Source: a virus (taxonomy: Duplodnaviria; Caudoviricetes). Taken from it: a DNA stretch of 54,682 nt. The stretch spans positions 1 through 54,682 of the IMG/VR virus record IMGVR_UViG_3300029787_000061; one strand, given 5' to 3'. Of the stretch, positions 1 to 54,682 are shown piece after piece. Within the stretch, counting starts at the first letter, position 1. The number at the start of each line of letters is the position of its first letter. The notes beneath the pieces are model-generated. The model was given only the letters and a program-made list of their open reading frames with translations. It searched no databases and was not told the origin of the DNA. A program made the translations under genes and the position numbers.

Positions 1-793
1 GCTCTCTCAACTGAACACAGAAGTCAGTCTGTGATACTAGGTTTGTAATCTGCTTAGTTGACTTAGCACATATCAATACCTTACTCTTCTGTAAGTTATC
101 AATAGACTGAATCATTTGTTCACAATCCTTGTCAGCAACCAACTCATGCTTGTCTAATAAACGTGACTCATATACTTCTACCTTTGGTGGTAAAATGTAA
201 CCTTGCTTGACCAACTGAGGAGCTGGAACCTGACATATAACATTACCGAATATATCACTATCATTCATACCTGCTTTAAATGGTGTGAGACTGTGCTTAG
301 GTGTGGCAGTAAAGAAGTAAGACCTATCAGCATCCCATGAGAAATGCTCAACAGGAACAATGAAGTTTCTTTGTACTGAGTTATGTGCTTCATCAAAGTA
401 GATAGTATCAACATTGATACCTGATTCTTCAACTCTATGTAATGAATGATAAGTTGTAAATATAATCTTACGACCCATTGTTGTCTCATAAAAAGATTGA
501 ATCTCAAATGGGTTTGTGGTATTATACATTCCTTTGACTTTACCACTATGAACGTGCAATACAGACACATCATTGTAATGCTCATCAAGGATTTCCATAA
601 ACTCTTTACATAGTTGCTCTGCAAGTAGTATGCGTGGTGCAACTACAACAATCGTACCATAGTATTCTAACTGTTTAACAGCATCCATAATCATACAGAT
701 GGTCTTACCACCACCAGTAGGAACAATGACCTGTCCTTTGTCATTGTCTAACATTGATTGAATTGCTTGCTCTTGATGGGGTCTTAGTTGCAT
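1..793 (-). CDS. SF2 (DEAH-box, ResIII-like) helicase, partial (runs off the left edge)
   Basis: Not in the ORF track because it is truncated. Manual translation from ATG at 793 gives MQLRPHQEQAIQSMLDNDKGQVIVPTGGGKT (Q motif, Walker A) ...VVVAPRILLAEQL (Ia) ...IYFDEAH (Walker B) ...FFTATP (III). Confidence 0.9.
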   Translation of the reverse strand, partial: MQLRPHQEQAIQSMLDNDKGQVIVPTGGGKTICMIMDAVKQLEYYGTIVVVAPRILLAEQLCKEFMEILDEHYNDVSVLHVHSGKVKGMYNTTNPFEIQSFYETTMGRKIIFTTYHSLHRVEESGINVDTIYFDEAHNSVQRNFIVPVEHFSWDADRSYFFTATPKHSLTPFKAGMNDSDIFGNVICQVPAPQLVKQGYILPPKVEVYESRLLDKHELVADKDCEQMIQSIDNLQKSKVLICAKSTKQITNLVSQTDFCVQLRE

Positions 794-814
794 TAGTGTT
801 CTTTAGATGTCTTT

Positions 815-870
815 ATTATAGCATGAACTTAGTTAATGGTGTTTCTTCGATGACAGTTTGTGTAGTGTCC
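815..870 (-). promoter_or_regulatory. sigma70-type promoter (TGcTATAAT) with upstream imperfect inverted repeat, driving the helicase
   Basis: Minus-strand TGCTATAAT at 815-823. Imperfect palindrome ATGACAGTT-TGTG-TAGTGTCC at 850-870. Confidence 0.6.
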
Positions 871-2123
871 ATATCTTTCTTTGATAATACATCATCATTA
901 TTATCAATCCAAGAAATTGTGGGTTCACCTACATAACCTTTCTCCCATACAAACCAAGCATAAACCATCATACCAGTTGTATATTTTCCATCTTCTCTTA
1001 ATTTATCTCCCAACATAGGGTATCTTGTAAAAACGTAAACTTTCTTCAAAGGATACTTTTTATCAGAATAAATCTCATCAAATCTTTTCTTACCATGAAG
1101 ATATGATAATGGTAACAATAATGCAAACTTATGGTTAGCAACTGTTTTTGCCTTTAATATAAACTCTTGTGCAAGTGAGAAAGGTGGATTAGTAACAATA
1201 TAATCATAATTACCTGTTTCTGATAAGAAATTAGTTTCTTCATCGTATGCACTAACCAAACTATTTTCCCATCTTTCTTTTAAGATATTGCTAATTGCTC
1301 CTGCACCACAAGCTGGTTCACATACTGTAAGTGACTTATCGAATGGTTCTACATCTAAAAACTTTCTAGTCAAACTGTATGGTGTCTCGTAAAAGTCAGA
1401 CTTTCTTCTTTTACCAGTTGCATTATTAGCACTAAAGTTCTTACCTTTCGATTTTTCCATAAAGATATGTTCTATTACTCTTACAGTTGTATCATATATT
1501 ATATCATAAATTTCATTTTGTGTCCACACCTCCTCTCTCATATGAACAGATGTCAAGGAATCGGGATGAAATGTATAATCAACATTTCTTTCGTGGTAGT
1601 TTGTAAGAACATCTAATCTATCAATAATGCTTGATTCTTCCTTAAAGTCACAACCAGATAGAAACATATTATATGGGAAAAAATTAAATGGAGTGCAAAA
1701 TGATTTCAATTCAAGATAATTTTTACAACTTCTCTCTATCGCATTTCCCATAGAGTGTGGTGCTTTTCCCTCTTCTTTTCTCTTATCATTTGTTCCTTGT
1801 TGTTTTGCTTCACATATACAAATTGGATATTTAACACCATCATGTATCATATAAAGAAGACCACCATCAGGTAAAATGTATGGGTCATTTGATTCTGGTT
1901 TCCAATTTAATGCACCAACATTTTTGGCAATATCACTTTTCTTCAACTTTTTTTGTAAAACAAATACACAATTAGGAAAATTCTTCTTCAGTTCTGGTAA
2001 TAATACATTTTTTACTGTATCGTAAAGATTGTTTTCAAGTAATTTTGCCTTTTCATTATTTGTACCCCTACCGCCTCCAAATCCAGTAGCAATTTTTCTT
2101 AGGTGGTCACTTTGAGTTTTCAT
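816..2123 (-). CDS. EcoRI-family restriction endonuclease fused to a small N6-adenine DNA methyltransferase
   Basis: N-half has PDGG, EAKQQG, GNAIERSCKN, FPYNMFLSGCDF and DRLD, matching the EcoRI catalytic and recognition motifs (PDGG/EAKHQG/GNAIERSHKN). C-half has DFYETP, EPACGAG (motif I) and IVTNPPF (motif IV). One open frame. ATG at 2123 is preferred over GTG at 2144, which lies too close to the -10 box. Confidence 0.85.
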   Translation of the reverse strand: MKTQSDHLRKIATGFGGGRGTNNEKAKLLENNLYDTVKNVLLPELKKNFPNCVFVLQKKLKKSDIAKNVGALNWKPESNDPYILPDGGLLYMIHDGVKYPICICEAKQQGTNDKRKEEGKAPHSMGNAIERSCKNYLELKSFCTPFNFFPYNMFLSGCDFKEESSIIDRLDVLTNYHERNVDYTFHPDSLTSVHMREEVWTQNEIYDIIYDTTVRVIEHIFMEKSKGKNFSANNATGKRRKSDFYETPYSLTRKFLDVEPFDKSLTVCEPACGAGAISNILKERWENSLVSAYDEETNFLSETGNYDYIVTNPPFSLAQEFILKAKTVANHKFALLLPLSYLHGKKRFDEIYSDKKYPLKKVYVFTRYPMLGDKLREDGKYTTGMMVYAWFVWEKGYVGEPTISWIDNNDDVLSKKDMDTTQTVIEETPLTKFML

Positions 2124-2146
2124 TATAAAAATTTGTTTATGCACTT

Positions 2147-2202
2147 ATTATAGCATTGAAAAACCCCTTGTGCATATATTTGTGCCACTTATACAACTGG
2201 TC
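2147..2202 (-). promoter_or_regulatory. sigma70-type promoter (TGcTATAAT) with upstream imperfect inverted repeat, driving the REase-MTase
   Basis: Minus-strand TGCTATAAT at 2147-2155. Imperfect palindrome GTGCCACTT-ATAC-AACTGGTC at 2182-2202, with the same 29-bp gap to the -10 hexamer as the copy at 850-870. Confidence 0.65.
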
Positions 2203-2752
2203 AAGTGATATTAACATTAAATGATAAAATAATTCTAATATCACTTGACCTATTAGGTAAAACATAATGAGTTATCATTGAAGGAAAGAAAATAATTTGT
2301 CCTTCATCTACTTTCGGGGCATATTCTATAAGATTACCTGTTGGGTCATTAAAAGGGGAGAGAAAAATAGTCGGTTGATGTTTATTCTTGTCAAATTTAA
2401 TATAAACTACTGAACTATATCCTATCGCACCATGTGAATGTGGAGAATGAAATTGACTTTTATAATATTGTTGAAACCACACGTTTCCGATTCTCATTTT
2501 TGATAATTTAGATTCATTTTTAAATTTTTGCAATTCTTTTTTTAATATAAGAACAACTTGATCTCTGTAAACATTATCATTACCACTATTATAATCTGTA
2601 TAGAGATTATCAGCATTAACACCTACCTTAGTTTTTTCTCCTATATCAAAATTTTTAAAGTCTATTGTTGAGCATATTTCTAACAATTTTTGTTTTTTAT
2701 CTTTCCAATCATCTATCTCATATTTAAAAAAAGGAATATTAAACAAATTCAT
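2201..2752 (-). CDS. 2OG-Fe(II) oxygenase-like protein (TIGR02466-like)
   Basis: WFQQY..FHSPHSH..YSSVVY..GQIIFFPSMITHYV..RIILSFN double-stranded beta-helix pattern. Confidence 0.8.
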   Translation of the reverse strand: MNLFNIPFFKYEIDDWKDKKQKLLEICSTIDFKNFDIGEKTKVGVNADNLYTDYNSGNDNVYRDQVVLILKKELQKFKNESKLSKMRIGNVWFQQYYKSQFHSPHSHGAIGYSSVVYIKFDKNKHQPTIFLSPFNDPTGNLIEYAPKVDEGQIIFFPSMITHYVLPNRSSDIRIILSFNVNIT

Positions 2753-3839
2753 TATTTAACCTCCAATTATCAAAGTTCCATGTTTTCCATTGACCATACT
2801 CTTCATCCTCATCTAGATTACCTTTAATTATATCATAAAATTTTTGGTCAGGATTGAAGGGGAGTGATTTAGCATACTCCCAAAAAGGACTATCAAACTT
2901 TGATCCATACTGATAATGCCAAAGAATTATATTTTCAAGTTGTTTTACATTTGTTTTTATATTTTTATTACAATTATCAAATGTATCATTGGCGAACATT
3001 CCATCCCAAGCACATTTACACAATTTATGATACATTCCAACAGCTGTTGCTTCCATTGGTTCAATAAACCCATACATATTACCCTGTAGGATTGTCCTCT
3101 CTCCAATTCTGAAATTTTTTGCAACATAATTACTAAACTCAAGTGTATCTGTGACATAATCTAAATCAAATCTAGATGTAAAATCATCAATGGCATCTTG
3201 CTTTTTAGTTATAGTGTTGTTAAACAAATATCCATAGGATACACTATCTTGATTTGGAATAATAAATGTCCATCCATTAGGAGTTGCAACACATTTTGTG
3301 TAGATCAAATCATTATCTCTTTCAAATTTTTTAGATAATAGAACAGAATTTAGAGGATTAATTAATTCCTCATAATTATCTAAATCTCGATTATGTCTTC
3401 CTCTACAATCAAATATAACATTTGCATCTATTTCTTTTTCTGGGTTTTTAATTGTTTGTTCATATACATCAAAAAGACCAGATTGTATTACATTTTCAGA
3501 CAACTTTTTAGGTACGAAATGAATACCCATATCATGCCACAAAAAAGGATGGAAAATTTTATCCTGTTTTCTACCCCAATTTTCATATAAAATACCACTT
3601 TTAAATGTTGCACCAATAGGATTATTATACCAGTTTATATCTAGTGCATCAGCGATTAATTCTGGAACTGTCAAAGTAGTTCCCTGCCCTACTTTTTCAA
3701 TAGGATGATATTCTGGACTGTGGTAAATTTTTATTTCAAAATTTCCTAAGTCCCCACCATCTCTAAGATGTTTATAAAAGTGTAATGCAGTTATGCATCC
3801 CGCATTTCCAGCACCAATAATAGCAATTTTATACTTCAT
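2739..3839 (-). CDS. Flavin-dependent tryptophan-halogenase-like (PrnA family) protein
   Basis: GAGNAG FAD-binding loop; VGQGT; ATFKSGI with Lys at the PrnA catalytic position; DCRG; WTFIIP (WxWxIP variant); GFIEPMEAT (cf. GFxEPLEST). Confidence 0.8.
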   Translation of the reverse strand: MKYKIAIIGAGNAGCITALHFYKHLRDGGDLGNFEIKIYHSPEYHPIEKVGQGTTLTVPELIADALDINWYNNPIGATFKSGILYENWGRKQDKIFHPFLWHDMGIHFVPKKLSENVIQSGLFDVYEQTIKNPEKEIDANVIFDCRGRHNRDLDNYEELINPLNSVLLSKKFERDNDLIYTKCVATPNGWTFIIPNQDSVSYGYLFNNTITKKQDAIDDFTSRFDLDYVTDTLEFSNYVAKNFRIGERTILQGNMYGFIEPMEATAVGMYHKLCKCAWDGMFANDTFDNCNKNIKTNVKQLENIILWHYQYGSKFDSPFWEYAKSLPFNPDQKFYDIIKGNLDEDEEYGQWKTWNFDNWRLNNEFV

Positions 3840-4354
3840 ATAAAAAATGAAAGAGTTAACCTACCTGTTTCCATAGTATCACCAAATAAATCTGTTGGAG
3901 CATGGATAAGAGATGATGGGTATGCAACTAATCTATTAAATTTATTATCAACTTCATTGTCAACGTTGTCTATAATTATTGTTGTTCCACTGTTTGATGG
4001 AGGATTTGGACTTAAATAAACAATACCTGCAAAATTTGAGTTGTCCGTATGAAATTTACTATTATCAAAATCTAGTAGTGTATATCTAGTTTTGTCAAGA
4101 GCTATATGAAAATAAAAGTTTCCATCATATTCATTTAAGGTTAAATTAAAAAAACTAGATAGAATTTTTTTAATTTTTTGGCAAAACTGATCCAATGTTT
4201 TGCTATTAAAGGTCTTTAATTCATCTGTTCTATATCCTCTCCACCCTACATCATAGTTCATTTCTTCGGCACTTGAGTATCTAGATGCCAATGCAATATT
4301 TCTAATATTTTCTGCACATGCAAAAAAATTATCTAGTATCAAAATATTTTCCAT
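3836..4354 (-). CDS. 2OG-Fe(II) oxygenase-like protein (DUF6445-like)
   Basis: ILILDNFF..GWRGYRT..FHTD..AGIVYLSP..SGT..NKFNRLVAYPSSLIHA..RLT. Start moved to ATG 4354, downstream of the promoter. ATGA overlap with the halogenase. Confidence 0.75.
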   Translation of the reverse strand: MENILILDNFFACAENIRNIALASRYSSAEEMNYDVGWRGYRTDELKTFNSKTLDQFCQKIKKILSSFFNLTLNEYDGNFYFHIALDKTRYTLLDFDNSKFHTDNSNFAGIVYLSPNPPSNSGTTIIIDNVDNEVDNKFNRLVAYPSSLIHAPTDLFGDTMETGRLTLSFFI

Positions 4355-4360
4355 ATAATT

Positions 4361-4410
4361 ATTATAACAAAAAAATAACTGTTTGACAAGTGAAATATAT
4401 ATGTTATAAT
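4361..4410. promoter_or_regulatory. Bidirectional sigma70-type promoter pair sharing one -35 element
   Basis: Plus strand: TTGACA 4383-4388, 16 bp, TATAAT 4405-4410 with extended TG. Minus strand: TTGTCA 4389-4384, 17 bp, TATAAT 4366-4361 with extended TG. Confidence 0.85.
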
Positions 4411-4427
4411 AGTGAATAAACTTGTGC

Positions 4428-5051
4428 ATGGAAAAAGAAGATATAGAAGCTACATTGAATATAGATCCATTTCCACACGTTATAATTAATAATTTTTATA
4501 ATGAAGAGGAATTGAAATTAATATGGCAAGAATTAGATTTTTATACACATCCTAATAAACTTGTTCCCGCAAAAGATTATGGTGGTATAGTTGGTTCAAC
4601 AAACGCTCTTGCACTACAATTAGATACATTGTACTCTGGTCATAGACAGGTATCAAATATTTTAACTATTAATCGAAAATTGTTTGACAAAGAAATTCTG
4701 AATACTATATCAGATATAGGAGGTAGTTTTACGATATTCAAGTGGGTAAATGATGATATAACCAAAGTAAGGTATTATCACGATGGCGAATACTATGAGT
4801 CACATACTGACTATACCATGCACTTTCTAGCATTTTCTTATTTTTTTAGAGAACCTAAAAAATTTAAAGGTGGAAATCTAGTTTTCCCAAAATATAATTA
4901 TGAATATGAATGTAATAATAACTCTGTAATAATAATGCCTGGTTGGGTTGAACATGGTGTATCAGAGGTTAGCATTGAAGATTCTGATTACTACGATGGT
5001 TTTGGAAGATATGCTATAACTAGTTTTATTAATTGTAAAGATAAAAAATAA
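4428..5051 (+). CDS. 2OG-Fe(II) oxygenase (prolyl-4-hydroxylase-like)
   Basis: PFPHVIINNFY..YYESHTD (HxD)..GGNLVFP..IIMPGWVEHGV..GRYAITSF. ATG at 4428. Confidence 0.85.
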   Translation: MEKEDIEATLNIDPFPHVIINNFYNEEELKLIWQELDFYTHPNKLVPAKDYGGIVGSTNALALQLDTLYSGHRQVSNILTINRKLFDKEILNTISDIGGSFTIFKWVNDDITKVRYYHDGEYYESHTDYTMHFLAFSYFFREPKKFKGGNLVFPKYNYEYECNNNSVIIMPGWVEHGVSEVSIEDSDYYDGFGRYAITSFINCKDKK

Positions 5052-6149
5052 TTATGAAATATTTGTTGCAGTAGTGTCCCCACTAATATTTGGAGAACCT
5101 ATCAGTGTGAAAGATATACTACCACTTGCTTTTCTTATTGCTGCACCATTTCCACCACCAATTCCAGGACCTGCTGTATTTGGATCTTCATGTCTCGTTC
5201 CATTTAATGAACCAGCCTCTCCAGCATCAGCAGATGCATCTCCTGTGTGTCCTCCTTCTCCTCCATTACCACCTACTACACCAGATTCCACACTTTCAGC
5301 TTCAGTTTCAGGACCACCCTCCCCTGCCTGTTCATGATCCCCTGCTGTTCCGTTAGCACCTCCACTTCCTCCACTACCACCAGGTGCACCTTGTCCACCG
5401 CCACCACCAGATCCTGCAATGTTTACAGTGGGACCTCTTCCACCTCCCCATGAACTTCCCTCTCTTTTTGTTCTTGCACCACCACCTGCACCACCACCAC
5501 CAAATCCACAAGCAATCAATCCATTCTCTGCTGTTTGAATTTTAGTTCCACTATAATCAATTCCTAAACCACTTGTACCATCTGTGCCTGGTGTTCCAAC
5601 ATTATTACTTTGACCATTACCACCATTACCACCAGCTCCAATGACTGTACCACCATCAACCTCTACTAATAGTTCAGTTCCGCTATCCCAATTTCCAGTT
5701 CTCAAAGCTACATTATTTACATTTCCTTGTGAAGATCCAATAACTTTTGTGACGTGTATAATAACTTTTTTACCATTTGTGCTAGAAGGTTTAGAATTAC
5801 CTGCACTACCAACTACTGTATAATTGCCAGATGGAGATGAAGCATTATACTTATCATTCTTTGCATTGACACGATTTTGATTATTAGAGTGAAAATCTAG
5901 AATAATATTTTGTTTTGCACTAAAAAAATCACTAAATTTTATTTCTTGATCATCTACAGGTATATTACTATTCGCACTTATACCACAACCATCTCTTGAT
6001 AATGATACCTCAGTTAAAGCACCAATATTAAGATTATTCATTCTATAATCGCCAAGCGATCTACTTGCGTTTTGCCCAAACTCATTTTCAATCTCAGTAA
6101 ATGATAATGAATTTGATGGTGGATTACCACCTGACGCTTTAATTGCCAT
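5052..6149 (-). CDS. Glycine-rich tail-fibre-associated structural protein
   Basis: N-terminal SLSFTEIENEFG..SLGDY module and C-terminal poly-Gly loops (GAGGNGGNG, GGGGAGGG) resembling gp38-type adhesins. Last gene of a structural operon. Confidence 0.65.
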   Translation of the reverse strand: MAIKASGGNPPSNSLSFTEIENEFGQNASRSLGDYRMNNLNIGALTEVSLSRDGCGISANSNIPVDDQEIKFSDFFSAKQNIILDFHSNNQNRVNAKNDKYNASSPSGNYTVVGSAGNSKPSSTNGKKVIIHVTKVIGSSQGNVNNVALRTGNWDSGTELLVEVDGGTVIGAGGNGGNGQSNNVGTPGTDGTSGLGIDYSGTKIQTAENGLIACGFGGGGAGGGARTKREGSSWGGGRGPTVNIAGSGGGGGQGAPGGSGGSGGANGTAGDHEQAGEGGPETEAESVESGVVGGNGGEGGHTGDASADAGEAGSLNGTRHEDPNTAGPGIGGGNGAAIRKASGSISFTLIGSPNISGDTTATNIS

Positions 6150-8335
6150 TAACCTGTGACCTCAACACTGGTAACTGTCTCCCAATTTGTTCCATTAAAG
6201 AATTGTAATTTTTTTAAAGTAGTATTATAAATTAATCCTCCTCCCTCTGCACTATTAGATTGAATTACTGATGTGCTTCCAGCAGATACTTTTGGTAATA
6301 AAATAAATTTCTTAGATGCACTTGATAATGGACCAGATACATCTAATATACCATCAGGTTCAGTTGAACCAATACCAACATTTTTAAATAATGCGTCACC
6401 GTTTGTAACATCAAGGTTAGCTGTAAGAATTGGAATAGTTGTATTAATTCCTACTTTAAAAAATGTCGAGACTCCACTGGTTGCATTAACATTTCCTGTT
6501 AAATTACCAGTAACGTTTCCAACAAGATTAGTATTAATACTAGGAATAACTAAATTACCATTAATTGTCAGATTTCCACCTACAGTTGTATTACCAGATA
6601 TACTCAAGTTTCCTCCAACAAAGGAATTACTTGTAATAGTGCAAACACCTGCTACAGTTAAAGTTTCACCAGGATTTGTAACTCCAATTCCAAGACGACC
6701 TGTATTAGTCAAGGTCATTAATCTTGCTGAATTAACACCCTTATGCCATTGGAAATCTCCTGCTGCTGCACCAGGATTATTAGCACTTATGTGATAATTA
6801 AAGTTTCCTGTTCCATAATTTAATATATCTAATGATTGTGCAGAACTATAAGGTGCACCTGCTCCACCACCATATCTAAACTCTGCATTATTTGTATTTG
6901 ATGTTCCTGATTCTCTACCAACTGTAAGACCTGCAATACCTGTGTCACTTGTGACTTGTATTTCTGTATTACCTGTTCCTCTTACTTGAATTGGATTAGC
7001 TGGCACGTCAGTTCCAACACCAATCAAAGGAGAATTAAGTTCTGTTGTTGCTGTAATGACACCTGATGCAACAATATTAGTTGTGTCTATTTGATTATAT
7101 ACAGTGACACCGACTCCAGAAGTCGAAAATTTTTCATTACCATCAAAATATAATTTTGTTCCAGCATTTTTAGTAGCGACCAACATTTTTTCTGATCCTC
7201 CACCAAGTGGAGGATTAAATGTTATCATCTCAATCTCATTGTCAGATTGTAATATTAAATTTCCTGTACCAGAATCTTTAAGATAACTGTGTCCGTTTAT
7301 AGAATCATGATATATTTGTAAATCTTCACTATCACCCAAACGTATTGATGCATCATCTCTAAAATATGCTGTTGAACCAAATCCAACAGTTGCACCAACA
7401 CCGAGAACCACATCTTCACTAAATGTTGAAACACCAGCGATGCTTACATTATCTAAATTTGTATGACCATCTACATCAATACCAGCACCAAAGTTTGTAT
7501 CACCTCCAATAGTTACATCACCATTAGAATTTATTTGTAATCTATCAGCATTATTTGTAGCATCGTAAATTTTAAAAGTTCCATTATTATTGAAAACTAA
7601 ATAATCATCATCATTATTTGTATCAGTTAGGTGTAATTTTGCCTCAACACCTTGAATAATTACATCACCACTTGTGACAGTTAAGTCACCTGACATAGTA
7701 GTAACACCAGCGATGCTTACATTATCTAAATTCGTATGACCATCAACATCTATGTCTGCGTTAAGATCAACATTGCCAGAAATAGTAGTCGCACCTGTAA
7801 TATTACCAGTTAAATTTCCTACAAAAGATGATGCTGTAACGATTCCTGTTGCCTTTATATTACCTACAGAACTTATTCCTACACCATTTTGCGAAGAATC
7901 TACATCACCACCAACTTGGACTGTGAATCTTGGATCAACAGTTGCTACACCAACGTTGCCACCAGTGTTGTATATACTAGTAAATCCTAAACCTACATCA
8001 ACATCTGCCCATTGAGAAGTTGGCATACCCTGTAAAAATCTAGCATCACCATAAAATGTAACTATTCCTGAACCTGTTGCAGTAACAATTCCACTTACAA
8101 CACTGATACCTGCCCCTATTATTTTCGTTGGTTCTAATGTAGTTACTGTTAACACTCCAACATTGACTTGATTTATATCTACAGAACCACTTACACTCAT
8201 ATTACCACGAACATCAAGAGCTTCTGTTGGCACGGTGGTTCCGATACCTACCAGACCAGTAGAAGTTACTAACAGATTGTCATCATCAACCTGAACACCG
8301 TTACGAAAATTAAAATTCTTCTTGATATTTGCCAT
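6149..8335 (-). CDS. Virion structural / tail-fibre protein (728 aa)
   Basis: Multiple VGIGT fibre motifs, duplicated DVDGHTNLDNVSIAGV, C-terminal GLIYNTTLKKLQFFNGTNW. Late promoter upstream. Confidence 0.75.
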   Translation of the reverse strand: MANIKKNFNFRNGVQVDDDNLLVTSTGLVGIGTTVPTEALDVRGNMSVSGSVDINQVNVGVLTVTTLEPTKIIGAGISVVSGIVTATGSGIVTFYGDARFLQGMPTSQWADVDVGLGFTSIYNTGGNVGVATVDPRFTVQVGGDVDSSQNGVGISSVGNIKATGIVTASSFVGNLTGNITGATTISGNVDLNADIDVDGHTNLDNVSIAGVTTMSGDLTVTSGDVIIQGVEAKLHLTDTNNDDDYLVFNNNGTFKIYDATNNADRLQINSNGDVTIGGDTNFGAGIDVDGHTNLDNVSIAGVSTFSEDVVLGVGATVGFGSTAYFRDDASIRLGDSEDLQIYHDSINGHSYLKDSGTGNLILQSDNEIEMITFNPPLGGGSEKMLVATKNAGTKLYFDGNEKFSTSGVGVTVYNQIDTTNIVASGVITATTELNSPLIGVGTDVPANPIQVRGTGNTEIQVTSDTGIAGLTVGRESGTSNTNNAEFRYGGGAGAPYSSAQSLDILNYGTGNFNYHISANNPGAAAGDFQWHKGVNSARLMTLTNTGRLGIGVTNPGETLTVAGVCTITSNSFVGGNLSISGNTTVGGNLTINGNLVIPSINTNLVGNVTGNLTGNVNATSGVSTFFKVGINTTIPILTANLDVTNGDALFKNVGIGSTEPDGILDVSGPLSSASKKFILLPKVSAGSTSVIQSNSAEGGGLIYNTTLKKLQFFNGTNWETVTSVEVTG
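7431..7750. repeat. 47-bp intragenic direct repeat (7431-7477 and 7704-7750)
   Basis: 45/47 identical; encodes DVDGHTNLDNVSIAGV twice. Confidence 0.9.
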
Positions 8336-8343
8336 CAGTTATC

Positions 8344-8358
8344 TTTTTAGTTATTTAT
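8344..8358 (-). promoter_or_regulatory. T4-like late promoter (ATAAATA + ACTAAAAA)
   Basis: ATAAATAACTAAAAA on the minus strand just upstream of ATG 8335. Confidence 0.7.
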
Positions 8359-11300
8359 GAGGACTCAAGAGCTTTGACTCTAGCAGTTAATTCTTTGACT
8401 GCTTCAATTAAAATAGGAACTAATCTTTCATAACGAAGTGCCATCACACCATCATCTCTAGTTGTTGTAATACCTGGTAATCCAAGTGCTTCAACATCTT
8501 GTGCTATTACACCAGTATCTGCCTTACCATTTAGATAATCATAATTTGTATCTGATTTCCAATTATAAGTATATCCTGTGATCAATCCAACTTTATCAAC
8601 AGCATTTGGAATCACTACAAGATTCTCTTTTAAGTTAAGGTCAGAACCAGAGAAAGCAACAATATCACTATTACATCTTAATTCTCCATTTTTAATTTCA
8701 GTTCCCCAACTTTGACTTATAATTCTAGTTGAACCATTATATAAAAGTTCAAAACCACCTAATCCAGTTGATGAATGTTTTTCAAATTTTGCAATATGTG
8801 TTGTGCCTGTTTGAATAATAACTCCATTGCCATTACTAGGACCTGCATTGATAATTAAATCTCCTTTTCCACAATTAATACCGCCATTGGTATTATCATG
8901 GAGGATTGTCATGTCACTATCAGTTCCAAACTTAACTGATTTGTTATCGTTAACTTTAATTTCTAAAGCAGTTCCAGTAAGTGTTGTTCCATCAAACGTC
9001 AAGTTTGCAGAAGTTGTAGTATCATCAGTTGCAGAGTTATATAAAACTCTATTCGCAGCACCTACAACATCGGTTGCTTTGTCTGCTGTTCCTGTCAAAT
9101 TACCAGTTACATCACCAGTTAACGCACCAGCGAAGGCAGTTGATGTTAGAGTATTAGTAGCAAAGTTAAATGTAAGTTGTGGATCAGTCTTTGCAGTTGT
9201 CATTGTGCCAGATGTTTTATCTGTTAATACAACTCTTTCACTTCCAGAAGTAGCAGCAGATAATTGAGCACCTGTATTAGTTAAACCAGCACCATCACCA
9301 AAGAATGTTGCTGCTGTAACAGATGTGATACCAGATATGTTACTCTGACCATCATGTGATCCAGTTCCGATTAAATCTCCACCAATGTAAACACTCTTAC
9401 CAATACCAACACCACCTAAAGTAAAGATTGCACCTGTAGCAGTTGTTGAAGAAGTAGCATTATTGTTATTATGAACTCGAATACTACCAGTTGATGCAAC
9501 TTTAATTTCACCTGTAACATTTAAAGTTTTTTGATTTGCTAATCTAACAGTTTCATTAAAGGTAACTGGACCATCAAACTGAGATAATATTTGTTTGGAT
9601 GAACCACCCTCTACAAGTAATCTTTCTTTTATTATAACTTCGTCAGCAACAATACTTAATCTATTTGGATCTTCACCTGTAATTGTTGGAATAGGTATAT
9701 CAAATGTAGTTTGTTGTCCACTGGCAGACGCTATCTTGGTATTTCCAATATAGAAATCACCCTTATCATTCATACCTGTGTAAACAACATTACCACAAGA
9801 TGTTTCTTGTGATTGAGTTAGGAACTCTTCTCTTTCAGAGAGTGATCTATTTTGTAATTGGGGTAATGCTGTTGAGTAGTTACCTGGACCATAACCAACG
9901 TATTCAAATGTATGACCTGATGCTCTTAATATAGAAGGTCTGCGAAGTTCTACTGGTATTGGTTTTATCTTTTTAATTTTTGAGTTTGCAGGATGTGCTG
10001 AACTGATTGTTCCCAATGCACCACGAATCACAGAAATTTCATCACCACTACCACTCAGAGAGTTAGATGAAATTCTCATGATTTCACCCTCTATTTCAAT
10101 ATAAGAACCTAGAGGAAAACGACTAGTAATTGAAGTTGCAGTCGTAGTTCCGTCTGGAAGCGTAACTTTAAAGGCAGGATCAGAAGCAGTAATAGCTTCA
10201 TTTGCCTTTAGTGTTTCATGATCAAATATAGATAATCCTCTTACTCCTAAATTTTCTCCCGCTTTACTTGATAATGCTTCATTATCAGATAAACCATGCT
10301 TAAGAATATATTTTGGACTTGTGAGTGCTGTAGTAGTTGTTGCAGTAAACTGAGTAATAGATGGAACACTTGCAACAATAAAATCACCTAAGTTTACATC
10401 ACTTGCATTTAATACTCTAAATTTATTACCAACCACTAAACCGTGAGCAGCAGTCGTGTTAAATGTAGTGACTGTTGATGAGAATGATGAACTACTTACT
10501 GCTGACCATGGTCCTAAATCAATTATTTGTTGACCATCTAATAATGTATCGGCAGCAGATTTAGCAACAGTTATTTGTTTTGTTGTATTGACAGCAGATA
10601 TACGATGATAAGAATCTGTTCCAGTTGAAATACCAGTGACTTGAATATAATTACCAGTCGCAGTCGATATACCAGCAGCAGGAACAACTATTCTTGCATT
10701 TGGAGTGCCAGCTATTCCTCCTAGTGCTACAGTCGAAGTATCAAAATAATAAGTTCCAGCACTATAATTAGAACCACCCTCTTTAATAGTTGCAGCAGTT
10801 ACAGCACCACCAGAAACAGTGACATCAGCAGTTGCTCCATTCCAAACAGCAGATGAAGGGACAGCATTACTATTAAATATTTTTACATTATAATATGTTC
10901 CATTTGTATGTCCAGCTCCACCAGTTAATGTTGTGTGGTATTTAAGTTGCTGTAATCCATGTTCTTCTTCAAGATTTATTACTGAGTTTGTAGTGTTATT
11001 TGTTACTGATGAGATGCCAATTGTTGCATCAAAAGATTTTAGGAATTTATTAGTTGTTTCTCTGGTAATACTTTTCTTTAAATCATTAGTTACAACGTCA
11101 CCAAGAGGAAATCTCTTTGCAAATGAAGTGGCTTCTTGTGGGTTTGCATCAATATTATCACGATCATATTCAGGATATAAGTTTACTATATTCTGATTAT
11201 ACTTATTATCGGTAAATTGACCAGATGATTCGGTCATTGCATTATCAGCATTTAACACGAACAAGTGGTAGATACCATCTTGAACCCCATCAATATATGG

Positions 11301-14189
11301 AGTAACTACCTCAGTCCTATAAACAAAGAAATTACCTTTAGTATCATTACGACTAAATCTTGGAAGTTGTGCATTACGAATTTGAGTATTGTTTGTAAAT
11401 GTGCCAACAGTATGAGTAATATTCTCAACATCAGTATTTGAATATTTAAATTCTTTATTATTAACAACACTGTCTACAACAAAAGTTCCGTTATATCCCT
11501 TGTCGTTAAGTCCAGTAGAGTTTGTAGAACTTTTAATATTTTTAACTACAATTTGATCTCCAACATTAACATTATGAGGTTTATCTGATCTTATTGTTAC
11601 AAGATTGAGAGTGCTATCAAAACTTGCTTGAGATATGAATCTAGTATTACGATCAAAATCATAATTAGATGCTGTGATGGATGTTTTGGTAAAATCTGCA
11701 TCTGCTAAAACTGATGTGAAGCTAGAGTCTTGCAACACGAATCCATCCACAGGATCTCTTCCATTTGTTAGTTCCTTTGGAACAACGTATCTTAATTTGT
11801 ATATCTTCTCATCTAAACTTCTATCATCATCTTTTCTAATGATATATGAAATATCACTGGTTAAGATAGTGTTATCATTAATTTTTGGATGTAGAGTGTT
11901 ACCACTTGCAAGTGTATGCACAAACCATCTGTTTCTTGACGTATCATATTGAATTGGATGACCAGCATCACCAGGTTTTTTATCTGATACACGACTTATG
12001 ATTGAAAATTTATCGGTGGTGCTGGCAACTGTGTTAATAAAAATTGGGTCTGCTAAATCAGCATTGGTTTTTGATGATGCGATTCTTATTTCTGTCGCAG
12101 ATAAATCTGTGTCACCATCATTTGTGATTGCAAAGTATACTGTATGTGGATCAATATTTTCAGGTAAATCACCATTATCAGCAATTATACGAATTGATTC
12201 ACCATTCTGTAGTGCGTGAGTTCCCACTGTGAATACGTTTTTCTTTGCAGCAGTTGCAGATGAGTGCGTTGCTTCATATGTCTTTTGTGATGTGTCAGTA
12301 GTGCCAGCTGCACCATTTGACATAACTATAGTTGCTTGATAAGTAGTTCCATCAGTTGCATCTACAAAAACTTTTTCATTTACTTTTGCACCAACTCTAA
12401 ATCCTTGAACTATATGAGATGGAGGAACTGTTTGTGACTCTTGACCGAATAGATATAATTTTGTTGAACTTGAACTTGTATCTTTGATTAATTGTAAATA
12501 TTCAATTTCTTGATCTAATGTGACAACTGAACGAGGAGTAATAACAGATGTGATAAATCCCTTGTCATCTTTTGTAAATGCTTCCTTTTTAAATCCCTCT
12601 GCAGCAAGTGAAAATGTTCCAAAGTTAGAGTTAGAGTTTGTAATTGATGCGTCAGCACCATTTATCATATTGAAATGACTATGGAAACCAATCGCAAATA
12701 CAGAAACGATTTGAACAACAGCATCATTTGATACTTTAATGTGACTTGTTCTCCACCCTGAACGATAGTTTGCTTCTTGGTCTAAATGATATACAGTATT
12801 AGGATTTGTTGATGATGATTCAGCTGATAAGAGTGCACCTGTTTGTTTTGAAAATGCAATACCACCATAACTTCTATTTGTGCTATCATACTTAACAAAT
12901 GCTCTATCATCTTTTTGTAGTGAAACAGCAGTAAACTGTGCTACAACCATTGATCTAAAACCAGTTGCTTTTTTACCATCAGCATGCATACCTTGCATAC
13001 CGAATACTGATCTTAATGAGGTATTAAAGATATATGGTGATGCACCTGTAACTGTATCGGTTTCGACTAAAACTTGTCCATTTGAGCTACTTAAACCACC
13101 AGCAGATCCTGCTGGTAAGTTTGGTCTTACAAATGGTAATGAATACTGAAATCTTGTTCCATCTATAACATTTGATACTTTTGTTGAAATATTGTAATCT
13201 TCTACGTTTATACCACGAATCTTGATTGGAGTTCCTCCAGTAAGATTATGATCTATAGAGGTTGTAACTGTAACCACTTGACCAGGTGTTGCACCATCAC
13301 CTGATTCAATATTAGTAATATTAAGTGGGTCTGTGGCAAATGCACCAACGATTTCAAATTCTGGTCTTTGTGGGGAGAATCCCTTTGGAGCAGTTGGATA
13401 TTTTTGTGTTATTGATCTTCTTGCTGCTGCTTCGTTATATGCGTTTGATAACTTACTGTAAAATATATCTAAGTCAGTCAAATCACTAAATTGTGCTAAC
13501 TTTGTAACACCATCAGCGTATTCAAAACAAGTCAGTTTGTGGTGAGAGAATGTTGGTTTAGATTGATTATTACTGGTAAAATCTGTTGGATCGGTATAAA
13601 CAACTCCTGTATCATCACCATCAAAAAAAGTAAACTGCCAAAAGTAACAAGCACCAGTTATACGAAATAAAGCACTTTGTCTTGCATTAATATCAGTAGG
13701 ATTAGGAACATATTTTGGTCTTATTTTTGTTTTTCTTAAATCTAGACCAACAATTGAGGTTCCTCTTGGAACCACAACACCACCATTAACACTATTAAAT
13801 TTGTAAAGTATATTATCTTCTTGTGTTAAATCAAAATTTGAATTAAGAGTGAGTGTAAAAGTATTTAATGCCCCAGTAACAGCACCACCTGGACTAACTG
13901 CCTTTGCTATACCACCCTCATCTTTTATACCAAAACCAGGTCGATTATCTACTATATGATTACCAGGAAATAGTAATATTGTTGTTCTTTCTACTAAATC
14001 ATTATCATCTCCCGCTACATATGAAAATCTAGCAGACTCTATCAGTGCTCTCTGAATAGTTTTGAAGGGTTTTGTTAATGAATTGCCTTGATTATCAATA
14101 GCGTCTGTTGAATCAAGATCATTTGGATTTACATAAAGGATACGACCTTCTGTATTCTTTATAAAATTCTCTAACTTATTAAGAGGCAT
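8355..14189 (-). CDS. Large tail-fibre/tailspike-like structural protein with C-terminal intramolecular chaperone (Peptidase_S74)
   Basis: 1944 aa. N-terminal ILYVNP..GNSLTKPFKTIQRA beta-helix cap. C-terminal SDLNLKENL..GYTYNWK..GVIAQDVE..YERLVPILIEAVKEL. Confidence 0.85.
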   Translation of the reverse strand: MPLNKLENFIKNTEGRILYVNPNDLDSTDAIDNQGNSLTKPFKTIQRALIESARFSYVAGDDNDLVERTTILLFPGNHIVDNRPGFGIKDEGGIAKAVSPGGAVTGALNTFTLTLNSNFDLTQEDNILYKFNSVNGGVVVPRGTSIVGLDLRKTKIRPKYVPNPTDINARQSALFRITGACYFWQFTFFDGDDTGVVYTDPTDFTSNNQSKPTFSHHKLTCFEYADGVTKLAQFSDLTDLDIFYSKLSNAYNEAAARRSITQKYPTAPKGFSPQRPEFEIVGAFATDPLNITNIESGDGATPGQVVTVTTSIDHNLTGGTPIKIRGINVEDYNISTKVSNVIDGTRFQYSLPFVRPNLPAGSAGGLSSSNGQVLVETDTVTGASPYIFNTSLRSVFGMQGMHADGKKATGFRSMVVAQFTAVSLQKDDRAFVKYDSTNRSYGGIAFSKQTGALLSAESSSTNPNTVYHLDQEANYRSGWRTSHIKVSNDAVVQIVSVFAIGFHSHFNMINGADASITNSNSNFGTFSLAAEGFKKEAFTKDDKGFITSVITPRSVVTLDQEIEYLQLIKDTSSSSTKLYLFGQESQTVPPSHIVQGFRVGAKVNEKVFVDATDGTTYQATIVMSNGAAGTTDTSQKTYEATHSSATAAKKNVFTVGTHALQNGESIRIIADNGDLPENIDPHTVYFAITNDGDTDLSATEIRIASSKTNADLADPIFINTVASTTDKFSIISRVSDKKPGDAGHPIQYDTSRNRWFVHTLASGNTLHPKINDNTILTSDISYIIRKDDDRSLDEKIYKLRYVVPKELTNGRDPVDGFVLQDSSFTSVLADADFTKTSITASNYDFDRNTRFISQASFDSTLNLVTIRSDKPHNVNVGDQIVVKNIKSSTNSTGLNDKGYNGTFVVDSVVNNKEFKYSNTDVENITHTVGTFTNNTQIRNAQLPRFSRNDTKGNFFVYRTEVVTPYIDGVQDGIYHLFVLNADNAMTESSGQFTDNKYNQNIVNLYPEYDRDNIDANPQEATSFAKRFPLGDVVTNDLKKSITRETTNKFLKSFDATIGISSVTNNTTNSVINLEEEHGLQQLKYHTTLTGGAGHTNGTYYNVKIFNSNAVPSSAVWNGATADVTVSGGAVTAATIKEGGSNYSAGTYYFDTSTVALGGIAGTPNARIVVPAAGISTATGNYIQVTGISTGTDSYHRISAVNTTKQITVAKSAADTLLDGQQIIDLGPWSAVSSSSFSSTVTTFNTTAAHGLVVGNKFRVLNASDVNLGDFIVASVPSITQFTATTTTALTSPKYILKHGLSDNEALSSKAGENLGVRGLSIFDHETLKANEAITASDPAFKVTLPDGTTTATSITSRFPLGSYIEIEGEIMRISSNSLSGSGDEISVIRGALGTISSAHPANSKIKKIKPIPVELRRPSILRASGHTFEYVGYGPGNYSTALPQLQNRSLSEREEFLTQSQETSCGNVVYTGMNDKGDFYIGNTKIASASGQQTTFDIPIPTITGEDPNRLSIVADEVIIKERLLVEGGSSKQILSQFDGPVTFNETVRLANQKTLNVTGEIKVASTGSIRVHNNNNATSSTTATGAIFTLGGVGIGKSVYIGGDLIGTGSHDGQSNISGITSVTAATFFGDGAGLTNTGAQLSAATSGSERVVLTDKTSGTMTTAKTDPQLTFNFATNTLTSTAFAGALTGDVTGNLTGTADKATDVVGAANRVLYNSATDDTTTSANLTFDGTTLTGTALEIKVNDNKSVKFGTDSDMTILHDNTNGGINCGKGDLIINAGPSNGNGVIIQTGTTHIAKFEKHSSTGLGGFELLYNGSTRIISQSWGTEIKNGELRCNSDIVAFSGSDLNLKENLVVIPNAVDKVGLITGYTYNWKSDTNYDYLNGKADTGVIAQDVEALGLPGITTTRDDGVMALRYERLVPILIEAVKELTARVKALESS

Positions 14190-14238
14190 CTTTTTATACT
14201 ACAATAAAATGTGATCGATTAGACCATGCATACTAGGT

Positions 14239-14547
14239 CTATTTAGCTTGTTCATCCTCCCAATCTATATGGATATCTATGTCGTCTGGTAATTCTTCTG
14301 GGTTTTCTAAATCAACCCAGAATAAACAAGGATGTAATTCTTCTTCTACAAGATAAGAATAATATTGATACATATCAGCATCATCAAATGTTCTAGACTC
14401 ATCTGCTTCTTTTATCAAATCTTTATCTTCTAGATGTCCGTCTGGTAGTTCATCAAACGTAAAAGGCATACCATTAATGAAATACATCTTAACTATCATG
14501 CTGCCACCACGAAACCAGCAGCATTTTTTAGTTATCTTAAACTTCAT
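14239..14547 (-). CDS. Hypothetical protein (acidic)
   Basis: 102-aa ORF in operon orientation with typical composition; no motif recognised. Confidence 0.65.
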   Translation of the reverse strand: MKFKITKKCCWFRGGSMIVKMYFINGMPFTFDELPDGHLEDKDLIKEADESRTFDDADMYQYYSYLVEEELHPCLFWVDLENPEELPDDIDIHIDWEDEQAK

Positions 14548-14564
14548 AATATATACCGAATGTT

Positions 14565-14759
14565 TTATTTATCTGAGGTAAGTGCCAATTCTGCATAAAC
14601 AATCATTTCTGGTTCAAGCATTTTGTCACAAACTTCCAAAACTCTCATAAACTCTTCAGTATCTTCACAGGCAATTACCTTATCATCTCCGTTGTCGCTT
14701 TTTAACTTAAAGGTTTTAGCACAAATGTCTACTACAACCTCGAATACAAAATCATCCAT
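14565..14759 (-). CDS. Hypothetical small protein
   Basis: MDDFVFEVVVDICAKTFKLKSDNG... Start moved to ATG 14759, downstream of a TTGATA-16-TATAAT (extended TG) promoter at 14782-14809. Confidence 0.65.
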   Translation of the reverse strand: MDDFVFEVVVDICAKTFKLKSDNGDDKVIACEDTEEFMRVLEVCDKMLEPEMIVYAELALTSDK

Positions 14760-14805
14760 ACCTTGATAATACATTATTCTTATTATAGCATATGTATAAT
14801 ATTTA

Positions 14806-15429
14806 TCAACTTCTAACAATATTTCCAGATATTGAAATTCTTTGTTCATCACAATTATAAAAAGGATATACCTGATGGCGAAGACGAGAAGGAAATAATA
14901 ATATAACTCCTTCCTTATCAGAATCCATCGGTATTGAATAATCTTGAACGTGACCTATTATATCAGTATATGTAATTTGAAAATCAGACGAAACAGGATG
15001 ATTAGAATTTTTTGCAAATGGTAAATCATGCTGTTCTCTCCAATCAGTAGGTATTTTCATCCATATAACAAATGACATTAATCCAAAGTGATTATGATTT
15101 GGATTAAATTCATATTGTTTTTGATAATTAACCCATAAACTTTCTAATTTCAATTCAGTTGATATCTTATCATAATCACTTATTTTGACTCGAAGTGTAT
15201 TTAAATATCTTTCAATAACAGGAGTGAGGAATAATAAAAGAGTATCATCCTCATCTTCTAATATTAAAGACTCGTCTATATTACCAGCAAGTTTATGATT
15301 TAATCTCTCTGTTGCTTTACCAATATACCCCCAAAGAGCATCCATTATATTTTTTGGTAACTTAGTATCATATATTGGAATATTAGGCAGTTCGTAAGTT
15401 GCCCACTCCACATTATCAATTCCTTCCAT
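14806..15429 (-). CDS. 2OG-Fe(II) oxygenase-like protein
   Basis: WVNYQKQYEFNPNHNH..SFVIW..EGVILLFPSRLRHQVYPF..RISISGN. TGtTATAAT at 15447-15455 upstream. Confidence 0.85.
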   Translation of the reverse strand: MEGIDNVEWATYELPNIPIYDTKLPKNIMDALWGYIGKATERLNHKLAGNIDESLILEDEDDTLLLFLTPVIERYLNTLRVKISDYDKISTELKLESLWVNYQKQYEFNPNHNHFGLMSFVIWMKIPTDWREQHDLPFAKNSNHPVSSDFQITYTDIIGHVQDYSIPMDSDKEGVILLFPSRLRHQVYPFYNCDEQRISISGNIVRS

Positions 15430-15466
15430 AATTTAATGTTTTTTTTATTATAACATAAAATTAACT

Positions 15467-16696
15467 TTATGTCTTCATTATATAAGCAAGTGAATAGTAT
15501 GGTGGTAAATTTGCGTTGGTTGAAGATGAACCCTGAGTGTTTGTTGTTGATGTGCTTGCTGCTGATGTGGTTCCACTATAAGTATGATTATGATTTCCAA
15601 GTGCAGAACCTGTAGTTTTACCAACGTTAAAAGTTGTTCTATCTTCAGGACTACCAGTTTGGTTCTGCTCAGGACCTGAACCAGTTGGATGATTTGCACT
15701 ACTATAAGTGTGACTGTGAGATAAATTAGTATTACTGACAGTTCCACTAAACGTATGAGTATGAGATAATGTATGACTATGAGAAACTAATGTTGCATCT
15801 TTACTACCACCACTTCTCTTTGCATATCCACTCACACTACCGAGAGTAATACCAGCAAAAGTTGAACTTGTTACAGTAGTGTCTGCTGAAGCACCGATTA
15901 AAAATCTATTTCTTAAATCTGGAGTATTGTTTGCACCGTTGCACAATACAAAACCAGATGGTATAGCAGAAATCAATCCAGACCAAGCAACAATAACACC
16001 AGTTGGAATAGATGCATCAGTTCCACCAGGACCAACTTCTCCTTTTTGTCCTTTGGTGGAGTTGTCAACACCTGGCTCACCTTTCTGACCTTTTGTAGTA
16101 ACTCCTAACTCACCCTTTTGACCTTTTGTAGAATTATCAGGACCTATTTCACCCTTAACTCCTTTCTGACCCTTCTCTCCTTTCTGACCCTTTGTAGAAT
16201 TATCAGCACCATCTTGTCCCTTTTGACCCTTTTCACCTTTTTCACCTTTTTCTCCTTTCTGACCCTTTTCTCCTTTGTCACCCTTTAGTCCCTTTTCACC
16301 TTTTTCACCTTTTTCACCCTTCTGACCTTTTTCACCTTTTTCACCTTTCTGACCTTTATCTCCCTTTGTAGAATTGTCAGGACCTACTTCACCTTTAATT
16401 CCTTTTTCTCCTTTTTCTCCTTTCTCACCTTTTTGTCCCTTTTGACCTACCTCACCTTTTTGTCCTTTTTCTCCTTTCTCTCCTTTATTACCTTTTTGTT
16501 CAACATCTCCCTTTTGACCTTTATCACCTTTATCTCCTACAAGACCCTGTTCACCCTTCTGTCCTTTTTCTCCTTTTTCTCCCTTTGCACCAGGATCTGG
16601 AATACGATTCCATGCGTATCCATTCCATCTCCAAGTGATATTTCCTACTGAAAAAGTATCACCACTACTCGGACTATTTGGAAAATCTATTGCCAT
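15467..16696 (-). CDS. Collagen-like (Gly-X-Lys) tail-collar fibre protein
   Basis: Long GEK/GQK/GDK run, tail-collar domain IPTGVIVAWSG..GFVLCNGANNTPDLRNRFLIG, HxH motifs, C-terminal NLPPYYSLAYIMK. TATAAATA late promoter at 16702-16709. Confidence 0.9.
   Translation of the reverse strand: MAIDFPNSPSSGDTFSVGNITWRWNGYAWNRIPDPGAKGEKGEKGQKGEQGLVGDKGDKGQKGDVEQKGNKGEKGEKGQKGEVGQKGQKGEKGEKGEKGIKGEVGPDNSTKGDKGQKGEKGEKGQKGEKGEKGEKGLKGDKGEKGQKGEKGEKGEKGQKGQDGADNSTKGQKGEKGQKGVKGEIGPDNSTKGQKGELGVTTKGQKGEPGVDNSTKGQKGEVGPGGTDASIPTGVIVAWSGLISAIPSGFVLCNGANNTPDLRNRFLIGASADTTVTSSTFAGITLGSVSGYAKRSGGSKDATLVSHSHTLSHTHTFSGTVSNTNLSHSHTYSSANHPTGSGPEQNQTGSPEDRTTFNVGKTTGSALGNHNHTYSGTTSAASTSTTNTQGSSSTNANLPPYYSLAYIMKT
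16029..16592. repeat. Collagen-coding 9-bp-period low-complexity repeat
   Basis: Repeated CCTTTTTCA/CCTTTTTCT/CCTTTCTGA units with four DNSTK interruptions. Boundaries approximate. Confidence 0.9.
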
Positions 16697-16712
16697 AATG
16701 ATATTTATATAT

Positions 16713-17102
16713 CTATTTTAATAATAATTTAATCTCACTATAATCAAAAACATAACATAAACTCTCTGTATGACCATTTAGTAATAATTTTTGCATACGA
16801 TGTCTTCCATCTATCATACGGAATTTGTCATTAAATGGATTTGGTGCATTTTCAGCGATTATAAGAGGATACTTTACATCACAACTTCTATATTTTCTAC
16901 CTCCACAACAATAACAATTATCACCACTTTTATCTGGAAAGTGATTTTTTCCTTTCCAAGCAATTTCCTTTAATTTTACCATTTTTAGTTTATCATCTGA
17001 TAAAATTAAATCATGTAATTCAATTACACACTTTTCTTTTCCCTCTATCCTCCAATCTCCATCAATCTCAGTCTTGGAAGCTACATGCCATCTATTCATC
17101 AT
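16713..17102 (-). CDS. Hypothetical protein with ParB/sulfiredoxin-like DGRHR motif and Cys cluster
   Basis: YPLII..RMIDGRHRMQK and NCYCCGGRKYRSC. ATG 17102 gives an ATGA overlap with the upstream gene. Confidence 0.6.
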   Translation of the reverse strand: MMNRWHVASKTEIDGDWRIEGKEKCVIELHDLILSDDKLKMVKLKEIAWKGKNHFPDKSGDNCYCCGGRKYRSCDVKYPLIIAENAPNPFNDKFRMIDGRHRMQKLLLNGHTESLCYVFDYSEIKLLLK

Positions 17103-17647
17103 AATACGTGCGATACCCACCCAGTTAACAAATACTTTCTTTCATAAGGAGCAACAACACCACGATGTAGATGAGTCCACCCAGCTGGCCATATATACAT
17201 ATCCCCTGCCTTTGGACATAAAGTTTCATTTAAATGTAAGAACTCTGTTCCTCCACCATCTTCAATAGTGTTAAGATAAATCATCCAAGCAAAAATTCTA
17301 TATGGATTGTGAGTACCAGTTTCACAATGAATATGACTATAAACATTATTAGGTTCATACCTCATTAATTGTGCAATTTTATCTATTTGCCATCTATCAA
17401 GTTGTGTATCTATTAATGGATATTTTTTTTTATATCTATCAATCGTGTTGTTTAAACCTATAAGTAAATTATCGGAAAATTGATGTACATTAATTGCTAT
17501 TTCAAGATCATTTAACTGTTTACTCCCTGCAATACCTTTTTCAGCAATAGATTCATTTTTATCAAAAAAATTTATCAAATCCTTACAATATTCTTTAGAC
17601 AAGCAACCTGTATTTTTTAATATAAAATTATCATTCATCATCTGCAT
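17099..17647 (-). CDS. 2OG-Fe(II) oxygenase (prolyl-4-hydroxylase-like)
   Basis: LSKEYCKDLI..HIHCE..WMIYLNTIEDGGGTEF..PKAGDMYIWPAGWTHLHRG..KYLLTGW. Confidence 0.85.
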   Translation of the reverse strand: MQMMNDNFILKNTGCLSKEYCKDLINFFDKNESIAEKGIAGSKQLNDLEIAINVHQFSDNLLIGLNNTIDRYKKKYPLIDTQLDRWQIDKIAQLMRYEPNNVYSHIHCETGTHNPYRIFAWMIYLNTIEDGGGTEFLHLNETLCPKAGDMYIWPAGWTHLHRGVVAPYERKYLLTGWVSHVL

Positions 17648-18248
17648 CCCAACCTGAAAGTGTAATGTTATAAGAAACAGCTATCCTATCTTCTTTTGAT
17701 TCATTGTTACCTACTTCATGTATAACATGAGAAGGAAAAGTAATCATTATACCTGCTGTCGGTGTATAAACATATGCCTCATGCACATTTGTATCTGATC
17801 TAAATTTATCTACGTATGACTTAATCTCAACATAAGATGTAAAATTTGACGGATTAATAAATCTTAAATCTCCAGAATTTTTTGGAGATTTAATCCAAAA
17901 CACTCCAGACAAATCTGAGTTCGGATGCGTATGACCAGCGTTATAACAATTTGCACCATTAATCATAATCCAGTATTCGACATTTACTTTTAAATATTTT
18001 TTTAATGTAGTAAATACAGAGTTCGATAAACCTTTTCTTAAATGTATTGACATAGGGTTTTCGTCATTAATGTTAAAAATAGGAGAGTGCCAACCACCTC
18101 TATTTGATCTTTGTAAACTTTTTGGATGTAATTTTTTTTGAGAGTAACAATAATCTATTAATTCATCTTTACTAAAATCACTTTCCTCAAAGGTATATTC
18201 ATGAAAAATAGATGGAAATATCATTCTTCCTTGATAATTTTTGTTCAT
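17631..18248 (-). CDS. 2OG-Fe(II) oxygenase-like protein (TIGR02466-like)
   Basis: SNRGGWHS..WIMIN..YNAGHTHPNSDLSGVFW..SGDLRF..FPSHVIHEV..RIAVSYN. Confidence 0.85.
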   Translation of the reverse strand: MNKNYQGRMIFPSIFHEYTFEESDFSKDELIDYCYSQKKLHPKSLQRSNRGGWHSPIFNINDENPMSIHLRKGLSNSVFTTLKKYLKVNVEYWIMINGANCYNAGHTHPNSDLSGVFWIKSPKNSGDLRFINPSNFTSYVEIKSYVDKFRSDTNVHEAYVYTPTAGIMITFPSHVIHEVGNNESKEDRIAVSYNITLSGWDADDE

Positions 18249-18910
18249 AATTTAATCCAGTTTCGATCCTCAAAACTTTCTTTATGTGCAGAATTTTCAT
18301 TATCTGCAAATGGAAAACTCACAGATAGTCTAGGAGTGAGTGAAATAGCTTCATGCGGATAATACCTTGGTATCCATATTGCATCACCAGGTTCCATAAT
18401 CACATCTAATATTGGTTCTTCTTTCATATCCAATTTTACTTGTTTTTCAACAGTATGATCCTCTACTTCTTTCCAAACTTTAAAATTAGTTTTACCCTCA
18501 CATTGTATTATAATATTATGTGATACATCAAAATGAGCAGCAAATGGATGTTCTATTTCTGGGTTGCGACAGACATAGATATGTGCATCAGTATGTCTTT
18601 GATATTCATCCTCTATACTACTAGCAAAATCATTCAAGTTCTTAGTTGTTCTTGACATATCAGAGAAGTAAATAACAATCTCTTCAAGTAAAAATCTCAT
18701 TAAAGACGGAGGATAAGTATTTTTATCTTTCATCCAACCATGTGTATACCATTGAAAATCTCTTTGTTGAGGATCAAGAAGATGCACTCTTTCTTGAGTC
18801 ATTAAAGGTCTAACATTTATAAGATCAGCAAGTTCTTTCCAAGTAAATAAATTTGGATAATAATTTTTTTTATAATCAACTGGAAATTTACATTCTATAA
18901 AATTACTCAT
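18245..18910 (-). CDS. JmjC/Cupin_4-like 2OG oxygenase
   Basis: AHIYV..FAAHFD..IIIQCEGKTNFKVW..MEPGDAIWIPRYYPHEA..RLSVSF, the ROXA/YcfD-like JmjC pattern. Confidence 0.8.
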   Translation of the reverse strand: MSNFIECKFPVDYKKNYYPNLFTWKELADLINVRPLMTQERVHLLDPQQRDFQWYTHGWMKDKNTYPPSLMRFLLEEIVIYFSDMSRTTKNLNDFASSIEDEYQRHTDAHIYVCRNPEIEHPFAAHFDVSHNIIIQCEGKTNFKVWKEVEDHTVEKQVKLDMKEEPILDVIMEPGDAIWIPRYYPHEAISLTPRLSVSFPFADNENSAHKESFEDRNWIKL

Positions 18911-19129
18911 TTACTCTATATTTTGATCAAGTATCCACATATTATCGCTTGTAGTGCCGATGCCTACTCCACTACTATTATAAGTCATTCCTATACCCAC
19001 TTCTGAGCTAGTACCGATTGCAACACAAGTAGTGCCAGTTGGAGGTGTCCAAGTTGAATTATTTCCATCCCATATTGATATATTATAAACAATATTAGAT
19101 GTGTCAATCATTGCGTATTTCTGAATCAT
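18911..19129 (-). CDS. Small tail-fibre-associated protein
   Basis: YAMID..IVYNISIWDG..WTPP..VGIGMTY; follows a glycine-rich fibre gene. Confidence 0.6.
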   Translation of the reverse strand: MIQKYAMIDTSNIVYNISIWDGNNSTWTPPTGTTCVAIGTSSEVGIGMTYNSSGVGIGTTSDNMWILDQNIE

Positions 19130-19143
19130 AATTGTTTTTTTAT

Positions 19144-19172
19144 ATTATATCATATGTATTATTATCATGCAA
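19144..19172 (-). promoter_or_regulatory. sigma70-type promoter upstream of the oxygenase cassette
   Basis: TTGCAT (19172-19167), 17 bp, TATAAT (19149-19144) with extended TG. Confidence 0.65.
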
Positions 19173-19174
19173 CA

Positions 19175-20503
19175 TCAAGTTCCAATGTATTCAAATATGT
19201 AAACGAAACCAGCGTTTCCAGACTGACCTGCTTGAGCATTAGGTGTCGTATTACCATTAGCTCCTCTACCATATTGAGCATCACCGTGTCCTCCTGGACC
19301 ACCCCTTCCAGCTTCTCCACTTCCGTGTTGACCGCTAGTACCATGTACTGGTTCTCCTGTATGACCAGGAAAATTAAGACCTCCTAATGCACCTCCACCA
19401 CTACCAGTTCCTGTGCCATTCGCACCACCACCACCGCTACCTAATATTTGACCTTGTCCACTATAACTTCCTGATGGTTGAAAACTCGAATTTCCTCCAG
19501 TGCTTCCTGATCTAGGTTGCTGATTTGATGGGTTTGCACCAGCACCACCACCTCCTACCACAACATTTCCAGTAAAAGATCCTGTTATACTGTAAGAACC
19601 AATACAATATCCTCCTCCTCCACCACCACCAAAAGGTCTATGGTCATTACTTTCTTCTCCACCTAATTCTTCACCACTACCACCACCACCTCCAGCACCG
19701 ATTACATGAACGGTTATATGTTTTGTATTTGATGATGGTGAATATTGTGCATTTGAAGTGTAGGATCTTATATTTTGAGCTAAATTAACTAAACCTGTAG
19801 AACCTGGTGGACCTGGTGGACCTGCAACAGTCGAAGCAGGACCTGGTGGACCTGGAGGACCTGCAACAGTCGAAGCAGGACCTGGTGGACCTGCAACAGT
19901 CGAAGCAGGACCATCAGGACCTGGTGGACCTGGAGTACTATTGATCGCTGTTGCCCTTGTATTAAATACTTTTATGAGGTAGCATAATGCATAATATGGT
20001 GGTAAGTTTGCATTGGTTCCTGTTTGTGAATTATCTGAAGCACCATCTGCATCTATACCAGTAGTGCCAGTATTAATATCTCTTTGAGCACAGTCATTAT
20101 TATTTGCTGGCCATGGTCTATATCCATTATTAATTACAACATACTGGTCAATATAAGTGTGATCATGGGCAACAAGAACAGCATTAGCACTACCACCAGT
20201 AGCAGTAGGAGAAACACCTGGATATGTTGTATCTCCAGTGCTGGCAGAAGCACCAAGAATAAATTTATCTACTAGGTTTGGAACATTAAATGTACTCGAA
20301 CCATCACCAGTTCCATTAATAGTTCCAATTGCAGCAAACAATGCACTATATGTTGTTCTACTTATTGCAGATCCATCACATAAAAGATATCCTGAAGGAA
20401 TAGAAGAACTAGATCCTGCCCACATAGTAATAGTTCCTACTGGTTCTCCACCTCCTCCAGAAACTGGTAACCATTGACCGTTAGTTCTTACTTTAATAGC
20501 CAT
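19175..20503 (-). CDS. Tail-collar fibre protein with Gly-Pro-Pro collagen linker and glycine-rich C-terminal domain
   Basis: Collar domain PVGTITMWAG..GYLLCDGSAISRTTYSALFAAIGT..FNVPNL; NLPPYYALCYLIK; GPPGPASTVA repeats; GAGGGGG domain. Confidence 0.9.
   Translation of the reverse strand: MAIKVRTNGQWLPVSGGGGEPVGTITMWAGSSSSIPSGYLLCDGSAISRTTYSALFAAIGTINGTGDGSSTFNVPNLVDKFILGASASTGDTTYPGVSPTATGGSANAVLVAHDHTYIDQYVVINNGYRPWPANNNDCAQRDINTGTTGIDADGASDNSQTGTNANLPPYYALCYLIKVFNTRATAINSTPGPPGPDGPASTVAGPPGPASTVAGPPGPPGPASTVAGPPGPPGSTGLVNLAQNIRSYTSNAQYSPSSNTKHITVHVIGAGGGGGSGEELGGEESNDHRPFGGGGGGGYCIGSYSITGSFTGNVVVGGGGAGANPSNQQPRSGSTGGNSSFQPSGSYSGQGQILGSGGGGANGTGTGSGGGALGGLNFPGHTGEPVHGTSGQHGSGEAGRGGPGGHGDAQYGRGANGNTTPNAQAGQSGNAGFVYIFEYIGT
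19818..19912. repeat. Three exact 26-bp direct repeats (GPASTVAG)
   Basis: GGACCTGCAACAGTCGAAGCAGGACC at 19818, 19857 and 19887. Confidence 0.95.
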
Positions 20504-20512
20504 AATTTCTCT

Positions 20513-20773
20513 CTAACTATAAGGTGAAGTTCCAAGAATACTTGTATCCCATTGTGCTTTTAATTCTGTCGTATTTACAGCACTTGTAATTCCAACAGCA
20601 GCAGGTGCATCTCTAAGTGCTTGCTTATTTGCCACAATTGTGGTTATACCTGCACTTGTTTCTAGTGCTTTTTGAAATTCAATATCAAGTTCTACAAGTT
20701 TTGGAGTTCTTGCAGTTCTTATATTATTTTTGTGAATTTCTTTGGCTTTCGCCATATCGATTCCGAATCCCAT
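20513..20773 (-). CDS. Tail-fibre assembly chaperone-like protein
   Basis: IDMAKAKEIHKNNIRTARTPKL..LD..KQALRDAP..ELKAQW. ATG at 20773. Confidence 0.7.
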   Translation of the reverse strand: MGFGIDMAKAKEIHKNNIRTARTPKLVELDIEFQKALETSAGITTIVANKQALRDAPAAVGITSAVNTTELKAQWDTSILGTSPYS

Positions 20774-20778
20774 AATTT

Positions 20779-20982
20779 TTAAGGTGTATAAGTCCAAGCG
20801 TTCCTAAAACTTCGATCAGTAGGAACCTCTAATTTATTAACTATATATGATGCTTTTCCTGGTGGAACATCTTTTGCTTGTATTTCTTCAATAGTTAAAC
20901 CACAATTATCTGAAGGAATAATTACAGCAACCACACCATCATCTTGGATGTAAATTATTCTTTTATCAGATAAGTTTGCCAT
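20779..20982 (-). CDS. Small tail-associated protein
   Basis: RIIY..DDGVVAVIIP..KDVP..DRSFRNAWTY. CTAAATA late promoter at 20994-21000. Confidence 0.7.
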   Translation of the reverse strand: MANLSDKRIIYIQDDGVVAVIIPSDNCGLTIEEIQAKDVPPGKASYIVNKLEVPTDRSFRNAWTYTP

Positions 20983-21016
20983 TTTTTTATTTTTATTTAG
21001 TAAGTGTTGACATTAG

Positions 21017-21436
21017 TTAATCCCCAAAAACAATAGCATTGAAAATTACAGGATCAAGAGCAGTCTGAGCAGCAACATTACTATTACATATTCTAAATGA
21101 ACTTGTACTATATCCTCCAGATATACTTCTAATCATTGTCCTAACTGCTGTTGAAAGTTGGTCAGATTCTATTGCTTTCATACTTAGTGCAACTGCATAA
21201 TTTGCATTAGACATTGCACTAGAAAAAGTAACTGTATAATCACCTGTTCCGTTATCAGTAACCGATGAAACATTAAATGCACTACGAATACCTCCATTTG
21301 CAGTGGTAAAAGGAGATGTGCCAAATGTACCATCAAAATTTACCCAAGCTTTTGCCCTGCCCTGTCCAATTTGTTCTGCTGTTGATGAATTACCACCACT
21401 TGTATCTTGAATAGTTTGTACTTTAAGTGTTGACAT
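21017..21436 (-). CDS. Tail-fibre tip/accessory protein, AKAWVNF paralog 1
   Basis: MSTLKV..AKAWVNFDG..IRSAFNVSSVTDNGTGDYTVTF. Confidence 0.75.
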   Translation of the reverse strand: MSTLKVQTIQDTSGGNSSTAEQIGQGRAKAWVNFDGTFGTSPFTTANGGIRSAFNVSSVTDNGTGDYTVTFSSAMSNANYAVALSMKAIESDQLSTAVRTMIRSISGGYSTSSFRICNSNVAAQTALDPVIFNAIVFGD

Positions 21437-21438
21437 AA

Positions 21439-21870
21439 TTAACTCCCAAACATTGATAAATGTACATTTTTTTTATCCATAAACTCATTGCTACTTGTTC
21501 CTCGATGAACTTCAACTGTAACACTACCTGCAAGTATAAGCTCTTCGGATGCTCCACCCTCATGACCATCCATCAACATGAGTACTCCATGATCACCATT
21601 TGTTCCTTTCTGTCCTATTGTACCACTAACAGAATATGAATCATTAGTTGAAAAAGAGTTTGTAAAATTAACTCTATATCTTCCAACTGCTAAATCTGTT
21701 ACAGAATCAACATTAAAGCTAGATCTTATCGTTTTGGTTGTTCCTGAAGAAGTTCCATCAAAATTTACCCAAGCTTTTGCAAGTTGTCCTTTTTCCGTAC
21801 CAGAACTATTTTTAAATAGTGGTGGTGCAGCAGTATTACTTTGAATTGTGCCTGTAACTAATGTACTCAT
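21439..21870 (-). CDS. Tail-fibre tip/accessory protein, AKAWVNF paralog 2
   Basis: MSTLVT..AKAWVNFDG..IRSSFNVDSVTDLAVGRYRVNF. GGAGG Shine-Dalgarno upstream. Confidence 0.75.
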   Translation of the reverse strand: MSTLVTGTIQSNTAAPPLFKNSSGTEKGQLAKAWVNFDGTSSGTTKTIRSSFNVDSVTDLAVGRYRVNFTNSFSTNDSYSVSGTIGQKGTNGDHGVLMLMDGHEGGASEELILAGSVTVEVHRGTSSNEFMDKKNVHLSMFGS

Positions 21871-21894
21871 AATAACCTCCGTATATTATATATG

Positions 21895-24800
21895 CTATAA
21901 AATTGTGAATGTAGATCCACTATTGATTGTGAAAGTCACACCATTTGCAATTTCATAAGGACCAAAAGCTCCACCATTCTTTGCACCACTGGCAGGAAAT
22001 GTGGTTGTTACTGTTAGTGATGTCGGGTTTTGGAAGAATTTAGTTGCTTCTATAATATCACCCGTAGCAACTGATGGACTTTCTGTACCTGTTGTATCAT
22101 ACCATATATCTCCATCACAATAATTTCCACCTGTAGGTGTAGACGTGCCGATATATCTATTACCATAAGCATTACTTGTTGATCCAATTCCAATAACATT
22201 ACCAGACGCAACACTTATAGGAGGAGGACAAGTTCTTTCAGTGGTTCCAACTTTAAATTGTTTAATACTAACAGCAACACCACTTGCAGTATCTGCATTT
22301 ATCCAAGTTGGAGGAGCATCTCCATTACTTTTAAGTATCTGTCCCGATGAACCATAATTAGTTGAACCGTTGAATGCAACTGCTCCCGTTGATGTGATGC
22401 GAAGTCTTTCTTCTAATCCACTAGCATCAGATTTTTCATTTGAAATAACTAATGAAGAAGCACCATTATTTGTTGATTCTCTTATTGTATGAATTCGTGT
22501 TCCGTATCTATTATCATTGCCTGTATCAGAACTAGCTTTCAAAAAGATTCCACTTCCACCACCAGTTGTAATTGATTTTCCACCAATTGTTAAAGCAGTT
22601 ACAGGAGTACTAGTTCCAGTATGATGTATTCTAAGAATATCGTTACCAGGATCATTAGTTCCGATACCAACCTTTTCATCTACAAGTACACGACCTTCAA
22701 CTTTAACAACTGTAAGAGTTTCACTTCCTCCGATTATAAACCCATCATTAGTGCCTGGTGAAATTGATCCATCAGAGTGCTTATAAACAATATGACCAAT
22801 TTGAGATACACTAGTCTGATCACTGAAGAGTAATTTTGCTCCTTTCAAACTACCACTCAAACCTGAATCAGCACCAGTATTGGTGTCTGTTCGGATTAAC
22901 ATTCCCTTATCACTTTTAACCTCAAAGTGAACATCTTTTGGATCAGTGTCTCTTACTGAAAGTGTGCCACCAGCACTCACTCGAACTGCTGTATGACTTG
23001 TAGGATGTCCAGTAGCACCACCAACTAAAACTCTAAAATCACCAGCATTACCTGGTCTCATTGATATCTGATCGATTAATGCGGTGCCAGTTTGACCAAT
23101 CTCAATTACTTCACTACCTGTCTTTCCAATTAATTTTCTCTTACTATTTGTACTATCATTAGTGTAAATGTAATCATCCTTCTCAATCATCATCGCAACG
23201 TTAGTTGGATCATTCTCAGTACCAGAATCAACTGTTCCACCTGTGGCTATGAATGCAGATGCGGTTATAATACCAGTTGTGCTTACATTAGTTACATCTT
23301 CATATGTTAATGTTCCATCGACAGTCAGGTTACCTTGAATAGTAGTTGTTTTCTTTAACGTAATATCACTTGCATTAAAATTAGCAATTTCTTGATTATT
23401 TGCCCATATTTCAAACTGTCCATCACCATCTTGTGCAATACCAGTATCATTATCACCAATAACTAAGAAATGATCAACTGTGTTGTATAATGTTCCTGAT
23501 GTTTTTGGAGTAGCATTTACTCCAATATTACCATTAACATCAATCTCAAATCTAGGACTACCATTGGTAAAGACTTTAAATGTAGTGGCCGAACCAACAG
23601 CACTTACTTGAAATTCTTTATCGGCAACACTTATTTGTCCATAATGAGTTCCGTTATATTTTAAGTTTAGATTTGTATTATTCGCACTACCTCTATCAAA
23701 CTCTGCTACTGGATTAGCATCTCCAGTTGCTTTTAATACACCTGTAGTGAATGTTCCTGACCCAAGTGATGTATTACCACTAGAATTAGTAATCATTACT
23801 TTATCGTTACCACCTGAGGCACTTGTATCTCTACCGTCTAATAAATCTGCGCTTAAATTAGTTACTGTTGTTGTAGAAGTAACCGTAAGTGGTGCAGTTC
23901 CTGTTGTTATTGTAGATTTCAATATTGATGCACCCAATTCAGCTGTGCTAGCGTTGAAAGTTAAACTTGTATTGCTATGTGGAGTTAGATTACCTGTGCC
24001 TGATGCTTGAACAAATACAGGGAAGCAAGTAGCATCACTACTCTGATCTGTCATGGCTAATTGACTAGATGCTCCCGTTAATGTTGCAGTTATATTATCA
24101 GCGTTTAACTTTCGAACATATATTTGTCTTAGATAATTACTCGAACCTCCAAGATCTACACCATTTGAATCACTATCGTTTGCAGCAGATCCAGATGGTA
24201 GAAGATGAACTCCTGATCCAATGGTCAAAGTTGATGCTGCATTAGTTGATGATTTACCTTGTAGAAGTGGTGTTTCAAAAGCTCCTGCAGGAGCAACAAG
24301 AGCACTAACTGAGTATGCTCCTGTGATTGAAGCATTCTCACCATCTCCTTTAACTGTTATAAAAGTCGAAATAGTCGCAGTAGGAGCATCTGCATCATCT
24401 GATTGTATTACTTCAATCGCATCATTGACCTCTGCATCTGCGTCATCACTTGTTCCTCTGAATATCGCAGCATATGCATGTCTTGTTGCAGTACCACTAA
24501 ACATCCCTGCCAATTTAAACAGACCAACTTTTTGTACTGCAGTACGAAGGGTATTATCAATATCATCAGTAAATGCATCATAACTACATAGAACTCCAAT
24601 TTTGGTTCTGTCCATATTACCTATGGCAGTTGCTAGGTTAGCAACAACGGTGGCACCACCAGCGTGTGTATCATAGGTTGTTCCAGAGTCCAGTGTTAAA
24701 GAATTATCGGCATCAAAAATTAATAAGTGAAGTCCTCTATTAGTATTATTACCACCAGATATTTGATCTACACCATTTATGGTGCATTGTCTATTTGCAC

Positions 24801-27800
24801 TATTATTGAGTCCAGTTCCACGAACATAGATTTGTGAAGTGAGAAGAGTGCTATCATGAGCTCCATATCGAACATCTGTTTTAAGATTTAATGATGAAGA
24901 TTGAAGTCTGAGTGTTTCTGTTCCACTAACAGTAAATGCAAGAGTATTAACAGCAGGACTGTGTAAGTAAGTAGTATTTTCACCTATGAAGTGCATTCTG
25001 ACATCTCTATCAGTTGCAGTTCGATTAACGTCAAATGTTATTCCTAATCTATTACCATCACTTTCATATAATCTTATGGATGAATCAGCGTATAAGTCTA
25101 AGTGTCCATCTGCTCCTGTAATTTTTTCAACTGAATTTGCAGTCTCATCCAAAAATAATGTAGGAGTGTTTACCTGACCAGCAACAACTAACTTATCCGA
25201 TCCTTTAATATATGTTAACCCTGCATCTGCACCTACATTGGTTCCACCATCATTAAATAAAACTTGAGTATCACTACCTGGTGATCCGAGTGTACCAGTA
25301 ATATTGGTTGCATTAATCGTATTAAAATAACCAACATCCCATCGAGCATCAGAAGCACCAATATCCTGTCCAGTCCCACCTCTTAGTAAGTCACCTGTTG
25401 ATGTGATGCGAAGTTTTTCTGCTGCTGATTGACCACTTGCTTGAGTGAAGAAGGTCATGTATTTGGCGTTAGTACTCCCAACTTTATCTTGTGCTCTTAA
25501 ACTTACTTCACCATCTGTGGCATCTGTATGAACTGCAAATTCAGTACCTGAAACATCAACTATGAAATTATCTTGGTCATCTTGACCTTGTACAGATGTA
25601 ATACCTACTGAATTGATATGAAGTCTCAAATCGTCACTACCAGTAAATAATTTTATACCTTTTCCTGATTCTCTATTGTTAATGAAGAAATCATCATCCC
25701 CATTAAGTCCTGCTATAACACCATCACCAGATGCAGCATTCGTACCATTATCAGTAAATTGAATTCTTGTATTTGTTGAATCATGTAAATGTAGAATTGT
25801 CTGTGGATTAACAGTTCCGATACCAACTTTACCATCTGATGTGATGCGAAGTTTTTCAGACATTGGACTAGCACCGTGCTCCTGTGTCTTAAATATTAAA
25901 CCTCCACCAAAATTACCAGTACCACTTTGCTTATAACCGAGTATTGCACCTGTTCTTACTATAGCAGGATCACCACTAAAATATCTTTGTGCAAAAACAA
26001 TACCATTTCCTTCATCACCTGCATTTTCCCCTCTATTTGCTCGTACTGCTATGGCAAAATCCTGACCATAATATTCAGTGTCACTATTAGTTTCATTCCC
26101 AACTGCAATTTCTAATTTTGCATATGCAGGATTAGTTCCGATACCAACTTTACCTGCTGATGTGATGCGAAGTCTTTCTGATGGTGATGATGAACCATCT
26201 TCACTTGTTTTAAATAGGATGGCAGTTGGCATATCAGTTGATGAATTAACTGAACCATCAACCCTAGCCTCAATTGTGGCACCTTGATTATAAGAATTAC
26301 CATTATTATTATATCCCCTAAAATCAATTCTTCCTAAACTATCATCATCTACTACTATAGTATTGCTTCCAATTGAAGCATTCTTACTTCTATAGAATGT
26401 TAATCTTCCACCATTATCAGCAGTGGATGAATATGCATTGATATCTATCGCATCAGAACCAGATGTAGATACTTGTAAATTTCCAGAATGTAAAGTATTA
26501 GCATGTGCGATGACAGCTTTTCCACCAAGAATTAAATCACCTGTATTTGAGTTAAATTTAAGATTTGTATTTGTATGTGGTAATTGAGCATTGGTAGCAG
26601 CTTGAGCAAAAACAAGAAAACACTCAGTATCAGTAGTATGATCTGTTAATGTTAAATTAGCAGTAGTTACTGCATTTGTAATTGTACCAGTAATTTGTCC
26701 ATCTATTGTAGCCGCCTTTAAAGTTCCAACAGCTAGTGTTGTAGTGTTATTTGTGAGTGCGTTTGCTCCAGTTGGATTATCAGTTCCGATTCCGACATCT
26801 CCATCACCTATAAGATACATTACATCTGTCTGTAATGTATTATTACCACCAACGGATCCTTTATGTACACTAAATTTAAGATAATTAGAACTATCAGTTG
26901 CGTGATGGTAACTATAAATTGAATGATATCTTATATCAGATTGCGGATGATCTAGTCTACCAAATCTTATATCCTCTCCTTCTGTATTATATGCTTCTGT
27001 TCCTAATCTTAAAGTAGGATATTCACTACCATCACCCCAAACATCAAGGGCTCCTTGTGGAATTACAGTTCCGATACCAACTTTACCATCTGATGTGATG
27101 CGAAGTCTTTCATTATCTCCATTGGTGTAGAATCGCATATAATCACCATTATTATGGTATTGAATTCTACCTTGTGTGGAACTAGCACTATCACCAAATA
27201 CTATATTTGTATTACCTGTGGTAGTATTTGATTCAAGTGCTAATGTAGGATTATCTTTTTGAAGATGAAGACTATGACCTGGAGTGTTAGTTCCAAAACC
27301 AACAGCACCAGTATGGTCAATGACCATATGTGCTGTGAAGGTATTTACATCAGAAACGTTTGTGCTTCCAACTCCAACAACAAATCCGTTATTATCATTA
27401 TTATTCGAATCATATATTAAATTTAAACCAGAGATTGATGCAAGAGTTGTAAAATTACCACCACTACCAAAAGGAGGTACATTCTGGTCATTCAAATGTA
27501 AGAACGAACCTGCATATGGGTCATTCGATCTACCAACATATTGAACATTTTGCACCGCCATCGTAGCAGCACCTGATCCTGATATTCTTGATATTCCTGT
27601 AATCGCAGTTGAATTGTCACCAACAATGTTACCATTTGCGTTTATGTTGGTAGTGAATGTTGCTGTTTCTGAAACATTTAAGATATCTAAATCTGTTGTA
27701 CCATCTACATCTAGATTACCACCTATGTCAACGTTTCCATCTGTATTCAGAGAACCAGTAACAGGTCCAAAAATTTGTCTTGCTGTTAGAATACCGACCG

Positions 27801-30504
27801 CCAGTGTTGCGGTATTTGCAGAAGTGACCGCATTTACTCCAGTTGGATTAAAGGTTCCAATACCAACATCACCATCTGATGTGATGCGAAGTCTTTCTGT
27901 TTGTACAGCATCGAACGCAGAAGTGTAGAATGCTAGACCAACTTTTCTACTATACCCAAGATTATCCTCAGAAACTCCATATATTGCTGCAGATTTTTGA
28001 GGATCATCTATGAGTCCAAAGGTTGCGTTATTTGGATCATTTGCACCAGTAAATTGAATACCAAATCTAGCACCAGCATTAGTTGTTGATGCAGCATTTT
28101 CACCAAAAGGCATTCGAACAATAATAGAATTATTGACTGCATTTGCATTTCCAGAAGAATGTTCTCCTGTGTTAGTGACTGGTCGAACTAATATACTATT
28201 ACCAACAACATCTAATTGTCTTTGACCCTCTGCAGCACTACCAATACTAACAGAACCAATGCCAGAAGAAATGCGAAGTTTTTCAGAAAAAGATGATGCA
28301 GAATGAACACTAAAAATAAGTGGTTCATCATCATATGAATATAATATGCTTCCAAAACTATTCGATGCCTGAAGTGCCATCTTTTTCGTTCCAGCATTGT
28401 ACAATGAGATTGTAGATTCATTAGAAGCATCATTGACTTGGAGATTCGTTGTTGGATTATCAGTTCCGATACCGACATTACCACTTGTTCCTTTGATAGT
28501 TATTCTTCTTGTTGCTACAGATGCTCCAGCAGTATAGAAATGAATACCACCATTATCACTTCCTTCATTTGTACCTATTTCAATTCTTGAATGATTATTA
28601 TTACCACTTGTACTTTGAAGATGTAATGAATTCGATGCATTATCTTCTCCATATATTTTTCCACCTGAAAGAATTAAATCTCCTGTTGAGTTGATGCGAA
28701 GTTTTTCTGTACCACCAGGTCTAAATACGAAATCATCACTTATTCCTGATGTAGTGAGCAATACACCAGGATCTGAACCACCAAGTTGCACACTAAGTTC
28801 TCCAGAGTTACCAGAGGTTCTTTTAAGAACAAGTAAATTTGTCTGTGCAGCATCTGCTATTTCTAATTTTCCTGTAGTAGGATTATCAGTTCCGATACCA
28901 ACTTTACCATTAAATGTGGAAGTTGCATTAACGGTCAAAGTATCACCAGAAGCATCACCTAAAGTTGTATTTCCATTTACGGTTAAATTATCTTGTATGG
29001 TTAGACTACCAGTTGGAGTAATTGTTCCTTCTATATTTGCATAAATTGTATTAGCAGTTACAATACCAACGGCTAGTGTTGCAGTGTTATTTGTGAGTGC
29101 GTTTGCTCCAGTTGGATTATTAGTTCCGATACCAACGTCACCACCCGATGTGATGCGAAATCTTTCAGATACTGCACCATCAGTAGTTGAAGAACCATTT
29201 GCTTTAGTTACAAAAACAAGTTCACCACCAGTGACAGTGCTATTATATTGATTATGAACTATTAAAGCAGCAGTACCGAATGAACCATTATAATCTTTTG
29301 TGGCATTGTAAGTTGTTCCATCAACAGTCCAAGTACCACCACAAGATAGTATAGTTGAAATAGTAGCACCGTGAACAGTCTGATTTAAGTAACCATGCCA
29401 GTTTGTATCATCTGATATAAATTTAAAGTTTGGAGTTGCATCAGATGGAGATTTAGAGAATAAAGTTCCTCCTGATTCGATGCGAAGTCTTTCTTGTACT
29501 CCATTTGCATCATCAGGAGTTGTTGAAAATATCAAACGACCAGGCATATCATCATCGCCTGGTACTCCATCAACTTCTGCTCTTATTTCTGCTGCATTGG
29601 TAAATGTATCACCATCCCAAGCACTAAAAGATATTTGTCCTATATCATCATCATCTTGAGCAGCTGCAATGGAAGCAATCGTTCCTCTTGCGTGTTGAAG
29701 ATTCAATCGTGAAGGATGAGCATCTCCAAATCTTGTCATTACAAAAGCAGCTTCAGAATCTGATTCTATTTGAAGAGATCCACTATAACCAGAAGTTCCA
29801 GTTCTTGTTGTTCTGTTAGTTATGTTTCCAATTAAAACTCGACCATCTGCGTCTATGGTAAATCTTTGTTTAGAATTACCGCTAGTATTTTTGGTAAAGA
29901 GTTGCAAAACTCCACCACCAGAAGATTCTGCTGCTTTTATTTGACATATATCTGCAGCATTATTTCCTTTAAAATCAATGTGAGGATTATTATTTGTTCT
30001 ATTAAAAGAGATTCTTGTTGTACCATCCGTAACATCTAATTTTGCTGTTGGTGCAGTGGAATTTATACCAACTTTACCATCCTTATAAACTAAACCTGTG
30101 CTATCAACCTCAACACCATCATAACCATCAGTTGCACTACCAAAATGAATATAATGAGTTCCTGAACCTGATGTATCATCAGTTATGTCAATAGTATCTG
30201 CTTTACTAATTGAAACACCAGTATCAATCGTTCCTTTAAACACACCATGATATTCTTGTGCATCAACTCTTCCCCTATAACTTGCTGAAAAAGCTAATGT
30301 ACTACTATTATTAAAAATTGATATTGCTTTATTTGTATCTGTTTCCTGAGTAGAAGTTGCACTAACTGCGATTCCAGTGGGATCTCCTGTACTAAAAATT
30401 TCAAGATCATACCTTGGGGTGGTTTGACCGATACCTATTTTATCTGCATTTACTATGACTCTACTATCATCTATGATAGTTGAGCCTGATATTTTAATTG
30501 CCAT
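21895..30504 (-). CDS. Giant modular long tail-fibre protein (2869 aa)
   Basis: More than 10 modules joined by E(R/K)LRITSxGxVGIGT, with an internal ILEI/GG-like domain. ATAAATA late promoter at 30540-30546. Confidence 0.85.
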   Translation of the reverse strand: MAIKISGSTIIDDSRVIVNADKIGIGQTTPRYDLEIFSTGDPTGIAVSATSTQETDTNKAISIFNNSSTLAFSASYRGRVDAQEYHGVFKGTIDTGVSISKADTIDITDDTSGSGTHYIHFGSATDGYDGVEVDSTGLVYKDGKVGINSTAPTAKLDVTDGTTRISFNRTNNNPHIDFKGNNAADICQIKAAESSGGGVLQLFTKNTSGNSKQRFTIDADGRVLIGNITNRTTRTGTSGYSGSLQIESDSEAAFVMTRFGDAHPSRLNLQHARGTIASIAAAQDDDDIGQISFSAWDGDTFTNAAEIRAEVDGVPGDDDMPGRLIFSTTPDDANGVQERLRIESGGTLFSKSPSDATPNFKFISDDTNWHGYLNQTVHGATISTILSCGGTWTVDGTTYNATKDYNGSFGTAALIVHNQYNSTVTGGELVFVTKANGSSTTDGAVSERFRITSGGDVGIGTNNPTGANALTNNTATLAVGIVTANTIYANIEGTITPTGSLTIQDNLTVNGNTTLGDASGDTLTVNATSTFNGKVGIGTDNPTTGKLEIADAAQTNLLVLKRTSGNSGELSVQLGGSDPGVLLTTSGISDDFVFRPGGTEKLRINSTGDLILSGGKIYGEDNASNSLHLQSTSGNNNHSRIEIGTNEGSDNGGIHFYTAGASVATRRITIKGTSGNVGIGTDNPTTNLQVNDASNESTISLYNAGTKKMALQASNSFGSILYSYDDEPLIFSVHSASSFSEKLRISSGIGSVSIGSAAEGQRQLDVVGNSILVRPVTNTGEHSSGNANAVNNSIIVRMPFGENAASTTNAGARFGIQFTGANDPNNATFGLIDDPQKSAAIYGVSEDNLGYSRKVGLAFYTSAFDAVQTERLRITSDGDVGIGTFNPTGVNAVTSANTATLAVGILTARQIFGPVTGSLNTDGNVDIGGNLDVDGTTDLDILNVSETATFTTNINANGNIVGDNSTAITGISRISGSGAATMAVQNVQYVGRSNDPYAGSFLHLNDQNVPPFGSGGNFTTLASISGLNLIYDSNNNDNNGFVVGVGSTNVSDVNTFTAHMVIDHTGAVGFGTNTPGHSLHLQKDNPTLALESNTTTGNTNIVFGDSASSTQGRIQYHNNGDYMRFYTNGDNERLRITSDGKVGIGTVIPQGALDVWGDGSEYPTLRLGTEAYNTEGEDIRFGRLDHPQSDIRYHSIYSYHHATDSSNYLKFSVHKGSVGGNNTLQTDVMYLIGDGDVGIGTDNPTGANALTNNTTTLAVGTLKAATIDGQITGTITNAVTTANLTLTDHTTDTECFLVFAQAATNAQLPHTNTNLKFNSNTGDLILGGKAVIAHANTLHSGNLQVSTSGSDAIDINAYSSTADNGGRLTFYRSKNASIGSNTIVVDDDSLGRIDFRGYNNNGNSYNQGATIEARVDGSVNSSTDMPTAILFKTSEDGSSSPSERLRITSAGKVGIGTNPAYAKLEIAVGNETNSDTEYYGQDFAIAVRANRGENAGDEGNGIVFAQRYFSGDPAIVRTGAILGYKQSGTGNFGGGLIFKTQEHGASPMSEKLRITSDGKVGIGTVNPQTILHLHDSTNTRIQFTDNGTNAASGDGVIAGLNGDDDFFINNRESGKGIKLFTGSDDLRLHINSVGITSVQGQDDQDNFIVDVSGTEFAVHTDATDGEVSLRAQDKVGSTNAKYMTFFTQASGQSAAEKLRITSTGDLLRGGTGQDIGASDARWDVGYFNTINATNITGTLGSPGSDTQVLFNDGGTNVGADAGLTYIKGSDKLVVAGQVNTPTLFLDETANSVEKITGADGHLDLYADSSIRLYESDGNRLGITFDVNRTATDRDVRMHFIGENTTYLHSPAVNTLAFTVSGTETLRLQSSSLNLKTDVRYGAHDSTLLTSQIYVRGTGLNNSANRQCTINGVDQISGGNNTNRGLHLLIFDADNSLTLDSGTTYDTHAGGATVVANLATAIGNMDRTKIGVLCSYDAFTDDIDNTLRTAVQKVGLFKLAGMFSGTATRHAYAAIFRGTSDDADAEVNDAIEVIQSDDADAPTATISTFITVKGDGENASITGAYSVSALVAPAGAFETPLLQGKSSTNAASTLTIGSGVHLLPSGSAANDSDSNGVDLGGSSNYLRQIYVRKLNADNITATLTGASSQLAMTDQSSDATCFPVFVQASGTGNLTPHSNTSLTFNASTAELGASILKSTITTGTAPLTVTSTTTVTNLSADLLDGRDTSASGGNDKVMITNSSGNTSLGSGTFTTGVLKATGDANPVAEFDRGSANNTNLNLKYNGTHYGQISVADKEFQVSAVGSATTFKVFTNGSPRFEIDVNGNIGVNATPKTSGTLYNTVDHFLVIGDNDTGIAQDGDGQFEIWANNQEIANFNASDITLKKTTTIQGNLTVDGTLTYEDVTNVSTTGIITASAFIATGGTVDSGTENDPTNVAMMIEKDDYIYTNDSTNSKRKLIGKTGSEVIEIGQTGTALIDQISMRPGNAGDFRVLVGGATGHPTSHTAVRVSAGGTLSVRDTDPKDVHFEVKSDKGMLIRTDTNTGADSGLSGSLKGAKLLFSDQTSVSQIGHIVYKHSDGSISPGTNDGFIIGGSETLTVVKVEGRVLVDEKVGIGTNDPGNDILRIHHTGTSTPVTALTIGGKSITTGGGSGIFLKASSDTGNDNRYGTRIHTIRESTNNGASSLVISNEKSDASGLEERLRITSTGAVAFNGSTNYGSSGQILKSNGDAPPTWINADTASGVAVSIKQFKVGTTERTCPPPISVASGNVIGIGSTSNAYGNRYIGTSTPTGGNYCDGDIWYDTTGTESPSVATGDIIEATKFFQNPTSLTVTTTFPASGAKNGGAFGPYEIANGVTFTINSGSTFTIL

Positions 30505-33500
30505 CTACCGTCTTCGTGTTTCCACTGGGTAATTTCTTTTATTTATCAATGAGACCTCTCAATTCGTCAATTTGTTTCTGTTGGTCTTTTACGACCTCAA
30601 TCAATACTCCAATCAATCCATTATAATTGACTGATTTAGTGTCTTCACCACTCACAATCTCTGGTAGTACTTCCAGAACATTATCTGCAATTACACCAAG
30701 TGATGGTTCATTTGTTTTTTTCCAATCAAATGACACACCATCAATTTTTTTAATCTTTTCAATTGGATTCTCAATGACTTGAATATTTGTTTTATGTCTA
30801 CGATCTGATAATGAATCAAAGTTGGTTGCTGCAACAGTTCCGTTTACCTCTAATTCATATGAAGGTGTTGAATCTTTGATTCCAACTTTTCCATCCTGAA
30901 GAACTGTGATTGCCTCAAACTGAGTTCCCTGTTGATTATCTGCAAAAAGTGAAAAACTATTATCATTTCCACTTCGTGATCCCATATATTTCAATGAGAA
31001 TCCAAATTGAGAATTATTAGATTCCCCATCATGATTATCAGTTTCACCATCAACTCTTAATAAAGTAACATCATTACTACCACCACCAGGACCAATACGT
31101 ATTGCTGTTCCACCATCTTCACTTACAAGTCGAATTGTTGATGATGATTCACCCAAATCTAAATTATATGCTGGTATTGTGGTTCCGATTCCAACTTTTC
31201 CATCATGATGTACCACCATTTTCTCTGTTAATGTAGCACCATCACCAGCACTTGTTATGAAAAATAATGATGTTGGCATGTCATATTCAGCAGAAGCAGT
31301 TACTGTGTCAGTTACTCTAGCATCAATTCTTGCTCCAACGTTTGCCAAATCTGGTGTATTTGTTGAGGAATCAGCTCCCTGAAAATTGATTCGTCCAAGA
31401 GTGTCACCCTTTTTAACTGTAGAATTTGCAGGAATACCACCATTCCCTACAATTGAACCTCTTGACTTACCAAAATTTAATTCAGGTGGTGCATCATCAT
31501 TAGAAAATCTGATAACATCAACTCCTGTAGAATCACCTGCACCAACAACTTGAATTAGTTTAGTAGAATAACCTACGACACCAATCATCTTAACTTCTGT
31601 ATTCACTCCAACAAGAACTCTATCTTGGAAATTAACATTATCATTAAATGTCGAAACCCCTGATACTCTTATACCTGTAGAATTGATTACATCAATACCA
31701 CCACCAGTTACATTGATACCACTTTGAGCTGTGATAACTCCAACCGCATCGATATTTGTTACATCTTCGTATGTTAAAACACCAGTTACTTCAAGGTTAC
31801 CAGTGACTTTTGCACCACCAGAATTGATACGGAATTTTTCAGTTGTATTTCCAAATATTAAATCATCTCCACTAATTGATATATTTGCTTCTTCCGTACC
31901 ATCTTGAAAGAAGTTGATTAGATTTCCATCATTACCAGTTCGATTTATTTCAAGAGGTGTTCCACTTGCTCTTGTTATATTAACAGAATCATCCTTTCTT
32001 GCTGTAAATCCTGCATTTGCTCTATTGAAAGCAGCACCAGTTGTTGTTACATCACCATCTGATGTGATGCGAAGTCTTTCTGCTGTTGCTGTTACATCAT
32101 AAACACGGAAGGCATCTGTTGCTCCATCGACTTGTAAATCATACTCACGAGCATCATTTTTCAATCTTAAGGTTGGGTATGAGTTGGTTGCAGTGGATTC
32201 AATTTTTGCCTTTACAGTTGAAGCGGTACTTTCTAAATGTAATAATTCATCTGGATCATCAGTTCCAATACCAACTTTACCATCTGAATCAATAACTAAT
32301 TTTTCAACTGCATTTACAGAAAATTTTAACTCATTTTCAGAATGATCATAAACTATTCCTCCTCTCTTTCTATTGTCTCCTGAATTTCCATCTGCAAAAT
32401 ATATTTGTCCTAAAGTTCCATCACTATAGATGGTCATTCCACGACTACCACCACCATCACCAACAACAAATTTATTTGTAAGAAAATCGTTAGGAAGTGA
32501 TCCACCTATTCCAACATCACCAAAGGTTGAAACACCAACAAATGTACTAACACCTGTTACCTTTAAATTTTCAAAAGTTAAATCCCCTTGATCATCGTTT
32601 ATATTTCCAAAAATTTGTTTTGCTGTTAAAATACCAACTGCTAATGTTGCACTATTACTCACAACAGCGCTGCTGCCAGTAGGATTATTAGTTCCAATAC
32701 CAACGTCACCAGATGATGTTAATCTAAATCTTTCTGTTGGAACAATATCTTGTGTATTTCCAACAGAAGCTTGTGGATTAGTAAATATTTTATATGTTCC
32801 TCCAGCATATTCATGCATTTGAGATCCACTATACTTACCCTGTGTGTATCCATATGCTGATGCAGAGTATCTGTAAACTTTGAGATTATGAGTAAGTGCA
32901 TGATGCCTAGCTAATGAATTTTCAAATTCAAAAACTTGCAACGCTCTATCGTCTGTAGCATTATTTTGATCTATTCTAATTGCTTCTGATACACCAAAAG
33001 TAGGAAGTGGATTTGGTTTAATTGTTAATTTTCCACCAGTTCCTATCGCAACTGTACCATTAGAGTCGATACGAAATTTTTCTCCACCATCAGCTGTTGC
33101 AGAAAATAAAGTTGAGGTACTGCTTGCAGTTGATACAGTCAAACCATGATGAGTCGAACCCGTTCCTGTATTAGTAAACGATCCCACAAAATTTCCAGTC
33201 GCAATTCCAACACCTGATCCATTACCTTTTACAGTAAAAGTGTTATCTGGATCTTCAGTTCCGATACCTATATTACCAGTTTTTCCCTTGATGACCATAC
33301 GTTTGGCTTTTTCCGTATCGACATTACCATCACCAGTCGTGTAGAAATGAATTCCTCCTCCATCATTACCTGAAATTATACCTATATCAATTTGAGATCT
33401 ATTAGAATTACCATCTGTGCTTTGAATTGCAAAATAATTTACAGAAGTATTATTTCCAGATAATGTACTTCCTCTAAGGTTTACTCCATTTGAGTTAATA

Positions 33501-34642
33501 AGAAGTCTCTCGGTATTATTAGCTTCAAACACAATCTCCTGACCAGATCCACCATTTGAATTGGTGGTAGGAAACTGCATCCGAGTGCCTTCATCACCTA
33601 TGTGAAAAATTGATTTACCAATTCCTATACCCGAATTAAAATCAACATCATTATAAAAAGTTGATATTCCTGTTACAGTTATACCTACACCAAGAACACT
33701 AATTCCATTTTGTGCAGTTATAACACCAACTGCATCAATATTTGTTACATTATCGTATGTTAGATTACCATTAACTGTTAAGTTACCAGTGATAGTTACA
33801 AGTCCATCTGATGCGATGCGAACTTTTTCTGCAGGAGATCCATTTGCTGCAGTTGCAACATTAAATGTTAATGCAGCATCATCTGTTGCTACACTAACAG
33901 GCCACTTATCACTTCCATTACCTCTTGTATGATATAACTCTAGAGTTGCAGGTTGGTTTGCAGCACCTGATTCAACTCTTATATAAGGTGTTGTTGATTT
34001 TACATGTAAATTTCTTTCAGGATTTGTAGTTCCGATACCAACATCACCTGTTGATAAAATCGTAATTTTATCCGTTGCCTTTGTAGTTCCAAATCCACCA
34101 AGTCCAATATGAAAATCTCCTACTCTGTCAAATGTTGTATAACCGTGATGCCAATTAGTTAATCCTATATTACGAGTAATATATTGAACTCCTGATCCTT
34201 GATATGTTCCTGAAGGATTTTCACCCTGCAAACCAATGGTCGCATCATCATAGTTATAATTAACATTATCAACAAAATCTTTTGCACCAAACAGTGCAAC
34301 TATACCCCTACTATTTGCACCTGTGACATGTAAAGGTGCTTCAATATTATTAGTAGTTCCGATACCTACAAAACCATCTGATGTGATGCGAAGTCTTTCT
34401 TCTGCTGCGGTGTGGAACCGCATTGAATCATCATCATGTGCATATTTAATATTTCCTCTATAAGTGGCATCGCCCGTTATCCCATCGGCAAAGAGTATAT
34501 TACTATCACTACTAGTTCCTGCAGCAATAGTTAATCCAGTATTCCCAGTGCTATGCAATGCTAATTTTACTGCACCACCATAATTTGATGGATCATCAGT
34601 TCCGATACCAACTAGTCCTGCTGATGTGATGCGAAGTCTTTC
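22391..34642 (-). repeat. Dispersed in-frame 20-bp repeat GAAAGACTTCGCATCACATC (~14 copies)
   Basis: Exact at 22391, 26159, 27092, 27878, 32061, 34380, 34623. One mismatch at 25400, 25838, 29147. Partial at 28271, 28692, 29479, 33810. Confidence 0.95.
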
Positions 34643-36703
34643 TTTGAATGCTGAACTTGTTGAAGCAGCAAATACTAAATCCTTACTTTCAAAAGATGCT
34701 ATATTTGTTTGTGTTCCTTCTGCATTTATTGATGCAACTTTTGTACCACTATCTCTAAATTGAATTGCTGGATTGGTAGCATGGTCAAGAGTTAAAAGAC
34801 TACCTGGATTAGTGGTTCCAATACCAACTGATTCTAAAAAATTACCACCACCAGAAGACTTTAAAAAACCTATCTGAATTGCAGAGTTTCCTTCTCGTTT
34901 TGCTGTTCCATCAGAAACAAAGTTCCATGTTCCACCCGTTCCATAATTTCCAGCATCACTATGCCAAATATGATCTATGTTACCTGAGTTTCCAACCTCA
35001 GCGTTAGAGATCAACATATTATTATTAAAATTAATATCTCCTTTGACATCTAATTTATGTGTTGGATTAGTGGTTCCAATACCAACACTGCCTCCAGTAA
35101 CATGAATGCCACTTCTTGCAGTTATTAATCCTACAGAATCAATATTAGTTACATCTTCGTATGTTAATGTACCACCAATTGATACATTTTTTTGAAATGA
35201 TACATTTTGTTCAAAAGTGGCTATTCCAGTAACAAGTAAATTTTTTGTTGATGTAATTCCAGAAACATTTAATATATCAAGATCTATTGTCTCCTGAATG
35301 GAAGTGACCTTTCCAAATATTTGATTTGCAGTGAGTATACCAACGGCAAGAACCTTTGTATTGTTTTCAAGAGCAGATTCAATATTCGATGCTGTTGGAT
35401 TTGTAGTTCCGATACCAACATCACCAGATGCAAAAATGTCAGTTGTTTCTAATTGTCCAAAAACTGTAACTCCATAACCAGTGGTTCTTAATTTTTCATT
35501 TCCATCATTAAATAATCTTACTTCAGGAACACCACCTGGAGCATATGCTGTGATTGCTGCTTTACTTGCATCTGCACTTTTGAGATCAAAAGTATTAGTT
35601 AATAAAACATAATTAGCACCACCATTAAATTCATGTCTAAAATCTCTGGTATCTGGTTTATAAAACAAATTGACAGTAGTGTTCCCAATACCGAATGTTA
35701 ATTTTGCATTATCATCAAATATTAAGTCATCAATTGATTTATCAAATTTAATATTATGGTTATTACCAGCAAATATTACATCATCATTGAATGTTGAGAC
35801 ACCAGCAACATTTAAATTATCTAATTCAGTATGTCCGTCTACATCTAGACTATCATCTATCTTAACATCACCAGAGAAAGTTGTAACACCAGTAAATCGT
35901 GAGTCACCAAGAACATCTAATAATCTATCGGGTTGAGTTGAACCTATACCAATTCGACTATTAGTTGAATCAAAAACAAAATTGCTTGCACCACCAACTA
36001 AACCTGTATCATCATGAAACTGAATTTGTGTTATCGTTCCACCTGCACCAGATGTTACAGATCCTGAATCAGTCCACTTAACTCCACCTGTTGCAGTTTT
36101 TACTAAAAGATCACCAGTAGTACCTGGTTGATTATCCTCTCCATATATTGTTTTATCTAATTTTACATTTCCTACGACATGCAAATTCTGTGTAGGTAAT
36201 GAAGTTCCGATACCAACTGAACCTATACCTATTGTATTATCAAATACAAAATTTGGAGAAGCTCCAAATTGATCATCAATATTATTAAATAAAATTTGAA
36301 AATTGTCACCTGGTGGTGCAACTGTAACTGTAACTGCAATACCTGCGCCCCCATCAGGATTTATAGAACCTACAACAGTGACAGCAGTTCCAACAAAATT
36401 TATATCCGTGATACTACTGACACCTAAATTTGGATTTGCATCTGTTCTCGGAACAACTAATCCTCCATCTCTGACAGTTATAGATCCTGGTTGTATTCCT
36501 CCTCCAATTGGAACCCAAAACCTTTCACCTGGATTACTAATTAATGAAACAATTTGATATTGCTGACCACCAGGAATTGCATCTAGTTCTGGAGGATCAC
36601 CTAAATTAGGTTCTGCCTGATCTAATCCAAGGTATTGATACCTATCAGTTGTTAATGAACCTTGTGGAGTTCTTTTGACCCTTCCACTTAAATACTTTGG
36701 CAT
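30539..36703 (-). CDS. Giant modular tail-fibre protein with C-terminal Peptidase_S74 chaperone (2054 aa)
   Basis: ERLRITS/VGIGT modules and TYEDVTNID repeats. C-terminal SDRRHKTNI..GVSFDWK..GVIA..VNYNGLIGVLIEVVKDQQKQIDEL. Confidence 0.85.
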   Translation of the reverse strand: MPKYLSGRVKRTPQGSLTTDRYQYLGLDQAEPNLGDPPELDAIPGGQQYQIVSLISNPGERFWVPIGGGIQPGSITVRDGGLVVPRTDANPNLGVSSITDINFVGTAVTVVGSINPDGGAGIAVTVTVAPPGDNFQILFNNIDDQFGASPNFVFDNTIGIGSVGIGTSLPTQNLHVVGNVKLDKTIYGEDNQPGTTGDLLVKTATGGVKWTDSGSVTSGAGGTITQIQFHDDTGLVGGASNFVFDSTNSRIGIGSTQPDRLLDVLGDSRFTGVTTFSGDVKIDDSLDVDGHTELDNLNVAGVSTFNDDVIFAGNNHNIKFDKSIDDLIFDDNAKLTFGIGNTTVNLFYKPDTRDFRHEFNGGANYVLLTNTFDLKSADASKAAITAYAPGGVPEVRLFNDGNEKLRTTGYGVTVFGQLETTDIFASGDVGIGTTNPTASNIESALENNTKVLAVGILTANQIFGKVTSIQETIDLDILNVSGITSTKNLLVTGIATFEQNVSFQKNVSIGGTLTYEDVTNIDSVGLITARSGIHVTGGSVGIGTTNPTHKLDVKGDINFNNNMLISNAEVGNSGNIDHIWHSDAGNYGTGGTWNFVSDGTAKREGNSAIQIGFLKSSGGGNFLESVGIGTTNPGSLLTLDHATNPAIQFRDSGTKVASINAEGTQTNIASFESKDLVFAASTSSAFKERLRITSAGLVGIGTDDPSNYGGAVKLALHSTGNTGLTIAAGTSSDSNILFADGITGDATYRGNIKYAHDDDSMRFHTAAEERLRITSDGFVGIGTTNNIEAPLHVTGANSRGIVALFGAKDFVDNVNYNYDDATIGLQGENPSGTYQGSGVQYITRNIGLTNWHHGYTTFDRVGDFHIGLGGFGTTKATDKITILSTGDVGIGTTNPERNLHVKSTTPYIRVESGAANQPATLELYHTRGNGSDKWPVSVATDDAALTFNVATAANGSPAEKVRIASDGLVTITGNLTVNGNLTYDNVTNIDAVGVITAQNGISVLGVGITVTGISTFYNDVDFNSGIGIGKSIFHIGDEGTRMQFPTTNSNGGSGQEIVFEANNTERLLINSNGVNLRGSTLSGNNTSVNYFAIQSTDGNSNRSQIDIGIISGNDGGGIHFYTTGDGNVDTEKAKRMVIKGKTGNIGIGTEDPDNTFTVKGNGSGVGIATGNFVGSFTNTGTGSTHHGLTVSTASSTSTLFSATADGGEKFRIDSNGTVAIGTGGKLTIKPNPLPTFGVSEAIRIDQNNATDDRALQVFEFENSLARHHALTHNLKVYRYSASAYGYTQGKYSGSQMHEYAGGTYKIFTNPQASVGNTQDIVPTERFRLTSSGDVGIGTNNPTGSSAVVSNSATLAVGILTAKQIFGNINDDQGDLTFENLKVTGVSTFVGVSTFGDVGIGGSLPNDFLTNKFVVGDGGGSRGMTIYSDGTLGQIYFADGNSGDNRKRGGIVYDHSENELKFSVNAVEKLVIDSDGKVGIGTDDPDELLHLESTASTVKAKIESTATNSYPTLRLKNDAREYDLQVDGATDAFRVYDVTATAERLRITSDGDVTTTGAAFNRANAGFTARKDDSVNITRASGTPLEINRTGNDGNLINFFQDGTEEANISISGDDLIFGNTTEKFRINSGGAKVTGNLEVTGVLTYEDVTNIDAVGVITAQSGINVTGGGIDVINSTGIRVSGVSTFNDNVNFQDRVLVGVNTEVKMIGVVGYSTKLIQVVGAGDSTGVDVIRFSNDDAPPELNFGKSRGSIVGNGGIPANSTVKKGDTLGRINFQGADSSTNTPDLANVGARIDARVTDTVTASAEYDMPTSLFFITSAGDGATLTEKMVVHHDGKVGIGTTIPAYNLDLGESSSTIRLVSEDGGTAIRIGPGGGSNDVTLLRVDGETDNHDGESNNSQFGFSLKYMGSRSGNDNSFSLFADNQQGTQFEAITVLQDGKVGIKDSTPSYELEVNGTVAATNFDSLSDRRHKTNIQVIENPIEKIKKIDGVSFDWKKTNEPSLGVIADNVLEVLPEIVSGEDTKSVNYNGLIGVLIEVVKDQQKQIDELRGLIDK

Positions 36704-36704
36704 A

Positions 36705-37700
36705 TTATGATGTACTGTTCTCTAGAATACTGCAGATGAATTCCATCTGAAGTGGTCCGACTAATCCACCTGTTGTCGTGACTCCAACATCAACTGTAAA
36801 GGTATTCGCAATTCCAACAAAAGTTGTTACACCTATATTGTTACCATTTGCTGCTGGATCAGTGCTTCGAGGATATTTTTTTTCTTTAAAATAATTATCT
36901 TGTGAACATTTAAAAACAAGTGACTCATTTGTAAATTGAATTGTATTTCCAGTCACAAGATTGTGTGGTGCAGCTGCAGTTACCGAAAGAATTCCTGTTA
37001 AAGAATCATAAGTTGTTCCCTTTATAACTTGTATTTTATTTCCATTTTGAGCACCAGATGTAACTGTAATTGCATCTTTTTCTGCACGAATAAAATTATG
37101 AAAGGATGCTCTAAAAGTATGAGGTAAAGTTTTTACAATACCTGTATTTGTTTCAAAATTTGTAGATCCAGCACCAACTTTATTAACCACAAATGCAACC
37201 TGCGGTGCAGGAAATATTGAACTTGTTATACCTGCCGTTGATGGGCAAGTAAAAGCAATTCCTGCCATTGTGATTTCATCATTCACACTAAAATTATGTG
37301 GATCTTGAGTCGTTACTGTGGTTAAACCTGTAGTATTATCATACTTAACATCATTAATTGTTGTTATACCTGTTTGTTCACCACTGATAACAATTGAATC
37401 TGATAAAACCGCATTTCTTTGAAGAACAAGTCTACCATCTATTAATATAAGTGAATCATTTGGAGGTATTTCACCATCTTTTATAATTCTATTATTTCTT
37501 ACGTTTCCTACTGTTCTAGTCGCAACACTTGTTCTTCGATGAGTGAAGGTTACAGTTGGAAAAGTATTCACTCCAACGTTTGATACCTGTGCAAACAAAA
37601 CAATCGCAGATGTTCCAACTGGAGCCTTATACAATTCCTGTTGTCCTGGAGCAACTGGAACTGCAATTGTCAAAAATTTATTTAGTGGTGCGATTGCCAT
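36705..37700 (-). CDS. Virion structural protein
   Basis: 331 aa, beta-rich, YDNTTG..H.F..D.I repeats; tightly coupled within the structural operon. Confidence 0.7.
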   Translation of the reverse strand: MAIAPLNKFLTIAVPVAPGQQELYKAPVGTSAIVLFAQVSNVGVNTFPTVTFTHRRTSVATRTVGNVRNNRIIKDGEIPPNDSLILIDGRLVLQRNAVLSDSIVISGEQTGITTINDVKYDNTTGLTTVTTQDPHNFSVNDEITMAGIAFTCPSTAGITSSIFPAPQVAFVVNKVGAGSTNFETNTGIVKTLPHTFRASFHNFIRAEKDAITVTSGAQNGNKIQVIKGTTYDSLTGILSVTAAAPHNLVTGNTIQFTNESLVFKCSQDNYFKEKKYPRSTDPAANGNNIGVTTFVGIANTFTVDVGVTTTGGLVGPLQMEFICSILENSTS

Positions 37701-37701
37701 A

Positions 37702-40700
37702 TTATCTTAATGCTAGTATTAATGGTGTAACTTCTGCTTGCAATGATCTACTAAAGTCTCTTCCTGAAATTGTCGAAGTTGTTTGATTTATTTGCAATCC
37801 TGAACCGATATCAAAGTTACCTTTTTGATCGGTTGATGTAAATGGAATTTGTGCTCCATCTTTTGCTACAATTTCATTTTCCTTTATAGGAATTGCACCT
37901 TGTAGAGGTGTCGCTATATTTATATCTGTACCTGTACCGACATATTCAAATGAGTGAGAACTTGTCAATACTCGACTAATTCTTTGAAGTGTAAATGGAT
38001 CATCTGGGAATAATTCATAAGGAATAAATTCATTAAAAGTTAATGTAGATATTCCACTTACATTTTCTGTTTTAGTTGCTGATTCAACTGTATAATATAT
38101 GGGTTCCATGACAGCAGTGGCAATTCCAGTTTCTCCTTCAATATCTACAACTATATTTTGAGTTGGAAGATAATTTCTACCCTGTGCCACCACAGTAATT
38201 GCAGTTATATTTCCAGTTGGACTTACTGTTGCTGTAGCTTCAGCAATAACTCCTTGTGGTCCTTTAGGTTCAACTTCACCATCATTATCTCTTATAAGAA
38301 CACTTGGTGGATCAAAAGCACTATATCCACTTGCATCAGCACCTTCAATTAAACTTATTGATCTAAGCTGTTGAAGTGGAGATGTGATTCTTCCACTTCC
38401 TTGAGTATCAGGATAATTATCTAAATCAATTTTAAAATATAATGCTTGTCCATCAAATGGTCTTCGAACTGCTCCAGTAAAAGGAAGATTATTATTACCA
38501 TCAGAATCATCTCTAACATTTGCACATACAACAGTGTCTTGATTATCAGCTATAGTGCTAGTTATAATTTCATTTGCTGTGTTTGTATTACTTACAATTC
38601 CTGTAAACTGAGTTGATCCTAATCCAACTGCAACTAAACCAAAATTACCAAAAGATGAGTTTGAGTTTGTAAGATCACACTGTGCACCAGATCCTGCGAA
38701 AATACCAATATCACAGTTAATAGTAAATATTGAAACCAATTGTGCATAAGCATCATTTGTTAAAGATACACCAATTCCATTTTCATTATATTGTGTAAAG
38801 GAATCACACACCATAGATTTTAAATCTGCACCTATGGTAGATGCAGTGGCATGATCTCCATTTATTTTCATTCCAATACTACTGGTCATGAAATTTGTAC
38901 AGTTTCTTACATATGGTGATCTCCATCTTCCACTTGGACCTTCGGTTGCAGGACCAGGATCTTTGTAACCACTAACTGCACCATGTCCACCACCTGATGG
39001 TGGAGGAAACGCAACGCATGCTGATCCATCATAACCAACTCCTACATTTGATCCACCAAAGTTTAAATTCTCAACAAGACATCCTCTTCTTACATGAAAA
39101 ACATCTTTGTTTTTATTTTTTGGTTTAATTATAACCAAACGAAGATCCTCTCCTGTAACTGAAACATCTGTTCTTAACCCAATTGGATTATCCTCTTCAT
39201 AAACACCAGGTCTAATCTTGATTGTATCAGTCTCAACTGCTATCGATGCTGCAGCACCAACAGTTGCTTTTGCATCACCTTCAAGTAATCCACTATTATT
39301 ATCAGATCCACTTTTAGAAACCCATATTGTTCTTTTAGTTTGAACTCCAGATGGTCTCCATGAAACACCAGTTCCGACTGATGCTAAACGATAATCATCT
39401 TTGACATATAATCCAGATGAATGAATTACACCACCACCTGATACAAATGTATGTTCAACTCCAGCAGATACACCACCATCTCCTAAATTAACTTGAAATG
39501 TGCTTATTCCAACATTCGATATAACTAACCATTTACCACTATTTGGATCTTTTGATCTTGGATATGATTGACTACCAGTTACACCATTATAATTACACTG
39601 GAAAGTTAATGTTCCATCTGGAATTTTAATCGAATCACCATTTGTAAAACCATGATTAGCAATGGTAATTGTCGTGATACCAGTTGTCGGATTATAAAAA
39701 GCATTAGTTATGTTATTTGAGAGAGCCTCAGCAACTGTAGTACCAACGTCATCATTACGGTCTTTAATCGTGCTATCAAAATCAGCAGTGCCAGTGAATG
39801 TTGAAACACCACTTACTTTTAAGGTATCTGTTTCTGTATGACCAGTTATATCAACACCTCTATCATTTGTCTCTAACTTAAGATTTCCTGAAGAATGTAA
39901 TTTAACATTATATGAACCACCACCTTCAACTATAATACCATCTGTTCCATTTGTACCTTGTATTTTAATACCCTTGTCAGAATTCGTCTGTTGAATGTAT
40001 AAATGACCAGTTTCTGCTCTGATATATGAATCACCATTATGATATATCTCTAGTCCGTCTGTTGTTCCAAATATTAATTGTTTATCATCTATTAATCTAA
40101 CATTATTATTAAATGTTGATAATCCTGTGATATTTAAAGTTTGTGATTCAAGATTTCCAAAAACTGTAATTCCAGATCCAACAGTTCTTAATTTTTCTAT
40201 ATTGGCAGTTATTCCATCTTGAGATACCCCTACCAGACTAACTGCACCACTATATCCGATACTTACAGATCCAAAGTTACCTGGTAATATGTTTATCTCA
40301 GAAATAAGTGCAGTATTTGTCTGACCTATTGATATAACATCAGTATCTTTCTGTATTACTGATCTTAAAAATCTAGCAGTATCACCAGCACCAGTGGCTT
40401 CTAATGAATAAAGACCAAAGTTTTCATTTACAATAATTGCACTATCAGTTTTTGTTTCCCCACTTGGATGTGGAGCAGTAAATGATCCACCTGTGAGGTG
40501 AATCATATTTGAGGTTATTATACCTGAATTTGATATTTTATTTGTAAATATCTGATTGTTAAATGTAGATACACCTACAAACGTTGATATTCCAGTTACA
40601 TTAAGTGTTTCTGAAATGTTAGTGGTATCTAACTCAGTTCTTCCGCTTACATCTAAATCTCCGTTGAAATCAGCGTTACCTCCCAATGTAAGGGTGGTTG

Positions 40701-42195
40701 CCATATCAACAGCACCATCTATATCAACAATATCAAGGTTTGTAGTTCCATCTACGTCTAAATCTCCATTAAAATCAACATTACCTCCCACTGTTAGGGT
40801 GGTTGCCATATCAACAGCACCATCTATATCAACATCATCAAGGTTTGTTACACCGTCAACATCTAAATCTCCATTTGCATCTATATTACCTGTAAATGTT
40901 GCTGTATCAGATACATTAAGAGCATCTAAATCAGTTTGACCATCTACATCTAGATTACCATTGGCATCTATATTACCTGATACACTTAAAGTTCCTTCTA
41001 ACTTTGTATTTCCAATTACATCTAATTTAACACTTGGAGCAGAACTTCCAATACCAACATTAGTCATTCTGTAAATGCCAGTGTCAATTCCAGCATGACC
41101 TTCCTCAACTCCCCAAAAATCAGAAGTAAATACAGTAGCTAAACCAGAACCTGCTGGAGTAGAAGTATCAGCAGCAGTTGCAGTTATATTATCAACTCCA
41201 ATACCGAAACTATTTTCTTGTGCAAAATTAACCGATGTAAAAGTTTGAGCAACTCCAGCAGCAGGAACTGACTGACCCTCATTCTCTAATTCAATTCCAT
41301 CTCCCTGTCCTGGTGCAATTTGTGTCCATCGAATACCAGTTCCAGTCCTCTTTAAAAAGAAGTTAGCTGCTCCAGGTGATCCCTCACTATCATAAATGTT
41401 TCTTGAAATTGAAACACTACCATCAATAACGAGTCTTAGAGCTCCTTGAGTACTGTTACTATACTCTCCTGTTAATGGTATAGGTTTAATAACATCAGTT
41501 CCAAGTCCAACTCCTGATGTCCGAATACCAACATCATTTACAATTAAATCACCTGAAGATATAACACCATCACTACTTGTTTCAAATTTTTTATAATTTG
41601 CATGCAGTAATTCTACACCTGCATTATTTGTAAATACTGCGTAATTTTGGTTATCAGATTGATTTGTTAAAGTAATTACATTTGATCTTATATCAAGAGT
41701 TCCACTGGCATCTTCAATTTCACTACCTCCAGCGGTTTTAACATTTACGGTATTGAAAAAGGTGGAAATTCCAGCAGAACTTAGTTGCTTTGTAAATAAA
41801 GTGCTTTTTTGAGTTGTGATACCAGTTAATGTTGATATACCCGTGACTAAAAGAGTTTCTAACTCTAAATCTTTTATTTTTGCCTTTCCAAATACATCAA
41901 GTAATTCTGTTGGTGTTGTGCTCCCAATACCAACTTTACCAGGATTTAAAAGTGAATCTACACTTAATACTGTTCCACCTATACCTACTTTTAAAAAATC
42001 TCTAACTTCTAAATCAGGAAATGATAAACCTTGATTAAAAGTAACTTGATTTGTAAATGTAGCAATACCAGTGATTGAAAGACTAGATGAATTAATTTCA
42101 GGAACGGTTAAAGATCCCTTAATATCAACATCTTTCAGAAAAGTTACATTTTCATTAAATTGTGCTTCATTACCAGTTACAGATATATTTGACAT
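37702..42195 (-). CDS. Large structural/tailspike-like protein with C-terminal beta-helix domain (1497 aa)
   Basis: Fibre-like N-half. C-half WVSKSGSDNNSG..IKIRPGVYEE..AQLVSIFTI..TNSNSSFGNFGL..SHSFEYVG resembles segments of the 1944-aa protein (VQIVSVFAI, TNSNSNFG, GHTFEYVG). Confidence 0.75.
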   Translation of the reverse strand: MSNISVTGNEAQFNENVTFLKDVDIKGSLTVPEINSSSLSITGIATFTNQVTFNQGLSFPDLEVRDFLKVGIGGTVLSVDSLLNPGKVGIGSTTPTELLDVFGKAKIKDLELETLLVTGISTLTGITTQKSTLFTKQLSSAGISTFFNTVNVKTAGGSEIEDASGTLDIRSNVITLTNQSDNQNYAVFTNNAGVELLHANYKKFETSSDGVISSGDLIVNDVGIRTSGVGLGTDVIKPIPLTGEYSNSTQGALRLVIDGSVSISRNIYDSEGSPGAANFFLKRTGTGIRWTQIAPGQGDGIELENEGQSVPAAGVAQTFTSVNFAQENSFGIGVDNITATAADTSTPAGSGLATVFTSDFWGVEEGHAGIDTGIYRMTNVGIGSSAPSVKLDVIGNTKLEGTLSVSGNIDANGNLDVDGQTDLDALNVSDTATFTGNIDANGDLDVDGVTNLDDVDIDGAVDMATTLTVGGNVDFNGDLDVDGTTNLDIVDIDGAVDMATTLTLGGNADFNGDLDVSGRTELDTTNISETLNVTGISTFVGVSTFNNQIFTNKISNSGIITSNMIHLTGGSFTAPHPSGETKTDSAIIVNENFGLYSLEATGAGDTARFLRSVIQKDTDVISIGQTNTALISEINILPGNFGSVSIGYSGAVSLVGVSQDGITANIEKLRTVGSGITVFGNLESQTLNITGLSTFNNNVRLIDDKQLIFGTTDGLEIYHNGDSYIRAETGHLYIQQTNSDKGIKIQGTNGTDGIIVEGGGSYNVKLHSSGNLKLETNDRGVDITGHTETDTLKVSGVSTFTGTADFDSTIKDRNDDVGTTVAEALSNNITNAFYNPTTGITTITIANHGFTNGDSIKIPDGTLTFQCNYNGVTGSQSYPRSKDPNSGKWLVISNVGISTFQVNLGDGGVSAGVEHTFVSGGGVIHSSGLYVKDDYRLASVGTGVSWRPSGVQTKRTIWVSKSGSDNNSGLLEGDAKATVGAAASIAVETDTIKIRPGVYEEDNPIGLRTDVSVTGEDLRLVIIKPKNKNKDVFHVRRGCLVENLNFGGSNVGVGYDGSACVAFPPPSGGGHGAVSGYKDPGPATEGPSGRWRSPYVRNCTNFMTSSIGMKINGDHATASTIGADLKSMVCDSFTQYNENGIGVSLTNDAYAQLVSIFTINCDIGIFAGSGAQCDLTNSNSSFGNFGLVAVGLGSTQFTGIVSNTNTANEIITSTIADNQDTVVCANVRDDSDGNNNLPFTGAVRRPFDGQALYFKIDLDNYPDTQGSGRITSPLQQLRSISLIEGADASGYSAFDPPSVLIRDNDGEVEPKGPQGVIAEATATVSPTGNITAITVVAQGRNYLPTQNIVVDIEGETGIATAVMEPIYYTVESATKTENVSGISTLTFNEFIPYELFPDDPFTLQRISRVLTSSHSFEYVGTGTDINIATPLQGAIPIKENEIVAKDGAQIPFTSTDQKGNFDIGSGLQINQTTSTISGRDFSRSLQAEVTPLILALR
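40651..40880. repeat. 105-bp (35-aa) tandem repeat, about 2.2 copies plus degenerate flanks
   Basis: TCTAAATCTCC recurs at 40652, 40757 and 40862; unit GDLDVDGxTNLDxVDIDGAVDMATTLTxGGNxDFN. Confidence 0.9.
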
Positions 42196-42198
42196 ATT

Positions 42199-42300
42199 TT
42201 AATCTCCCATACACAAATTATCAATACTTTCTTCAACGTCAGTTAAGTTTGTACTACTAATAATATTCAGTTTATTTACACTAAAACTTTTATCTGCCAT
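42199..42300 (-). pseudogene. 33-codon ORF, probable truncated structural-gene remnant or leader peptide
   Basis: MADKSFSVNKLNIISSTNLTDVEESIDNLCMGD*, directly behind late promoter ATAAATAACTAAAAA (42306-42320), ending 3 bp before the next ATG. Confidence 0.45.
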
Positions 42301-42327
42301 TGATATTTTTAGTTATTTATGTTGTTA

Positions 42328-44415
42328 TTAAGTAATAACAAGTTGACCACCAAAAGATATTCCATTACCTAAAAATCTCACAGAATATTCTCCGTCAACG
42401 GTAGGAGATTCACCTTCCCCTTCTTCTGCCTCTCCATCTCCTGTGAGAGGATTAAACAGAACACGATTTGATGCCCCTCTCAAATTACCATTGCCACGAA
42501 AATTATAAGATGTATTTGGAATTGATGCTTCATCGGTTGATGCATTGTATCCTAAAGACCAATATCCTGTGTCGTTTATTCCACTGTATGGATCAGACAT
42601 TAAATTATTTTTACATGCTGTGCCTGTCAACCATGTTCTAATTGAACTTTGTGTTGCTGTTCTGTTGTTTTGTAAATAAATCGCAATTACAGAGCAAAGA
42701 TTAGGACTGGCAGAACTTGTACCACCAAAAAACCTGTCGTAAAAATTTGAATTGTCTTGTCTTTGATAATTTTCATTATTAGCATATCCTGCAGTCAATG
42801 ATTGGTCTGCAGGTGCAAATATATCAACCATCGGACCATTTGCAGAATAAGCTGTTTTTCTTATGGAATATTTTGTGGCACCTTGCTTTTCATCTGCTGG
42901 TTCAACAGCACAATCTATTGCACCCACTCGAATTGTCCCCTTACCTATATCATGATCACCTGAAAATCCTTGTTGAACTCCTCCAACACGATTGATAAAA
43001 TCACCAGACGAATATGTGCTATCAGTATCATAATATTTGTTATTAAAATCAACATCATTTTTATCTGATAATTTTTGATTATCATTACCAGCTGAGGCAA
43101 CCATTATACATCCTGCAGTGATCGCATTTTCTGCAGCACTACTAGTAGAAGAATTTCGAGTCGGATACAAACCAGTTCCAGCAAAAGAATAGATACCTGA
43201 TCCATTACCATCGTTTTTATTAGCAGAAAGATATTTGTGATTACGACAAGCACCTGAATTTGATGGTGGATTTATGTCACTACCATTACCCGTATACGTT
43301 GTATTACTTCCCCTAAAAGAATGATAATAAGTTGTACCATTTGTATTTTCAGTTGAAGCAGTTCCACCATAACTATTATTGATTATGGTTGGATCAGGAT
43401 CGTTTGATGCTGCTTTTTTTGCATTGTGAAATATTGCACAAGCATTTAATGCAGTGGCCGAACTTAAGAATGCAGGGTCAGTATTAAATGAAATTCTAAC
43501 ATTCCAGAGATTACATTGAAATGCAAGTCCAAAATTCTTACCACCAATTTGCGCTGCACAAGATGTGCCATGTGAGCCTATCATTGCATTTGATCCATTT
43601 TTACTATGTGCATGTATTCTTGTGTAATTCGAATTAATTGTTACTGTTCCAAGACTTTGAAACGCAGCTGATCTTATAGATGTATTTGACCACCATTCTC
43701 TTGCTCTTGCCTCTTGAGCACGAGTTCCAATATTGACACCATCTATAGTTACTGTTGTTGTATATCCACTAAAAGCTGCTGGATCTGCTTTGTAAGGACC
43801 ATCAAGAATCACATCAAACACTCTATACGTATTACCACTAATAAATTCTGGGTGAAGAACTCCTACACCACTGTCAATTATTACAGCATCTACATTATTT
43901 CCAGTGACAGTGTAATTTATATCACGATCTACGGTATTTGTTGTAGTAATACCAACTCCTTGATATGGTTTACTATCTGGATCACTTACAAATAACATCG
44001 ACCAATTTGAACGAACATTATTTGTATATCCAGGAGTAAAATTTGCTATACCACCTGGTAATAATGGTTTTGGGAAAGCAACAACATTTCCAAATCTTGC
44101 AGTATGTGGAGATTCTGGTTGTGGATACTTATCAGGATTTAATTCTACACTTTCAACTCTATCATGTGTTTTGAGAATTTCTGACTCTGCAACACTCATC
44201 TCATATATGGCAGTTCTTAATGAAAATTCTTGAATGTTTGAACAGTTTACCTTTCGATTGGGTATTCCATCAATTTCATTTTCATTAATAATATAATTAT
44301 GAACTATCTCCCAATCTTCTGGTAAATTTACAACAACCACATACTCATCAATTGTATTTGGAGTGTAATTGATAATTGGTGTATCTGATGAATCTCCAAC
44401 GGTGCTAATACTCAT
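42328..44415 (-). CDS. Subtilisin-like (S8) serine protease, probably virion-associated
   Basis: Catalytic triad motifs AVIIDSG, HGTSCA and GGTSSASP; oxyanion ASAGND; INNSYGG; VDIFAP. Confidence 0.9.
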   Translation of the reverse strand: MSISTVGDSSDTPIINYTPNTIDEYVVVVNLPEDWEIVHNYIINENEIDGIPNRKVNCSNIQEFSLRTAIYEMSVAESEILKTHDRVESVELNPDKYPQPESPHTARFGNVVAFPKPLLPGGIANFTPGYTNNVRSNWSMLFVSDPDSKPYQGVGITTTNTVDRDINYTVTGNNVDAVIIDSGVGVLHPEFISGNTYRVFDVILDGPYKADPAAFSGYTTTVTIDGVNIGTRAQEARAREWWSNTSIRSAAFQSLGTVTINSNYTRIHAHSKNGSNAMIGSHGTSCAAQIGGKNFGLAFQCNLWNVRISFNTDPAFLSSATALNACAIFHNAKKAASNDPDPTIINNSYGGTASTENTNGTTYYHSFRGSNTTYTGNGSDINPPSNSGACRNHKYLSANKNDGNGSGIYSFAGTGLYPTRNSSTSSAAENAITAGCIMVASAGNDNQKLSDKNDVDFNNKYYDTDSTYSSGDFINRVGGVQQGFSGDHDIGKGTIRVGAIDCAVEPADEKQGATKYSIRKTAYSANGPMVDIFAPADQSLTAGYANNENYQRQDNSNFYDRFFGGTSSASPNLCSVIAIYLQNNRTATQSSIRTWLTGTACKNNLMSDPYSGINDTGYWSLGYNASTDEASIPNTSYNFRGNGNLRGASNRVLFNPLTGDGEAEEGEGESPTVDGEYSVRFLGNGISFGGQLVIT

Positions 44416-44423
44416 AATTTATG

Positions 44424-45020
44424 TTATCTACCTAAATCTGGTACATCTCCAGTTCCAGAAACAACTGGTTTTGATATAAATTTATCACCTGCAGGAGGAT
44501 TTTTAAGATAATCCTCACCAACATAACTACCTTTAAATACTCTCTGTAAAAAACCACCAGCAGTTTTCTCAATCAAATTGCCAATAAGACCTTTTGCTTG
44601 AACTTTTGTTCCTTTCAAAGTCACTGTTGATGCAGCATTTAAAGTTATATTTCGACCAGCCTTTAAATCAATATCTTCATCCGCCTGAACAATCACACTT
44701 CCTCCAGCAATTTTTACCTGACCATTACCCATTACAGTTATTGTAATATCTCCCTCAACTGAACTAATTTTAACTGATGTATCACTTCCACTATTTTTAG
44801 ATCCTGCGACCACTTCAATTGTTCTTTCATTATGAAGTCGATAAACTCCAGATTCACTTAAAGCAGAAAATTGTTTGTCTTTATTGTCGGTAACTGCATA
44901 CTGCAAATATGTATTTGGACCATCAGCTCCCATCTGTGGATTATTCACATCAATTCGAAACTTAGGACCTTTACTATCAATCGTCCTTGCTTCCCAATTT
45001 TGATTTGGTTTTTCAGCCAT
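44424..45020 (-). CDS. gp5 C-terminal-like central spike protein
   Basis: Alternating beta-strand repeats (DIDLKAGRNITLNA). Translationally coupled (TAATG) to gp5. Confidence 0.6.
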   Translation of the reverse strand: MAEKPNQNWEARTIDSKGPKFRIDVNNPQMGADGPNTYLQYAVTDNKDKQFSALSESGVYRLHNERTIEVVAGSKNSGSDTSVKISSVEGDITITVMGNGQVKIAGGSVIVQADEDIDLKAGRNITLNAASTVTLKGTKVQAKGLIGNLIEKTAGGFLQRVFKGSYVGEDYLKNPPAGDKFISKPVVSGTGDVPDLGR

Positions 45021-47335
45021 TAGTAACCTCCTCCATATCCACCACCACCTGACGGGGGAGAACTTGGTGGTGGACTACTTGGTGGTGGAGTTTGTGTATT
45101 TGTCATGGTTGATGTTGGAGTTATTGTTGGTTGATCTGTGGTATCTACTTGTGTAGTAGTAGATGCAACACCTATTACAGATGGTGTGAAACTTTGTTCA
45201 GGTGTATCATAAATTATTTCATGTGAAGAAGAAGTGTGTGCTATACCTACCATCTTCACACCCTTTGTTGGATGTATGTGATAGGGTCCGTAATATGGTT
45301 TACCATTTACATATCCAACCAAATTATTTGTTTCAGGTCCTACACAATCAATCACCTGTATCACTTCACCTTGTGGGGTGAGTGGTAATCTACCTATAAT
45401 TGGTTTAATAAGTGCTCCGACACCTGTGGATGAAGATACAATAATTTTAGGTATTTCAGTAACCTTAACGTTATTTATTGGACTCGCAGATATGATTACA
45501 CCATTATCAATAGTTAAATTATATCCATCTGCAAACGCATCAACATATCCTTGTCCACCATCTACTACTCTAGTGCCAATAACACCCACAGGAGTTTCAT
45601 CAGAATTTATGACATCATCAGTATTCGCACTCGGATAATTTTCACCGTCAGAAATCACATCAACAGCAATAATTTGTCCATAAGTATTTGAATTTGAATC
45701 GTAATCAATAACAGCTCTACCGACTGCACCATATCCTTGTCCACATGGATCTTCAAAACTTACAACGGGAGGAGTTGAGAAATATGTTGATCCTGGATCT
45801 GTAATCTCTACTCCAATGATACTTGCAGTTCGACTTACATCTGCAGTAACATCAGATAACCCCTCTGTATTATCTACAATACCACCCAATATTACTCGAC
45901 CCAATCCACCGATACCATCTCCACCAAAGAAACTAACAGTTGGAGGACCACAAAAAGTTTTAGAAGCACAATCTGGTTTTGTTAAAGGACCACTATCAGC
46001 ACCAAGTGTATCTGCGATATTCATATTTTTTAAAACATTATCATAAGCATCCTGTAAATCAAATGTTCTAGCAGCACCATATCCAAGAGTAAATTTTTTA
46101 ACTTGACCCACACATTTACCATCACTTTGATTACAATCTAAAACTCCACCAACTGATTTAAACACATCAGAACTACTTCGAAGAAAATCTTGAACTTTAA
46201 AACTTTTTGGAACAATATCACTCAATCCCTCAAGTGGTGCATCAAGAGCCGATGATATATCATTTGTAATTCCATTTAATAGTGAACCAGCTAATTGTTC
46301 AGTAATACATGTTCCAGTATCTACAACTTCAAAAACAGCTGATGTAATCATATCTCGAATTGTTTGCCCTAATCCATTAACAACTTTACCACTTAAACAA
46401 TTAAGATCACTTTGAAGAGATGCTACTTTTGATACTTGTGCTTTTTGTGCTTCAATACCTGCAATTTTTGCAAGACCACTATTTTGGGTGGTTGCAAGTA
46501 CAGTTCCATATACTTTATTATACAATGAATCCAATCCTCCCTGAAGTTCAGGAATCATACCTGAATACAAAGATTCCATCATTGTTGATACTGCACTATT
46601 TGATAAATTTTGTATTTTTTTAGTTACGTTCGCAACATCTGATAAAAAGTCTGTGCTTTCAGTTGCAACTGATAATAAATTATCCAAACTCGCAGACACT
46701 TTTCCTATAAAATTATCAGCACAAGCATCAGCAGGTATTTCTGCTTTTCCAAAAGTGGATGATGCTGCAATCTCTTTAGGATCTCCTTCTTTTTTATTTT
46801 TATTTAATTCATTAATTTGTTTTTGACTAAGTGTTCGTACACTTTTTTGATCATTCACACTAGCACCATTTGCTTCACCTGCATCTAATGTTCCATTTGG
46901 TGGTGGTATTTTATCAGTATATCCTGTGAATGGTATAAATCCAATAGATTCAGAAGGTAAACCTTGTGGAACATCATCTGTTCTTGCAAAAGAACCTAAT
47001 ATAACAGGTTGTTGTGCAGTTTCACCATCAAGAAAAAATCCAATTACGACATCACCTGGTCTTAATACGACAGTTGATGCAAAGTTCGATCCACCTGTGC
47101 CTGACGTAGAAGGAAGCATAACATTTGCCCAAGGTAAATCTTCATCTGCTAAGTCTGATTTCGAAAAAGGATGATACCCCATGATACGGACTTTTAATCT
47201 ATTACCCCATGACTTTACTCCATCTTTTGGTGCAAGTTGTTCACCTTGAACTGTCGATGGTGCAACTTGTCCTACCCACCAACGGAAACCATCTTTTCCT
47301 ACAAAATTACTTTTTAATAGTGCCTCATCTATCAT
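45020..47335 (-). CDS. gp5: Baseplate hub/central spike protein, T4 gp5-like (OB-fold N-terminus)
   Basis: FRWWVGQV..RLKVRIMGYHP..LPWANVMLP..LRPGDVVIGFFLDGETAQQPVILGS. Confidence 0.85.
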   Translation of the reverse strand: MIDEALLKSNFVGKDGFRWWVGQVAPSTVQGEQLAPKDGVKSWGNRLKVRIMGYHPFSKSDLADEDLPWANVMLPSTSGTGGSNFASTVVLRPGDVVIGFFLDGETAQQPVILGSFARTDDVPQGLPSESIGFIPFTGYTDKIPPPNGTLDAGEANGASVNDQKSVRTLSQKQINELNKNKKEGDPKEIAASSTFGKAEIPADACADNFIGKVSASLDNLLSVATESTDFLSDVANVTKKIQNLSNSAVSTMMESLYSGMIPELQGGLDSLYNKVYGTVLATTQNSGLAKIAGIEAQKAQVSKVASLQSDLNCLSGKVVNGLGQTIRDMITSAVFEVVDTGTCITEQLAGSLLNGITNDISSALDAPLEGLSDIVPKSFKVQDFLRSSSDVFKSVGGVLDCNQSDGKCVGQVKKFTLGYGAARTFDLQDAYDNVLKNMNIADTLGADSGPLTKPDCASKTFCGPPTVSFFGGDGIGGLGRVILGGIVDNTEGLSDVTADVSRTASIIGVEITDPGSTYFSTPPVVSFEDPCGQGYGAVGRAVIDYDSNSNTYGQIIAVDVISDGENYPSANTDDVINSDETPVGVIGTRVVDGGQGYVDAFADGYNLTIDNGVIISASPINNVKVTEIPKIIVSSSTGVGALIKPIIGRLPLTPQGEVIQVIDCVGPETNNLVGYVNGKPYYGPYHIHPTKGVKMVGIAHTSSSHEIIYDTPEQSFTPSVIGVASTTTQVDTTDQPTITPTSTMTNTQTPPPSSPPPSSPPSGGGGYGGGY

Positions 47336-48667
47336 TTAACTACCTCCACCAAATGTATCTCTTACTAATGTCATAGAAGTAAATGATCTTTTTGCTTCAA
47401 AGTGATGACATAATTCTTTTATTAAATATTTACCACCAGTCTCTTGATCAAATTCTGTAGAATCTTCTCTTGATATTTTAGGAAATCTACAAGTTATAAC
47501 ATCCCCTGCTCTTAAATTGGTATTGCAAGGAACTGTCATACTTAAACTTTGTGTCATTAGTAAATTATATCTAACAATATTTTGTCCTTGATATTCTTCA
47601 GGAGAGTAATTTAGATTGGTAGATACACCAACTGTTGCACCAACATCAATAATTTGGGATACTGTTCTTGTTGGAAGTTGATCTAATGTTTGACTTGCAT
47701 CATCAGATATTTTAGGTAGTTCTAAATCTCTACCAAGATTTTTTATACCTTCCTTTTCCCCATAATTATATTTTGTTTGTGAAAACGTAAATGTTAAAGG
47801 ATTAAATGCCAATCTAACAAATGAATATGTTCCCATTCTTAAATTTTCTACAAGATTTTGATTTTTATCTACACTATATTGTAGAATTTTGTAATCATTA
47901 TTTTTAGTTATTGAACTTTCATTTATATCTGTATATGTGTATGTTGCTTTTGATTTTTTCTTAATGAGAGAATCAATTGATGCAAATTGAAATCCATCTT
48001 GATTTTGAAAAAACACAAATCCAGCTGTCGCATTTTTTGAAACATCAGGAACTGATTTGGATGCTAATGAAACTAACGTTGAGAAAGGTTTTCTTAAATT
48101 ACCAATAAAATCATAAGATCCCCTTGTATTTTCGACAGTATATCTTGATTCATCTACCTTTAAAACATCTTTTAAGATTTTAGTTGCAGAACCACTGATT
48201 GTTCCATTATATCTTTTCATTACTCTGGTAGTCTCATTTGTAATTGCCTCTCTTGACACTAAATTGAGTAAAAAACTTTCTCTTTGCTCCTCTTGAAGAA
48301 CTTGAGTGATACTTGATACAAACAAATATTTTTTAGGATCAGATGAAAAGTCGAGTCCAGTTTTTTCCTCATTGTTAAATGTTTTACCTTGATCTATTAT
48401 TTTCATCACCAATCTCTCACCACCTCTTAAAGGAAGTCCATTATAAATTGATTGTTTAGCACCATCCGTTTTCTTTGGATCAATAGGATCTTTGGGTGAA
48501 ATACTATCACCAGTGTTTATAACTCTTATTTTTGCAGTTACAGTTGGTGAGAGAATATCCTCGTAATAATCAACACTAACAACACCAGACCTTAAATCAG
48601 CGGTTCTCTCCTGATCATTTGACTCAAGTGTAAGTTCTTCAAAACTAGATGCTTCTGATGCTGACAT
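47336..48667 (-). CDS. Baseplate hub protein (gp27-like position and fold)
   Basis: YYEDILSPTVTA..LPLRGGERL..FVFFQNQDGFQFASIDSL..LRAGDVI..GKYLIKELCHHF..MTLVRDT; immediately upstream of gp5. Confidence 0.65.
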   Translation of the reverse strand: MSASEASSFEELTLESNDQERTADLRSGVVSVDYYEDILSPTVTAKIRVINTGDSISPKDPIDPKKTDGAKQSIYNGLPLRGGERLVMKIIDQGKTFNNEEKTGLDFSSDPKKYLFVSSITQVLQEEQRESFLLNLVSREAITNETTRVMKRYNGTISGSATKILKDVLKVDESRYTVENTRGSYDFIGNLRKPFSTLVSLASKSVPDVSKNATAGFVFFQNQDGFQFASIDSLIKKKSKATYTYTDINESSITKNNDYKILQYSVDKNQNLVENLRMGTYSFVRLAFNPLTFTFSQTKYNYGEKEGIKNLGRDLELPKISDDASQTLDQLPTRTVSQIIDVGATVGVSTNLNYSPEEYQGQNIVRYNLLMTQSLSMTVPCNTNLRAGDVITCRFPKISREDSTEFDQETGGKYLIKELCHHFEAKRSFTSMTLVRDTFGGGS

Positions 48668-48670
48668 ATG

Positions 48671-49900
48671 TTAAAATAGAGATAAGGCGAATTGATCTTT
48701 GATGCTGTTATCCTTTTGAACTATAATCCTAGTTCCACCTTTAGATCTCACTCCTCCTTGTGATTGAGACTGACCACCCTTGTTTCCAACAATCATTACA
48801 GTATTTTTAGATTTTCTTTCTGGTGTAATTGTGGTCGTACTCACTGTTTTTTTGGATTTACTAATATTTAACCCATCACCAGTTTTTGCCACTGAACTAT
48901 TTACTGTAGAACCAGATGTTCCACCAGTTTTTGTCGAACTTTGAATTTTTTCAGATCCACCAGAAGTCCCTTCTACCTTTAGATTTGTAGTTTTTACATC
49001 ACCATTATTAGAATCTGCAGATCCTTCTGAACCACCACTAGAGGATCCATCTACTTTTAAAGAAGTTTCTTCTCCATCACTTTCTTTATTTGTGGTTGAT
49101 TGCACCTGTTCGGTTAGATTAGCATTTTCAGGTCCTACAATATCAACACCTGTCCCTGCCTTTTCAATTGTTTTTAATGTATCATTAAATTCTCCAGATT
49201 TTGATGCCATAGTTTTTTGAACATCACTGACACTTGATTTAAGTTCTTTATCCTTTAAATCTTTATCTGTCAATTCTCGATTGATTTCTTTTTTTAATTT
49301 TTTCTTCTTCAATCCAAGAAAACTTTTCACACCATCTAAAAGTTTATCCTTTATACCATTAAATGCATCTTTTAGTTTTCCAAATACTCCCTTAATTTTA
49401 TCTCCAATATCATTAAAATTTAAGTTTGATATCACATCAAAAGCTTTTCCAATTACCTTACCAATAGATTTAAAAAATCCAATCACACCATCAAAGAATG
49501 CTTTAAATTTATCTACAATATCACGAATTACTTTGATTACTTTTTTAATAAAATCAATAATCTGAGGTAATTTATTAAGTACAAATCCAACCAAAAGTAT
49601 TTGAATGAGTGACATTAATCTCTCTAATGGTCCTTTTCCAGAAGTTCCTTTTGTTTTTTGCTCCTCTCCCTTTTTTTGAGATTTTTCTTGTTCTAAAAGA
49701 GATTCCTTTCCCTGTCTTTTTTTCTTCTCTTCTCTATATTTTTGAAATCTTTCAGAGGTTGCTCTCAGTCTTTTCTTAATTTTAATATTTTTCTGTACAG
49801 ACTTTGTTAATCTCTTACTACTTTTAGCGACACCCTTCATTGCACCTGCAGACTTAGATGCTATTTTTGCTCCTATTTTTAAAACTGCTGATGCTGCCAT
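48671..49900 (-). CDS. Helical tail protein (tape-measure/gp29-like)
   Basis: Lys-rich coiled coil, a hydrophobic segment and amphipathic helical repeats; located in the hub operon. Confidence 0.55.
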   Translation of the reverse strand: MAASAVLKIGAKIASKSAGAMKGVAKSSKRLTKSVQKNIKIKKRLRATSERFQKYREEKKKRQGKESLLEQEKSQKKGEEQKTKGTSGKGPLERLMSLIQILLVGFVLNKLPQIIDFIKKVIKVIRDIVDKFKAFFDGVIGFFKSIGKVIGKAFDVISNLNFNDIGDKIKGVFGKLKDAFNGIKDKLLDGVKSFLGLKKKKLKKEINRELTDKDLKDKELKSSVSDVQKTMASKSGEFNDTLKTIEKAGTGVDIVGPENANLTEQVQSTTNKESDGEETSLKVDGSSSGGSEGSADSNNGDVKTTNLKVEGTSGGSEKIQSSTKTGGTSGSTVNSSVAKTGDGLNISKSKKTVSTTTITPERKSKNTVMIVGNKGGQSQSQGGVRSKGGTRIIVQKDNSIKDQFALSLF

Positions 49901-49901
49901 G

Positions 49902-51260
49902 TTATGCTAAAACGTTATATTGAGTTTTTGAATATAATGTAAAATTATTATCAGAATTTGATGCAGATATGTTTGGAACTGAAGATGCTAGATTTCCACT
50001 ACCAGAAGTTCCGACTGAACCACCACCCATATTTGTAGTTGCATCCACAATATTTGGAGGTGCTTCATTAAGTGTAGAAACACTCACTTTTTTATTAGGA
50101 TTAGAATTTATTTTAGGAGATTTCTTCACACCATCAATTTGTGATTCATACTTCTCTCTGATTTCTGCCTTTGCATCACCAATCACACCTGAATCTTGTA
50201 ATGCTTTAGATCCAGATCTACCACCACCTGACTCATCTCTTAATTTCTTTTCTGCAGATTCCATATCAGCTCTCATATTATCTCTTACACCTATTACTCT
50301 ATCTCTCTCTATAATATAATTTGCAACAATTTCTTTTTGTTCAGGTGTTCCTGCCTGTTCTACAGTCTTTTGTCCTCTTCCTCTCCTATTTGACTTCCCA
50401 ATATAAAACTTTTCATCTTTACCTGTACCTTTTACTGTAATACCAGCTTCTACTAAAGGACCTTTAAGATCATCAAATTTTTGTTTAAAATTTTCCCCAC
50501 CAGCAGCTTTAGTTGATGCAGCATCAACACCCTTTTTCATGGCAAACAGAGTACCAATACCCGCTGCCAGTCCAAGTGCGATCAATCCTGCTGGACTTGC
50601 CAGAAATCCCAGTATCGCACCACCAATGGAAATAACAGCACTTACTACACCAGATATAATGCCAGGTAATGCCAATAAACCACCATTTAAAGCGAGAAAT
50701 ATACCACCAACCACTGCGACTGACTTAATTATCGTATTTCTCATCTTTTTGAAGGTTTCAGTATCACCAGACATTTGTGCCTGAATCATTTTAATTCCCT
50801 TATTTACAATAAATCCACCAAAAAGTGCCATAAAAGCATCAGCTAATCTACCTAATACACCCTTAACAGTTTTACCAACTGCCTCTACAGGTTTAAGCAG
50901 AGTTTTACTTATTGATTTACCAACACCTTCTAAAAGTCCTTCTTTTTTCTTAGATTTATCTTTCTCATCTTTTAATATCTGTTTTCTTTGTGCTTCCCTC
51001 TGTATTGACTTTTCTCTCTCAGCGTCATTTACTAATATCTGAGAAACTCGATTAGTGTTTAATATAACAACATTTTTTAATAATACTATTTCTCTTGAGT
51101 TTTTTTGTATTTGCTTGGCAAGAGGATCTGATCCCTCTCTATTAAAAACTTTATTTGCATTTATTTTTCTTCTCTTTAAAATAGGGCTACCACCAACACC
51201 ACCACCTCGCATTGAAGACATCTTATTATTAAAATTTTCAAATGCTGGAGAATTATCCAT
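49902..51260 (-). CDS. Helical tail protein (tape-measure/gp29-like) with hydrophobic segments
   Basis: Coiled coil followed by a long Gly/Ala hydrophobic stretch; follows gp51. Confidence 0.55.
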   Translation of the reverse strand: MDNSPAFENFNNKMSSMRGGGVGGSPILKRRKINANKVFNREGSDPLAKQIQKNSREIVLLKNVVILNTNRVSQILVNDAEREKSIQREAQRKQILKDEKDKSKKKEGLLEGVGKSISKTLLKPVEAVGKTVKGVLGRLADAFMALFGGFIVNKGIKMIQAQMSGDTETFKKMRNTIIKSVAVVGGIFLALNGGLLALPGIISGVVSAVISIGGAILGFLASPAGLIALGLAAGIGTLFAMKKGVDAASTKAAGGENFKQKFDDLKGPLVEAGITVKGTGKDEKFYIGKSNRRGRGQKTVEQAGTPEQKEIVANYIIERDRVIGVRDNMRADMESAEKKLRDESGGGRSGSKALQDSGVIGDAKAEIREKYESQIDGVKKSPKINSNPNKKVSVSTLNEAPPNIVDATTNMGGGSVGTSGSGNLASSVPNISASNSDNNFTLYSKTQYNVLA

Positions 51261-51432
51261 TACTTTGTTGTTTTTGTTTTAAATTTTCCTCTTCAATATA
51301 TTGTTCTAAAAGAGCAATATATACATCCTTTTCCCATGGTATCATGTTTTCAATCTCAGTTAATGAATATTTATGGTGCTGCATCAAGGCAAAGTTGATC
51401 TTATAGTATGACTCTAAACTTGCATGAGCCAT
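51253..51432 (-). CDS. gp51: Baseplate hub assembly catalyst
   Basis: Below the ORF-track cut-off. Manual translation: MAHASLESYYKINFALMQHHKYSLTEIENMIPWEKDVYIALLEQYIEEENLKQKQQSNG*. Confidence 0.9.
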   Translation of the reverse strand: MAHASLESYYKINFALMQHHKYSLTEIENMIPWEKDVYIALLEQYIEEENLKQKQQSNG

Positions 51433-51434
51433 AC

Positions 51435-52154
51435 CTACTCGAAAAAAGACGATAACCCTTCTAAGACAATATCACTTTTTACCTTTGTTTCTGGATTGGT
51501 CACTTTAACAGTATGAGACAATTTAGGCATGGTATCAAAGAAATTTTCAATTTCTTTAAATTGTTTTGAATTTAATTGATCTAAAAAATCAATCATCTCC
51601 TTTTTTGTACAATCCGCAGATGTCCAAGATTCTTCTTCATTGTATATTTGATCAATACATGAAATAATTAGATCAAATGACTCCTGAACTCCAATACCAC
51701 CAGTCAAATCAAAATTACTTTTTATAAATTCTGATAAAGAGGGATATTTCATTCTCAATATCAAATTATCGTCTAATTTAATATCTTTATTATGATCAGG
51801 ATGTTTTTGAATTTTTATTTCATCAAGTGGAATCATTACAGGAACTTGTGTTTTTTCATCATCAGGACATGTAATAAGAACTTCCACATTTTCACCAACA
51901 GATTTTCCTCTTATATTTAAAAAAAGATATTCAATATCAAAAGTAGATAATTTATCAACTTTGATACCTCTTGTTATTATACAATTATTAATTACAGATT
52001 TGATAGCGTTAGTTATCTGCTTCTGATCTTCAGATTCCATCGCAATAATCAGAATTTTCTCTTCTTTAACTAAAAATGGTCGATATTTTATTTTTCGATC
52101 AGAAGAAGGAAGAACCAACTCATATGTTGGTGTTGCAATTTTTGGTAATGGCAT
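51435..52154 (-). CDS. gp26: Baseplate hub subunit
   Basis: MPLPKIATPTYELVLPS..IKYRPFLVKEEKIL..FDIEYLFLNIRGKSVGE. TATAAATA late promoter at 52180-52187. Confidence 0.9.
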   Translation of the reverse strand: MPLPKIATPTYELVLPSSDRKIKYRPFLVKEEKILIIAMESEDQKQITNAIKSVINNCIITRGIKVDKLSTFDIEYLFLNIRGKSVGENVEVLITCPDDEKTQVPVMIPLDEIKIQKHPDHNKDIKLDDNLILRMKYPSLSEFIKSNFDLTGGIGVQESFDLIISCIDQIYNEEESWTSADCTKKEMIDFLDQLNSKQFKEIENFFDTMPKLSHTVKVTNPETKVKSDIVLEGLSSFFE

Positions 52155-52268
52155 AATGTTTATAGCACTTCAGTATCTTTATTTATAGCACTTTTTTGAA
52201 ATCCTGACAGAGCAAAAATTTACGGAGTTTTTTTTGCCCGATTTTTGGAATTAAAAGTTCATTTTTGT

Positions 52269-52940
52269 TTATAAAATAGCTAATCCTGAACGAAGATTCT
52301 CACTTCTTCCTCTATTAAATGATAGACTTGTTTCCTCACCTGCAATATATCTTTCATAACTAAATGTCACACTTGCTCTTAACACATCAGAACTCCCATA
52401 TTGTACTGGTGTAGATGAGAAGTTAATTGGAAATAGTCCAAAGAAAGTGTACTCGATTTCTGAACGATAATCAATATTGAACTTTACAATTTTTGTTTTG
52501 TCACATTTATATCCTGAGTTTCCACGAGGATATCTCATACGATAGAAGTAACCTAGATCTCTTTTATCAATAATAGTATTTTTTTCAGAACCACTTGCAA
52601 TATAATCTATCCAATGCTCAAATAATTTAATCATCTTATAGTCTTTATCGACATAAAATTCTAATGTTAATTCTGTAAATATTCTTGAGTGTGCAAACTT
52701 TTCTTGAACACCAGTGAAGTTACCAAAGACATCAGTTGTACCTAGTGAACTACCAGGTATTGATGCAGAACTACATAAAAGTCCAGCATTTTCTGTAATA
52801 AATCTTTTATTAACTCCTTTATCTCCAAGAAATCTAAAAAGAGATGATGACAACCCATCAAAAAACACCTGATAATGAGATGTTTGTGCTACATTTGTCA
52901 GTATTGGTTTTATATCAGATATTTTCTTAGGACGAACCAT
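52269..52940 (-). CDS. Baseplate tail-tube initiator (gp54/gp19 fold)
   Basis: CSSASIPG..LTLEFYVD..FEHWIDYI..FPINFSS..VTFSYERY. Confidence 0.7.
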   Translation of the reverse strand: MVRPKKISDIKPILTNVAQTSHYQVFFDGLSSSLFRFLGDKGVNKRFITENAGLLCSSASIPGSSLGTTDVFGNFTGVQEKFAHSRIFTELTLEFYVDKDYKMIKLFEHWIDYIASGSEKNTIIDKRDLGYFYRMRYPRGNSGYKCDKTKIVKFNIDYRSEIEYTFFGLFPINFSSTPVQYGSSDVLRASVTFSYERYIAGEETSLSFNRGRSENLRSGLAIL

Positions 52941-52978
52941 CTAAATACTTTATATTTTATCTTATATCTATTTAGATG
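52938..52978. promoter_or_regulatory. Divergent late promoters (CTAAATA on both strands)
   Basis: CATCTAAATA (52938-52947) and TATTTAGATG (52969-52978) form a perfect 10-bp inverted repeat. Confidence 0.8.
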
Positions 52979-53416
52979 TCATATAAGGGAAGATATAGAC
53001 CATCTAATCCAAAAAAGTATAAGGGTAACCCATCAAATATAATTTATCGGTCACTCTGGGAAAGAAAGTTCATGGTCTATTGTGACAACAATACTAAAAT
53101 ACTTGAATGGGGAAGTGAAGAAATAGTCCTACCTTACCGATCACCTATTGATAATAAAGTACATCGTTATTTTCCAGACTTTTATATTAAAGTTAGAGAA
53201 TTCAATGGTAATATCAAAAGATATATTATTGAAATCAAACCTAAGAAACAGACAGTAGAACCAAAGATGAAGAAGAGAAAAACAAAGGGATATATTTACG
53301 AAGTCTATGAATATGCAAAAAATCAAGCAAAATGGAAAGCAGCAGAAGAATTTTGTAAGGATCGTATGTGGGAGTTTAAAGTATTAACGGAAGACGAATT
53401 AGGTATCAAGAAATGA
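52976..53416 (+). CDS. gp4: Head completion protein (TnsA-like nuclease fold)
   Basis: YKGRYRPSNPKKYKGNPSNIIYRSLWERKFM..WGSEE..HRYFPDF..EIKP..NQAKWKAA. Confidence 0.95.
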   Translation: MSYKGRYRPSNPKKYKGNPSNIIYRSLWERKFMVYCDNNTKILEWGSEEIVLPYRSPIDNKVHRYFPDFYIKVREFNGNIKRYIIEIKPKKQTVEPKMKKRKTKGYIYEVYEYAKNQAKWKAAEEFCKDRMWEFKVLTEDELGIKK

Positions 53417-53790
53417 ACAGTTATCCAACTGACGACAATGAAAATCGTGTAAGATCTGTAGTAGATTCACTCATTGGTACAGAAAACCCTGATGATATAA
53501 TGATTGAGTTAATGGATAATTTGGGTACGACAGTCACATCATCTCCAAGTGCTGGAAAATATTATGTATTTGTATACAGTGCTAAAACTCCTAACATACA
53601 ATATGACTCTAATCCATTAGTTGCGGTTACTGATGTATTTGAATGGGGTTTTCGTGGTATCAATCTACACGTCGGTCAATATCGAAATTACACCTACAAT
53701 GAACTAATTGGGCAACTATACGAAGTCAACTCGGATGAGTTGGCAGATGTAAGAGAGTTACCTTTTGTAAATATCATGCTAAATAACTAA
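53413..53790 (+). CDS. Short gp2 (DNA end protector)-like protein
   Basis: GKYYVFVYSAKT..YDSNPLV..GFRGINLH resembles the gp2 core. ATGA overlap with gp4. Confidence 0.6.
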   Translation: MNSYPTDDNENRVRSVVDSLIGTENPDDIMIELMDNLGTTVTSSPSAGKYYVFVYSAKTPNIQYDSNPLVAVTDVFEWGFRGINLHVGQYRNYTYNELIGQLYEVNSDELADVRELPFVNIMLNN

Positions 53791-53799
53791 AAAACAATA

Positions 53800-54682
53800 A
53801 TGGCAAAGGGTAACAAACGAAAATTTGGGAGTTTTAGGTATCCAATGGCAAGATTGGATAATGATAGTGACTATCTTGAAATAAAAATTGTAGAATATAA
53901 GGCACCAGGATTTGATAAAAGTGGCACTGGACAATCTCTTCGATTAAAAACAAGTTCAGAATCACTTCAGAAAAATATTGAGAATCCATTAGGAACTATT
54001 TTTCTTCCTATTCCAGAATCTATTTTGGATTCTAATGGTGTGACATGGGGTGAGGATAGTCTGAATGGACTTGCCGCTAGTGCTCTTGGAATTGGGTTGA
54101 AAACTATTACAGCAGAAAGTAGTAAAGAAGCAGTAAAAGCACTAACTGGTGAAACTAAAGAAGCTGTTGGTGGTTTATTGTCTGATAATATGACAATACA
54201 AGCTATTAATTCAACTTTCGCATCGATGGCAGTCAACGCTTTAGGTGGTAACACTAGTGCTGGAGGTATCCTTGCAAGACAAACTGGATCCGTATTAAAT
54301 CCAAATATGGAATTATTATTTGGTGGTGTTCAGTTAAGAAGTTTTAGTTTTGATTTTGATCTTGTGCCTAGAGATGAACAAGAAAGTAATGTTATCAAAA
54401 AAATTATTCGTGCTTTCAAAAAAAGTTTAAATGCAAAAAATGGTTCAACTGGTGAAAATAAAGGTAGTGGACTCTTTATAAAATCACCAGATGTATTTCA
54501 ACTAACTTACAAAACTGGTGCAAGTAATCATCAGTTTTTACATAAATTTAAACCAATGGCACTCTTAAATATTGGAGTTAATTATACTGGTGCAGGAACA
54601 TATGCCACTTATGATAATACCGCACCCGTTCATACAAAAATTGATCTTACATTCCAAGAGTTGAATCCAATCTACTCTGAGG
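53800..54682 (+). CDS. gp48: Baseplate tail-tube cap, partial (runs off the right edge)
   Basis: Manual translation from ATG 53800: FRYP..IFLPIP..NPNMELLFGGVQLRSFSFDFDLVPRDEQES..IIRAFK..SPDVFQLTY..VNYT..LTFQELNPIY. CTAAATA at 53779-53785. Confidence 0.9.
   Translation, partial: MAKGNKRKFGSFRYPMARLDNDSDYLEIKIVEYKAPGFDKSGTGQSLRLKTSSESLQKNIENPLGTIFLPIPESILDSNGVTWGEDSLNGLAASALGIGLKTITAESSKEAVKALTGETKEAVGGLLSDNMTIQAINSTFASMAVNALGGNTSAGGILARQTGSVLNPNMELLFGGVQLRSFSFDFDLVPRDEQESNVIKKIIRAFKKSLNAKNGSTGENKGSGLFIKSPDVFQLTYKTGASNHQFLHKFKPMALLNIGVNYTGAGTYATYDNTAPVHTKIDLTFQELNPIYSE

What the first reader, a model, noticed from the sequence alone, without database searches (positions are those of the whole stretch)
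22391..34642. Nucleotide-conserved junction repeat punctuating two giant tail-fibre genes: candidate in-frame module-shuffling system
Seen: the coding-strand 20-mer GAA AGA CTT CGC ATC ACA TC (ERLRITS) occurs exactly 7 times (22391, 26159, 27092, 27878, 32061, 34380, 34623), with one mismatch 3 times (25400, 25838, 29147) and partially 4 times (28271, 28692, 29479, 33810). It spans two different genes, while the modules between copies are largely dissimilar. All 14 copies use CGC for the second Arg and 13 use ATC for Ile. Both are C-ending codons in a very AT-rich sequence, and a similar peptide near 32715-32734 uses AGA TTT AGA TTA. Spacings are irregular multiples of 3 (243, 321, 438, 786, 933 bp). 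Inference: protein selection alone would not fix synonymous sites, so the motif behaves like a repeat-spacer array inside a CDS. It could be a recombination or gene-conversion joint that lets ~80-300-aa fibre modules be added, lost or swapped in frame, diversifying host range. Conserved-motif-bounded exchange is known for T-even distal fibres, but I know of no description of this element. No recombinase gene is visible in the window.
Basis: partly seen in the sequence, partly recalled or inferred. Interest (0 to 1): 0.85.

Follow-up and report, generated by a model that had tools for sequence, protein, structure and literature searches.

The report
Same-spelled joints shuffle cyanophage fibre modules
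Two giant tail-fibre genes of a marine T4-like cyanophage are built from unrelated blocks joined by one short motif always written in the same rare codons, and related phages have swapped, lost or moved blocks exactly at these joints.

Summary
The 20-mer occurs 7 times exactly and 6 times with 1-3 mismatches, all on the minus strand, against 0 expected. All 14 CGC codons of the two fibre genes sit at the motif's second Arg, whereas CGC is 4 of 352 Arg codons in the other 24 ORFs. Flanks of the copies are unrelated, with mean 32-33% identity, so the copies are not recent duplications.

Relatives share single modules at 66-93% identity, and the homology always stops at a joint:
- 33 of 33 anchored comparisons are one-sided.
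- 0 of 78 nearby HSPs span a canonical joint.

Cultured TIM5-like cyanophages show the same behaviour with a different spelling (CGT ATA). One cassette breakpoint between two 99%-identical isolates lies inside the motif. Other phages encode the same peptide with freely varying codons.

My reading is a homologous-recombination joint placed on a structural motif of S74-type trimeric fibres. It is a new variant of the conserved-motif recombination known from T-even fibres. The effect on host range is untested. The scan reached the same reading earlier on another genome (e1-5711118).

The parts
21895..30504 (-). Giant fibre gene 1 (2869 aa) with 10 canonical joints. The C-terminal 164-aa domain follows the last joint.
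   Evidence: ORF, translation. PHROG tail fibre families phrog_9942 (5e-69) and phrog_18345 (1e-62). No Pfam family.
30539..36703 (-). Giant fibre gene 2 (2054 aa) with 4 canonical joints and a C-terminal intramolecular chaperone.
   Evidence: PHROG tail fibre families. Pfam Peptidase_S74 at aa 1966-2017, E 1.9e-13.
30653..30808 (-). Peptidase_S74 chaperone domain of gene 2.
   Evidence: coordinates converted from aa 1966-2017.
22391..22410 (-). Canonical joint (exact 20-mer), the last joint before the C-terminal domain of gene 1.
   Evidence: L227: 0.91 identity downstream and 0.27 upstream. L028: 0.89 upstream and 0.22 downstream.
25400..25419 (-). Canonical joint (1 mismatch, EKLRITS).
   Evidence: The L024 HSP 25392-25626 ends here.
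25838..25857 (-). Canonical joint (1 mismatch, EKLRITS). It shares a 42-nt exact run with the copy at 27111.
26159..26178 (-). Canonical joint (exact).
   Evidence: Upstream-only homology in L024, L028, L051 and L213 (0.82-0.91 upstream, 0.28-0.31 downstream).
27092..27111 (-). Canonical joint (exact).
   Evidence: The L072 HSP 26788-27111 starts exactly at the motif.
27878..27897 (-). Canonical joint (exact).
   Evidence: One-sided homology in both directions with different loci.
28265..28284 (-). Canonical-core joint (GAA AAA CTT CGC ATT TCT TCT).
28688..28707 (-). Joint with 3 mismatches (EKLRINS); keeps CTT CGC ATC.
   Evidence: L069 upstream-only, 0.93 against 0.34.
29147..29166 (-). Canonical joint (1 mismatch, ERFRITS).
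   Evidence: Downstream-only homology in L014, L064 and L213.
29474..29493 (-). Joint with 2 mismatches (ERLRIES).
   Evidence: Upstream-only homology in 5 loci.
32061..32080 (-). Canonical joint (exact).
   Evidence: The L028 HSP 31453-32082 ends at it, and the next syntenic HSP resumes at 32252.
33810..33829 (-). Joint with 3 mismatches (EKVRIAS); keeps CGC ATC.
   Evidence: L059 upstream-only, 0.93 against 0.40.
34380..34399 (-). Canonical joint (exact), lower bound of an 81-aa module.
   Evidence: The module 34349-34609 is found in L028 at 6677-6937, inside the homologue of gene 1.
34623..34642 (-). Canonical joint (exact), upper bound of the same module.
   Evidence: L072 upstream-only (0.90 against 0.37) and L036 downstream-only (0.88 against 0.34).
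31820..33511 (-). Stretch holding 5 degenerate copies of the peptide with other codons. Their first bases are at 33511, 33082, 32734, 32305 and 31840. The canonical joint at 32061-32080 also lies inside this stretch. A sixth degenerate copy lies at 24898-24918.
   Evidence: Three of them (33511, 32734, 31840) are spanned by L028 homology, unlike any canonical joint.

Best explanation
The window is the baseplate and tail-fibre region of an AT-rich marine T4-like cyanomyovirus. Its two giant fibre proteins are chains of unrelated modules. Each module ends in the peptide E[RK]LRITS.G.VGIGT, a structural motif of S74-type trimeric beta-helix fibres.

In this lineage the DNA that encodes the motif is kept letter-identical, including the rare codons CGC and ATC. 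The copies therefore form 20-42-nt islands of exact homology, all in the same frame and on the same strand.

I infer that general homologous recombination uses these islands as crossover points. It would act between copies within a gene, between the two genes, and between co-infecting phages. The results would be in-frame insertion, loss, replacement and re-ordering of modules. The same exchanges, with short gene-conversion tracts, would keep the spelling uniform. Copies that drift out of the spelling stop recombining and become ordinary sequence.

Shown here: the codon freezing, the unrelated flanks, the one-sided homology at every canonical joint, the moved and replaced modules in relatives and cultured isolates, and the lineage-specific spellings.

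Inferred: that crossovers happen in the island rather than merely next to it, that the phage's own recombination machinery does it, and that the outcome changes host range.
For: 1. Codon freezing. 14 of 14 copies use CGC, 13 of 14 use ATC and 12 of 12 Leu use CTT. Background is 1%, 10% and 23%. All 14 CGC codons of the two genes lie at this one position. Within the copies, non-synonymous changes (R to K in 5 copies, L to F, L to V, T to E/N/S/A) outnumber synonymous ones in the first five codons.

2. Sharp island. Conservation starts at position 0 and flanks are at random level. There are no long duplications.

3. Homology adequate for pairing. 27 of 91 copy pairs share at least 20 exact nt, with a maximum of 42. 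Of the 40 pairs between the two genes, 14 share at least 20 nt.

4. Breakpoints.
- HSP ends fall at the joint block in 18 of 48 cases against 7% expected, P 6e-10.
- 33 of 33 motif-anchored pairs with a homologous flank are one-sided: 21 upstream only, 12 downstream only, 0 both.
- 0 of 78 nearby HSPs span a canonical joint, whereas 3 of 7 degenerate copies are spanned.
- The C-terminal domain, searched without the motif, is joined to unrelated upstream modules at the motif in L227 to L229.

5. Moved modules. The module 34349-34609 of gene 2 lies in the gene-1 homologue of L028. The modules 26131-26505 and 22390-22760 lie in reverse order there.

6. Cultured isolates, which carry no metagenome-assembly risk. 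Four TIM5-like phages carry 33 copies, with CGT in 33 of 33 and ATA in 31 of 33. S-TIM5 and S-TIM61 are 99.9% and 99.0% identical apart from a cassette of about 1.1-1.2 kb. Its left breakpoint is inside the motif and its right one directly after a motif. In S-TIM5 against S-TIM66, 5 of 14 internal HSP ends lie within 0 to +60 nt of a motif start.

7. The spelling is arbitrary but uniform.
- Codons agree in 0.78 of within-locus comparisons against 0.41 between loci of similar GC.
- Several phages encode the same peptide with freely mixed codons.
- The exact 20-mer is in at least 115 viral stretches, with 156 of 159 copies in open frames.

8. The window's own junctions at 22410, 25419, 29493, 33829 and 34642 are bridged by contigs of runs X2 or X4.
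Against: - No recombination event was observed directly. Everything rests on comparing finished sequences.
- Most relatives are metagenome contigs fetched because they contain the 20-mer, so HSPs reaching the motif are partly favoured by the sampling.
- In the motif-independent subset (loci L116 and above) only 4 HSPs qualified, and 2 of 8 ends at joints is not significant (P 0.19).
- Loci are not independent. Two of the 21 upstream-only pairs are the same contigs fetched twice.
- About 60-70% of HSP ends lie away from the motif, so other breakpoints exist.
- Selection for foldable chimeras would also place surviving breakpoints at module borders, whatever the DNA mechanism.
- Across AT-rich phages in general, the second Arg prefers CGN (44 of 53) while the first prefers AGR (37 of 53). 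Part of the CGC signal may therefore be inherited history rather than homogenisation.
- X2 and X4 may come from the sample or campaign the window was assembled from.
- Any effect on host range is untested.
Confidence: 0.7

Rival explanations
1. The motif is only a structural domain border. Modules are exchanged by any recombination, and only chimeras broken at the border survive. The frozen codons come from codon-level selection at a critical peptide (translation accuracy or speed) or from shared ancestry, not from recombination.
For: The peptide is a structural feature of S74-type fibres. The sequence aligns on the motif to solved Bdellovibrio MAT fibres (8OND E 0.0031, 8OML E 0.053). The capping-loop consensus V-G-G/N-pi-x-x-P-x-x-x-L is described in passages read from PMC10769870. 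ATC is also favoured in the separate VGIGT blocks. The CGN preference at the second Arg is widespread among AT-rich phages (44 of 53).
Against: Accuracy selection gives modest codon shifts, not 14 of 14 for a 1% codon. Two lineages fix different synonymous codons for the same residues, CGC ATC ACA against CGT ATA ACT. Other phages mix codons freely for the same peptide. One isolate breakpoint lies inside the motif's identical letters. No tRNA gene is in the window.
Confidence: 0.17
2. The 20-mer is a sequence-specific nucleic-acid signal, such as a protein-binding site, an RNA element or a nuclease or modification target. It is conserved for that function and sits in the motif by coincidence.
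For: Strict letter conservation with a sharp 5' edge. The exact 20-mer is present in at least 115 viral stretches.
Against: A different spelling does the same job in TIM5-like phages, and many phages have none. A specific recognition sequence does not predict this. No Rfam family matches 21000-37700. 156 of 159 exact copies in other contigs are in the ERLRITS frame of long open frames, so the element never occurs outside this coding context.
Confidence: 0.05
3. A site-specific recombination system, of the shufflon or Cin/Gin/Min invertase type or an integrase, acts on the repeats.
For: Short repeats inside the variable part of fibre genes are how shufflons and phage invertase systems are organised (recalled knowledge).
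Against: All 13 copies are direct repeats and none is inverted. No invertase or integrase family appeared among the 20 other ORFs and 2 fibre genes scanned with PHROGs. Breakpoints are seen between different phages, not as inversions. Only this 54.7-kb contig is held, so the rest of the genome was not examined.
Confidence: 0.03
4. The mosaic pattern is an artefact of metagenome assembly, with chimeric contigs formed at shared repeats.
For: Most relatives are metagenome contigs. Short-word contigs of public runs break and cross-join at the joint blocks (joints with sides of 20-27 letters).
Against: The same pattern holds between four cultured, fully sequenced isolates. Five of the window's canonical junctions are bridged by contigs of other runs. 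The codon freezing inside the window does not depend on assembly of other contigs.
Confidence: 0.05

Closest known systems
Recombination between conserved motifs in T-even distal tail-fibre and adhesin genes (gp37 and gp38). Tetart et al. 1998 was seen only as a citation in PMC1079782 and PMC3157838. Passages of Trojet et al. 2011 (PMC3157838) were read.
   Same: Short conserved motifs inside host-recognition genes of T4-type phages flank variable segments. [quoted passage not shown]
   Different: The motif differs in peptide and fold context. Here it is repeated 14 times across two genes of 2000-2900 aa rather than a few times in one adhesin. It is frozen at synonymous sites in rare codons, has lineage-specific spellings, and is shared among marine phages of several families. 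The passages I read do not mention synonymous-site freezing: 'nucleotide level' has 0 occurrences and 'codon' has 1, which is unrelated. In the T-even case host-range change was shown by crosses; here it was not.
S74-chaperone trimeric beta-helix fibres: phage K1F endosialidase stalk, T5 L-shaped fibre, Bdellovibrio MAT fibres (PMC10769870, passages read).
   Same: Gene 2 ends in Peptidase_S74. The VGIGT..P...L part of the joint fits the published capping-loop consensus. The ER[LM]RI.S.G.VGIGT stretch aligns to solved MAT fibres. MAT fibres are described as mosaic, with possible 'tip swapping'.
   Different: In the passages I read, that work treats protein structure. Its two uses of 'recombination' concern strain construction. 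Nothing there concerns DNA-level identity of the motif.
Shufflons and phage invertase systems (R64 Rci; Mu Gin, P1 Cin, p15B Min). Recalled, not read here.
   Same: Short DNA repeats inside fibre or pilus-tip genes allow alternative C-terminal segments.
   Different: Those systems use inverted repeats and a dedicated site-specific recombinase and switch within one genome. Here all copies are direct, no such enzyme was found in the window, and the exchanges seen are between genomes.
Linker or boundary sequences between modules in lambdoid phages, and PeSL cassettes in T4-type genomes. Botstein 1980 and Arbiol 2010 were seen only in the reference list of PMC3157838; the rest is recalled.
   Same: Short conserved DNA at module borders serves as homology for exchange between otherwise dissimilar phages.
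   Different: Those lie between genes. This one lies inside reading frames and must also encode a structural peptide in frame.

Membership tests
Conserved-motif homologous recombination in T4-type tail-fibre genes (Tetart/Krisch type) | Short conserved motifs inside fibre or adhesin genes, flanked by variable segments | tested here: met
   14 copies with unrelated flanks.
Conserved-motif homologous recombination in T4-type tail-fibre genes (Tetart/Krisch type) | Natural chimeras whose breakpoints lie in or next to the motifs | tested here: met
   metagenome relatives; cultured isolates.
Conserved-motif homologous recombination in T4-type tail-fibre genes (Tetart/Krisch type) | Crosses yield recombinants at the motifs with changed host range | not testable with these tools
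   Needs phage crosses.
Conserved-motif homologous recombination in T4-type tail-fibre genes (Tetart/Krisch type) | The same motifs as in T-even gp37/gp38 (His boxes, glycine-rich motifs) | not tested
   I did not compare with T-even sequences. From recall the peptide is a different one.
S74-type trimeric beta-helix fibres | C-terminal Peptidase_S74 intramolecular chaperone | tested here: met
   Gene 2: PF13884, E 1.9e-13. Gene 1 has no Pfam family, so this is met for one of the two genes.
S74-type trimeric beta-helix fibres | Capping-loop motif V-G-G/N-pi-x-x-P-x-x-x-L | tested here: met
   For example VGIGTTNPTHKL and VGIGTTNPERNL in gene 2, against the consensus in PMC10769870. This is a match by eye to a published consensus.
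S74-type trimeric beta-helix fibres | Trimeric beta-helix fold | not tested
   No structure was predicted. There is only weak sequence similarity to solved fibres (8OND E 0.0031).
Shufflon / invertase switch | Crossover sites in inverted orientation | tested here: not met
   0 of 13 copies lie on the other strand.
Shufflon / invertase switch | Adjacent site-specific recombinase gene | tested here: not met
   None among the 22 ORFs scanned. Only the 54.7-kb contig is held.
Diversity-generating retroelement | Template and variable repeat pair, and a reverse transcriptase | tested here: not met
   No long near-identical repeat pair; the longest are 120-135 nt at 64-76%. No reverse transcriptase hit.
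CRISPR-like repeat-spacer array | Non-coding, regularly spaced repeats with short spacers | tested here: not met
   The copies are in-frame coding sequence with spacings of 243 to about 3000 nt. No Rfam hit.

The most novel reading that the evidence does not exclude
The spelling of the joint acts as a compatibility code. Marine phages that write the joint the same way form one pool that can trade fibre modules, across virus families and perhaps across hosts. Phages with another spelling form a separate pool. Rare crossovers in the shared first 14 letters move modules between pools.

Three observations hint at this:
- The S-TIM61 and S-TIM66 joints are hybrids, CGT AT then C ACA TC.
- A module is shared at 75.6% identity between a TIM5-like isolate and this T4-like window.
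- The 45-nt block matches at 78-89% in T4-like, TIM5-like and podovirus cyanophages and in Pelagibacter phages.

If so, the frozen codons are maintained because lineages that keep them evolve host recognition faster.
Probability: 0.3. Interest if true: 0.8.

Novelty: new variant of a known kind. Interest (0 to 1): 0.6.

Why it matters
Host range of marine cyanophages shapes the mortality of Prochlorococcus and Synechococcus, yet how their huge fibre genes diversify is poorly understood. A defined joint that can be read from the DNA offers three things:
- a way to cut these giant proteins into exchangeable units;
- a way to predict which phages can trade units, namely those with the same spelling;
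- a direct experiment, in which the joint is recoded synonymously and the exchange is measured.

It is also a clear natural case where synonymous sites are fixed by recombination rather than by the protein. Analyses of codon usage and dN/dS on phage structural genes should take this into account.

Tried and rejected
Searches that gave little or nothing:
- Megablast of the whole fibre region against 50,697 phage records found only one 66-nt match in 3 records, so no cultured close relative is available.
- Rfam found nothing in 21000-37700. There are no tRNA genes in the window.
- Pfam found nothing for gene 1.
- The search for related loci with the C-terminal domain returned only 8 loci, 3 of them informative.
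- The motif-independent subset of loci gave too few HSPs for the breakpoint statistic: 4 HSPs, 2 of 8 ends, P 0.19.

Sequencing runs:
- Only short-word contigs were on offer, no raw or long reads.
- The many 'joints' between joint blocks have sides of only 20-27 letters, and the tool warns that such joints often come from repeats or other organisms. I do not count them as evidence of rearrangement.
- Parts of the stretch without cover in X6 and X7 are not interpreted.
- Listed pieces do not bridge the joints at 25857, 26178, 27111, 27897, 28284, 28707, 29166, 32080 and 34399. 2321 pieces were not shown, so this says nothing either way.

Literature. I found no description of this motif or of frozen codons at cyanophage fibre joints in these searches:
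- cyanophage / tail fiber / recombination / conserved motif / mosaic;
- S-TIM61 / S-TIM5 / tail fiber;
- phage / tail fiber / synonymous / nucleotide identity / domain shuffling / linker;
- the peptide letters VGIGT, ERLRI, ERMRI, LRITS;
- cyanophage / tail fiber / homologous recombination / hypervariable / domain swapping.
For these I saw only listings and abstract starts. In PMC10087341, 'recombination' and 'motif' have 0 occurrences. Subscription journals and supplementary files were not searchable, so a description may exist there.

Considered and rejected: shufflon or invertase, DGR and a CRISPR-like array (see the membership tests), and recent whole-module duplication.

Not done: structure prediction, complex prediction, the large protein-database searches, and a formal comparison with T-even His boxes.


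Full report
WHAT IS THERE

The window is a 54,682-nt contig with 34.6% G+C, and it is all that is held of its genome. PHROG scans identify a baseplate hub with lysozyme (45020-47335), a baseplate hub (51435-52154), a tail tube (52269-52940), a tail-tube cap (53800-54681) and several fibre proteins, all typical of T4-like myoviruses. The nearest cultured matches are marine cyanophages.

The finding covers two adjacent minus-strand ORFs, 21895-30504 (2869 aa) and 30539-36703 (2054 aa). Both match PHROG tail-fibre families. The second ends in a Peptidase_S74 intramolecular chaperone.

- The 20-mer occurs 7 times exactly and 6 times with 1-3 mismatches. All copies are on the minus strand, and none is expected by chance. 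A 14th copy with the same core lies at 28265-28284.
- All copies are in frame as E[RK][LFV]RI.S, mostly followed by .G.VGIGT.
- Of 517 Arg codons in 26 ORFs, 18 are CGC. Fourteen of these are in the two fibre genes, and all 14 sit at the second Arg of the motif.
- Against the other 24 ORFs as background, 14/14 CGC, 13/14 ATC and 12/12 CTT have probabilities of 6e-28, 1e-12 and 2e-8.
- Inside the copies, amino-acid changes are tolerated (R/K, L/F/V, T/E/N/S/A) while the synonymous positions of CTT CGC ATC hardly move.
- Six further copies of the peptide use other codons and have diverged peptides. The protein therefore does not force the letters.

NOT DUPLICATIONS

Conservation begins abruptly at the first base of the motif. 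Ninety-nucleotide flanks of the 91 copy pairs are 32-33% identical on average, with a maximum of 44%. The only other repeated DNA in the region is the VGIGT block (22 copies) and a few 120-135-nt stretches at 64-76%. Exact runs shared between copies reach 42 nt. Twenty-seven of 91 pairs share at least 20 nt, including 14 of the 40 pairs between the two genes.

RELATIVES BREAK AT THE JOINTS

These have G+C of 0.33-0.42, and 156 of 159 copies are in long open frames.

I ran blastn of the fibre region against all fetched loci. It gives a patchwork of modules at 75-95% identity.

- Ends of HSPs of at least 200 nt and 85% identity fall in the joint block in 18 of 48 cases, against 7% expected.
- I anchored every motif-like site of the loci on each window joint. 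Thirty-three pairs have a homologous 90-nt flank: 21 upstream only, 12 downstream only, none on both sides. Two of the 21 are contigs fetched twice.
- No HSP spans any of the 14 canonical joints with 60 nt on both sides, out of 78 HSPs lying within 300 nt of a joint. Three of 7 degenerate copies are spanned.
- A search with the C-terminal domain alone, which excludes the motif, found L227. It is 91% identical downstream of joint 22410 and 27% upstream, with the joint letters kept.
- In L028, from a 210-kb viral contig, the 81-aa module 34349-34609 of gene 2 sits in the homologue of gene 1. Two modules of gene 1 are in reverse order there.

CULTURED PHAGES SHOW THE SAME WITH ANOTHER SPELLING

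The 45-nt joint block matches cultured T4-like, TIM5-like and podovirus cyanophages, and Pelagibacter phages, at 78-89%. The four TIM5-like isolates carry 33 copies written GAA AGA CTT CGT ATA ACT TCT, with CGT in 33/33 and ATA in 31/33.

S-TIM5 and S-TIM61 are 99.9% identical over 12.6 kb and 99.0% over 14.3 kb. Between these blocks lies a replaced cassette. Its left breakpoint is inside the motif, where identity ends after GAAAGACTTCGTAT. Its right breakpoint directly follows a motif copy. The S-TIM61 joint continues with C ACA TC, the spelling of the present window. Part of that cassette is 75.6% identical to window 30876-31185.

S-TIM66 and S-TIM54 add further module gains and losses bounded by joints. 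In S-TIM5 against S-TIM66, 5 of 14 internal HSP ends lie within 60 nt after a motif start.

THE SPELLING IS ARBITRARY BUT UNIFORM

An unbiased degenerate scan gave 88 matches in 80 loci with G+C of 0.31-0.60. It shows that synonymous sites vary across phages but fall into recurrent spellings. Copies in one locus agree in codon in 78% of comparisons, against 41% between loci of like G+C. Several loci mix codons freely for the same peptide.

This argues against a specific nucleic-acid signal and against codon optimisation. It argues for a process that needs identity as such.

One general bias remains. In AT-rich loci the first Arg is AGR in 37 of 53 matches and the second is CGN in 44 of 53. My inference is that the first Arg toggles with Lys (AAA to AGA), while the invariant second Arg keeps an older CGN codon.

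WHAT THE PEPTIDE IS

The stretch ER[LM]RI.S.G.VGIGT aligns to solved Bdellovibrio MAT fibres (8OND E 0.0031, 8OML E 0.053). The VGIGT..P...L half fits the capping-loop consensus of S74-type trimeric beta-helix fibres described in PMC10769870 (passages read). The joint is thus a structurally equivalent point in every module, which would make in-frame exchange tolerable. I infer this; I predicted no structure.

MECHANISM AND RIVALS

I conclude that the joints are islands of exact homology at which general homologous recombination exchanges modules. This happens within and between the two genes and between co-infecting phages, and the same process keeps the islands uniform (confidence 0.7).

- T4-type phages recombine efficiently (stated in the conclusion passage of PMC3157838).
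- That a few tens of base pairs suffice is recalled knowledge, not checked here.
- A fragment of an SF2 helicase lies at 2-793. No recombinase is in the window.

The rivals, scored in their own section, are:
- structural border plus codon selection (0.17);
- a sequence-specific signal (0.05);
- a site-specific recombinase (0.03);
- an assembly artefact (0.05).

WEAKNESSES

- No event was observed directly.
- Most relatives were fetched through the motif and are metagenome contigs that are not independent of each other.
- The motif-independent subset was too small.
- Most HSP ends lie elsewhere.
- The public runs offered only short contigs. These confirm five of the window's junctions in runs that may share its origin, and otherwise give only unreliable joints.

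COMPARISON WITH WHAT IS KNOWN

The principle is established for T-even gp37/gp38: recombination in or near conserved motifs of fibre and adhesin genes. Passages of PMC3157838 were read. Tetart 1998 was seen only as a citation.

Several things are new here:
- the motif itself;
- its multiplicity across two giant genes;
- the freezing of rare synonymous codons;
- the lineage-specific spellings;
- the spread across marine phage families.

Five literature searches found no description; supplements and subscription journals were out of reach. An earlier agent of this scan reached the same reading on another genome (e1-5711118). I tested it independently here.

Verdict: real, a new variant of a known kind, interest 0.6.

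Noticed in passing
window 816-2144 (minus strand): One 442-aa ORF combines an N-terminal EcoRI-family endonuclease domain (Pfam PF02963, aa 26-179, E 4e-13) with a C-terminal DNA methyltransferase (phrog_799, aa 219-418). A fused restriction-modification protein would be unusual in a lytic cyanophage.
   Followed up: partly
window 2-793 (minus strand, runs off the contig): N-terminal part of an SF2 helicase (Pfam ResIII and DEAD; PHROG DNA helicase / Holliday-junction branch-migration helicase). It may be the UvsW-type recombination helicase of T4-like phages, but I did not verify this.
   Followed up: partly
loci L116-L191: Across AT-rich phages that carry the peptide, the first Arg is mostly AGR (37 of 53) and the second mostly CGN (44 of 53), Fisher P 6e-8. 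This position-specific split of codon families is wider than this lineage.
   Followed up: partly
window 30876-31185 and L236 (S-TIM61) about 13470-13777: A fibre module just upstream of the S74 chaperone is 75.6% identical over 311 nt between this T4-like window and a cultured TIM5-like cyanophage of a different genus. This suggests module sharing across families.
   Followed up: partly
window 35114-35179: This is the only megablast match of the fibre region to cultured phages: 66 nt at 90.9% to S-SSM7 and S-SSM6a fibre genes. It lies in a second repeated block (LTYEDVTNI...-type, repeat families D10 and D13), which may be another conserved joint.
   Followed up: no
window 2739-3839, 14806-15429: A tryptophan-halogenase-like protein (phrog_2928) and a 2OG-Fe(II) oxygenase (phrog_81) lie among the fibre genes.
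   Followed up: no
window 21895-36703, runs X2, X4, X6, X7: Summed contig depth in marine metagenomes peaks in the bins that hold joint blocks. In X7, for example, it is 3193 at 25847-26340 against single digits in some neighbouring bins. This fits the joint letters being shared by many different phages in the sample.
   Followed up: no
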